A DNA stretch of 64,000 bases, taken from contig CAVSGP010000009.1 in assembly GCA_963727505.1 (NCBI GenBank), positions 128,001 through 192,000 on the forward strand, written 5' to 3'. Source of the stretch: an uncultured Trueperaceae bacterium (GTDB lineage Bacteria; Deinococcota; Deinococci; Deinococcales; Trueperaceae). The position numbers and the translations under genes were made by a program. How positions within the stretch are numbered: the first letter of the stretch is position 1; the number at the start of each line of letters is the position of its first letter. Under the pieces are notes generated by a model. The model had not been told where the DNA came from. It did not search any database and saw nothing but the letters and a program-made list of their open reading frames with translations. Positions 1-64,000 of the stretch are shown piece after piece.

Positions 1-1262
1 GACAGCCCGGGCAGGTAGCGCTCTTCGAGGAAGCGCATGATGGCATCCCGGTAGGGCCGGGCCTGGGTGCGCCAGTCGATGCCGGAGGCGAGGTTCGGGA
101 CCGGCGAGAGCACGTAGAAGCTCTCGTGACCGGGAGGCGCCAGCGACGGGTCCGTCGCCGTCGGCATGTGGAGGTAGAGGCTGAAGTCCTTCGGAAGCCG
201 GCCGTCGTTGCGGAAGATGTCCCTCAGGAGGCCCCGGTAGCGCTCCCCCAACAGGATGTTGTGGTGCGCCAGCGGGCCGCCCGCGTAGCGGCGATCGGTG
301 CCGAAGTAGATCACGAACAGGCTCATGGCGTAGCGCATGCGCTCCAGGCGCCGGTCGGTGTACTTGCGGCGGTAGCGCGGGTCCACCAGGTTGCGGTAGG
401 TGAAGGCGACGTCGGCGTTGCTCACCACCGCGTCGGCCTCGAACACCCGGCCGTCGGCCAGGCGCACGCCGGTCGCTCGCGGACCCCGCGCGGTGGGCTT
501 CACGAGGATCTCGGCCACGTCGGCATCCGTGTGGATGCTTCCCCCGAGATCGTCGACCAGCCGCGCCAGGCCGTCGACCAGCGCACCGGTGCCGCCCATG
601 GCGTACCAGACGCCCCATGCGCGTTCGAGGTAGTGGATCATGGCGTAGATCGACGGTGTGTCGAAGGGGTTCCCCCCGACCAGTAGCGGATGGAAGCTGA
701 ACACCTGGCGCAGGAAGGGGTCTTTGACGAACTGCGAGATGTAGCGGTAGACGCTCTTGTACGACTGTAGCCGGATCAGGTCGGGGGCGACGCGCAGCAT
801 GTCCCAGACCGTATCGAACGGCTTGTCGGCCAGCTCTTCGAAACCCTTGCGGTAGATCTTGCCGGCGTTGTGCACGAACGTCCGGTAGCCCTCTTTGTCG
901 TCGGGCGCCACCTTGTCGATCTCGGAGAGCACGAAGGCCTCGTCGCCGTTGTAATCGAACCGGCGTCCGGTGTCGTCGAAGATCCGGTAGTAGGGATCGC
1001 AGCGCACCAGCTCCAGGTAGTCCTCGCGGCGCCGGCCGGCCTTCTCGAAGATGGCGTCGATGAGCTGGGGGGCGGTGATGATGGTGGGCCCGCCGTCGAA
1101 CGTGAAACCGTCCTGACGGTAGACGTAGGCGCGCCCGCCGAGAGCGTCGCGACGCTCGAGCACCGTCACCCGGTGTCCGGAGGCAGCAAGCCGGGCGGCG
1201 GCGCTCAGGCCTCCGAGGCCCGCACCGATGACGACGACACGCTTGCTTGCACGCTGGCTCAC
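1..1262 (-). CDS. crtI: Phytoene desaturase (3' end beyond window)
   Basis: Manual translation from GTG 1262: MSQRASKRVVVIGAGLGGLSAAARLAASGHRVTVLERRDALGGRAYVYRQDGFTFDGGPTIIT, a FAD-binding GxGxxG and the CrtI N-terminal signature. Absent from the ORF track because no stop lies in the window. Confidence 0.93.
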   Translation of the reverse strand, partial: MSQRASKRVVVIGAGLGGLSAAARLAASGHRVTVLERRDALGGRAYVYRQDGFTFDGGPTIITAPQLIDAIFEKAGRRREDYLELVRCDPYYRIFDDTGRRFDYNGDEAFVLSEIDKVAPDDKEGYRTFVHNAGKIYRKGFEELADKPFDTVWDMLRVAPDLIRLQSYKSVYRYISQFVKDPFLRQVFSFHPLLVGGNPFDTPSIYAMIHYLERAWGVWYAMGGTGALVDGLARLVDDLGGSIHTDADVAEILVKPTARGPRATGVRLADGRVFEADAVVSNADVAFTYRNLVDPRYRRKYTDRRLERMRYAMSLFVIYFGTDRRYAGGPLAHHNILLGERYRGLLRDIFRNDGRLPKDFSLYLHMPTATDPSLAPPGHESFYVLSPVPNLASGIDWRTQARPYRDAIMRFLEERYLPGL

Positions 1263-1363
1263 GTGTCGAAGCGTAGGCGGGCCGCGCCGCCCGCGCCTGG
1301 AGCCCGGCCACAGTTCGGCACGCGGAGCGTGGCGCGCGACGGCCGCCGCCGCTTTCGGTTCGG

Positions 1364-2611
1364 TTATCGGGTGTCGGTGTCGACCTCCAGGCGCCAGAGG
1401 TCTTCGGGGCGCTCTCGGCGACGTACCAGTCGCACCACCGGCGCTCCGCCGCGGCGCGCCCCACGGCCACTCTCGGCGGGCTCCGCGCCGCCATCGTCGA
1501 CGACGACCTCGGCGGGCCGCAGGCTGGAGGCGTAGTTCGAGGCCATCGCGAAGCCGTAGGCGCCCGCTTGTTCGACGGCGAGCAGGTCACCGGATGCCAC
1601 GGGCGGCAACGGAAGGGCGCGACCCAGGCGGTCGGCGTTCTCGCACAGCGGACCGTCCAGATCGCTGAGGGGACCGTCGGGCGCTGCTGCAGCGACTCCC
1701 TCGGTCCGGTCGCGCGACGCCACCACGCGGATCGGGTGCTCCGCGCCGTAGAGGGCAGGCCGCAGCAGCTCGGCCATGCCGGCGTCCGCGATGACGTGCC
1801 GACGGGGACCCTCCGGCTTGACGTGGAGCACGCGCGTGAGGAGCGTGCCGGCTTCGGCCACCAGCGAGCGTCCCGGCTCGAGCACCAGGCCCGCCCCCAG
1901 CGCGCGGGCGAGAGCGCCTGCCCGCGCGCCGAACGCCGCCAGCGGCGCATCCGGCACCGCGAAGCCGCCACCGAGATCGACCAGCTCGAGCCCCGGCAGG
2001 GCCCGGTAGAGCGGCACGAGGACCGCTTGGACCTCGTCGTAGACGCCGGGGTCACGGATCATCGAGCCGGCGTGGACGTGGAAGCCGGCGAGCCGCCCGG
2101 CTGCGCGCACCTCGCGCGCCAGCGCCAGCGCGGCCTCGACCGGGAGGCCGAACTTCGAGGTCGCCGCACCGGTGGCCAGGTGCTGGTGGGTGCCGGGCTC
2201 GAGCGCGGGGTTGACCCGCACCAGGAAGCGCGTAGTATCGCTCCCCGCGGCCTGCCAGGTCTGCCACGTGCCGCGGGAGTCGAGGCTGGCGAGGCCCACC
2301 CCGAGCTCGGACGCGCGCCCGACCAGGCCCGCGTCCTGCCCGGGCCCGCCGACCAGCACGTCGCCCGGTGCGATGCCCGCGCGCACCGCCCGCTCGAGCT
2401 CGCCGAGGGTGATGACCTCGGCGCCCGCGCCGAGGTCCGCCAGAGCGCGCAGCACCGCGCCGCTCGGGTTGGCCTTGACCGCGTACAGCAGCCGGGCGGT
2501 GGGGAATGCCGTGCGCAGCGCGCGCCACTGGCGTCGCACGCGCGCGAGGTCGTAGACGTAGGTGGGGGTCCCGAAGCGCTCGGCGATGGTGCGTAGGAGA
2601 GCGTCGTTCAT
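1364..2611 (-). CDS. lysA: Diaminopimelate decarboxylase family (fold III PLP decarboxylase)
   Basis: FGTPTYVYD, YAVKAN (PLP lysine), SKFG, HVHAGS, EPGR, GPLCENAD, GAYGFAMASNY; start taken at MNDALL. Confidence 0.85.
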   Translation of the reverse strand: MNDALLRTIAERFGTPTYVYDLARVRRQWRALRTAFPTARLLYAVKANPSGAVLRALADLGAGAEVITLGELERAVRAGIAPGDVLVGGPGQDAGLVGRASELGVGLASLDSRGTWQTWQAAGSDTTRFLVRVNPALEPGTHQHLATGAATSKFGLPVEAALALAREVRAAGRLAGFHVHAGSMIRDPGVYDEVQAVLVPLYRALPGLELVDLGGGFAVPDAPLAAFGARAGALARALGAGLVLEPGRSLVAEAGTLLTRVLHVKPEGPRRHVIADAGMAELLRPALYGAEHPIRVVASRDRTEGVAAAAPDGPLSDLDGPLCENADRLGRALPLPPVASGDLLAVEQAGAYGFAMASNYASSLRPAEVVVDDGGAEPAESGRGARRGGAPVVRLVRRRERPEDLWRLEVDTDTR

Positions 2612-2697
2612 GCGGGTAGCTGAGGCTAGCACGGGCCCGAGCCGGGCGTCGGCCCCACGGCGGGGAGGGAGCGCCCGGGACAGCTATGCTGTGCCCC

Positions 2698-3234
2698 ATG
2701 AACAGACAGATCCGGCGCGAGCAGGCCAAGCAGGACAAGAAGGCTCAGAAGGAGAAGCAACGGAAGAGAGCCGCCCGCCGCGCTCGCGTCCAGAACGTAC
2801 GTCGTCGTCGCACCAGCGAACGCAAGGAGGGCGGAAAGCCCGCGGCCGGGAGCGCCAGCCCGAAGGCCTCGGGAGGCCAGCGCCAGCGCTTGCCCGGGCG
2901 CTTCTCCGGCGTCCTGATGATCGCGACGGTGTTCTTCATCGTGCTGCAGGCGGCCGTTCCTGCCAAGGACATGACCACGTTGAACAGCGTCACGGGCGCG
3001 GGATTCTTCGTGCTGTTCGGCTACTTCTCGCTGCTCTACCTGGAACGGCGCGGTGGCGGCCGGGCGCTGCTCATGACCCTGGTGTCGGGTGTGCTGCTGG
3101 TCGTGGGCGTGTCGATCGCCCGGCTGGTGGAACCTGTGCTCACCATGGACTGGCTGATGATGGGGCTGGCGGTGCCCGGGGTGGTGGCCGGCGCCTTCCT
3201 CGGTCGTCTGGTCTTCTACAACAGCCCCGCCTAG
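2698..3234 (+). CDS. Hypothetical membrane protein (basic N-terminus, ~4 TM helices)
   Basis: K/R-rich N-terminus followed by hydrophobic segments; TATGCT -10-like box 7 nt before the ATG. Confidence 0.75.
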   Translation: MNRQIRREQAKQDKKAQKEKQRKRAARRARVQNVRRRRTSERKEGGKPAAGSASPKASGGQRQRLPGRFSGVLMIATVFFIVLQAAVPAKDMTTLNSVTGAGFFVLFGYFSLLYLERRGGGRALLMTLVSGVLLVVGVSIARLVEPVLTMDWLMMGLAVPGVVAGAFLGRLVFYNSPA

Positions 3235-3241
3235 CAGCGCC

Positions 3242-3955
3242 GTGGTGGAGCCTTCTCACGCCGAGCCCGTCACCGCCATCATCGGCGCCATGGACGAGGA
3301 ACTGGAGGCCCTTCTCGCCGATCTGGAAGAGCGGCGAGAAGGGCGCCTCGGCCCCTTCGTGGTTCACCTCGGCCGCCTCGAGGGCCGGGCGGTGGCGCTG
3401 GCGCGCTGTGGCGTCGGCAAGGTCAACGCGGCCGCCCTGACGCAGGCGGTGCTCACGCTCGGCGCGGCGCGCGTGCTCTTCACGGGCGTTGCCGGGGCCG
3501 TGCGACCCGGACTCCGGGTCGGTGACCTGGTGATCTCGAAGGACGCGGTGCAGCACGATCTCGATGTGCGCCCCCTGGGCTACCGGCTGGGGCAGGTGCC
3601 GGGGGAGGCGTGGAGCTGGACGGCGGATGCCCACCTGGCGGAGCTGGCCCTGGCCGCCGCCGGCGATCTCGAGGGTGTCCGTGCAGTGCTCGGAAGGGTG
3701 GCATCGGGCGACGTCTTCGTCGCCGATCCGGCGCGCGTCGCGGCGCTGCGCGAGACGTTCGACGCCGATTGCGCAGAGATGGAGGGCGCCGCCACGGCGC
3801 AGGTGTGCGCCAAGTGGGGCGTGCCGTTCGTCATCATCCGGAGCATCAGCGATACCGCCGACCACGACGCACAGGTGGATTTTCGCTCCTTCACGCCCCT
3901 GGCGGCGGCACGGGCGAAACAGGTGGTGCGCGGCATCCTGCGTCGGCTGTCCTAG
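3242..3955 (+). CDS. mtnN: 5'-methylthioadenosine/S-adenosylhomocysteine nucleosidase
   Basis: IIGAMDEE, GVGKVNAA, FTGVAG, QHD, SGDVF, EMEGAA, RSISD motifs. Confidence 0.95.
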   Translation: MVEPSHAEPVTAIIGAMDEELEALLADLEERREGRLGPFVVHLGRLEGRAVALARCGVGKVNAAALTQAVLTLGAARVLFTGVAGAVRPGLRVGDLVISKDAVQHDLDVRPLGYRLGQVPGEAWSWTADAHLAELALAAAGDLEGVRAVLGRVASGDVFVADPARVAALRETFDADCAEMEGAATAQVCAKWGVPFVIIRSISDTADHDAQVDFRSFTPLAAARAKQVVRGILRRLS

Positions 3956-4132
3956 CGGTGCGCGCCTCGGCCCGCCCGGGCCGTAGCCTGCCCCATCGGG
4001 CGACGATGCGATGGGAGCGTACAATGGGGGCCCGAAGCCTGTGCCGGCCCTCGGGCCGGTGCACGTATGCACCGCCTCGATGCAGTGCGGCGCCACGCGC
4101 TGGGCGCCACCTCGAGAGAGGACATCACGACG

Positions 4133-6859
4133 ATGACGGACGTATTGGACGAACTCCTCAACCTAGACCGGTCGCAGCTCGAACCCGACGAGCTCCGCCA
4201 GCTCAACGAGACCGAGTTGCGCGAGTGGCTCGAGTCGCTCGACTACGTGCTGGCCAGCGGCGGCGCCGACCGCGTCAAGGACATCCTTCAGAAGCTGGAG
4301 CAGCACGCCTACAAGCACGGCGTGCCGATCCCCTACAACGCGACCACGCCGTACATCAACACCATCGGCGTGGACGAGCAGCCGGAGTACCCCGGCGACC
4401 TGGAGATCGAGGAGCGGATCACCAACCTGATCCGCTGGAACGCCATGGCCATGGTGGTCCGGGCCAACAAGTATTCCGCGGGCATCGGCGGCCACATCGC
4501 CACCTACGCGTCCGCCGCGACCCTGTACGAGGTGGGGTTCAACCACTTCTTCCACGGTCCGAAGGCCGGCGCCGACGCCGACCTGGTGTACTTCCAGGGC
4601 CACGCCAGCCCCGGGTTCTACGCGCGCTCCTTCCTGGAGGGGCGTTTCCCGGTGGAGGCGATGCGCAACTTCCGGCGCGAGCTGCAGGACGACCCGGGCC
4701 TGTCCTCCTACCCGCACCCGTGGCTGATGCCCGACTACTGGTCCTTCCCGACGGTCTCGATGGGGATCGGTCCGCTGGCCTCGATCTATCAGGCGCGCTT
4801 CCGGCGCTACCTCGAGGACCGCGGGCTGCTGCCCAAGGGCGAGGGGCGCGTCTGGGCGTTCGTCGGCGACGGCGAGACCGACGAGGTGGAGACGCTGGGT
4901 GCGATCCGGGTAGCGGCGCGCAACAAGCTCGACAACCTCATCTGGGTCGTCAACTGCAATCTGCAGCGTCTCGACGGCCCGGTGTACGGCAACGGCAAGA
5001 TCATCCAGGAGCTCGAGGGCATCTTCCGGGGCGCAGGCTGGAACGTCATCAAGGTGGCATGGGGCAGCAAGTGGGACGAGCTGCTGGCGCGCGACCACGA
5101 CGGCACGCTGGCCCGGCGCTTCGAGGAGATGGTCGACGGTGAGTCGCAACGCTACGCGGCGTTCGGAGCGCCGGAGCTGCGCGACCGGTTCTTCAACACC
5201 CCCGAGCTGAAGAAGCTCATCGAGGACTGGAGCGACGACGACATCGCCCAGCTCAACCGCGGCGGGCACGATCCCGTGAAGATCTACGCCGCGTTCCAAC
5301 GGGCGGTGCAGCACCAGGGGTCGCCGACGGCCATCCTGTTCCGCACCGTCAAGGGCTACGGCATGGGTGATGCCGGTGAGGCGCAGAACGTCACGCACCA
5401 GCAGAAGAAGCTCGACGTGGACCAGATGAAGGCCTTCCGCGACCGCTTCGAGCTGCCGGTCAGCGACGAGGAGATCACGCACTACCCGTTCTTCCGGCCC
5501 GAGGAGGACAGCCCCGAGCTGACGTACCTGCTCGAGCGCCGTGAGGAGCTGGGAGGATTCCTTCCCGACCGCTCGCCGAAGTCCGAGTCTCTCGACCCGC
5601 CGTCCGCCGACGCCTTCGAGGAGTTCATGCAGGGCACCGAGGGTCGCGAGGTGTCGACGACGATGGCTTTCGTCAGCGTCCTGCGCAATCTGTTGCGCGA
5701 CGAGACCTGGGGCAAGCTGGTGGTGCCGATCGTGCCCGATGAGGCGCGGACCTTCGGCATGGAGGCGCTGTTCCGGCAGATCGGCATCTATTCCAACGTC
5801 GGCCAGCTGTACGAGCCGGTCGACCGAGAGAACCTGCTGTACTACAAGGAATCGCACGACGGGCAGATCCTCGAGGAGGGCATCACCGAGGCCGGCTCCA
5901 TGGCGTCGTTCCTGGCCGCCGGGACCGCCTACTCGAACTACGGCGTCAACGCCGTCCCCTTCTTCATCTATTATTCGATGTTCGGCTTCCAGCGCATCGG
6001 TGACATGATCTGGGCTGCCGGCGACAGCCGCGCGCGCGGCTTCCTGGTCGGCGGGACAGCGGGCCGCACCACCCTCGCCGGTGAAGGTCTGCAGCATCAG
6101 GACGGGAACTCCCACGTGCTCGCCTACACCGTGCCCAACCTGCTGGCCTACGACCCGAGCTTCGCCTACGAGATCGCCGTCATCGTGCGCGAGGGCCTTC
6201 GCCGGATGTACCAGCAGCAGGACGACGTCTTCTACTACCTGACGGTCGGCAACGAGAACTACGCCCAACCTGCGGCTCCCGAGCACCTGAGTCGCGAGGC
6301 GCTGGAGGAGGGTGTCATCAAGGGGCTCTACCTCTTCCGCCCGACGGGCCGCAAGCGCAGCAAGCTGCACGCCCAACTCTTCGGGAGCGGCTCCATCATG
6401 AACGAGGTGCTCGAGGCCCGACGCATCCTGGAGGAGGACTACAAGGTCGCCACCGACGTCTGGAGCGTGACGTCGTACAAAGCGCTGCACGTCGAAGCGC
6501 TCGAGGTCGAGCGCCACAACCGGCTCCACCCGGACGAGGAGCCGCTCGAGCCGTTCGTCGCGCGCCAGCTCCGTGGCGCCAAGGGCGTGTTCGTAGCCGC
6601 CTCGGACTACATGAAGATCCTGCCCGACGCGCTCGCGCGTCACCTTCCGAAGGGCATCGTGGCGCTCGGAACCGACGGGTTCGGCCGCAGCGAGGCCCGC
6701 GAGGAGCTCCGCGACTTCTTCGAGGTCGATGCCAAGCAGATCGTGCTGGCGACGCTCCAGGCGCTGGCACAGGAAGGTGCGCTGAAGCCTGCGGAGGTCG
6801 CGAAGGCGCTTCAAGAGCTGGGCATCGATCCGGACAAGCCGAACCCCTACGTCGACTGA
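4133..6859 (+). CDS. aceE: Pyruvate dehydrogenase E1 component, homodimeric type
   Basis: [63 protein letters not shown] before MTDVLD. Confidence 0.97.
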
Positions 6860-6880
6860 GGATCTGGAAAGGAAGCGCGC

Positions 6881-8215
6881 GTGGCAACGGAAGTCAAACT
6901 GCCCGAGGTGGGAGAAGGTATCGAGTCCGGTACCGTCGTGGGCGTGCTGGTCAGCGTCGGTGACGAGGTCAAGCGGGACCAGCCGTTGATCGAGTTGGAG
7001 ACCGACAAGGCCGTGGTCGAGGTGCCGTCGTCGGCGGACGGGGTCGTGCAATCGATCAACGTCAAGGAGAACCAGGAGGCGAGGGTCGGGCAGGTGATCG
7101 TCACGCTCGACGCCGCCGGGGCGGCCAAGCCTGCGGAAGCCGGGGCGCACGCATCGGAGGCGCCTGAGTCCGAGGCGCCCTCCTCGGAGGCGCCCCCCGA
7201 ACCGGCGCCGTCGGAAGCGCCCAGCAACGAACCCTCGGCGCCGTCGACTCCTCCCGCGGCACAGCCGGTCAAGCGGCAGCCGGCCCCGCGTTCGACCGCG
7301 ACCGCTTCCGACGGTTCCGGCCTGGTGCCGGCGGCCCCGTCGGTGCGACGCCTGGCGCGCGAGCTCGGGGTGGACATCCAGCAGGTCCAGGGCAGCGGGA
7401 TCCTGGGACGGATCTCTGCCACCGACGTGCGTACGGCTGCCGAGGGCGGCGCGCCTGCTGCGGCTGCGGTAGCGGCGCCGGTGCAGCTCCCCGACTTCAG
7501 CCGCTGGGGCGAAGTCGAGCGCAAGGCGATGAGCGGCATCCGCAAGGCAACGGTGCGGACCATGGCGGGTGCCTGGTCGACCGTACCGATGGTGACGCAG
7601 TTCGACAAGGCCGACAGCACCGAGTTCGAACGTCTGAGGCAGCGCTACAAGCCGCAGGCCGAAGCCATGGGCGCGAAACTGACGCCGACGGCCATGCTGC
7701 TCAAGGTGGTCGCGGCGGCGCTGAAGCGCTTCCCGGACTTCAACGCCAGCATCGACACCGCGAGCCAGGAGATCGTCTACAAGCGCTACGTCAACGTGGG
7801 CGTCGCTGTGGACACCGAGGCGGGCCTGCTGGTTCCGGTGATCAAGAACGCCGACGGTAAGAACGTGCTCGAGCTCGCGCAGGAGCTCGGTCAACTCGCC
7901 GAGAAGGCACGCAATCGCAAGCTCACCCCCGACGACATGCAGGGGGGCAACTTCAGCGTGTCGAACCTCGGCGGCATCGGCGGGACCGGCTTCACGCCGA
8001 TCGTCAACCCGCCCGAGGTAGCCATCCTGGGGGTGTCGCGCTCGGCGCACGAGCCGGTCTACAACCAGGGGACCGGGCAGTTCGACGCCCGGCTGATGAT
8101 GCCGTTGTCGGTCACCTACGACCACCGGCTCATCGACGGCGCTGCCGCGGCGCGGTTCCTGCGCTGGATCTGTACGGCCATCGAAGAGCCGTTCCTGATG
8201 GCGCTGGAGGGCTGA
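6881..8215 (+). CDS. aceF: Dihydrolipoamide acetyltransferase (PDH E2)
   Basis: Lipoyl motif ETDKA, PAAPSVRRLARE binding domain, DHRLIDGA catalytic motif; follows aceE. Confidence 0.93.
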   Translation: MATEVKLPEVGEGIESGTVVGVLVSVGDEVKRDQPLIELETDKAVVEVPSSADGVVQSINVKENQEARVGQVIVTLDAAGAAKPAEAGAHASEAPESEAPSSEAPPEPAPSEAPSNEPSAPSTPPAAQPVKRQPAPRSTATASDGSGLVPAAPSVRRLARELGVDIQQVQGSGILGRISATDVRTAAEGGAPAAAAVAAPVQLPDFSRWGEVERKAMSGIRKATVRTMAGAWSTVPMVTQFDKADSTEFERLRQRYKPQAEAMGAKLTPTAMLLKVVAAALKRFPDFNASIDTASQEIVYKRYVNVGVAVDTEAGLLVPVIKNADGKNVLELAQELGQLAEKARNRKLTPDDMQGGNFSVSNLGGIGGTGFTPIVNPPEVAILGVSRSAHEPVYNQGTGQFDARLMMPLSVTYDHRLIDGAAAARFLRWICTAIEEPFLMALEG

Positions 8216-8333
8216 GCCCGGCGATTCGGGAGGGCGCGCCGCCCGTCAGCGGCGCGCCGAAGCGCCCGAGGCACGTCTACAGCGCGCAAAACTCAACCGA
8301 CTCTCATGGGGCCGCGTGGTACGATAGCGCGGT

Positions 8334-9107
8334 ATGTCGGCTGTGATGGGTGCCCCGCAGGGTGCACGTGAGAGCCCCGGGCGGCTCGAGCTCCGGGCCA
8401 CGGGCCTCACCAAGCGTTACGGCGGCCGCAGGGTCGTCGACGGCGTGGACATCCGTCTCCGGCGCGGCGAGATCGTCGCGTTGCTGGGACCCAACGGCGC
8501 CGGCAAGACCACCAGCTTCTACATGATGGTCGGGTTCGTCCGGCCCAACGCGGGTTCCATCCGCCTGGGGGACCAGGACGTGACGCGCTGGCCGATGCAC
8601 CGCCGTGCCCGTCAGGGCCTCGGCTACCTGGCGCAGGAGCCCAGCGCCTTCCGGAAGCTGAGCGTCGAGGACAACCTGCTGGCCATCCTGGAGTTCCAGG
8701 GTCTGAGCCGGGGCGAGCAGGAGCGGCGTGCCCACGAGCTGCTCGACGAGTTCCACCTCCGGCCGCTGGCGCGTCGGCGTGCCAACACGCTCTCCGGCGG
8801 GGAGCGGCGGCGGCTCGAGATCGCGCGCAGCCTCACCATCGAGCCCGATTTCATCCTCCTCGACGAGCCTTTCACGGGCGTCGACCCCAAGTCCATCCGG
8901 GAGATCCAGGTGTTGATCGCGGAGCTGCGCGAGCGTCGCGGCCTGGGCGTCCTGCTCACCGACCACAGCGTGCGCGAGACTCTCGCCATCGCCGACCGCG
9001 TCTACCTGATGTTCGACGGTCGGGTTCGCTTCGACGGCACGCCCCAGGAATTCGCGAGCGACGCCGACGTCCGGACCTACTATCTCGGCGCCGACTTCCA
9101 GATCTGA
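8334..9107 (+). CDS. lptB: LptB-family ABC transporter ATPase
   Basis: [66 protein letters not shown]. Confidence 0.9.
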
Positions 9108-9165
9108 GGCGCGGGCGGACATGCGACGTCCTCCGGTGATCCCCAGCCCGAACCGGGGCGGCTGA

Positions 9166-10959
9166 ATGGCATACCTGGTGGGACTGGTGCTCCTGCTGGC
9201 GACGTTGGCCGGCATCATCGCCTACCTGGGCGACCGGCTCGGCACGGTGGTCGGGCGGCGGCGCCTCAGCCTGTTCGGCGCGCGACCGCGGCGCAGCGGC
9301 CAGATCGTCGGGGTCGTGGTAGGCATCGTCATCATGCTCACGACCCTGGCGGTGTTGGCGCTGGCCTTCCAGAACGCCACCCAGACGCTCGTCAACGCGC
9401 AACGCACCGCCGACGAGCTGCAGCGCCTGCGCGCGCAGGAGAAGGTCCAGCAGGACAAGGTCAACGAGTTGAACAATCAGCTCGACAGCCTCAAGAACGA
9501 GTTGGCCCAGGCGCAGCAGACGATCCAGGACGCCCAGACGCAGCGCGACGCCGCCCTGCAGGAGCGTGATCAGGCACGCCAGGAACGCGACAAGCTGCAG
9601 GCGCAGCGCGCGCAGCTCCAGGACCAGGTGGACCAGCTCAGTCAGCAGATGACGGACGTGAACGCGCAGCTCAGCCAGGCGCAGGCCAAGCTGACGAGCA
9701 CCCAGGCCGATCTGCAGACGGCCCAGCTGGCGCAGGCCGAGGCCGTAAAAGCGCGCGACCAGGCGCAGGCCGACGCTGCGCAGGCCAAGCAGGACGCGCA
9801 GCGGCTGCAGCAGGAGGTGGCCTCCGCGCGGAACCAGCTCGACGATGCCAACCAGCGCCTCGACGCGCTCCAAGGCAAGCTCTCCGACACGGAGAAGCGT
9901 TTGACCGACGCGGACCAGAAGCTCAAGGCGGCGCAGGCGGGGCTCGAGAAGGCGCAGACGGCCCAGGCGCAGGCCGAGTCGGCACGCGACCAAGCCTTGC
10001 AGCAGCGCGATCAGGCCCTGCAACAGGCCACCGCCCTGCAGCAGCAGACGAAGCAGCTCACCGGTCAGGTGGGGCAGCTCCAGGGTGAGGTCGCCGACCT
10101 GCAGCAGCAGCAAAAGCAACTCCAGGGGCAGGCCAGCGCCCTCAAGCAGCAGAACCAGGAGCTGCAGGCGCGGAACCAGGGCCTCTCGCAGGAGAACGCC
10201 CGCTTCGTGCAGCAGAACCAGCTCCTCAGCGAGCAGAAGGACCAGTTACAGCGGCAGATCGAGCAACAGAACCAGAAGGTGCAGGATCTGCAGGGGCAGC
10301 TCCAGACGCTCAACAGCCGCCTCGAGGAGCAGGCGCGCAAGCTCAACGAGGTCAGCGCCGAGTACAACCGGGCCACCAGCGGCGACGTGACGTTCCAGAA
10401 GGACGAACTGATCTACGCCGGGCCGATCTACGCGCAGGACCCCGCCACCATCAAGGACGAGCTGACCAAGTTCATCGCGTCGGCCACCACCTACGTGGCG
10501 CGCCGAGGGGTCGAGAAGCTTCGCGTGACGCCCGAGCAGTTCAACAGCCTGGTCGATGTCATCGCCCAGACGCCGGGATCCGACCTGGTGCGCCTCATCT
10601 CACCGCGCAACCAGTTCAGCTCCACCGTCGACGTCACCATCGAGGCCATCGAGAACACCAAGCTCTTCGACAAGGGGCAGCTCGTCGTGAGCCGGCAGAT
10701 CCATCTCGGCTCGGCCGATCTGCCCGCCAGCCAGGACGAGGTCCGTAACGCCCTGACGCAGCTCAAAGGCGACGCCGTGCGCAAGCTGCGGCGCGCCGGG
10801 CTGGACGAGATGCAGGTCCCCGACTTCGGCCCGGTCACCGACGACATCTTCACGAGCTTGCTGCTGCGCCTGCACGGCCCGGTCACCATCGGGCTGGTCG
10901 CCACCGACGACATCTACCGATCCGGTCCGGCGAAGCTGGAGCTGCAGGTCCTCTACTGA
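9166..10959 (+). CDS. DUF3084-like membrane-anchored coiled-coil protein
   Basis: IAYLGDRLGTVVGRRRLSLFGARPRR N-terminal signature, two TM helices, long Q-rich heptad region; follows lptB. Confidence 0.85.
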   Translation: MAYLVGLVLLLATLAGIIAYLGDRLGTVVGRRRLSLFGARPRRSGQIVGVVVGIVIMLTTLAVLALAFQNATQTLVNAQRTADELQRLRAQEKVQQDKVNELNNQLDSLKNELAQAQQTIQDAQTQRDAALQERDQARQERDKLQAQRAQLQDQVDQLSQQMTDVNAQLSQAQAKLTSTQADLQTAQLAQAEAVKARDQAQADAAQAKQDAQRLQQEVASARNQLDDANQRLDALQGKLSDTEKRLTDADQKLKAAQAGLEKAQTAQAQAESARDQALQQRDQALQQATALQQQTKQLTGQVGQLQGEVADLQQQQKQLQGQASALKQQNQELQARNQGLSQENARFVQQNQLLSEQKDQLQRQIEQQNQKVQDLQGQLQTLNSRLEEQARKLNEVSAEYNRATSGDVTFQKDELIYAGPIYAQDPATIKDELTKFIASATTYVARRGVEKLRVTPEQFNSLVDVIAQTPGSDLVRLISPRNQFSSTVDVTIEAIENTKLFDKGQLVVSRQIHLGSADLPASQDEVRNALTQLKGDAVRKLRRAGLDEMQVPDFGPVTDDIFTSLLLRLHGPVTIGLVATDDIYRSGPAKLELQVLY

Positions 10960-11021
10960 GCTACGGAGCTTCTGAGCGAAGGAGCTACGGCGCAACGGCG
11001 CCACGGAGCTACGGCGCGCGG
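10958..11021. repeat. Degenerate 8-bp tandem repeat (GAGCTACG-like x8) between convergent genes
   Basis: gagctacg gagcttct gagcgaag gagctacg gcgcaacg gcgccacg gagctacg gcgcgcgg; GAGCTACGG recurs at 10958, 10982 and 11006. Confidence 0.7.
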
Positions 11022-11395
11022 CCGGCGCGGGACCGCGCCACGAAGGCCACCTGCCGCCCGTCGGGGTCGCGCGCGGTGAAGGCGACGCCAGCGCCCCCTT
11101 CACCTGGCGGAACGTCGACCTCGACGCTCAGCGCACGCAGCCGGCGGACCAGGGCCGCCGGGTCGTCGCAGTGGAAGGTCAGGCGGAGATCGCGCTCCAC
11201 CCCCAGGGCGCCGTCGTGCTGGCGGAATTCCAGCGACGTGCCGCCGACGCGCACGACCAGCCGGCTCGTCTCCTCGACAGCGAGCGAGAGGCCGAGGTCG
11301 CGCACGTAGAAGTCTCGAGTGGCGGTCAGGTCCTGCGCCGCCAGGCTCATCACCAGGGCCGTCGGCGGTCTGGCGGAGGGCGCATCCGGACACAT
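11009..11395 (-). CDS. VOC/glyoxalase family protein
   Basis: DLTATRDFYVRDLGL ... LTFHCDD ... FTARDPDGRQV pattern. Confidence 0.8.
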   Translation of the reverse strand: MCPDAPSARPPTALVMSLAAQDLTATRDFYVRDLGLSLAVEETSRLVVRVGGTSLEFRQHDGALGVERDLRLTFHCDDPAALVRRLRALSVEVDVPPGEGGAGVAFTARDPDGRQVAFVARSRAGRAP

Positions 11396-11465
11396 GCCCC
11401 GTCCTACCACGGTGGGCGCGTCACGGTGCACCGCACTTGGCTGCGCGGTCTCGTAAGCTGGAGCC

Positions 11466-11858
11466 GTGGATGAACCGACGAGGATCCTGGTGGCCGATGA
11501 CGTCGAAGGGCAGAGACTCGTGCTCGACATGCTGCTCAGCGCCGACGGACACATCGTCGACACGGTGGAGGACGGGCGCGCCGCGCTCGACTACCTGAAG
11601 ACCACGACGCCGGACCTGGTGATCCTGGACGTCGCCATGCCCTTCATATCCGGCATCGACATCTGCCATCGCATGAAGCGCATCCCCCGCCTGAAGGACG
11701 TTCCTGTGATCATCCTGACGGCGCTCAAGGACGAGCGCACCCGCGACATGGCGCGTGTCGCTCGTGCCGATGCCATCGTGACCAAGCCGCTCGAAGGCAA
11801 GGACTTCCGGGCCGCGGTGCGCGATCTGCTGGCGGCCGGACGCTCCGCAGGAAGCTAG
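11466..11858 (+). CDS. Single-domain response regulator (CheY-like)
   Basis: ILVADD, PDLVILDVAMP, VIILTA, TKP. Confidence 0.92.
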   Translation: MDEPTRILVADDVEGQRLVLDMLLSADGHIVDTVEDGRAALDYLKTTTPDLVILDVAMPFISGIDICHRMKRIPRLKDVPVIILTALKDERTRDMARVARADAIVTKPLEGKDFRAAVRDLLAAGRSAGS

Positions 11859-11873
11859 CGGTCAACGCGCCCA

Positions 11874-12692
11874 TCATCCCTGACGCTGCCGCATCGCCTC
11901 GAACAGCAGCACGGCGCCCGCCACCCCCACGTTGAGGCTGTCCGCCACACGGGAGCGCATCGGGATGCGCACCTGCTGCTCGGCGGCGTCGAGCCAAACG
12001 GCGCCCAGCCCGGCGTGCTCCGACCCCAGCACGACGGCGACGCCGCCGCGGTAGTCGGCGTCCCAGTGGGCGCGCACGGCGTGGGGCGTGGAGGCGATCA
12101 CACGCAGGTCCGCGGCGCGCAGCCAGGCCAGCGCCTCGGCCGTTGCGGCGCTCGCCACCGGGAGGGCGAACACGCTGCCCATGCTGGCGCGGATCACGTT
12201 GGGGTTCCGAAGGTCGGTCCCCTGGCCGGTGACCAGCACCCCGTCGACCCCCGTGGCGTCGGCCGTTCTCAGCAGGGCGCCGACGTTGCCCGGCTTCTCG
12301 ATGCCGTCGAGCACGAGCACCAGCGGATCGGACGGGAGGGCCAGCTGCTCGAGCCCGCGCGCGGGCTCGAGCGCCACGAGGGCGACCCCGTCCGGGTGCT
12401 CGCGCAGGCTCAGGCGCTCGAAGGCATCGGGGGAGAGCTCGATCACCTCGGCGCCCCGTGCAGCAGCGGCCTCCCGTAGGGCTTCGGTCGCCTTGCGGTG
12501 GCGGGCCGGCCACAGCTCCGGGGCGACCAGGAGCCACACGAGCGTGATCCCCGCCTCCGTGGCGCGCTCCGCTTCGCGCAGTCCTTCGACGAGGGTCCGC
12601 CCTGTGCGGTCCCGCTCCCGCCGGGTCTTGAGGGCGGCCACCTCTTTCACCAGGGGGTTACGGGCGCTGTCGATGCGGCGGGCGGGCGACAT
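11874..12692 (-). CDS. TrmH/SpoU family RNA methyltransferase
   Basis: IDSARNP, LVEG, EKPGNVGALLRTADA, GSEHAGL, IPM..DSLNV; start trimmed to MSPARR. Confidence 0.92.
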   Translation of the reverse strand: MSPARRIDSARNPLVKEVAALKTRRERDRTGRTLVEGLREAERATEAGITLVWLLVAPELWPARHRKATEALREAAAARGAEVIELSPDAFERLSLREHPDGVALVALEPARGLEQLALPSDPLVLVLDGIEKPGNVGALLRTADATGVDGVLVTGQGTDLRNPNVIRASMGSVFALPVASAATAEALAWLRAADLRVIASTPHAVRAHWDADYRGGVAVVLGSEHAGLGAVWLDAAEQQVRIPMRSRVADSLNVGVAGAVLLFEAMRQRQG

Positions 12693-12765
12693 GCGGCATT
12701 GTAACGACGACGCCTCCTCGCCTTTCATGCGGGGAGGAGGGGGCTCCGGCCGGTAGACTCGCGTC

Positions 12766-13611
12766 ATGGAGTCGCTCATCGACGCCGGAACGCTGCTGCG
12801 CAGGCTCGACGACCCGGGCCTGCGCATCCTCGACGCACGCTTCGAGCTGCTGGATCCGCCCGCGGGCCGGCGCATGTACGGGGAGGGGCACGTGCCGGGC
12901 GCCGTGTTCGTGGACCTGGACGAGGATCTGGCGGCGCCCGCTGCGCGGCACGGCGGTCGGCACCCGCTGCCCGACATGGGTGCCTTCGCCCGCAAGCTCG
13001 GCGAGCGCGGGGTGGGCGACGACCACGAGGTCGTGGTCTACGACCAGGGCGGCACCATGTTCGCGGCGCGCGCCTGGTGGCTCCTGCGCTACGCGGGCCA
13101 CGACCGGGTGCGGGTCCTCGACGGCGGCTACCGAGCGTACCGGGAGGCGGGGGGAGCGGTCAGCCGCGAGGTCCCGTTGCACGACCGCGCGATGCTGTCG
13201 CTCCGCCTTCGGCAAGAGATGGTCGTCGACCGGGCGCGGTTGCGCCGGGCGCTCCATGACCCACAGTGGTGCATCCTCGACGTGCGCTCGCCGGAGCGCT
13301 ACCGAGGGGAGACAGAGCCGATCGATCCCAGGGCCGGGCATATCCCCTCGGCGCTCAACCGCCCTTACGAGCGCACGCTGACCGAGCGCGGGCGCTTCGC
13401 CGAGCCTCACGCGCTGAGGGAGCAGTTCGCGGTGGCCGCCGGCCGCTCCGAGGTGGTCGGTTACTGCGGGTCGGGGGTCAGTGCGGCGCACGCCATCCTC
13501 GCCATGGAGCTGGCCGGCATCCCCGGCGCCCGGCTGTACCCGGGATCGTGGAGCGACTGGTGCAGCTACGAGGACTTGCCCGTGGCGCTGGGTGACGAGG
13601 AGTCCGGCTAG
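12766..13611 (+). CDS. Tandem-rhodanese sulfurtransferase (SseA/MST-like)
   Basis: GHVPGA, GGRHPLP, AARAWW, GHIPSA, active loop CGSGVSA, LYPGSWSDW. Confidence 0.93.
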   Translation: MESLIDAGTLLRRLDDPGLRILDARFELLDPPAGRRMYGEGHVPGAVFVDLDEDLAAPAARHGGRHPLPDMGAFARKLGERGVGDDHEVVVYDQGGTMFAARAWWLLRYAGHDRVRVLDGGYRAYREAGGAVSREVPLHDRAMLSLRLRQEMVVDRARLRRALHDPQWCILDVRSPERYRGETEPIDPRAGHIPSALNRPYERTLTERGRFAEPHALREQFAVAAGRSEVVGYCGSGVSAAHAILAMELAGIPGARLYPGSWSDWCSYEDLPVALGDEESG

Positions 13612-13657
13612 GCCACGCCGGACAGGGTCCATGGGGGGCTAAGATGAGAGGCCACGG

Positions 13658-14620
13658 ATGACCGAGGTCGAGCACAGCGAGCGCTGGGACCGGATCTGGG
13701 CGGGTTTCTTCCGAAACCTACCGCACGGGGTGGTCGTGTTCCGGGCGGTGCGCAACGACGAGGGTCGGCTGCGCGACTTCGTGTGGGTGGACGTCAATCC
13801 GGTTGGCGCCGGCATCCTGCGCGTAGCCCGGACGGACCTGATCGGCCAGCGGCTGCGCAGCGTCTACCCCGACCACCTGGATCCGCGCCTGTTGTGGCGG
13901 CTGGCGTCGGCGCTGCACGGGCGCCGCCCGCGCGAGTTCGAGTACGCGGTCCCCACGCCGCCGTTCCGGCCGCAGCGACCCGGCGCCGGAGCACGGGATG
14001 CGGACGTCGCTGGTGGGGTCGAGGGCGACGCACCGCCCGCCTGGTGGTACGCGGTGACGGTGGTGCCGGCCGACGAGGATCACGTGGTGGTGCTGTTCCG
14101 CTCCATCACCGATTACAAGGACGTGCTGCGGCAGGCCGTCGAGTTGATGAACCACGACGACCTGACCGGGCTGGCCAACCGGCGCCACATGAAGTCGAGG
14201 TTCTGGGTGTGGCGCAAGCGGCGCGTGCGCATGGCGATCATCTACTTCGACCTCAACGGCTTCAAGACGGTGAACGACAGGCACGGGCACGAGGCCGGCG
14301 ATCAGGTGCTAGGGGTTATCGGGCAGCGTTTGAAGCAGAACGTGCGTCCCGGCGAGATGGTGGCACGCATCGGCGGAGACGAGTTCGCGGTCCTGCTGGG
14401 CGAAGCCGAGGTGGGCACCCTCGATCGCGTTGCAGAGCGCCTGATCCAGTCGGTGGAGGAGCCCATCCATCTCGCCGACTACACGGTGCAGCTCAGCGCC
14501 AGCGTGGGTGCCGCCCTCTACCCGGACGACGCCGAGTCCTTCGAAGCCCTTCTCGGTCGCGCCGACGAGCGCATGTACCAGCACAAGCGGGAGTACCGCG
14601 CCGCGCAGGGCCAGAGCTGA
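13658..14620 (+). CDS. PAS-like + GGDEF diguanylate cyclase
   Basis: HDDLTGLANR, DLNGFKTVNDRHGHEAGD, ARIGGDEF, ADERMY. Confidence 0.92.
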   Translation: MTEVEHSERWDRIWAGFFRNLPHGVVVFRAVRNDEGRLRDFVWVDVNPVGAGILRVARTDLIGQRLRSVYPDHLDPRLLWRLASALHGRRPREFEYAVPTPPFRPQRPGAGARDADVAGGVEGDAPPAWWYAVTVVPADEDHVVVLFRSITDYKDVLRQAVELMNHDDLTGLANRRHMKSRFWVWRKRRVRMAIIYFDLNGFKTVNDRHGHEAGDQVLGVIGQRLKQNVRPGEMVARIGGDEFAVLLGEAEVGTLDRVAERLIQSVEEPIHLADYTVQLSASVGAALYPDDAESFEALLGRADERMYQHKREYRAAQGQS

Positions 14621-14705
14621 TCCCTTCGGACCCTCACCGGGAGCTGGCGCCGCCCCGTCACCGTCGGGCCGGACGGGTTCCGAGGGCGATGCTATCCTCG
14701 GTGGC

Positions 14706-15638
14706 ATGAACATCGTCGTGATGGGAGCCGGCGCGGTCGGCGGCTACTTCGGTGGGCGCCTTGCCGAGGCCGGGCACCGGGTCACCCTGGTGGCGCGGGG
14801 AGCGCACCTGCGGGCTCTCCAGGAGAGCGGGCTTCGCCTGCGCAGCACGCTCGGGGACGCGCACGTGCAGCGTCTGGCGGCAGTGGAGGATCCGCGGGAC
14901 GCCGCACCGGACGTCCGCCCGGTGGACGTGGTGCTGTTCACGGTGAAGGCGCAGGACAGCGCGTCCGCCGCCGAGCGGATCGCGCCGCTCGTGAGCGCCG
15001 ACACCCGCGTGCTCACGCTGCAGAACGGCGTCGACGGGGTGGAGGTGCTCCGGCGGCGCTTCGGAGACGAGCGCGTCCTTGCAGGCGTCGCTTATATCGA
15101 GGCGCTGATCGGGGCGCCGGGCGAGATCGTCCACAAGAGCCCGTTCGCGCGCGTCGTGTTCGGCCCTCTCGTGGCGCCCGATCCCCATGCCGAAGAGCTC
15201 GCCGGCGCGTTCCGGGAGGCCGGCGTGGAGGCGACCCTGGAGGCCGACCCGATGGTCGCGGTGTGGCGCAAGTGGCTGCTCATCTGCGCGTTCAGCGGGC
15301 TGACCGCGCTGACGCGCAAGCCCATCGGGGAGATCGTGGAGCGACGCGAGACGCGCGAGCTCCTCAGGCGCGCCATGGAGGAGATCGCCGCCCTCGCCGC
15401 GGCGCGCGGAGTGGCGCTTCCCGACGACGCCGTCGACGGCGCCATGACGTTCGCGCGCAAGACGGCCGAACCCACCATGACCTCGTCGCTGGCGCAGGAC
15501 CTGGCCGCCGGCAAACACCTGGAGCTCGAAGCACTCAACGGCGCCGCGTCCCGCATGGGCCGCGAGCTCGGTGTGTCCACACCGGTCAACGACTTCGTCT
15601 ACGCCGCGCTGGTCCTGCACAGCCGAGGAGCGGCGTGA
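14706..15638 (+). CDS. panE: 2-dehydropantoate 2-reductase
   Basis: GAGAVGG, TVK, LQNG, WRK, SSLAQD, ELEALNG. Confidence 0.9.
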   Translation: MNIVVMGAGAVGGYFGGRLAEAGHRVTLVARGAHLRALQESGLRLRSTLGDAHVQRLAAVEDPRDAAPDVRPVDVVLFTVKAQDSASAAERIAPLVSADTRVLTLQNGVDGVEVLRRRFGDERVLAGVAYIEALIGAPGEIVHKSPFARVVFGPLVAPDPHAEELAGAFREAGVEATLEADPMVAVWRKWLLICAFSGLTALTRKPIGEIVERRETRELLRRAMEEIAALAAARGVALPDDAVDGAMTFARKTAEPTMTSSLAQDLAAGKHLELEALNGAASRMGRELGVSTPVNDFVYAALVLHSRGAA

Positions 15639-16204
15639 GCGACGTCCGGTGCGCCTGGGCCGGGAACGACCCACGGATGCGCCGCTATCACGACGAGGAG
15701 TGGGGCGTTCCCGTCCACGACGACCGCCGCTGGTTCGAGATGCTGGTGCTGGAGAGCTTCCAGGCGGGTCTGAGCTGGCGCACCATCCTCCACAAGCGCG
15801 ACGCCTTCCGCGACGCCTTTGCCGCCTTCGACCCAGCCAGGGTCGCTCGCTTCACGGAGGCCGACGTGACCCGCCTGCTCGCGGACCCCGGCATCGTGCG
15901 CAACAGCGCCAAGGTCCGTGCGGCCGTATCCAACGCCCAGGCCTTCCTGCGCGTTCAGGAGGCGTTCGGGAGCTTCGACGCCTTCGCCTGGGACGCGGTC
16001 GGAGGGATCCCGGTCGTCGGCCGTCGCGAGACGCAGGCCGACGTGCCCGCCGTCACGGAGGCCTCCGTGACGCTGGCCCGGGACCTGAAGCAGCGCGGTT
16101 TCCGGTTTGTTGGGCCCACCGTGGCCTACGCCTTCATGCAGGCGACCGGCCTGGTCAACGACCACACGCTGGACTGTTTCCGCTACGCCGAGCTGGTGCC
16201 TTGA
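15635..16204 (+). CDS. tag: DNA-3-methyladenine glycosylase I
   Basis: RCAWA, YHDEEWG, LESFQAGLSW, GFRFVGPT, NDHTLDC; GTGA overlap with panE. Confidence 0.95.
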   Translation: MSDVRCAWAGNDPRMRRYHDEEWGVPVHDDRRWFEMLVLESFQAGLSWRTILHKRDAFRDAFAAFDPARVARFTEADVTRLLADPGIVRNSAKVRAAVSNAQAFLRVQEAFGSFDAFAWDAVGGIPVVGRRETQADVPAVTEASVTLARDLKQRGFRFVGPTVAYAFMQATGLVNDHTLDCFRYAELVP

Positions 16205-16250
16205 GCGGCGCATCGCGCGGGCCGCGGCCGCTGCTATCATGGCCGCGTCC

Positions 16251-16628
16251 ATGAGCGACGACGCCCGCCGCGGTTACACCATGCTGGCCCGGCTGTTCCT
16301 GGTCGTGGGCGGGGCCTTCGCCTTGCTGGCCGTGCTGCAGTTGGCGGGTGCATTCCGCCTGTTCAACGGCAACCCTCTGGGTGTGGCGCTGATCGTGTTG
16401 ATCATCGGAGTGCTGCTCGAGTGGACGGTGCGCACCGCGCCTCCCGCGGCCCCTGCGCCCGAGGACGCGGTCGCCGAGGACGCGGTCGCCGAGGCGGACG
16501 AGGGCGCGAGCGACGATGTGCAGCCTGACGGGTGGGACGCCGGGGGGCGGGAGAGTGGCGAGCGGCGGGCCGACGGGCCGACGCTCGACGGTCGAGGCCT
16601 CGACCCACCCGCGCGCGGCCGCCACTAG
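16251..16628 (+). CDS. Hypothetical small membrane protein (2 TM, acidic tail)
   Basis: Two hydrophobic helices; tail contains a 15-bp duplication (EDAVA x2). Confidence 0.6.
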   Translation: MSDDARRGYTMLARLFLVVGGAFALLAVLQLAGAFRLFNGNPLGVALIVLIIGVLLEWTVRTAPPAAPAPEDAVAEDAVAEADEGASDDVQPDGWDAGGRESGERRADGPTLDGRGLDPPARGRH

Positions 16629-16655
16629 CCTCGGTCGCGCGTGGGCCCATCCGGC

Positions 16656-17147
16656 TCAGGGCCGGCTCAGGGTGAACGTCAGGGTGTGGGTCGTGGCGGT
16701 GGCGGCGGGTGAGTCCACGCTGAACGTCAGGGGGATGTCCTTCCAGCCTCCGGTGGGCTGCTGCGTAGCGAACGTCGCCGTGTGTTCGAGGTCGTAGCAG
16801 CCGCTCTTGGTGGTGCTCATGGTCGCGTCCGTGGTGCAGACCTGCAGGGTCGGGGCGGCGGGGCTCTCGTCCTCGATCGACAGGATCCATTGGGAGTTCG
16901 CGAAGACCTTGACCGTCACGTTTCCCGGGTCCACCAGCGTCCCGTCGAAGTTGCCGTCGACGGTGCCGCCCACGGTCACGTCGAGGTTCTGCTGGGTGGT
17001 CGCCGTGTCCTGATCGATGCTCAGGCGCAACACGGTGGGGATGTGCACGGTGACGGTGTTGCGGGCGGTGGCCTGAGCTCCGGCCACGCCGGAGAGCAGC
17101 ATCCAGCCGAACAGCAACGTCAGAGCGGTCGTGCCAGTGCGGCGCAT
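16656..17147 (-). CDS. Secreted beta-rich protein, possibly a donor-strand pilin-like subunit
   Basis: Sec signal ending VAGA|Q, alternating N-terminal strand NTVTVHIP, C-terminal strand TLTFTLSRP, one Cys pair; AGGGGG RBS. Confidence 0.8.
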   Translation of the reverse strand: MRRTGTTALTLLFGWMLLSGVAGAQATARNTVTVHIPTVLRLSIDQDTATTQQNLDVTVGGTVDGNFDGTLVDPGNVTVKVFANSQWILSIEDESPAAPTLQVCTTDATMSTTKSGCYDLEHTATFATQQPTGGWKDIPLTFSVDSPAATATTHTLTFTLSRP

Positions 17148-17232
17148 CCGTCGTCCCCCTTCGTCGACGGATGCAACCGGGGGAGCGCTGGTGCCCGCGA
17201 GCACGGGCCGTCCGGCCCACACATGCGGTACC

Positions 17233-17312
17233 AGGTCCGGCCGGTTGCATCACTGGCTCCCCGAGTCCCTTGATGCCCACATTGGGAGTCTCGGCTCATA
17301 GCCTCCGAACCC
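17233..17312 (-). ncRNA. c-di-GMP-II riboswitch aptamer, downstream copy
   Basis: GGGUUCGG-A-GGC-UAU-GA-G-CCGAG..UGGGCAUCA..CUCGG-G-GA-GCC-AG-UGAUGCAACCGG-CCGGACCU: P1, kink-turn, pseudoknot GCAUCA/UGAUGC and conserved UGGGC and GCAACCG motifs. Confidence 0.88.
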
Positions 17313-17340
17313 TTCGGTCGAGGGGCCGTGCAGCGCATCC

Positions 17341-17377
17341 AAATGAGAAAACGCCACATCGACCTTACGATGGACGC
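17341..17377 (-). terminator. Putative riboswitch-controlled intrinsic terminator
   Basis: Minus strand GCGUCCAUCG-UAAGGU-CGAUG(U)GGCGU followed by UUUCUCAUUU. Confidence 0.6.
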
Positions 17378-17424
17378 TTGACGGGCGGGTCACGAGGGTA
17401 CGGCACGATGGTGCCGCCGTAGAC

Positions 17425-17498
17425 GTGAGGCCGGTTGCGCTACTAGCTCCACTCGATCCAAGCGCCCAGATGCAGATCGAGCTTCAACGCTTCCTCAC
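17425..17498 (-). ncRNA. c-di-GMP-II riboswitch aptamer, upstream copy
   Basis: GUGAGG-A-AGC-GUU-GA-AG-CUCGAUC..UGGGCGCUU..GAUCGAG-UG-GA-GCU-AG-UAGCGCAACCGG-CCUCAC: P1, kink-turn and pseudoknot GCGCU/AGCGC. Confidence 0.92.
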
Positions 17499-17502
17499 CG
17501 GC

Positions 17503-17534
17503 AGCATAGCGTTCCGGGCTTACGGAACTCTTAC
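17503..17534 (-). promoter_or_regulatory. Promoter of riboswitch leader: -10 TATGCT plus GTAAG direct repeat (11-bp period)
   Basis: Minus strand tGTAAGagttccGTAAGcccggaacgcTATGCTgccgGTGAGG. Confidence 0.5.
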
Positions 17535-17719
17535 ACCGACCGGGCTCGGCCCGTTCGTCGCGCCCGGGAAGGGCCCGAGGACGGGATCCAGCGCTTCACC
17601 CTAGCGCCCCGTATGCGTTGCTTCCCGACGCGCGTCACGCCCGCAACCCAGGCCTGGGGCCTCCGGGGCCGTGAACACGCGCGTTGCGAGGCTCCGCGAC
17701 GGGCGGCTACAGTAGCGGG

Positions 17720-18499
17720 ATGCGAGTCTCCATCGAGCTGGTTCCCCGCAACGCCGACGCGCTCGACGACCAGCTGCGCGAGATGAGAGGCGCCTTCCCC
17801 GGCGTGGACACCGTCAACCTCCCGGACATCGTGCGCTTCGACCTACGAAGCTGGGAGGGTTGTGACGCGGTACGCCGCCATGTGCCGCACGCCATTCCGC
17901 ACCTGCGGGCGATCGACGTCGACCTCGACGCACCGCTACGGGCGGGCCCCTGGCTCGGAGAGGGGGGCCTCGACGAGGTGCTGGTGATCTCGGGGGATGC
18001 GCCTAGCGACATGAGCAGACCGGTGTACGGCTCGAGCCCCGTCGAGGTCATCCGCAAGGTCAAGCGCGAACACCCCGGGGTGAGGGTGTACGCCGCTCTC
18101 GACCCCTACCGGCAGGGCTTCGTGCGAGAGCGGGGCTACGCGCTGCAGAAGCTCGAAGCGGGCGCCGACGGCCTGTTCACGCAGCCCTTCTTCGACGTTC
18201 GCCTGCTCGAGGTCTGGGCAGACCTGATGACCGACGTACCCGTGTTCTGGGGCTTCACCAGCGTGGTGGGGGAGCGCTCGGCGCGTTACTGGAAGACCCG
18301 TAACGGGGTGGTGTTCCCCCGCGATTTCGAGCCCAGCCTCGCCTGGAGCCGTCGGCTCGCCCGTGAGGCGCTGGCCTTCGCCCGTGAGCGGGACGCGAGC
18401 CTCTACTTCATGCCCATCCGGGTCGGTCCGCGCGCCTACCTCGAGGGGATCCTCGAGGGGCCGGACGCGCCGATCGAGGGGGCATCTCGGCAGGGGTGA
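17720..18499 (+). CDS. metF: Methylenetetrahydrofolate reductase
   Basis: SIELVPR, IPHLRAID, VLVISGD, KLEAGADGLFTQPFFD; near metH. Confidence 0.88.
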   Translation: MRVSIELVPRNADALDDQLREMRGAFPGVDTVNLPDIVRFDLRSWEGCDAVRRHVPHAIPHLRAIDVDLDAPLRAGPWLGEGGLDEVLVISGDAPSDMSRPVYGSSPVEVIRKVKREHPGVRVYAALDPYRQGFVRERGYALQKLEAGADGLFTQPFFDVRLLEVWADLMTDVPVFWGFTSVVGERSARYWKTRNGVVFPRDFEPSLAWSRRLAREALAFARERDASLYFMPIRVGPRAYLEGILEGPDAPIEGASRQG

Positions 18500-19047
18500 A
18501 GCAGTCGCTGGCAGCCAGCCTCGCCGGCCGCCTGCGCGAGCTTCGCCGTGGCCTGACGACCCTCCCGGACGTGCGCGGCTGGGGGGAGAGCGCGCTGTGG
18601 GCGCTGCTGTTCACCATGGCGGTCGCGCCGGTCGCGATGGCGGGCGGGCTGATCTCGCTCCACCCCGGTGGCGGCGCGGCGACCCTGCGCACGGTGCTGC
18701 TTCCCTTCCTGACGCCCGCGTTGCTCGAGGAGGGACTGTTCCGCGGCCTGCTGCTGCCGCACCCCGCGACCCCCGGTGTGACGCGGGTACGCCGCGCGGC
18801 CTGGTGGGCGGGGTCGCTGCTGGCCTACCTGGCCGCCCATCCGCTGGCTGCGGCCCTGGTGCGGCCCGCCGCCCGCGGCGTGTTCGATGCCCCTGACTTC
18901 CTGGTCGCTGCCGCGTTGCTCGGCGTCACGGCCACGGCGCTCTACCAGCGCACGGGCTCGCTGTGGCCGGGGGTGCTGCTCCACGGCGCGGTCGTCGCGA
19001 CGTGGCTGAACCTGGGAGGGGCCGCGCTGCTGATCCCGGCGGGTTGA
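18496..19047 (+). CDS. CPBP (Abi/CAAX) family intramembrane protease
   Basis: EEGLFRG, AAHP, YQRTGSLW..VLLH motifs; hydrophobic. Confidence 0.85.
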   Translation: MKQSLAASLAGRLRELRRGLTTLPDVRGWGESALWALLFTMAVAPVAMAGGLISLHPGGGAATLRTVLLPFLTPALLEEGLFRGLLLPHPATPGVTRVRRAAWWAGSLLAYLAAHPLAAALVRPAARGVFDAPDFLVAAALLGVTATALYQRTGSLWPGVLLHGAVVATWLNLGGAALLIPAG

Positions 19048-19054
19048 GGCGCGC

Positions 19055-22737
<3,683 letters not shown>

Positions 22738-22741
<4 letters not shown>

Positions 22742-23688
22742 TCGACGTCCCGCCGGAGAAGCGTCCAGGCCAGCCACACGCCGAACACCACGAAGTAGCC
22801 CGCCATGACCGCGGCCGCATGTGGCAGCGTCAGCCCCTGACCGAGGAGATTCCCGATCGGTCCCAGGTCGGCGTTCTTCGGTGCGCCCGTCGACTGCAGG
22901 AAGGCGCCGAGCGGGTGCCGAGCGGGCGCGTAGAGGTTGGCGGAGAAGAAGTAGTGGGGCAGCGCCTGCCACGCCTGTTGCAGCTTCAGTGCCTGGAACA
23001 CTGCGTTGAAGCGGGTGAGCGGCTGGAGCTGGGCCAGCGTGTTGAGGATGGTGTAGAGGCCCTCGAGCAGGGCGGGCAAGAAGATGACCATGATGATGCC
23101 GAGCGTGCCGCTCCGGACCAGGAACACCAGCAGGTAGGCCAGCGCCAGCGCCGCCAGCAGGTGGAGCCACTGCAGCGCGAACAGACCGGCCACCTGCCCC
23201 CAGGGACCGCCGAAGGTGGTGGGGAGGAAGAGGGTACCGGCCGCGCCCGCCAGCGTCGAGACCACCAGGGCGCCGGCCAGCAGCAGCGCCAGAAGCGCCA
23301 TGCCGGCCGCCAGCTTGCCGGCCAGCACCGCCAGCCGCGCCGGTTGCACCGCCAGCGTCGTCTTCCACATGTGCTGGCTGCGCTCCTCGCCGATGAACAT
23401 GCCGGCGAACAGCGCCACGGCGATGATGTACGCCGTCGGGCTCATCAGCGCGGGTGCCATCAGGGCCAGGCGCGCGAGGCCGAACGGGGAGGCGAAGCCC
23501 TGCAGCACCTGAGCGATGGTGCCGTCCTGATTGGCGAACGAGGCGCCCAGGTTGCGGTCGAGCACGGTCGCGGTGATCAGCGCCACGACCGGTAGCAGCA
23601 CCCAGTAGAGCGCAGCCAGCACGTAGAAACGACGCTTGCGGAAGGCCTTGAAGAGCTCGGCGCGGAGGACGTTGAGGGTGGCGCTCAT
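22738..23688 (-). CDS. ABC-2 type transporter permease
   Basis: [27 protein letters not shown], ~6 TM helices. Confidence 0.85.
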
Positions 23689-34824: not shown

Positions 34825-35862
34825 TTGCTAACCTTTATCGTTCGACGCGTTCTTTTCCTGCCGGTCGTCTTTCTTGGAGTCACGCTCATGATCGTGCTCC
34901 TGATGCAGCTCCTCAGCCCGGCCGAACGGGCGGCGACCTTCATCACGTCGCCCGCCCAGCTTCAGAACATGGATGCCATCATCGCGAAGTACGGGCTCGA
35001 CAAGCCCTGGTACCAGCAGTACTGGCGCTGGCTCGATTCCGCCGCTCACGGCAACCTGGGCTACTCCACCGTGGCGCGGACCACCGTGGTGAAGGCCATC
35101 GCGACGCGCTTCCCGCGCACCGTGACGCTGGCTCTGGCCGCGCTCTTCCCGATCGTGGGGGTGGGCATCTGGCTGGGAACAGCCGCGGCCCTCAATCGCG
35201 ACAAGATGGTCGATCAGATCACACGCGTGCTGGCCATCGTAGGCTGGTCGCTGCCCACGTTCGTGCTCGGTATCTGGCTGCTGGTGATCTTCTACGGAGG
35301 ACTCAACTGGTTCCAACCAGGGATTCTGACGACCGGGGATTCGATCCGGTTGTCGAACCTCACCGCCAACGGCGCCTTCCACGACTACACCGGTTTCCTT
35401 ATCCTCGATTCGATCTTCAACGGCCGCTTCGGTATCTTTCTGGACGTCGTCTGGCACCTCGTTCTCCCCGTCATCACGCTGTCGGCGGTGACGAGCGCCC
35501 AGATCATGCGCGTCATGCGCTCGTCGCTTCTCGACGCGCTGGGGCAGGACTACGTTCGCACCGCCCGCTCCAAGGGCCTCTCCGAGCACGTGGTCAACAC
35601 CAAGCACGCCCGCCGCAACGCCCTGATCCCCGTCCTGACGGTCTCGGGCTTCACGATCATCTTGTTGTTCAACGGCGTGGTCATCACCGAGACGATCTTC
35701 TCCTACCCCGGGATGGGCCAGTGGTTCGCCGCGGCGGCCACCCAGCTCGACTACGCGTCGGTGCTCGGCGGCGCGGTGTTCACTGCCATGATCGTGGTGC
35801 TGGCGAACCTGGTCGTTGACGTCCTCTACGCCCTGGTCGATCCCCGGATCCGGTACGACTGA
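34825..35862 (+). CDS. Peptide ABC transporter permease (DppB/OppB-like)
   Basis: YGLDKP, DYVRTARSKGL, HARRNA, ITETIF, DPRIRY. Confidence 0.95.
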   Translation: MLTFIVRRVLFLPVVFLGVTLMIVLLMQLLSPAERAATFITSPAQLQNMDAIIAKYGLDKPWYQQYWRWLDSAAHGNLGYSTVARTTVVKAIATRFPRTVTLALAALFPIVGVGIWLGTAAALNRDKMVDQITRVLAIVGWSLPTFVLGIWLLVIFYGGLNWFQPGILTTGDSIRLSNLTANGAFHDYTGFLILDSIFNGRFGIFLDVVWHLVLPVITLSAVTSAQIMRVMRSSLLDALGQDYVRTARSKGLSEHVVNTKHARRNALIPVLTVSGFTIILLFNGVVITETIFSYPGMGQWFAAAATQLDYASVLGGAVFTAMIVVLANLVVDVLYALVDPRIRYD

Positions 35863-36908
35863 TGGCCGCGCCTTCCAAACATGCCGAGATCACCGCTGAC
35901 GGCCTGCTGCGAGACGACCAGCGCGGTTTCTGGCGCTCGAAGGCCTTCAAGCGCTTCCGGCGCAACCCGCTGGCGATCACCGGTACGGTGCTGGTGATCT
36001 TCTACATCCTGGTGGCCGTCTTCGCGCCGCAACTGACCTACTTCCAGCTCAAGACCATCCGCAACACCTGCGTGCGCGACCTGGGCCTGGGCTTCGGGGA
36101 GACGCACAAGATCGTCGAGCCCTGGACCCCGGTGTTCTGGCGCGCCATCGTGGCTCCGCCCTCGACCTGTTTCACCATCCCTCGGGCGAGCTACTCCGCG
36201 GTTCCCACGCCGCCGAACGGCAAGCTCTGGCTGGGCGCTACCAGCGGCGGCTACGACCTCTACTACGGGCTGGTGTGGGGGACCCGGTCGGCCTTCTACG
36301 TCGGCATCCTGGTGGTGGGCTTCGGGATCCTGTTCGGGGCCCTGGTGGGGTCGATCGCCGGTTACACCGGCGGCTGGCTCGACAACGCGATCATGCGTTT
36401 CGTCGACGTGGTGCTGTCGATGCCCAGCCTGGTCATCGCCATCGTCATCGTGACCATCCTGGGGCAGGGCCTCACCCACGTCATGATCGCGATCGCGGCG
36501 GTGCAATGGGCGCCCTATTCGCGCATCCTTCGTGGTGACATCATGTCGATCAAGGAGCGGGACTTCATCGACGGAGCCCGCGCCTTGGGGGCACGGGGGC
36601 CGAGGGTGGTCCTGAGGCACATCCTGCCCAACTCGCTGGGGCCGCTGCTGGTCATCGCCAGCCTCGATATCGGCGCCATCGTGCTGACCGCTGCGGCTTT
36701 GAGCTTCCTTGGGCTCGGAGCGCCGGTGGGCTACGCCGACTGGGGGCAGATGATCAGCTTCGCCCGCGACTGGATCAAGGGACCTCCCGGTCAGCCGTTT
36801 GCCTACTGGTTCGTGTCCGCCTGGCCCGGCCTCGTCATCGTGGTCTTCGTGCTGGGCTGGAACCTGCTCGGCGACGCGGTGCGCGACGTGCTCGACGTGC
36901 GTAGCTAG
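35862..36908 (+). CDS. Peptide ABC transporter permease (DppC/OppC-like)
   Basis: RFRRNPLA, MRFVD, FIDGARALGA, RHILPN, LSFLGLG, NLLGDAVRD. Confidence 0.95.
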   Translation: MAAPSKHAEITADGLLRDDQRGFWRSKAFKRFRRNPLAITGTVLVIFYILVAVFAPQLTYFQLKTIRNTCVRDLGLGFGETHKIVEPWTPVFWRAIVAPPSTCFTIPRASYSAVPTPPNGKLWLGATSGGYDLYYGLVWGTRSAFYVGILVVGFGILFGALVGSIAGYTGGWLDNAIMRFVDVVLSMPSLVIAIVIVTILGQGLTHVMIAIAAVQWAPYSRILRGDIMSIKERDFIDGARALGARGPRVVLRHILPNSLGPLLVIASLDIGAIVLTAAALSFLGLGAPVGYADWGQMISFARDWIKGPPGQPFAYWFVSAWPGLVIVVFVLGWNLLGDAVRDVLDVRS

Positions 36909-36934
36909 GCGCCACCCCCGCTCGAACCGACGTC

Positions 36935-36973
36935 ACGCGGTCCGCACCGGAACGGTGCGGACCGCGTTCTTTT
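36935..36973 (+). terminator. Intrinsic terminator
   Basis: ACGCGGTCCGCACCG-GAA-CGGTGCGGACCGCGT-TCTTTT. Confidence 0.85.
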
Positions 36974-37016
36974 GGGCGTTCTCTCTTGTGGGTTCCGGCC
37001 GGGGGCGCTTAGCGCA

Positions 37017-37601
37017 CTAGCGCGTGACCGTGAGGTCGCCGGGGCCGCCCGTGAGGGTGGCGGTCGGCGGCATGGCACCGTTCAGCGCCAGCAGGAAGGC
37101 CGTGAGCTGGACGTACCGGGCGTCGTTGAACTTGCCGGGATCGTAGCGCGGCATGGCGCTCTTCACGTAACGGAAGAGCGCCGACGGCGTCGGGTATTCC
37201 TGCAGCAGATCGGTGCCCCGCAGGGCGGGAGGCTGGCCGATCGAGAAGCTGTTCCTGGCCGTGATCTGGGTGTCGGACCAGCGCGCGGGGTTGGCGGGCC
37301 GGTGGCAACGCTCGCAGGCGCGGTGGTCGGGGATGAAGGCCATACGGGCCTCGGCGAAGCCCTTGCCGGTGGGGCCGTGACAGGTGGCGCACACGATGTG
37401 GAAGGTATCGGAGCCCGCCTTCACCTGGTCGCTGGCGTGCGCCAGCAGCGAGGCCAGCACCGGATAGTGCGTGGGTGAAGGCAGCGCGTCCGGCGAAGGC
37501 ATGCCGGCGTAGTCGTTGGGGCTCAGCCACACTTCGGAGAACGCGCTCAGCAACACCACGATGGGGACGAGCGCCAGCACCAGGCCCAAGCGCCTCAGCA
37601 T
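37017..37601 (-). CDS. Membrane-anchored c-type cytochrome with two CxxCH motifs
   Basis: N-terminal TM/signal, CATCH, CERCH, PALRG, MP distal-ligand motif. Confidence 0.85.
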   Translation of the reverse strand: MLRRLGLVLALVPIVVLLSAFSEVWLSPNDYAGMPSPDALPSPTHYPVLASLLAHASDQVKAGSDTFHIVCATCHGPTGKGFAEARMAFIPDHRACERCHRPANPARWSDTQITARNSFSIGQPPALRGTDLLQEYPTPSALFRYVKSAMPRYDPGKFNDARYVQLTAFLLALNGAMPPTATLTGGPGDLTVTR

Positions 37602-37688
37602 CGCGGAGAGCCTGGCAGGCGCCGGCGCCCGGCGCCCGGAACGAACAGTCGTTGGGCCCCTCCATCCCGACCGGCGGGGCCCAACGGG

Positions 37689-38147
37689 TTAGTTACGCTT
37701 GTCGTCGTCTTCGCTGTCGGACTCTGGCGCGGGGGCCCCGTCGTCGGGGAGCTCGTCGGCCGGCGCCGTGTCCTCGACCGCGCTGTCCTCGGGCGCCGTG
37801 TCCTCGACGCTGGCGTCCGTCACGGCCGCGGGCTTGCCAGGAGCGGGTGGGGTGGTCGTGGAGGGAGGCGTCGTTCCGCCCGGAGCCGTGCTCGCGCTGG
37901 CCGGCGCCGCCTGGCGGGCCGAGCGGTCACCCTGCAACACCCGGACCACGAAGTAGATCAGCCCGGCCACGATGGCGACCGGCACGATGAACCGGAGCAA
38001 CCACCAGATCAGCCCTGCCAGGAACTTGAGCAGAAGACCGACCCATCCCAGGACCCAGCCGCCGAGCCACAGCACGCCTGTGCCGATGAGCAGGGCGATC
38101 AGCCCGAAGACCACCAGTTCGACGACTTCCTGCAACGAGCGCTTCAT
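37689..38147 (-). CDS. Hypothetical membrane protein with acidic disordered tail
   Basis: MKRSLQE start 6 nt after TATACT; hydrophobic N-terminal half. Confidence 0.75.
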   Translation of the reverse strand: MKRSLQEVVELVVFGLIALLIGTGVLWLGGWVLGWVGLLLKFLAGLIWWLLRFIVPVAIVAGLIYFVVRVLQGDRSARQAAPASASTAPGGTTPPSTTTPPAPGKPAAVTDASVEDTAPEDSAVEDTAPADELPDDGAPAPESDSEDDDKRN

Positions 38148-38253
38148 GCGGGCAGTATAGCAGGGAGGCCCGGCGCTTCCCGGAGGAATGCGCGCGTGCG
38201 TGGGCGAAAGCGTCGCGTCGGCGGTCGGCGTGCCGCACCGGTAGACTGATCGG

Positions 38254-39489
38254 ATGAGGCTCGACGTCCGACTCGAACGGATGGTCCACGGCGGGGCGGC
38301 CCTCACCCGCACCGAGGATGGCCACGTAGCGCTGGTGCGCGGCGGCCTCCCCGGAGAACGCGTGCGGGCTGAGGTGGAGCCCGTCAAGGGCGTCCTGCAG
38401 GGCCTCGTCACGGAGGTTCTGGAGGCTAGCCCCGACCGGGTCGAGGCGCCGAACCACCCGGGCCTCGACTACGGGTTCATCGCCTACGCGCGCCAGCTCG
38501 AGCTCAAGCGCGAGGTGGTCGGCGACGCTTTGCGGCGCGCCGGTGCGGGGGAGCGCGACGTCCCGCCGGTGCGCCCGTCGCCGGAGACCTGGGGCTACCG
38601 GAGCGCGGCCCAGCCGGCGGTGAGCCGCCGCGGCCTGGGCTACCGCCGCAGTGGCTCGCACCAGGTGGTAGCGCTCGACGTCGACCCCGTGGCCAACGAG
38701 GCACTGCAGCATGCATGGCAGGTGCTCGCGAGGCGCCTGGAGGACCTGCGCGGCGTGCACGAAGTGGCGCTGCGCGGCAACGACGACGGCGAAGCCCTGG
38801 CGGCACTGGTGACGACGCTACCCGAGCGCGAGCTGTTGCCGCTGGCCCACGAGCTGGTCCGCGAGGGGATCCGCGGTGTCGCCCATGCGCCCTTCGATCC
38901 TCGCGGGCGCTTCCGCCGCGGCAGCTCGCGGCTGGCCGGGGCCCGGACCCTGCGGCAACGCTTCGGCGACGTCGACCTCAGCGTCGGCGCTACGGCCTTC
39001 GCCCAGCCCAACGCTCATGCGGCCGGCGAGCTCTACCGGGAGCTGGTGCGCTGGTTGCCGGCCGGAAGACACGCGTGGGACCTCTTCGCCGGCGGCGGCG
39101 CCATCGCCTTCCACCTCGCGCAGCGCTTCGAGACCGTGACCGCGGTCGAGATCGACCGCGCGGCCGTCGCTCGCGGCGAGCGTGACGCCGAGCGCCTGGG
39201 TCTGGGCGGCGTGCGCTTCCTGCGCGCCGACGCGCGGCGCGCGCCGCTGCCCGGCGACGCCGAGCTCGTAGCCGTCGATCCGCCCCGTGCGGGCCTGTCG
39301 GCCGAGGTACGCCACGCCATCGTCGACAGCCCGACGCCGCGGCTGCTCTACGTGTCGTGCGACCCGGCGACCTGGGCCCGGGACGTGGCGGCTTTCGAGC
39401 AGGCGGGGCTCCGCCTCGTACGGTTCGAACCCTTCGACTTCTACCCGCACACGCACCACGTCGAGCTTCTGTCGCTGTTCGAGCGCTGA
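38254..39489 (+). CDS. TRAM-domain RNA (uracil-5)-methyltransferase, RlmD/TrmA family
   Basis: [43 protein letters not shown]. Confidence 0.92.
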
Positions 39490-39511
39490 GGACGGGGGTA
39501 TGCTGCGGCCC

Positions 39512-40285
39512 ATGCTGGCGCGCCGCATCATCCCCTGCCTCGACGTCGCCGCGGGCCGGGTCACCCGCGGGCAGCAGTTCGGTCGGGCCGAACGTGGCGA
39601 GCTCGCGGACGTCGGCGACCCGGTCGAGTTGGCTCTGGCCTACAACGCGCAGGGCGCGGACGAGCTGGTGTTCTACGACATCACGGCCACCGCCGAGGGG
39701 CGCGGCGCCATCCTCGAGGTGGCGACCCGCACCGCCGAGCAGTGCTTCATGCCGCTCACCATCGGTGGAGGTGTGCGCACGCTGGCCGACTTCCGTGCGC
39801 TGTTCCTGGCCGGTGCCGACAAGGTGTCGGTCAACTCGGGTGCGGTGGCCCGGCCCGACGTGCTCCGCGAGGCGGCCGACCACTACGGCAGCCAGGCGGT
39901 GGTGCTGTCGATCGACGCCAAGCGCACGGCCGACGGTCTCGAGGTCTACGTGGCGGGCGGCCGCAAGGCCACCGGCCTGGAGGTGATCGCCTGGGCCGCG
40001 CGTGGGCAGGAGCTCGGGGCGGGGGAGATCGTGCTCAACAGCATCGATGCCGACGGGATGAAGACCGGCTTCGACGTCGAGGCGACGCGGGCGGTGGCGC
40101 GGGCGGTGGACATCCCGGTGGTGGCCTCGGGCGGCGCCGGGCGCGCCGAGCACCTGCGGGAGGTGCTGCTTCAGGGCGAGGCGGACGCCGCCCTGGCCGC
40201 CGGCATCTTCCACCGCGGCGAGGTGACCGTCGACGACGTCAAGCGCGTGTGCGCCGAGGCCGGCCTGGTCGTGCGGCGGGTGTGA
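39512..40285 (+). CDS. hisF: Imidazole glycerol phosphate synthase cyclase subunit
   Basis: [50 protein letters not shown]. Confidence 0.97.
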
Positions 40286-40329
40286 GCCGGAACGCGGCGC
40301 GCGCCGCCAGCGAGGATGAGGAGGAACGC

Positions 40330-41466
40330 GTGAGCGACGATCGCCCCCACCTGGAAACCCTGGCGGTGCACGCCGGCAGCGAGCCCGACCCCGCGACCGG
40401 GGCCGTGACGCCGCCCATCCACCTCAGCACCACCTTCCGTCGCGACGCCGACGGCACGTACCCTCTGGGGTTCGTCTACACCCGCAGTTCCAACCCCAAC
40501 CGGCAGGCACTGGAGACGGCGCTGGCCGCGCTCCAGGGCGGAGTCGAGGCGGCGGCGTTCAGCTCCGGCTCGGCGGCTGCCGCGGCCGTGCTGCGTTCGG
40601 TCCGCCCCGGCGACCACGTGCTGCTGCCGGTCGAGCTGTACCACGGCATCCGCAAGCTGGTGGACGGAGCGCTGGTCCCGTGGGGGCTGGCCGTGGATTA
40701 TGTCGACCTCACCGACGTCGACGCGCTGCGCCGCGCCTGGCGGCCGAATACGCGGCTCGTCTGGGTGGAGACCCCTTCCAACCCGCTGCTGAGCATCACC
40801 GACCTGCTTGCGGTGAGCGAGATCGCGCACGCCCGTGGCGCGCGTGTGGCGGTGGACGCCACCTGGACCCCGCCCGGTGTGGCCGACCCCTTCGCGTTCG
40901 GCGCGGATCTGGTGGTGCACGCCACCACCAAGTACCTGTCGGGACACAGCGACGTGCTCGGCGGCGCGGTGGTCAGCGCGCGCGCTGACGTGGCCTGGGA
41001 GCGGATCCGTTTCCTACAACAGCACGAGGGCGCGGTCCCGAGCCCGTTCGATTGCTGGCTGGCGCACCGGGGGCTGCGCACGCTGCCCTACCGCATGCGC
41101 GGTCACGGTGAAGGGGCGGCGCAGGTCGCGGCGTTCCTGGCCGACCGGCCGGAGGTGGCGCGCGTGCACTATCCGGGCCTGCCGAGCCACCCCGGGCACG
41201 CGCTGGCGGCCCGGCAGATGATCGGGTTCGGCGGCATGCTGTCGTTCCGCGTGCACGGAGGGGAGGCGGCCGCCATGGCGGCCGCGGCGCGCGTACGGCT
41301 GTTCACGCGCGCCACCAGCCTCGGCGGCGTGGAGAGCCTGATCGAGCACCGCGCCTCCATCGAGGGATCGGGAACGACGACGCCGGACGACCTGCTGAGG
41401 GTGTCGGTGGGGCTCGAGCATCCCGACGACCTGATCGCGGACCTGGCGCAGGCGCTGGCCGGCTGA
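40330..41466 (+). CDS. Cys/Met metabolism PLP enzyme (cystathionine gamma-synthase/lyase family)
   Basis: [37 protein letters not shown]. Confidence 0.93.
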
Positions 41467-41507
41467 CCCTACCGGGCCGCGCGGCCCCGCGCCGTAGACT
41501 GGTCGGC

Positions 41508-42230
41508 ATGACGTTTCCGCGCTTCCGTTTCGACGATGACGGCCTGCTGCCCGTCATCGCGCAGGACGCCTCATCGGGCGAGGTCCTGATGCTCGCGTAC
41601 GCCGATGCCGAGGCCGTCGAGGCCACCCTTGCGACACGCCAGGCGCATTACCACAGCCGCTCGCGCGGTGAGCTGTGGCGCAAGGGTGAGACCAGCGGTC
41701 ACGTGCAGCGCATCGTCGAGGTGCGCTACGACTGCGACGAGGACGCGCTGCTCTACCGCGTGGAGCAGACCGGCCCGGCCTGCCACACGGGGAACCGGAG
41801 CTGCTTCTACCGCAGCGTCGAGACGAGCGCCGCCGCCTCGGGCGACGCCGCCGACGCGCCGGCGGCCGGGACGGTCGCTGCCGCCGCGAGCGCCTCTGGC
41901 CCGGGCGCTTCTGCCGAGGAGGGGACCTCCCTCGGCGACGTGCTGGCGCTCCTTCAGCGGGTGGTGGGGGAGCGCTTGCGTGCGCTGCCGGAGGGTAGCT
42001 ACGTGCGGCGGCTGCACGAGCGCGGGCTCGGCTACGTGGCGCAGAAGGTGGTCGAAGAGGCGGGCGAGAGCATCGTGGCGGCGCTCGAGCACAAGGACGA
42101 CGAGCTGGTTGCCGAGGCGGCCGATCTGCTGTTCCACTTGACGGTGCTCCTGAACGAGCGCGGACTGACGCTGGACGACGTCGCTGGCGAGCTCGAGAAG
42201 CGGCACCGCGACGCCCCGCGCCGAACCTGA
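41508..42230 (+). CDS. hisIE: Bifunctional phosphoribosyl-AMP cyclohydrolase / phosphoribosyl-ATP pyrophosphatase
   Basis: [42 protein letters not shown]. Confidence 0.96.
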
Positions 42231-42334
42231 ACGTCGCCCGGGACGCGGGAGCGTGGGCGCGACTGCGCCTCCGGGGCCGTGCGCCGCCGCGGCGGGCGTG
42301 ACAAGAGCACCCCCCGGCTGGCACAATGCAGGTC

Positions 42335-43375
42335 ATGGCGTCCTCGAAGAAGACGACGCGGCCGCGGGCGAGACGCCCAGTGGCCGGGAGCAGCAGTGTC
42401 GACATGGAACGCGCTCTGGTGCTCGACACCGTCCGCGTGACCGAGCAGGCGGCCATCGCCGCCAGCCGGGTGGCGGGCAAGGGTGACGCCGACCTGGTCG
42501 ACCAGGCGGGGACCGACGCGATGCGTCGCGTGCTCAACGAGCTCGACATCGACGGCGAGATCGTCATCGGCGAGGGCGAGCGCGACGAGGCTCCCATGCT
42601 GTTCATCGGGGAGCGACTCGGCCGCGCCGGAGAAGGCGCGTGGCCGGTCGACATCGCAGTGGACCCGGTGGAGGGCACGAACATCACCGCCCGCATGGTC
42701 GCCAACTCGGTGGCGGTGATCGCGCTGGCCGAGCACGGCGGCCTCTTCCACGCCCCCGACACCTACATGCAGAAGCTGGTGGTGGGCCCGCCGGCCGTGG
42801 GCACGGTCGACCTGTTGTGGCCGGTGGCGGCCAATCTGCGCTCGGTGGCGCTGTCGCTCGACCGCGCCGTGGACGACCTGACCGTCGTCATCCTCGACCG
42901 GCCCCGCCACGCCGAGCTCATCCAGGAGGTCCGGGACGCCGGCGCCCGCGTGAAGCTGATCGGCGACGGCGACGTCATCGCCGCACTTTCGGCGGCCGTG
43001 CGCGGCACGGGCGTGCACGCGGTGATGGGAACGGGCGGGGCGCCGGAGGGCGTGCTGGCGGCCGCTGCCCTGAAGTGCCTGGGCGGCGAGATCCAGGGCC
43101 GCTTCCGGCCCCGCAACGACGACGAGAAGGCGCGCCTGGAGGCCATGGGGGCGTCGGTGGACAAGGTCTACCGCACCAACGACCTGGCGCCGGGCAAGAC
43201 GGTCGTGTTCAGCGCGACCGGCATCACCGACGGTGACCTGTTGCGGGGCGTCAAGTTCTTCAAGAACGGCGCGCGTACCTACAGTGTGACCATGGGTCTG
43301 CAGTCGCGCGTCATCCGCTTCAGCGACGCCGTCCACCTGCTGGGTGACGGCGCCCGGGTCACCATCCAGGTCTAG
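42335..43375 (+). CDS. glpX: Class II fructose-1,6-bisphosphatase
   Basis: [46 protein letters not shown]. Confidence 0.96.
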
Positions 43376-43401
43376 AAAGCCTTCCCCGGAGGGGGCACCG
43401 C

Positions 43402-44160
43402 ATGGAACCCGCACGGCAACCCTTGCGGCTGGACGGTGTGGTCGAGAGCCGGCGCTCGGACATCGAGCTCCGTTTCCCGCGCGGCGAGGACGTCCGGGCG
43501 GACGCGGCGGCGGCGCTGGTCGAGGTGCTGAGGCCGGTGGTGGCGCGCTACCTGGGGGTCGCCTGGCAGGGTCCGGTGCGGCTGGAGCTGCTGGAGAAAC
43601 CGCGCGCCAGCGGCGTCAACCCCGTCACGGGCACGTTGCGCCACGCGCTGCGAGGGTTCGACGAGCGCTCGCCGCGCTCGGCCGGGGCGCTCAGCTATGA
43701 GCTCGGCCGGATCCTGTTCTACCGGGCGTCGGTTGAGGACGCCTTCCCGGGAGCGGGCCCGCGCCACCCCGACTGGCTGTTGGAGGCGGCGCTGCTGCCG
43801 CTGCGGCATATCTGGGACGATCGCGCTACCTGGATCGACGCGGTGGCCGAGCAGGTGGCGCTGTTCCGCTGGCGCAAGCCGTTCGCAGAGCCGCTGTTGC
43901 GCGACATGCGGCGTCTCAACCCGCGGCAGCGCGTGGTGGCGTCCGCGCAGTGCCTGCTACGCGGCCAGACGATCGCGCGGCACCATCCGGACTGGGTGCG
44001 CCTGTGGCGCGCACAGCTGGCCGCGATCGCCGAGATCGACGGTGAGCAAGCGCTTCAGCGGGTCACGTCGACCTCACCGGCGGACTGGGAGGAGCGCTTC
44101 GCCGCGGACCTGAGGAACGCCACCGACACGCTGAGGGACACGCCACCGACCAACTGGTGA
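43402..44160 (+). CDS. Hypothetical protein, degenerate gluzincin (peptidase MA)-like
   Basis: GGAGG RBS; LSYELGRIL and PDWLLEA occupy the HExxH and PxWxxEG positions. Confidence 0.7.
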   Translation: MEPARQPLRLDGVVESRRSDIELRFPRGEDVRADAAAALVEVLRPVVARYLGVAWQGPVRLELLEKPRASGVNPVTGTLRHALRGFDERSPRSAGALSYELGRILFYRASVEDAFPGAGPRHPDWLLEAALLPLRHIWDDRATWIDAVAEQVALFRWRKPFAEPLLRDMRRLNPRQRVVASAQCLLRGQTIARHHPDWVRLWRAQLAAIAEIDGEQALQRVTSTSPADWEERFAADLRNATDTLRDTPPTNW

Positions 44161-44170
44161 GCCCGCCGTC

Positions 44171-44242
44171 CGGCGGGTGGTTCGGAGCGGCGGGAGGTTC
44201 AGAGCGGCCGGCGGGAGGTTCAGAGCGGCGGGAGGTTCAGAG
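44171..44242. repeat. 17-bp tandem repeat x4 (CGGCGGGAGGTTCAGAG) covering the rdgB stop
   Basis: Three identical units plus one unit with 2 mismatches; no unique spacers. Confidence 0.9.
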
Positions 44243-44881
44243 CTTGGCGTCGCGGCGGGGCATCGTCTCCTGCATGGTGCGCTTTCCGATAGGGGTGAGG
44301 GCCCACTCCAGGAAGCGCTGCAGTGCGCGCCCGCGGTGACTGACCCGCCCCTTGGCGTCGCCGTCGGCTTCGGCGAAGGTCTTGCTGAGCTCGGGGCTGA
44401 AGAACACGGGATCGTAACCGAAGCCGTCTTCGCCGCGTGGCCCCTCCAGGATCTCGCCACGGCATTCCCCGACGAAACTCTTCACTTCGCCCCCGGGGGT
44501 TGCCAGGACCACGGTGCTCACGAAGCTGGCAGCGCGGGCTCCGCGAGGAACGTCGCGCATCTTCTGGAGCAGGTACGCGATGCGCTCCCCGTCGCGCAAC
44601 TTGCCCCCGAAACGCGCCGAGTAGATCCCCGGAGCGCCGTCGAGAACGTCGACTTCCAGGCCGGAGTCGTCGGCCAGGGCGGGCAGGCCGCTCTGCAGCG
44701 CAGCGTAGCCGGCCTTGAGCAGGGCGTTCTCTTCGTAGCTCGCGCCGATCTCCTCGGGAAAGCGTCGGATGCCGGCGTCCTCGGCGGACAGCAACTCGAC
44801 GTCCAGGCGCGACAGGGCGCGCCGGAACTCGCGCAGCTTGCCGGCATTGCCGGTGGCGATGACGATGCGCAGGCGGCTCAC
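44237..44881 (-). CDS. rdgB: Non-canonical purine NTP pyrophosphatase
   Basis: ATGNAGK, ENALLKA, DDSGL, PGIYSAR, GFGYDP, SHRG. Confidence 0.96.
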   Translation of the reverse strand: MSRLRIVIATGNAGKLREFRRALSRLDVELLSAEDAGIRRFPEEIGASYEENALLKAGYAALQSGLPALADDSGLEVDVLDGAPGIYSARFGGKLRDGERIAYLLQKMRDVPRGARAASFVSTVVLATPGGEVKSFVGECRGEILEGPRGEDGFGYDPVFFSPELSKTFAEADGDAKGRVSHRGRALQRFLEWALTPIGKRTMQETMPRRDAKL

Positions 44882-45588
44882 GAGAGCTGCGGCCTCACGA
44901 TCTCCACGACGCGTTGCGCGGCACGGACACCGTTCGCGACCAGGGTGACGTAGGTCTCGGCAGGGATCGGCCGGTCCTCGCCGCCACCCTGCACCTCGAC
45001 CACGTCCCCCCCGCCCGTCGCGATGACGTTGAGATCGACCTCGGCCTGCACGTCCTCACTGTACTGGAGGTCGACGAGGGCGGCGCCGTCGACGAGCCCA
45101 ACGCTCACGGCAGCGAGCTCGTGCTTGAGCGGCCACTCGGAGAGCGTGCCGTCGAACACCAGCCGGCTTGCGGCGTGATGGAGGGCGGCGTAGCCGGCTG
45201 TGATTCCGGCGCAGCGGGTGCCTCCGTCGGCCTGGAGCACGTCGACGTCGACGATGAGGGTCTTGTTGCGGAACATCTCCAGCGCGACGATGCTGCGCAG
45301 AGCGCGGCCGGTGAGCCGCTGGATCTCCTGCGTCCGGCCGCCCGCGTAGAGTCGTTCGCGCTGGCTCCGCTCCTGCGTGCTGCGTGGCAGCAGCGCGTAC
45401 TCGGCCGTGAGCCAGCCGTTCTTGGCGCGGCGGCCGCGCAGGTGTGGCGGTAGACGGCTGTCGATGGTGACGGTCGCAAGGACCACGGTATGCCCCCACT
45501 CGACCAGCGCCGAGCCCTCGGCATAGCGGTTGAAGCCGGGGGTGACGGTGATCGGGCGCAGCTCGTCGGGACGTCGTTCGGTTCGCAT
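44878..45588 (-). CDS. rph: Ribonuclease PH
   Basis: GWLTAEY, GRTQEIQRL.GRALR, QADGGTR, DLN, EVQG. Confidence 0.95.
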   Translation of the reverse strand: MRTERRPDELRPITVTPGFNRYAEGSALVEWGHTVVLATVTIDSRLPPHLRGRRAKNGWLTAEYALLPRSTQERSQRERLYAGGRTQEIQRLTGRALRSIVALEMFRNKTLIVDVDVLQADGGTRCAGITAGYAALHHAASRLVFDGTLSEWPLKHELAAVSVGLVDGAALVDLQYSEDVQAEVDLNVIATGGGDVVEVQGGGEDRPIPAETYVTLVANGVRAAQRVVEIVRPQLS

Positions 45589-45600
45589 GGGGACGCCGCC

Positions 45601-46416
45601 TCAGCCGGGTGCGGGCTCGAGCGCATCGAGGACGACACGTTCGGCGGGCCCCATGGGGCCGCCCAGGACGCGAGCGGTGTGCAGGTAGGTGTCGACGTCA
45701 CCGGTGACCAGATGACGGATGGCGCCCTCGACGCCGGCCGGGGCCGCCAGGCCGGTACGGCGCAGGTCGCGCGCCACCACGGCGGCGGTCGACTCGGCCG
45801 AGTCGACCAGCGTCACGCCCTCCCCGAGCACCGCCTGCAGCGTTGCCCGGAGAGCGGGGTAGTGGGTGCAGCCGAGGATGACGGTGTCGACGGCGGGTCG
45901 CGAGGCAAGGTAGTGCTCCGCGACGAGCGTCGCGATGGCGGAGTCGGAGATGCCCTCCTCGACGATCGGGACGAACAGCGGACAGGCCTTGCCCCAGGTG
46001 GAAATGCCCGCCGCTTCCAGGCGGTCCTGATAGACGCGGGTGTCGATGGTGCCCACGGTGCCGAGCACGCCGACATGCCCGGAGCGCGTAGCCGCCAGGG
46101 CGGCCTCGACCCCGGGGTCGACCACGCCCCATACGGGAACCGGCAGCTCGTCGGCGAGCTGCGGCAGGCTGGCTGCCGAGGCGGTGTTACAGGCCACCAC
46201 GATGCCCTTCACGCCGCGGCGGAGGAGCTCGCGGCTGATCTGACGGGCGAAGCCGCGCACCATGTCGAGCGGTTTCGATCCGTAGGGGACGCGGGCGGTG
46301 TCGCCGAGATAGAGAAGTGACTCGTTCGGGAGCGCCCGTTGCAGGGCGCTCAGGACCGTCAGCCCACCGACCCCGGAATCGAAGACGCCGAGGGGCTGCT
46401 TGGCGAGGTCCGGCAC
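45601..46416 (-). CDS. murI: Glutamate racemase
   Basis: FDSGVGGLTV, PYG, ACNTAS, LGCTHYP. Confidence 0.97.
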   Translation of the reverse strand: MPDLAKQPLGVFDSGVGGLTVLSALQRALPNESLLYLGDTARVPYGSKPLDMVRGFARQISRELLRRGVKGIVVACNTASAASLPQLADELPVPVWGVVDPGVEAALAATRSGHVGVLGTVGTIDTRVYQDRLEAAGISTWGKACPLFVPIVEEGISDSAIATLVAEHYLASRPAVDTVILGCTHYPALRATLQAVLGEGVTLVDSAESTAAVVARDLRRTGLAAPAGVEGAIRHLVTGDVDTYLHTARVLGGPMGPAERVVLDALEPAPG

Positions 46417-46492
46417 GCGCGTAGTTTACCATCCGCGTTCCCGTTGGGACGTGGACAATCCCGCGTGGTCGACGCCCCAGGGGCCGCGGGCC

Positions 46493-46711
46493 TCACGGCA
46501 GCATCTCGACGTAGTAGGCGGAGCCGGAGGGGAAGACGCGGGTGCCGCCACGACCCCGCTGGCGCAGGAAGAGGAAGGTGCGGGCGCACTGCACGTTGGT
46601 GAAAGGCCCGACGATGCAGCCCCGCTCACCGCTCCAGGCGGCCGGAGGAACGGCGGCGGCGGCGTGAACACCGCGTTCATCGCGTATCCAGACACGCTCG
46701 TGTGGACCCAT
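46493..46711 (-). CDS. Small hypothetical protein (72 aa)
   Basis: AGAGGAG RBS before MGPHERVWIRD; non-repetitive globular-looking sequence. Confidence 0.6.
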   Translation of the reverse strand: MGPHERVWIRDERGVHAAAAVPPAAWSGERGCIVGPFTNVQCARTFLFLRQRGRGGTRVFPSGSAYYVEMLP

Positions 46712-46837
46712 GAGGACGGCTCCTCTCTTGCGCCGGTTTCGGCGCTCGTTTCGACACAGCCAGCCTAGCCGGGCGGCGTGAGACCAGCCTAGGACGTGCA
46801 TGACGAGGGTGAGACCGACGGTGTCGCTCGTGACTAG

Positions 46838-46854
46838 ATACCCACCAGGGGTAT
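46838..46854. promoter_or_regulatory. CsoR/RcnR-family operator-like palindrome
   Basis: ATACCC-accag-GGGTAT in the divergent intergenic region. Confidence 0.65.
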
Positions 46855-46898
46855 GTGATAGCGTGGTCCTGGTTAGTTTGGATGGAAGGGAGCCACGT

Positions 46899-47585
46899 AT
46901 GGCTTTTCTCGATGAAGATATCCGGAGTCAGGTCCGGGACGCACTGAGCGGCCTCCAGAACGACGTGGAGATGATCGTCTACAAGGGCGGTCAAGTCGTC
47001 GTGCCCGGGCAGGACCCGGTGGGAGAACAGGAAGCGACGGTCCAGCTCCTCAACGAGGTCGCGGAGCTCAACGAGCACGTCGAGGTGATCGAGCGCAACC
47101 TTGGCGCGGACGACGAGGCCAAGGCACTCGGCATCACGCGGGCGCCGACCACGTTGTTCCGGCGCAAGGGGACGACGCGCAGCAACATGCGCTTCCTGGG
47201 GATTCCCAGCGGCTACGAGTTCACCACCCTGCTCGAGACCCTGCTGATGCTGGGCGGCGGTGAGCTCGAGCTCACTCCCACACTGGAGAGCGTCAAGGAG
47301 ATCGGCGACGACATCAACCTGCAGACCTTCGTGACGCCGACCTGCCCCTACTGCCCGCGGGCGGTCCTCACCGCCTTCCGGTTCGCCCTGGTGAACGACC
47401 GCATCGTCGCCGAGGGCATCGAGGCGAACGAGTTCCCCACCCTGTCGCAGCAACATCGCATCTCGGGCGTGCCCGACACCATCGTCACGGGGGCCAACGC
47501 CACCCGCGTGCTGGGAGCGCAGCCCGAGCATGCCTTCGCCGAAGCTCTCAAGCAAGTGAGCCAGGGGGCCACCGCTCAGGCTTGA
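46899..47585 (+). CDS. Two-domain thioredoxin-fold protein disulfide oxidoreductase (PDO/AhpF-NTD-like)
   Basis: RFLGIPSGYEF, FVTPTCPYCPRAV, GVP, GAQPE; only the C-terminal CxxC is retained. Confidence 0.9.
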   Translation: MAFLDEDIRSQVRDALSGLQNDVEMIVYKGGQVVVPGQDPVGEQEATVQLLNEVAELNEHVEVIERNLGADDEAKALGITRAPTTLFRRKGTTRSNMRFLGIPSGYEFTTLLETLLMLGGGELELTPTLESVKEIGDDINLQTFVTPTCPYCPRAVLTAFRFALVNDRIVAEGIEANEFPTLSQQHRISGVPDTIVTGANATRVLGAQPEHAFAEALKQVSQGATAQA

Positions 47586-48014
47586 ACGAACGCCACCGAC
47601 GGCGACGCCGAGAGGATCCTTCCTCGAGGCACGCGCCCCCGGACACGCGCCCCCGGACCATGGTCCGGGGGCGCGTGCTGCGTGAAGCGGGATGCGGTGG
47701 TGTTGGGGGCGCTGTGTTGGGAGGGGAGGAGTGTGCCGGAATCTTGGGGGGCGATTCCGGCACCGTTCGAACGTATCCGAGACGTGGCCCCGGGAGAAGG
47801 CCCGTTTCTCGGATATCGGGAGCTGGTGCGTCGATCGGGGGAGGGGGCGTCGTGGCGGCTCGGTCTTCGACCAGGCGGTCATGAACGCCGTTCGGCAGCT
47901 CCACGACGAGACGCCGCCCCGCGGACAGGGCTCGTGGACGCCTCTGTTCGGGGCGCGGTGTCCGCGCAGCGTACGTAGTGCCGTGTTCGTGGCGCCGCCC
48001 GGCGGCGGAACAGT

Positions 48015-48107
48015 TGGCGGAGAGGGCGGGATTCGAACCCGCGAGGCAGGGAATGCCCACCTACACGCTTTCCAGGCGTGCTCCTTCAACCACTCGGACA
48101 CCTCTCC
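48015..48107 (-). tRNA. tRNA-Ser(GGA)
   Basis: GGAGAGGTGTCCGAGTGGTTGAAGGAGCACGCCT-GGA-AAGCGTGT, long variable arm, GGTTCGAATCCC, CTCTCCGCCA. Confidence 0.97.
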
Positions 48108-48244
48108 GTCCCGTCGGTGGCATCGCCGAGTCTATCAGGCGCCACCGGGGCGGTCAACGAAGGTCCCGTCCCGGAAGGGTGCGCAACACGACATCGTCCG
48201 GCCGACCGGGGCACCTACAATCAGGGTGCGCAGGAGGAGTGAGC

Positions 48245-48898
48245 ATGCTGAATGATCGAGTCGTACTACTCACCAGTGAAGAGGCCGTGGAAGCCTTCCT
48301 CGGCCGCTTCCCGTCGAGCGTCATCTTCAAGGCAGGGACCTGTCACAAGACCATGCAGGGCTTCGGCCATCTCGAGGACCGGTTGGCCGGTCGCGAGGAC
48401 CTGATGTGCGGCGTCATCCGGGTGGTGGAGGCGCGCCCCGCCAGCAATCTGGTGGCGGAGAAGACGGGCCTCCGGCACGAGTCGCCGCAGGTCATCGTGT
48501 TCAAGGACGGCGCCCCCGTGTTCGAGGCCAACAACTGGGGCATCACGCCGGAAGCCCTGGCCGAGGGTTTCGAGCGCGTACCCGAGGGAGCGGCCGTCAC
48601 AGCCGAGTCCGGCAGCGCCGGCACCAGTTTGAAGCCCTACCTCGACGTGCTGGAGCAGTACCTGACCGGCGTCATCGACGAGCGTCAGTTCGAGGCGATG
48701 TACACGCAGATGTTCCGTGACGACGACGCCCTGCGCTCGAGCGCGGAGGTGGAGGCACTCAACAGCATCTTCGGCGACGTCGACCAGCACATGAACATGC
48801 ACCTGATGATGGCCGGCAAGGCGGACAACGCCAAGCTGCGGATGAGGGCGCAGGGAGCGTACGACCAGCTCCGGGAGCTGGCGCAGGCTCCTGCCTGA
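48245..48898 (+). CDS. Monothiol bacilliredoxin BrxC/YtxJ family with C-terminal helical domain (AbxC-like)
   Basis: FKAGTCHKT, RPASNLVA..G.RHESPQ; extra four-helix C-terminal domain. Confidence 0.88.
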   Translation: MLNDRVVLLTSEEAVEAFLGRFPSSVIFKAGTCHKTMQGFGHLEDRLAGREDLMCGVIRVVEARPASNLVAEKTGLRHESPQVIVFKDGAPVFEANNWGITPEALAEGFERVPEGAAVTAESGSAGTSLKPYLDVLEQYLTGVIDERQFEAMYTQMFRDDDALRSSAEVEALNSIFGDVDQHMNMHLMMAGKADNAKLRMRAQGAYDQLRELAQAPA

Positions 48899-48970
48899 CG
48901 TCGTCGACGCCCGCGACAACGAATACGCACTTCGACGGTTCCGGCCGTGCCCACGGGCACGGCCGGAACG

Positions 48971-49867
48971 TTAGGATCCGGGCGGCGGGCGCAGGCCGGG
49001 CAGCTCGCCCCGCAGCGCTTGCAGGTAGCGGCGCCGGCCCTGTTCTACTGCTTCGCGGGCGCCCTGCGCCACGCACCCGCCTTCGAACGCCCCGTAGATC
49101 CGGTCGAAGGCTAGGGGCAAGACCGCGTCGGCTACGGCATCTACCTCCCAGGCGGGGAGCGGAAGGTAGTTCGGGAACGAGTACATGAAGCCCACCACGC
49201 CCCGATCCGGGGTGACCTGCAAGATGTCGCCGGACAGCACCACTCCGGCGCCACCGGCTCCGGCCGCCCAGTGCAGGACGGTGCCGCCCGGGAAGTGCCC
49301 GCCGGCGCGCACCAGCGTGACCCCCTCGAGCAGGTGCTGCCGGTCGCCCTCCCAGTGCCGTAGACGCGCGTGCGGGTCGACCACCCACTCGCTGTCGGCT
49401 CCGTGGAGGTAGACGGGTGCGTCGAAGGCCTCGGCCCAGAGGCGCTGGGAGCCGTAGTAGTGGGGGTGGCTGATGGCGATGGCGTCGATGCCGCCGAGGG
49501 CGCGCACCGCCTCGACGGTGCTGCGGTCGAGGAGGGTGATGCAGTCCCACAGCACGTTCCCTGCGGGCGTCTGCACCAGCAGCGCGCGCTGACCGATGCC
49601 TACGCGGGGTCCGCTGTGGATCGCGTAGAGGCCGGGCTCGAGGCGATCGACGGCGTTGCGGTGACGCGAAGCCAGTTCCACCTGCGTCGTCCAGCGCTGG
49701 CCCGCCTCGGGCACGTACTGGCGAACGTCCTGGCAGACGGGGCAGGCGCCCGGCGGCGCTTCCCCCGCCGGGAAGAGGGTGCCGCAGGTAGCGCAGATGA
49801 AGGCGGTGCTGCCGCTCACGAGCGAGGACTCCTGGGACCGGGCATGCGGGACCTCCTCATGCCTCAT
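48971..49867 (-). CDS. MBL-fold metallo-hydrolase with N-terminal CxxC..CxxC
   Basis: ICATCG..CPVCQD.RQY, GNVLWDC, SHPHYY, GGHFPG, SGD; ATGA-coupled to upstream gene, start uncertain. Confidence 0.85.
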   Translation of the reverse strand: MRHEEVPHARSQESSLVSGSTAFICATCGTLFPAGEAPPGACPVCQDVRQYVPEAGQRWTTQVELASRHRNAVDRLEPGLYAIHSGPRVGIGQRALLVQTPAGNVLWDCITLLDRSTVEAVRALGGIDAIAISHPHYYGSQRLWAEAFDAPVYLHGADSEWVVDPHARLRHWEGDRQHLLEGVTLVRAGGHFPGGTVLHWAAGAGGAGVVLSGDILQVTPDRGVVGFMYSFPNYLPLPAWEVDAVADAVLPLAFDRIYGAFEGGCVAQGAREAVEQGRRRYLQALRGELPGLRPPPGS

Positions 49868-50940
49868 TGTGCTGCTTCGGCGCCCCGGTCGGGCAGCAGC
49901 AGGTGCACGTCCCCGAACTCGTGCCACAGGTAGCCGGCCCCTAGCGCCACGCGGTAGGCCTCCGCCACCAGTGCCTCGCCCGCGAGGGCGGTGAGCAGCG
50001 CCAGGTGGGTGCTCCGCGGTTCGTGGAAGCCGGTGAGGAGGCCGTCGACGGCGCCCCGGACTGCGCCCGGGCGCACGTAACGTCGGGTGAAGCCGCTCGC
50101 AGCGCGTACGCGGCCCTGTCGGAAAGCTGTCTCCAACGCACGCACGACGGTGGTACCCACCGCGATCACGCGCCCGCCGATCTCGCGGGCGGCCTCGATG
50201 CGCTCGGCGGTCGCTGCGTCGACCTCGAAGGGCTCGGCGTACAGCCCCGCCGGATCGACCTGCTCGGGCTCGATCTCGATACTGCTCACCCCGGTGTGGA
50301 GCGTGAGCGTGGCGACGCCCACGCCGCGCGCTTCCAGGGCGGCGAGCGTGGCGCGGGAGAAGGGGCGCGCCGCCGACGGCATCTCCGCGCTGCCCGGTAC
50401 GCGGGCGAAGACGGTCTGGTAGGCGGCGAGCGGCTGGGGCCGGTCGAGGTAGGCGTAGCGGATGGGGACGCCGTCCGCGGCCAGAGTGGGTTCCAGGGGT
50501 GCATCGACGGCCACGAACCAGAGACGGGGCGACCCCGGGTAAGGAACGACGAAACGCGCCCGGACCGGGCGGCGGCTGCCGATCGTGGCCAGGTCGCCGG
50601 GATCGAGTGCCAGCGGACCTGGCGCGTCGTGGCTGCGTCGCGGCTCGGCCAGCCACAGCCGCGGGCCGTAGCGGGTCGACAGGTTCAGGCGGAAGGTTCC
50701 GAGCCGCGCCTCGGCCGGCAGGCTGGCGGCGAGCGTGGCGCTGTCGTTGACCACCAGCAGGTCTCCGGGAGCCAACGCGCGGGGAAGGTCGGTGAAGTGC
50801 AGGCCGCGGTGACCGCGTCCGCTCGACACCAGCAGGCGTACGTCGTCGCGGCCCGCGCCGCGGAGTTCCGCCGGGAGCGCTGCGTGAGGCAGCACCGTCC
50901 GTGGAGCGAAGGTGGCGGCGCTCGGCGGGGCGCTAGGCAC
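49864..50940 (-). CDS. Divergent QueA-family (SAM:tRNA ribosyltransferase-isomerase-like) protein
   Basis: RD..RLLV, GDLLVVND, YQTVFA, TLHTG, VIAVGTTVVRALE, FH.P, FGD; several canonical motifs altered. Confidence 0.85.
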   Translation of the reverse strand: MPSAPPSAATFAPRTVLPHAALPAELRGAGRDDVRLLVSSGRGHRGLHFTDLPRALAPGDLLVVNDSATLAASLPAEARLGTFRLNLSTRYGPRLWLAEPRRSHDAPGPLALDPGDLATIGSRRPVRARFVVPYPGSPRLWFVAVDAPLEPTLAADGVPIRYAYLDRPQPLAAYQTVFARVPGSAEMPSAARPFSRATLAALEARGVGVATLTLHTGVSSIEIEPEQVDPAGLYAEPFEVDAATAERIEAAREIGGRVIAVGTTVVRALETAFRQGRVRAASGFTRRYVRPGAVRGAVDGLLTGFHEPRSTHLALLTALAGEALVAEAYRVALGAGYLWHEFGDVHLLLPDRGAEAAQ

Positions 50941-51679
50941 GTCTGGTCCCGACTTCGGCCAGCGTCCAGGCATCGGCCTGAGCCTCGAAGCGGCGGCCGT
51001 CGACGTCCTCGCGGCGCTGGCCGAGAAGCCACGCCCAGAAGGGGAGGGTCACCTCCGGCGCCGGCCGGTCGCCGATGTCCTGGCCGGGGAAGGCCCGCTG
51101 GTGCATGGCCGTGCGCATGTCTCCGGGATCCACGCACACCACGCTCACGCCGGAGAGCTCGGCCGCCAGCGTCCTGGCCATCAGCTCGAGCGCAGCCTTG
51201 CTGGCGCCATAGACGCCCCAGCCGGGATAGGCGCCTTGGGCCGCGTCGGAGCTGACGGCCACCACCGTTCCGGCGGCGCGCTCCAGCGCCGGTAGCAGCG
51301 CCTGGGTCAGGGCGAGTGGCGCAACCACGTTGGTCTCGATCACGCTACGGACGTCCCCGAGGTCGACCTCGGCCAGGGCCGGCAACGGACTCGGCCCGAG
51401 CTCGGAGGCGTTGTGCACGAGCAGGTCCAGGCGCTCGCCGGCGAGCCCGGCCAGCCGCGCGCGGTGGCCGGGCTCGGTGACGTCGCCGGCCAGCGCCTGG
51501 ACCTCCCCTGCGCCGCGGACCTCCGCCACGGAGCGCTCGAGCGTCTCGGCCTCGCGCGCCGTGACCACGAGGTCGTAGCCGAGTCCGGCCAGGAAGTGAG
51601 CGAGGGTCAGGCCCAGCCCGCGACTGGCACCGGTGATCAGCGCGCGGGGCCGCGTCCCTCCGAGTCCGGCGCTGCTCAT
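50933..51679 (-). CDS. SDR family oxidoreductase
   Basis: TGASRGLG, HNAS, VSS, YGASK, DPGDMRT. Confidence 0.92.
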   Translation of the reverse strand: MSSAGLGGTRPRALITGASRGLGLTLAHFLAGLGYDLVVTAREAETLERSVAEVRGAGEVQALAGDVTEPGHRARLAGLAGERLDLLVHNASELGPSPLPALAEVDLGDVRSVIETNVVAPLALTQALLPALERAAGTVVAVSSDAAQGAYPGWGVYGASKAALELMARTLAAELSGVSVVCVDPGDMRTAMHQRAFPGQDIGDRPAPEVTLPFWAWLLGQRREDVDGRRFEAQADAWTLAEVGTRRA

Positions 51680-51984
51680 GCGCAGCTCGAGCAGGGGACG
51701 CCCTGCGTCGTCGAGCGGTGCGTGCCCAACCTCGGATGCGGGCGGGGGCCGCTGGTCCCGTTCTCGGTCGCCGGCCGCGAGCGACCGGTGACGCTGGTGC
51801 GGCGTGCCGCCTGCCGTAGGCGGCGCAGGGTGGCGGCGAGCCAGCGCACTCCCCGCCCTGCACGCGCACTGCGACCGGCGGCACGCGCCTGCCGCAGCTG
51901 GCTGAGCTGGCGGGCCTCGCGGTCGCGGTCGTGTTGCAGGGAGCGGAAGAGCGTCTCGGTCGATGGGGCGTGTTCCAGGGGCAT
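51676..51984 (-). CDS. Small Arg-rich hypothetical protein
   Basis: GGAGGT RBS; ATGA overlap with SDR gene; C-terminal CSSC. Confidence 0.6.
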   Translation of the reverse strand: MPLEHAPSTETLFRSLQHDRDREARQLSQLRQARAAGRSARAGRGVRWLAATLRRLRQAARRTSVTGRSRPATENGTSGPRPHPRLGTHRSTTQGVPCSSCA

Positions 51985-52056
51985 GGTTGCACCTCCGATG
52001 AGGAAGTATCGTAGACGCGCCGGGAACGGCGCCTCGGCGGAGCGTCGCAGGGTCGC

Positions 52057-52074
52057 CTGCGACCAAGGTCGCAG
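52057..52074. promoter_or_regulatory. NarL-type inverted repeat operator
   Basis: CTGCGACC-AA-GGTCGCAG with an adjacent extra GCGACC half-site; minus-strand -10 TACGAT at 52008-52013. Confidence 0.65.
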
Positions 52075-52101
52075 ACCGCTCGCGCGAGGGAGGGGACGGA
52101 C

Positions 52102-52968
52102 ATGGATCGCTTGCAGGGACGGGTCGCGGTGGTCACGGGCAGCACACGCGGGCTCGGGTTCGCGATCGCGAGGGCGTTCGTGCGCGAGGGCGCCCACGTG
52201 GTGGTGAGCTCGCGCAGCGCGAAGGCCGTCGACGACGCCGTCGCCACGCTGGGCCCCGACCTGGTCGAGGGCGTGGTGGCCGACGTGACGTGCAAGCGGG
52301 ACCACGAGGCGCTGCTGGCCACGGCGCTCGAGCGCTTCGGGCGGCTGGACGTGTGGGTCAACAACGCTGGTGTCTCCGGCATCTACGGTCCGACGCCGGC
52401 CATCCTCGACGACGATTTCCTGCGCGTGCTCGACACCAATGTCCGCGGCGTGTACTTCGGCTCGATGGTGGCGAGCCGCCACTTCCTGGCCGGCGACGGT
52501 GGCAAGCTCATCAACATCCTCGGTAGGGGCGAGCGCGGCCCGGTCCCCAACCAGAACGCGTACGCATCCTCCAAGATCTGGGTGCGGTCGTTCACGCTGG
52601 CGCTCGCTCGTGAGACGCGCGGGCACGGCATCGGCGTGTTCGCCTTCAACCCCGGCCTCATGCTCACCGACCTGGTGGGGGAGGTGCGCGCGGTGCGCGG
52701 CTTCGAGACCAGGATGCGACCGTTCGCGACCGTCCTGCGGTTGTGGGGCGAGGATCCGGCGGTGCCCGCGGAGACCGTCGTCGATCTGGCGTCCACCGCG
52801 ACCGACGGCAAGACCGGCCTCACGCGTAGCATGCTGACCCCGTGGCGGATGCTGGCCGGCGTGGTCCGCGATCTGGTCCGGCGGTTGCGTCGCGAGCCCC
52901 CTCCCGCCATCACGCTGCAGGTAGAGAGCGCCGATCCGGTCGTCCCCATGGACCCCGCCGGGCGCTGA
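52102..52968 (+). CDS. SDR family oxidoreductase
   Basis: TGSTRGLG, WVNNAG, YASSK, NPG. Confidence 0.92.
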   Translation: MDRLQGRVAVVTGSTRGLGFAIARAFVREGAHVVVSSRSAKAVDDAVATLGPDLVEGVVADVTCKRDHEALLATALERFGRLDVWVNNAGVSGIYGPTPAILDDDFLRVLDTNVRGVYFGSMVASRHFLAGDGGKLINILGRGERGPVPNQNAYASSKIWVRSFTLALARETRGHGIGVFAFNPGLMLTDLVGEVRAVRGFETRMRPFATVLRLWGEDPAVPAETVVDLASTATDGKTGLTRSMLTPWRMLAGVVRDLVRRLRREPPPAITLQVESADPVVPMDPAGR

Positions 52969-52980
52969 AGCCGCCGCGAT

Positions 52981-53586
52981 CTACAGCCCGTGCTCCTTGG
53001 CGATGAGCACCGCCTGGAGCCGATCGTCCACCCCTAGCTTGGCGAAGACGTGGCCCGCGTGCGTCTTGACGGTCTTCTCGCTGATGGCGAGCTGCGCCGC
53101 GATCCGCTTGTTCGCCATACCCTGTGCCATCAACGTCAGCACTTCGCGCTCGCGTGGCGTCAGATCGCCGAGCGGATCGACGACGGGCACCGCCAGAGCC
53201 CGCACGGCGTCGGGGTCGAGCGGCACCTCGCCCCGCAGCGCCGCGCGAAGCTTGTCGAGCAGGGCGCTCGGCCCCGCGTGCTTGAGCAGGTAGCCGGAAG
53301 CGCCCTGGCGCATCGCCTGGCGCACCTTGGCCTCGTCCAGGAAGCTCGTGAGCACGAGCACGCGAGCTTGCTGTGCGAGCTCGTCGATGAGCGTCAGACC
53401 GCTGCCGTCGGGGAGTTGAAGGTCGAGCAGGACGAGCTCGGGGACTCGTTCACGGACGCGTTCGCGCGCCTCGGCCAGCGAGCCGGCCTCGCCGACCACC
53501 TCGAAATCCTCCTGGAGGTCGAGGAAGGCGCGGAGGCCCGCTCGCACCACGGGGTGGTCGTCGACGATCAGGACGCGTGTTGCCAT
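52981..53586 (-). CDS. NarL/LuxR family response regulator
   Basis: VDDHPVVRAG, LLDLQLP, LTPREREVL, NKRIA..L.ISEKTVKTH. Confidence 0.95.
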   Translation of the reverse strand: MATRVLIVDDHPVVRAGLRAFLDLQEDFEVVGEAGSLAEARERVRERVPELVLLDLQLPDGSGLTLIDELAQQARVLVLTSFLDEAKVRQAMRQGASGYLLKHAGPSALLDKLRAALRGEVPLDPDAVRALAVPVVDPLGDLTPREREVLTLMAQGMANKRIAAQLAISEKTVKTHAGHVFAKLGVDDRLQAVLIAKEHGL

Positions 53587-54722
53587 GGGACCTCGACGAG
53601 GATACGGGCGCCCCCGGCCGCGCGGTTCTCGAGTCGTAGCGCGCCCCCTGCGGCGGCGGCGCGGTCGCGCATTCCTGCCAGCCCGAAACCCCGGCCGATG
53701 CAGGCCGAGGGGTCGCTACCGAAGCCGACGCCATCGTCCTCGACCTCCAGGCGCAGGTGCGGCCCGGAGGCGGTGAGCCGCAGCCACAGGCTCTCGCCAT
53801 CCCCGTGCCGGAGGCTGTTGTGTACGGCCTCCTGGGCGATACGGTAGAGGGCCTCCCCCACCTCCGGGGGCGGCTCGAGCTCCACGGCCTCGAGGTGCAC
53901 CCGCTTCGCGGCGCGGGTGCGGTGGGCCAGCCGCGCGAGCGCGGCGTGGAGCCCGGCCGACAGGTCCGCCGGCCGCATCACCTCGACCAGCGAGCGCAGC
54001 TCGCCGAGCGCCGCACGAACCGCCTCACCGGCGTCCTCGACAGCGACCCGGCGGCGGTCGGCTTCGGGATGCCGGGCCGCGACGTTCAGCGACAGGTCGG
54101 CGGCGAACAGCAGCTGCGCCAACGAGTCGTGCATGTCCTGGGCGAGACGCTGGCGTTCCTCCAGGGTCGCGGTGTAGCGCGCGTGGCGGGTGCGCTCGTC
54201 GAGCAGGCGCGAGCGCTCGAAGGCCACGGCGAGCTGCCGGCCCACGGCCGATAGGAACGCCAGCGTCTCGTCGTCGAAGCGCTTCTCCCCGGGCGCCGCG
54301 AGGTTGAGGATGCCGACCGGCCCGTGACGTCCCGGCAGCGGCACGCTGGCATGGATCTCGAGACCGCCCTTGTCCCCTTCGGCGTCCCGCAGGCGGCTGC
54401 AGGTGACCATGTTGATGCCGCGGTCGAGCTGCCCTCGTCGCAAGAGCCGCTGGCACTCGCACCCCGCCTCTCGGAGCGGCTCCCGGTCGTCCCGCGCAAG
54501 CGCGGGAGGCACGCCGGTGGAGGCCGCGAGGCGGAAGGTGCCCTGGTGGGTGTCACCCTCGTCGACGTTGGACAGGAAGAGCCAGCAGGTGCTGAGGCCC
54601 ACGCGGGGCAGCAACCGGCGGAGCGCCTCGGGAGCCCCCTCCTCGAAGGTCGGTGCGGCGTTCAACACCTCGCCGATGGCGTTGAAGGTGGCGAGGCGTT
54701 GCAGGCGGGTGGGGGCCTTCAC
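53568..54722 (-). CDS. Soluble GAF + HisKA_3 sensor histidine kinase (YhcY/AirS-like)
   Basis: ERQRLAQDMHDS, YRIAQEAVHNSLRH, DDGVG, GFGLAGMRDR; GAF with CxC, CSRL and HAS; no TM helix. Confidence 0.92.
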   Translation of the reverse strand: MKAPTRLQRLATFNAIGEVLNAAPTFEEGAPEALRRLLPRVGLSTCWLFLSNVDEGDTHQGTFRLAASTGVPPALARDDREPLREAGCECQRLLRRGQLDRGINMVTCSRLRDAEGDKGGLEIHASVPLPGRHGPVGILNLAAPGEKRFDDETLAFLSAVGRQLAVAFERSRLLDERTRHARYTATLEERQRLAQDMHDSLAQLLFAADLSLNVAARHPEADRRRVAVEDAGEAVRAALGELRSLVEVMRPADLSAGLHAALARLAHRTRAAKRVHLEAVELEPPPEVGEALYRIAQEAVHNSLRHGDGESLWLRLTASGPHLRLEVEDDGVGFGSDPSACIGRGFGLAGMRDRAAAAGGALRLENRAAGGARILVEVPWQHAS

Positions 54723-54837
54723 GGGGCGAGTCTATCGTGGCGGCCCCGGGGTGGGAGCGGCTGTCGGACAAGCACCGACGGCGCGTGTCCAGGAGGGACC
54801 GACGACAGTACTGGCCGTAGCGGTCTAGCGTTGAGGT

Positions 54838-56373
54838 ATGGACCCGATGCCGAGGATCGAAGGGGACCGTGCCCGACCGCTCTACGGGCGGGGGGCGGAT
54901 GGTCGGCGAGCGTCCTGGTCTCCTTCGGTCCGCGCCCGGGTCGCGCTGGCGGTCCTGGCCCTGCTCGTGCTCCTGGGCACCCTGAACCCCGGCGCACGCG
55001 CCGCCGGCGCTGACATGGTGCTGTTCTGGGGGGAGGGATGCCCGCATTGCGAAGTGGCAAAGCCCTTCCTGGAGGGGCTGGCGGCCGATGAGCGCGTCAC
55101 GCTGCGCAGCTTCGAGGTGTACGGCGACGAGGCGAATCGCCGGCTCTTCGCAGCCGCCGGTCGCTCGTTCGGCTTCGAGGCCGGCTCGGTGCCCACCATC
55201 CTTGTCGGGGACGAGGTCTACATCGGTTTCTCCGACGCCGTGGCACGACGCGTCGAGGCGCGGGTGGCCGCCTGCCTGGAGCGGGGCTGCCCCGATCCTT
55301 GGCTACGCGTGGCCGAGGCCGCGGGGCTGCCGACAACGACGCCGGCAGCGCCGTCCGCAGCGCCGTCCGCAGCGCCGTCCGCAGCGCCCGCCCTCCCGCC
55401 GGCCGGCGGATCGGGCGCCGCCATGACCCCGGCCGGGCTCGAACCGCTCAGGCTGCCACTCATCGGCCCGGTCACGCTGGCGGGCCGCTCGGAGCTGGCG
55501 ACGACCGCCCTGATCGCTTTCGTCGACGGCTTCAACCCGTGCTCGCTGTGGGTGCTGTCGCTGCTGCTGGCCGTGGTGATCAACACCCGCTCGCGCCGCA
55601 AGGTGCTGCTCGTCGGCACGACCTTCCTGGTGGTCGCCGCGGGTGTGTACGCCCTGCTTCTGGCGGGGCTGGTCAATCTGCTGGCCCTGGTGTCGGTGCT
55701 GCCCTGGGTGCGCGTCGGCGTCGCCCTGATCGCGCTGGCCTTCGCGCTCGTCAACCTCAAGGACTACTTCTGGTGGGGTCGCGGCCCCTCTCTGACCATC
55801 CCGGAATCGAGCAAGCCCGGCATCTACCGGGGCATCCGGGGGGTGATGGCGCGCGAACGCAGCACCGCAGCCATGCTCGGCGCCACCGCCGCCATGGCGG
55901 CCGGCGTGACGCTCTTCGAACTGCCCTGCACGGTGGGCTTCCCCATGGTGTGGGCCGGCTTGATCGCGCAGTGGAAGCCGGGCGCGGCGGCGTTCGGGGG
56001 GCTGCTGCTGGTCTACCTGTTGGTGTTCCTCATCGACGAGCTGGTGCTGTTCGGCGCCGCGGTGGCGACGCTGCGTGTGACGCGCCTGGAGGAACGGCAG
56101 GGCCGGCTGCTCAAGCTGGTGGGCGGCATGGTGATGCTGTTCCTGGCCGCGGTCATGGTGCTGAGGCCCGACTGGATGAACGAGCTGTTGCCCGCAACGC
56201 TGGTGGTGGTGTCGGCGCTGCTGGCGGCCGGCGTCGTCCACCTGCTGGTCCGTCTGGCCGGGCGGCGTGGCGGGATGCCGCGGGGCGCCGCTACAACGGG
56301 GCCGGATCGTCGAAGTCCGGATCGCGCTTCGAGCGCAACGAAGCCACGCCCTCCCGTACGTCGGGGCCGGTGA
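54838..56373 (+). CDS. Thioredoxin/glutaredoxin domain fused to CcdA/DsbD-like membrane domain
   Basis: GCPHC, SVP; membrane DGFNPC and ELPCT cysteines; (APSA)3 linker. Confidence 0.87.
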
Positions 56374-57094
56374 AGCCCAGGAACTCGAGGGCGAGGCTCG
56401 TGTCGAAGGTGGGCCCCGCCAGCCGGTACCAGTTGTTCAGCGCGTACTTGGTCCAGCGCACAGCGCTGGCGCTGCCGGCGCGCAGGCGGCGTGCCACCGC
56501 CATCGCAGACTCGTCGAGCTCGGAGGCGTCGACGCACAGGCTGACGAGCCCGAGCCGCTCGGCCTCCTCGCCGGACATCGGCTCGCACGTCAGCAGGTAG
56601 TACTTCGCCTTCGCCATCCCGATCAGCAGGGGCCACACCGCGGCGGCGTGATCACCGGCCGCCACCCCCAGGCGTGTGTGCCCGTCGATGATGCGGGCGT
56701 CGCGCGCGGCGATCGACACGTCCGCAAGCAGGCCGGCCACCAGGCCGGCCCCCACGGCCGGGCCGTGGAGGGCGGAGACCACCGGCTTGCTGCAGTCGAT
56801 GAGGTTGCGAACCAGGTCGCGCGCCTCCTTCCAGACCCGCACCCGCGTGCTCCAGTCGTCGGCGATGCGCTCGACCATGTCCAGATCGCCCCCCGCTGAG
56901 AACCCCGCGCCGGCGCCGCGCAGGACGGCGACGTCGACGTCGTCGGCGGCGTCGACGTCGCGCCAGATCTCGACCAGCTCGCGATGCATCGTCTCGTCGG
57001 CGGCGTTGAGCCGTTCCGGGCGGTTCATGGTGATGAGGAGGATGCCCTCCTCGGGCCGCGTCACCTGCAGGCGTTGGTATCGATCGAAGGACAT
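56291..57094 (-). CDS. Enoyl-CoA hydratase/isomerase family protein
   Basis: [33 protein letters not shown]. Confidence 0.93.
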
Positions 57095-57157
57095 GGTCCC
57101 CCTCCCGTCGTTGGAGCTTGCTTCCAGGCTACCCGCGACGGCGCTGGCTGCGCGGCC

Positions 57158-57436
57158 TCAGAAGTCGGACTCGTCGCGCCGGGGATCCGATCGCAGGAAG
57201 CGCTCGAACGCGTCGTCGTTGCTGCTCGTATGGCGGGTCACCCGGGCCTTGGCCCCGCGGACGTCGTCGTTGCTGGGGCGCGTGGCGGCATCGGGTGGGG
57301 GCTCTCGATGCTCGCGTACGGCGGGGGCGGGTGTGGCGCCGCCGTGGTCGTTCAGGGTGAGTGCGGCCCAGATCGCTAGGCTCGCCGCGATCACCAGCAG
57401 GAATCCGAGGAGGAGCATGACCACGAGTGCCGACAC
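57158..57436 (-). CDS. Small single-TM hypothetical protein
   Basis: N-terminal TM helix, C-terminal DDAFERFL; GTG 6 nt after TATCCT. Confidence 0.6.
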   Translation of the reverse strand: MSALVVMLLLGFLLVIAASLAIWAALTLNDHGGATPAPAVREHREPPPDAATRPSNDDVRGAKARVTRHTSSNDDAFERFLRSDPRRDESDF

Positions 57437-57496
57437 CCCCCCAGGATAGTCCAGCGCTTCATGCAAGGACAACGCGCGGCGGCGCGGGGGCCTCGC

Positions 57497-58513
57497 TCAG
57501 GCGTCCTCGGGTTGCTCCTGCAGGAGGCGGCAGAGGAGATCGTCGTCGATGTTCCCGCCGGAGATCACCAGCACGGTGGGGCCGGTGGCGAGGCTAGGTC
57601 CGTCGCCGGAGCCAGCCAGGAGGCGTTCGAGCGCGGCCAGCGTCAACGCTCCGGTCGGCTCGACCACGAGCCGGGCGCGGCGCGGGTACCAGGCGGCGGC
57701 CCGGCGGATCTCGACCTCGCGCACCGTTTGAACGCCGGCCAGGTGACGGTGCAGGATGCGGAAGTTGAGCTCGCCGATGCTCTGCGTGCGCACCCCGTCG
57801 GCCACCGTGCGGGTCACGTCCTCGGCGGGCCAGGCGATGCGTTCGCCCGCCAGCAGCGAAGCGTGGGCGTCGGCCGCGAGCTCTGGTTCGACCCCGATGA
57901 CGCGCGCGCCGGGGGCGCGCTGCGCCAGTGCCAGCGCCACACCGGCCGACAGGCCCCCGCCGCCGATCGGTACCAGCACGTTGGCAACGTCCGGGAGGTC
58001 CTCGGCGATCTCGAGGCCGACGGTGCCCTGGCCGGCCACGATCCAGGGGTGGTCGTAGGGGGGCACCAACGTTGCGCCCGAGGCCCGGGCGATCTCCTCC
58101 GCCGTCTCGTGCCGGGAGGCCTGCGTGTTCGCACAACGCACCACCTCGGCCCCGAGCGCGCGGGTGCCCTCGACCTTGACGCGGGGTGCGCCCTCGGGGA
58201 TCACGATGGTGGCGCTCACCCCGAAATGGCGCGCCGCGAACGCCACCCCTTGTGCATGGTTCCCGCTGGAGTGCGTCACGACCCCGCGCGCGCGGACCTT
58301 CTCGGGCAGCGAGGCGAGGAAGTTCAGCGCGCCCCGCAGTTTGAACGATCCGGTGCGCTGCAGGTTCTCCGGCTTGGCGTACACAGCGCCCCCGCCCGGC
58401 CCCTGGGCGTCGAGTCGGAGCAGGGGCGTACGCAGTGCGGCGCGCGCGACGTGGTCCTGGGCGCGCTCGAGATCGGCGAGGGTGGGGAACACAGGGGTCG
58501 CGTCGGGGCTCAT
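57497..58513 (-). CDS. Threonine/serine dehydratase family PLP enzyme
   Basis: KPENLQRTGSFKLRGA, SSGNHAQGVA, AGQGT, GGGGL, EPTGA, SGGN. Confidence 0.93.
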   Translation of the reverse strand: MSPDATPVFPTLADLERAQDHVARAALRTPLLRLDAQGPGGGAVYAKPENLQRTGSFKLRGALNFLASLPEKVRARGVVTHSSGNHAQGVAFAARHFGVSATIVIPEGAPRVKVEGTRALGAEVVRCANTQASRHETAEEIARASGATLVPPYDHPWIVAGQGTVGLEIAEDLPDVANVLVPIGGGGLSAGVALALAQRAPGARVIGVEPELAADAHASLLAGERIAWPAEDVTRTVADGVRTQSIGELNFRILHRHLAGVQTVREVEIRRAAAWYPRRARLVVEPTGALTLAALERLLAGSGDGPSLATGPTVLVISGGNIDDDLLCRLLQEQPEDA

Positions 58514-58627
58514 CCCATCAGTCTGCCACGGGCACGGCCGCGGGGGCGCTTCGGGCGCCGAATACACGCCTTCGCGGGCGATCGGGTGCGCTGAACGTCG
58601 GCCATGACGTCGCAACGGTGCATGGTC

Positions 58628-58656
58628 TTGACGAATCCCGCATAACTGCGTATAAT
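58628..58656 (+). promoter_or_regulatory. Near-consensus sigma-70 promoter with no downstream sense CDS
   Basis: TTGACG-N17-TATAAT. Confidence 0.8.
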
Positions 58657-58662
58657 GCATTC

Positions 58663-58705
58663 ACATTAAGAGAACGGCGGGCGCCCGAGAGGCGCCTTCT
58701 TCTTT
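58663..58705 (+). ncRNA. Candidate small RNA
   Basis: Lies between the consensus promoter and the hairpin GGCGCC-CGAGA-GGCGCC-TTCTCTTT. Confidence 0.5.
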
Positions 58706-58759
58706 GGTCTGCGATCTGGTCTGCGAGGCCCGTGCAGGCGTGTCGATCAGGCGTGAGGA

Positions 58760-59728
58760 TCAGCCGTCGTGCTGGGCCAGGAAGGCCTCGAGCTCGTCGC
58801 GCGAAGGGAGTGCCGGGATGGCGCCCCGCCGCGTGGTCGTGAGCGCCGCGTAGGCGTTTGCGCGCCGCAGCGCGGCAACGAGTGCGTCTCGCGTCTTCTC
58901 CAGGCCGTCATTCTGCAACACGCTGGCGAGCAGCGCCGCGGTGAAGGCGTCGCCCGCGCCGGTGGTGTCGACGGTATCGACCCGGAAGCCGGCCACCTCC
59001 CCTTCGCCCTGACGCGTGAGGTACCAGGCGCCCGCGTCGCCGCGCGTGACCACCAACAACCGTAGCGCCTCGTGGCGGAGCGTCCGCGCCGCCGCCATGT
59101 CGCGCGCGCCGGTGAGGAACTCGAGCTCGTCCTCGCTGATCTTCACGACCTGGGCACGCCGCCACACGCTCCGGATGCCCTCCCGCGCGGCATCCGGCGA
59201 CGGCCACAGCGGAAGCCGCAGGTTGGCGTCGTACGACACCCAGAGTCCGTGCTCCGCCGCCAGGTCGAGCGCGCGCAGCGTGGCGCTGCGCGAGGTCTCC
59301 TGGATGAGGCTGATGCTTCCCACATGCAACATCGAGGCGCCCGCCACGTAGGCCTCGCTCACCTCTTCGGGACGATGCCGCATGTCCGCGCTCGGGTGCC
59401 GGTAGAACAGGAAGTCGCGTTCACCCGAGCTCGTGAGCGACACGAAGGCGAGCGCGGTGCGCGCCTGCGGGTCGAAGCCGACCTGGCTGACGTCCACCCC
59501 GTTGTCGCCGAGGACGCCGGTCAGGAAGTGCCCGAAGGGATCGTCGCCGACCTTCCCCATGAACCCCGTGTCGATGCCCAGCCGCGCGAGCCCCACGGCC
59601 ACGTTGGCGGGTGCGCCGCCGGGGGCCTTGATGAACGCCCGCGCGTCGGCCAGCGAACGGCCGTTCTCCTCGGGCACGAAGTCGATGAGCAGCTCTCCCA
59701 GGGCGATGGCCTGCGGTGAAGCGGTCAT
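58760..59728 (-). CDS. PfkB family carbohydrate kinase (fructokinase-like)
   Basis: GELLIDF, GGAPANVA, GKVGDDPFG, DANLR, DTTGAGDAF. Confidence 0.94.
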   Translation of the reverse strand: MTASPQAIALGELLIDFVPEENGRSLADARAFIKAPGGAPANVAVGLARLGIDTGFMGKVGDDPFGHFLTGVLGDNGVDVSQVGFDPQARTALAFVSLTSSGERDFLFYRHPSADMRHRPEEVSEAYVAGASMLHVGSISLIQETSRSATLRALDLAAEHGLWVSYDANLRLPLWPSPDAAREGIRSVWRRAQVVKISEDELEFLTGARDMAAARTLRHEALRLLVVTRGDAGAWYLTRQGEGEVAGFRVDTVDTTGAGDAFTAALLASVLQNDGLEKTRDALVAALRRANAYAALTTTRRGAIPALPSRDELEAFLAQHDG

Positions 59729-60030
59729 GGCGCAAGGGTACCGCAGCCCGCCGCGTGCCTCCCACACGGAGGGGCGCGGCGTCGTGTGGGAGGGGCCCTT
59801 CGCGGGGACCCCGTGTTACAACGGAGGGCGCATGAAGGAGGTCCCGTGCGCGGTGGAGGCGCCCCTGCTCGCCGCGCGAACCGACCATGCCTAGGCACGA
59901 TCCTTCGCCGGCAGCCCCCCGGGCAGCCGGCACCCGTCCCCCACGGCCATGTTCACGCGAGGATCGCTGCGCGTTCCTTCGGGCGCGGAGCCGTCGCGCC
60001 GGTCCGCGGCTGCGGCGAGGCGGGGACAAA

Positions 60031-60101
60031 GAGGACAGGGGCCGAAAAGGATGGGGGCCGTAGAAGATGGGGCCGATGCGAAGAGGATGGGGGCCGATGC
60101 G
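60031..60101. repeat. Imperfect (A/G)GATGGGG(G)CCG tandem repeat upstream of sucA
   Basis: Four related copies in about 70 bp. Confidence 0.65.
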
Positions 60102-60119
60102 GCGCGCCGGAGTGAGGCC

Positions 60120-62921
<2,802 letters not shown>

Positions 62922-62952
62922 AGAGCCCCGGCACCGTGAGGAGCGATACGTC

Positions 62953-64000
<1,048 letters not shown>

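What the first reader, a model, noticed from the sequence alone, without database searches (positions are those of the whole stretch)
17144..17508. Tandem c-di-GMP-II riboswitches wired as a two-level (transcription + translation) OFF switch
Seen: two complete aptamers on the minus strand (17425-17498 and 17233-17312). Each has P1, a kink-turn, UGGGC and GCAACCG motifs, and the pseudoknot covaries between copies (GCGCU/AGCGC vs GCAUC/GAUGC). After aptamer 1 lies a hairpin plus U-rich tract (17341-17377). Its 5' arm CAAGCGUCCA (17371-17380) can instead pair 10/10, with one G-U, to the aptamer pseudoknot strand UGGGCGCUUG (17459-17468). After aptamer 2, CCGGUUGCAUC (17170-17180) is the perfect complement of that aptamer's 3' end GAUGCAACCGG. 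It also overlaps the arm GCAUCCGUCG, which pairs with CGACGGAUGC containing the AUG, leaving the RBS in the loop. Known: c-di-GMP-II riboswitches occur in Clostridia and Deinococcota. Inference: ligand binding frees both repressive hairpins, giving a sharpened double-OFF response through two different expression platforms. I am not aware of this architecture being described for this class.
Basis: partly seen in the sequence, partly recalled or inferred. Interest (0 to 1): 0.85.

Follow-up and report, generated by a model that had tools for sequence, protein, structure and literature searches.

The report
Tandem c-di-GMP-II riboswitches, predicted double OFF
Two genuine c-di-GMP-sensing RNA switches sit one after the other in front of a small secreted-protein gene of a Trueperaceae bacterium and probably shut it off at transcription and then at translation, which is a well-supported but not fundamentally new arrangement.

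Summary
The whole 380-nt leader is conserved in all 10 genomes searched of the genus and in two further genera. In the genus, aptamer 1 is followed by a hairpin with a T-enriched tail. Its 5' arm is complementary to the aptamer's pseudoknot loop strand, and folding favours that anti-terminator unless the aptamer strands are blocked. Aptamer 2 is followed by a hairpin holding the AUG, with the Shine-Dalgarno in the loop. That hairpin recurs with compensatory changes across Trueperaceae. Both platforms read as OFF, but in silico only: neither switching helix covaries, and equilibrium folding keeps this locus's AUG paired in both states. Novelty is overstated. Tandem c-di-GMP-II doublets and transcription-plus-translation "bi-mechanism" tandems are in print (PMC9481103), as is enrichment of tandem c-di-GMP riboswitches in Deinococcota (PMC12452182). 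The OFF polarity, the platform details and a promoter motif shared with type IV pilus genes did not turn up in my searches.

The parts
17519..17534 (-). Direct repeat GTAAG-N6-GTAAG, the upstream half of a promoter-like motif
   Evidence: All ten GTAAG repeat positions are invariant in the 12 orthologous leaders. There are 9 exact sites in the genome against 0 for the reversed control. Other sites precede a pilT-like gene, two type IV pilin genes and a prepilin-like gene.
17503..17508 (-). -10-like box TATGCT (pattern TAnnCT in orthologues), 10 nt after the repeat
   Evidence: T27, A28, C31 and T32 are invariant in alignment A1. The same spacing to a TAnnnT box is seen at several of the other repeat sites (read). 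The start site was not determined.
17420..17503 (-). c-di-GMP-II aptamer 1 (pseudoknot GCGCU 17465-17461 with AGCGC 17441-17437)
   Evidence: RF01786, 73.5 bits, E 1.2e-14. P1, P2 and P3 show compensatory changes among orthologues.
17459..17468 (-). Strand A: P3-loop/pseudoknot strand UGGGCGCUUG, which can instead pair with the terminator's 5' arm
   Evidence: 10 pairs with 17380-17371, duplex -15.7 kcal/mol. 96.6% of cells are paired in 12 orthologues with no covariation. Ensemble probability is 0.78-0.99 in 10 of 10 genus orthologues before the terminator's 3' arm is made.
17390..17428 (-). Helix X (UCACG 17428-24 with CGUGA 17394-90) enclosing hairpin H (17417-17400). X competes with P1 of aptamer 1.
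   Evidence: 90% of cells are paired and 2 of 5 pairs show compensatory changes. X is in the RNAalifold consensus and in the ligand-free MFE.
17341..17380 (-). Terminator-like hairpin (17379-17349, one bulged U) plus U-rich tail UUUUCUCAUUU (17351-17341). Its 5' arm contains strand C, CAAGCGUCCA (17380-17371).
   Evidence: -14.2 kcal/mol, z -2.6. 12 pairs, 85% of cells paired, one pair UA<->CG in 3 sequences. The tail is 29-57% T in the 10 genus orthologues, against 13-18% for the leaders. It is one of only two such T-tracts in the window.
17305..17317 (-). Small hairpin E (CCGAA/UUCGG) that ties up the 5' strand of aptamer 2's P1
   Evidence: E is in the RNAalifold consensus. An equivalent, stronger hairpin is in the MFE of 18 of 18 loci examined from other genera, with arms that change together.
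17230..17315 (-). c-di-GMP-II aptamer 2 (pseudoknot GCAUC 17276-17272 with GAUGC 17251-17247)
   Evidence: RF01786, 61.5 bits, E 2.8e-11. Nearly invariant among the 12 orthologues.
17188..17234 (-). Spacer hairpin that brings the aptamer's 3' strand next to its complement
   Evidence: Helices 11 and 12 are 89-93% paired, with 4 pairs showing compensatory changes. The hairpin is in the consensus fold.
17170..17180 (-). Strand C': CCGGUUGCAUC, the exact complement of aptamer 2's 3' strand GAUGCAACCGG (17251-17241). It overlaps the next hairpin by GCAUC.
   Evidence: Duplex -19.1 kcal/mol. 96.2% of cells paired in 12 orthologues, no covariation. The full 11 pairs are in the RNAalifold consensus. 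GGUU, which lies outside the AUG hairpin, is invariant or nearly so in 31 loci.
17144..17174 (-). Start-codon-sequestering hairpin GCAUCCGUCG/CGACGGAUGC, with the Shine-Dalgarno AAGGGGGA (17161-17154) in the loop and the AUG at 17147-17145 in the 3' arm
   Evidence: -21.3 kcal/mol with flanks, z -3.4. Across 27 distinct sequences, 86.8% of cells are paired against 29-40% when slid, and 6 of 11 pairs show compensatory changes. The 16S 3' end reads CACCUCCUUUC.
16656..17147 (-). Regulated gene: 163-aa protein with a signal peptide and a predicted beta-sandwich fold, of no known family. It is monocistronic, with a convergent gene downstream.
   Evidence: ORF list. No Pfam or NCBIfam family. 16 homologues, all unnamed. 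AlphaFold2 pLDDT 82.5, all-beta. No PDB match at E <= 0.001.

Best explanation
This is the 5' leader of a small secreted-protein gene in a Trueperaceae (Deinococcota) bacterium. It carries two complete c-di-GMP-II riboswitches in series, each with its own expression platform, and both are wired as OFF switches. This is a 'bi-mechanism' tandem.

**Riboswitch 1 (transcription)**
- Without ligand, the P3-loop strand UGGGCGCUUG pairs with CAAGCGUCCA about 80 nt downstream. At the same time the 3' strand of P1 pairs with CGUGA (helix X). This holds the 5' arm of the terminator, so RNA polymerase reads through.
- With c-di-GMP, the loop strand is locked in the aptamer pseudoknot. The hairpin at 17379-17349 forms in front of UUUUCUCAUUU, and transcription stops near 17341-17345.

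**Riboswitch 2 (translation)**
- Without ligand, the aptamer's 3' strand GAUGCAACCGG pairs with CCGGUUGCAUC. The spacer hairpin and the small hairpin E on P1's 5' strand help this. The pairing takes GCAUC away from the start-codon hairpin and lowers the cost of exposing the AUG.
- With c-di-GMP, that strand is held in the aptamer. The 10-pair hairpin then closes over the AUG and initiation is blocked.

**Net effect:** rising c-di-GMP first stops new transcripts and then silences those already made, giving a steeper response than one switch.

**Shown:** both aptamers, all the complementarities, conservation of the whole leader, and covariation in the aptamer helices, helix X, the terminator stem (one pair) and the AUG hairpin.

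**Inferred:** ligand binding, termination, the direction of both switches, and that both aptamers lie on one transcript.
For: **Aptamers.** Two RF01786 hits lie above the gathering score. The family rings in Deinococcus radiodurans among 14 control genomes, and in 49 of 61 genomes searched (G000 and 60 relatives) at E <= 0.001.

**Conservation.** The leader is found full-length in 10 of 10 genomes searched of the genus, nearly so (positions 11-381) in one further genus, and over positions 25-290 by BLAST in a second, out of 128 family genomes searched. All 12 were aligned from promoter motif to start codon (alignment A1, 83% mean column identity).

**Overall structure.** In the bound-state model 92.7% of 1125 cells pair, against 35-40% with partners slid, and 17 pairs show compensatory change.

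**Platform 1**
- The unconstrained MFE of aptamer 1 plus terminator (-71.2 kcal/mol) contains the loop-strand/terminator-arm helix and helix X. With the aptamer helices enforced, the terminator forms.
- In 10 of 10 genus orthologues that helix has probability 0.78-0.99 before the 3' arm exists.
- At full length and free, terminator probability is <= 0.07 in 7 of 10. With the two aptamer strands blocked it is >= 0.98 in 7 of 10.
- Helix X has 2 compensatory pairs.
- The T-rich tail is 29-57% T against 13-18% for the leaders, and is one of two such tracts in 64 kb. The other ends a canonical terminator after the 16S gene.

**Platform 2**
- The AUG hairpin is supported by 6 of 11 covarying pairs in 27 distinct sequences.
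- The RNAalifold consensus, which has no ligand term, forms the full 11-pair anti-sequestor.
- The computed cost of opening the start region is higher with the aptamer strand blocked: +2.3 kcal/mol here, median +2.8 in 31 loci, >= 2 in 21 of 31.

**One transcript (weak).** A 448-nt metatranscriptome contig of a 90-95% identical relative spans 17109-17553, covering both aptamers and the start codon.

**Concept in print.** Bi-mechanism tandems are described in PMC9481103.
Against: - Nothing was measured: no ligand binding, no 3' end, no start site.
- The two switching helices never covary; 7 of 10 and 8 of 11 pairs are invariant. One strand of each is conserved anyway as part of the aptamer, so only conservation of the partner strand argues for them.
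- For this locus the equilibrium ensemble leaves the AUG paired in both states (P unpaired 0.00-0.02). Clear opening (a difference above 0.2) appears in only 6 of 32 loci, and 6 of 31 loci show no difference in opening cost.
- With only the aptamer strands blocked, terminator probability here is 0.56, and it is 0.41-0.49 in two orthologues. One orthologue (G005) forms the terminator even when free (0.91).
- The U-tract is poor in most orthologues. The hairpin is not conserved in the two other genera that keep the leader.
- The generic scan did not call the terminator.
- The characterised class II riboswitches of C. difficile are ON switches (PMC11477304, passages read).
- The -10-like box ends only 4-5 nt before P1, so a start site there could clip P1. 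The RNA contigs run upstream to 17553. They come from relatives, and may include DNA carried over into the RNA libraries.
Confidence: 0.55

Rival explanations
1. Translation-only tandem with a structural relay. On this reading the hairpin after aptamer 1 is not an efficient terminator. It belongs to a chain of mutually exclusive helices: loop strand with AAGCGCCCA, then that motif with its downstream partner, then the hairpin on aptamer 2's P1 5' strand. Through this chain the state of aptamer 1 gates folding of aptamer 2, so the two aptamers act cooperatively on one translational platform.
For: - An AAG[CU][GA][CU]CC motif lies 13-30 nt before aptamer 2 in 18 of 20 loci from other genera (0.66 expected from shuffles). 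Those loci have short spacers and no terminator-like hairpin.
- A hairpin tying up aptamer 2's P1 5' strand is in the MFE of 18 of 18 of these loci, with co-varying arms.
- In at least one locus (L045) the motif's partner overlaps that hairpin's 5' arm (read).
- The U-tract is degenerate in most orthologues.
Against: - In this locus and its genus the motif's partner strand lies about 30 nt from hairpin E and does not overlap it.
- The overlap needed for a relay is weak or absent in other loci I inspected, such as L046 and L033.
- The T-rich tail here is exceptional for this genome.
- I made no alignment-based test of the relay helices.
Confidence: 0.18
2. Only riboswitch 1 regulates, by termination. 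The AUG hairpin is a constitutive damper of translation, and aptamer 2 adds little or acts in another way, for example on mRNA stability.
For: Equilibrium folding keeps the AUG paired whether or not the aptamer strand is available (P unpaired 0.00-0.02). The competing helices share only 5 nt, and the opening cost is high in both states (13.2 against 15.5 kcal/mol).
Against: - GGUU, which extends the complement to the aptamer beyond the AUG hairpin, is invariant or nearly so in 31 loci.
- The consensus fold forms the full anti-sequestor.
- The same aptamer-2-plus-AUG-hairpin module stands in loci where Rfam finds no first aptamer (6 of 20), so it should be able to regulate on its own.
- A gene whose AUG is locked in a hairpin of about -21 kcal/mol needs some way to open it.
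Confidence: 0.12
3. ON switches, as for the characterised class II riboswitches of C. difficile: c-di-GMP would induce the gene.
For: [quoted passage not shown] The promoter motif here is shared with type IV pilus genes.
Against: The terminator does not overlap the aptamer. The only aptamer segment complementary to it is the pseudoknot loop strand, which ligand binding removes. No calculation gave more terminator or more AUG pairing in the free state than in the blocked state.
Confidence: 0.05
4. A two-input gate: the two aptamers, which differ in their pseudoknots, bind different ligands.
For: The pseudoknot sequences differ (GCGCU against GCAUC). Three of the 12 orthologues have GCACCCGG instead of GCAACCGG in aptamer 1. 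Rfam holds variant families in the same clan (notes that lower-scoring clan matches were left out).
Against: Both copies score best as plain c-di-GMP-II and above its gathering score. The pseudoknot change is a clean compensatory swap.
Confidence: 0.05

Closest known systems
Tandem c-di-GMP-II riboswitches (59 doublets, 9 triplets) reported by Sherlock et al. 2022, RNA Biol (PMC9481103; passages read)
   Same: Two complete class II aptamers in one leader with no ORF between them, expected to sharpen the response to one ligand.
   Different: Those are mostly upstream of a COG4932 surface-anchor gene in Paraclostridium and relatives, and are listed as pseudo-cooperative without platform detail. 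This one is in Trueperaceae, upstream of a small secreted protein of unknown family, with mixed platforms and predicted OFF polarity. I could not read that paper's supplementary lists, so Deinococcota examples may be among them.
Bi-mechanism tandems: SAM-II/SAM-V and SAM-II doublets (PMC9481103; passages read)
   Same: The first riboswitch precedes an intrinsic terminator and the second controls translation initiation. Both sense the same ligand and both turn expression off.
   Different: A different ligand and aptamer class. Here both aptamers are of one class, and the second platform hides the start codon rather than the Shine-Dalgarno, which sits in the hairpin loop.
C. difficile class II c-di-GMP riboswitches (Cdi2 series; review PMC11477304, passages read)
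   Same: The same aptamer family, and a link to surface or pilus-related genes.
   Different: Those are single and act as transcriptional ON switches (one works through a group I ribozyme). These are tandem and read as OFF.
Triple-tandem c-di-GMP-I riboswitch Bc3-5 of Bacillus thuringiensis (PMC4759541; search listing and abstract only)
   Same: Several complete c-di-GMP riboswitches in series in one 5' UTR.
   Different: Class I (GEMM) aptamers in a Firmicute. I did not read its mechanism beyond the abstract.

Membership tests
c-di-GMP-II riboswitch aptamer (Rfam RF01786) | Covariance-model score at or above the curated gathering score (53.5 bits) | tested here: met
   73.5 and 61.5 bits, both full length 1-84.
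c-di-GMP-II riboswitch aptamer (Rfam RF01786) | P1, P2 and P3 helices maintained among relatives | tested here: met
   Aptamer 1: P1 86%, P2 100% and P3 99% of cells paired, with 1, 1 and 4 compensatory pairs. Aptamer 2: 98-100% paired but almost invariant.
c-di-GMP-II riboswitch aptamer (Rfam RF01786) | Pseudoknot between the P3 loop and the 3' segment | tested here: met
   5 of 5 pairs in each copy. GCGCU/AGCGC and GCAUC/GAUGC are a compensatory swap between the copies. That the family has this pseudoknot is my recollection of the published structure; no call shows it.
c-di-GMP-II riboswitch aptamer (Rfam RF01786) | Selective binding of c-di-GMP | not testable with these tools
   Needs in-line probing or calorimetry.
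Tandem same-ligand riboswitches (pseudo-cooperative or bi-mechanism, as defined in PMC9481103) | Two complete aptamers in one leader with no intervening ORF | tested here: met
   The aptamers are 104 nt apart, and the only ORFs between or over them are short overlapping frames with no support. The arrangement is conserved in 12 genomes.
Tandem same-ligand riboswitches (pseudo-cooperative or bi-mechanism, as defined in PMC9481103) | The first riboswitch has its own intrinsic terminator | tested here: inconclusive
   A hairpin plus U-rich tail is present and conserved in the genus, and folding supports a ligand-dependent choice. The generic scan does not call it, the tails are degenerate in orthologues, and no 3' end was measured.
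Tandem same-ligand riboswitches (pseudo-cooperative or bi-mechanism, as defined in PMC9481103) | The second riboswitch controls ribosome access | tested here: inconclusive
   The AUG hairpin has strong covariation support and the anti-sequestor is in the consensus fold. Equilibrium folding of this locus, however, shows the AUG paired in both states, and the opening cost differs by only 2.3 kcal/mol.
Tandem same-ligand riboswitches (pseudo-cooperative or bi-mechanism, as defined in PMC9481103) | Both aptamers and the ORF lie on one transcript | tested here: inconclusive
   One RNA-library contig of a relative spans 17109-17553. Contigs cannot show ends, and DNA carry-over cannot be excluded. 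No promoter-like motif was seen between the aptamers.

The most novel reading that the evidence does not exclude
In Trueperaceae the two class II aptamers may not be independent. They could be coupled through a relay of mutually exclusive helices. Aptamer 1's pseudoknot loop strand pairs with a conserved AAGCGCCCA-like motif. That motif pairs with a downstream partner, and the partner or its neighbour forms the hairpin that blocks P1 of aptamer 2. Binding at aptamer 1 would then license folding of aptamer 2. That would be true allosteric cooperativity between two complete riboswitches. In the genus of this window the middle helix would have been turned into a terminator.
Probability: 0.12. Interest if true: 0.7.

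Novelty: new member of a known kind. Interest (0 to 1): 0.4.

Why it matters
It gives a clean, phylogenetically supported example of a second-messenger riboswitch pair that would act at two levels. It lies in a phylum (Deinococcota) where c-di-GMP signalling through RNA has not, as far as my searches show, been studied.

The predicted OFF polarity is the opposite of the characterised class II switches. The shared promoter motif ties the regulated gene to type IV pilus genes. Together these suggest a testable link between c-di-GMP and pilus-associated surface proteins in this lineage.

The start-codon hairpin module, whose 5' arm copies the aptamer's own pseudoknot loop strand and whose 3' arm copies the pseudoknot's 3' strand, recurs in many Trueperaceae leaders. 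It could serve as a compact translational OFF platform for engineering.

None of this changes how riboswitches are understood. It extends known designs to another class and clade.

Tried and rejected
- **Generic terminator/promoter scan of 16500-18200.** It found nothing. Its rules allow no bulge, so it says little about this hairpin.
- **Whole-leader MFE.** It gave a long-range rod pairing the two aptamer regions with each other. I set it aside as not relevant to co-transcriptional folding.
- **Function of the regulated protein.**
  - Pfam and NCBIfam gave no family.
  - The ESM Atlas gave only unnamed clusters, with weak leads to SCPU and WxL.
  - Foldseek against the PDB gave no match at E <= 0.001. 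The best rows (PliG, Ena2A fibres, the C-terminal domain of C. perfringens enterotoxin, CUB domains) are generic beta-sandwiches at TM 0.3-0.4.
  - I draw no function from these.
- **Public RNA runs.** Six metatranscriptomes hold only 4-7% of the sampled words. The four I laid are contigs of relatives at 85-95% identity, so they cannot show starts, ends or levels. Uncovered parts mean nothing.
- **Loop-strand/spacer duplex energies against shuffles.** They are clear in the 12 orthologues (-16 to -20.5 kcal/mol, z -1.2 to -4.2) but weak or erratic elsewhere. Part of that is because my regular expression cut some spacers short. I rely on the motif count instead.
- **Anti-Shine-Dalgarno pairing UCCCCC/GGGGGA.** Only 74% of cells pair, so I dropped it as a main element.
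- **Relay hypothesis.** I inspected it by eye only, and it remains inconclusive.
- **Supplementary files.** Those of PMC9481103 could not be read. Those of PMC12452182 list Truepera radiovictrix among the genomes used, but two term searches ('Trad', 'c-di-GMP-II c-di-GMP-II') found no locus rows.
- **Earlier notes of this scan.** None exist for this genome.
- **A script of mine failed on an assertion.** I corrected it.
Full report
**What is there**

On the minus strand, Rfam's c-di-GMP-II model (RF01786, gathering score 53.5) matches twice at full length. One match is at 17503-17420 (73.5 bits, E 1.2e-14) and the other at 17315-17230 (61.5 bits, E 2.8e-11).

- The pseudoknot strands are GCGCU/AGCGC in copy 1 and GCAUC/GAUGC in copy 2.
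- UGGGCGCUUG (17468-17459) faces CAAGCGUCCA (17380-17371).
- A bulged 12-pair hairpin at 17379-17349 is followed by UUUUCUCAUUU.
- CCGGUUGCAUC (17180-17170) is the exact complement of the 3' strand of aptamer 2.
- The hairpin GCAUCCGUCG/CGACGGAUGC (17174-17144) holds the AUG (17147-17145) in its 3' arm and AAGGGGGA in its loop.

The ORF from that AUG to 16656 encodes a 163-aa protein with a signal peptide. The gene downstream converges on it, so it is monocistronic.

**Is it more than chance?**

The covariance-model E-values answer that for the aptamers. The terminator-like hairpin folds at -14.2 kcal/mol (z -2.6; 3 of 200 shuffles as good). The AUG hairpin with its flanks folds at -21.3 kcal/mol (0 of 200).

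The window is 70% G+C. It holds only two 11-mers with 8 or more T on their strand: this one, and the tail of a textbook terminator (11-pair stem plus U7) just after the 16S rRNA gene. So the organism does use hairpin-plus-U terminators, and such tracts are rare. A scan of 1-20000 found 2 terminator-like sites against 5.0 expected from shuffles. The generic scan missed the hairpin here; its rules allow no bulge.

**Context in the genome and the clade**

The window's genome has 10 RF01786 matches at E <= 0.001, 8 of them above the cut-off. They include three tandem pairs, spaced 190, 188 and 160 nt. The family was found in 49 of 61 genomes searched (G000 and 60 relatives). Records of relatives are titled uncultured Trueperaceae or Deinococci.

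BLAST of the 381-nt leader over 128 genomes of the family gave these results:
- Full-length matches in all 10 genomes searched of the genus.
- A near-full-length match (positions 11-381) in one other genus.
- A match over positions 25-290 in a second other genus.

I aligned all 12 from the promoter-like motif to just past the AUG (A1, 407 columns, 83% mean column identity).

I also fetched 20 loci from other genera that carry an aptamer of the second (GCAUC) type. Of these, 14 have a second RF01786 hit upstream at E <= 0.001. The other 6 show an aptamer-1-like sequence that Rfam does not call.

**Platform 1**

On A1 the bound-state model pairs 92.7% of 1125 cells, against 35-40% with partners slid. 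The terminator stem is 85% paired, with one pair changing UA to CG in three sequences. It is not kept in the two other genera.

The helix between the loop strand and the terminator's 5' arm is 96.6% paired, but 7 of its 10 pairs never vary and none shows a compensatory change. What supports it is conservation of the downstream strand, because the loop strand is conserved as part of the aptamer anyway.

A second alternative helix, X, pairs the 3' strand of P1 with CGUGA downstream. It is 90% paired with 2 compensatory pairs, and it is in the RNAalifold consensus. This is direct comparative evidence for a conformer that excludes P1.

Folding agrees with a switch:
- The free MFE of aptamer 1 through the U-tract (-71.2 kcal/mol) contains the anti-terminator helix and X.
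- Enforcing the aptamer helices gives the terminator.
- Across the 10 genus orthologues, the anti-terminator has probability 0.78-0.99 before the 3' arm is made.
- Free full-length terminator probability is <= 0.07 in 7 of 10. The other three are 0.39, 0.40 and 0.91.
- With the two aptamer strands blocked it is >= 0.98 in 7 of 10. The other three are 0.41, 0.49 and, for this locus, 0.56.

The tails after the stem are 29-57% T in the genus, against 13-18% for the leaders as a whole. That is enriched, but mostly poor as U-tracts; this locus and G004 have the best.

**Platform 2**

The AUG hairpin recurs well beyond the orthologues. A regular expression found it in 31 of 34 loci examined. L032 has it with one changed base, L050 has a variant and L049 lacks it. 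On the alignment of those 31 (27 distinct), 86.8% of cells pair against 29-40% when slid, and 6 of 11 pairs show compensatory changes.

GGUU, which extends the complement to the aptamer's AACC but lies outside that hairpin, is invariant or nearly so. The anti-sequestor is 96.2% paired in A1 without covariation. All 11 of its pairs are in the RNAalifold consensus, together with the spacer hairpin and a small hairpin (E) on P1's 5' strand.

Against a large effect:
- The two rival helices share only GCAUC.
- For this locus the equilibrium ensemble leaves the AUG paired whether or not the aptamer strand is blocked (P unpaired 0.00-0.02).
- Only 6 of 32 loci show a difference above 0.2.

The cost of opening the start region is nevertheless higher in the blocked state: 13.2 against 15.5 kcal/mol here, a median difference of +2.8 over 31 loci, >= 2 in 21 and <= 0.5 in 6.

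I infer that co-transcriptional order matters. The complement meets the aptamer strand about 20 nt before the AUG strand exists. I could not simulate that.

**Direction**

No calculation gave more terminator or more AUG pairing without the ligand mimic than with it. The only aptamer segments complementary to the platforms are the strands that ligand binding takes away. Both switches therefore read as OFF. The characterised class II riboswitches of C. difficile are ON switches (PMC11477304, passages read), so the polarity here is unusual for the class but not for riboswitches in general.

**One transcript?**

No promoter-like motif lies between the aptamers. Metatranscriptome contigs of relatives at 90-95% identity span 17109-17553 (448 nt) and 17205-17553. 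That fits read-through RNA, but contigs cannot show ends and DNA carry-over is possible.

Upstream, GTAAG-N6-GTAAG followed 10 nt later by TAnnCT is invariant in the orthologues. The start site is unknown. A start just after the box would leave a short P1.

**The regulated gene and its company**

The protein has no Pfam or NCBIfam family, 16 unnamed homologues, a confident all-beta model (pLDDT 82.5) and no PDB match at E <= 0.001.

The GTAAG repeat occurs 9 times in the genome, against 0 for the reversed control. Other sites precede a pilT-like ATPase gene, two type IV pilin genes and a prepilin-like gene. The gene thus seems to share a promoter type with pilus genes. A GGDEF-PAS gene lies 2.5 kb away.

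**What is known**

- PMC9481103 (passages read) reports 59 doublets and 9 triplets of c-di-GMP-II, mostly in Paraclostridium upstream of a surface-anchor gene. It lists them as pseudo-cooperative. It defines bi-mechanism tandems (terminator first, translation second) for SAM-II/SAM-V and for some SAM-II doublets.
- PMC12452182 (passages read) finds tandem c-di-GMP riboswitches enriched in Deinococcota. Its genome list includes Truepera radiovictrix.
- Five full-text searches found no paper describing mixed platforms or OFF polarity for class II, or riboswitches of Trueperaceae. The supplements of PMC9481103 could not be read, so such examples may be listed there.

**Verdict**

This is a real, conserved tandem c-di-GMP-II riboswitch.

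It is a new member of a known kind, not a new architecture. It is worth a bench test because of the strong comparative support, the unusual polarity and the pilus link.

The boldest reading still open is that in this family the two aptamers are coupled by a relay of alternative helices. I give that about 0.12.

Noticed in passing
window 17503-17534 (-); own genome C4:126372, C4:126383, C4:563183, C5:78284, C5:236587, C9:601040, C9:737513, C9:738398: A promoter-like motif, GTAAG-N6-GTAAG followed about 10-11 nt later by TAnnnT, occurs 9 times in the genome (0 for the reversed control). It precedes a pilT-like gene, two type IV pilin genes and a prepilin-like gene as well as the riboswitch gene. 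This suggests one regulon or sigma/activator site.
   Followed up: partly
L031-L049 (18 loci from other Trueperaceae genera); window 17305-17317: Directly 5' of the second-type aptamer, a hairpin pairs the 5' strand of its P1 with upstream sequence. It is in the MFE of 18 of 18 loci examined (L037 and L050 were left out because they lack the AAGCGCCC-like motif used to set the segment). The arms change together, for example CGAACG/CGUUCG and GGACGCC/GGUGUCC.
   Followed up: partly
L032, L033, L034, L038, L039, L042: Six loci where Rfam calls only the second aptamer still carry an aptamer-1-like sequence upstream (UGGGCGCUUGG ... GGAGCGACCCCGCGA) and the AAGCGCCC motif. These may be decayed or variant first aptamers.
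   Followed up: no
L035, L036, L044 (and L001 in the own genome, C15:12024): In some loci a U-run follows the 3' strand of aptamer P1 directly (for example GGUCGAGUUCUUUUUUGU). The ligand-stabilised P1 itself might then act as the terminator stem.
   Followed up: no
own genome C4:785209-785293 (L006/L057): A single c-di-GMP-II riboswitch with a TTAAG variant of the promoter motif precedes a signal-peptide gene. The family's conserved VHIP..V.LRL stretch lies in a different frame from the start and from the following conserved part. This could be a pseudogene or assembly errors.
   Followed up: partly
own genome C2:272031-272277 and C4:708550-708821 (+710074): There are two more tandem pairs in the same genome. 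The C2 pair has the same AUG-hairpin module but no terminator-like hairpin between the aptamers. The C4 pair and a third single copy precede paralogous genes with a different platform.
   Followed up: partly
window 30465-30497 (+): A canonical intrinsic terminator (11-pair stem plus U7) lies 75 nt after the 16S rRNA gene. No 23S rRNA or spacer tRNA was called downstream in the window, so the 16S gene appears unlinked from the 23S gene.
   Followed up: partly
window 13658-14620 (+): A PAS-GGDEF (diguanylate cyclase) gene lies 2.5 kb from the riboswitch gene.
   Followed up: no
alignment A1, column 101 (window 17435): Three of the 12 orthologues (G003, G007, G008) read GCACCCGG instead of the family's conserved GCAACCGG in aptamer 1. 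The X1 and X2 RNA contigs show the same change at 17435.
   Followed up: no
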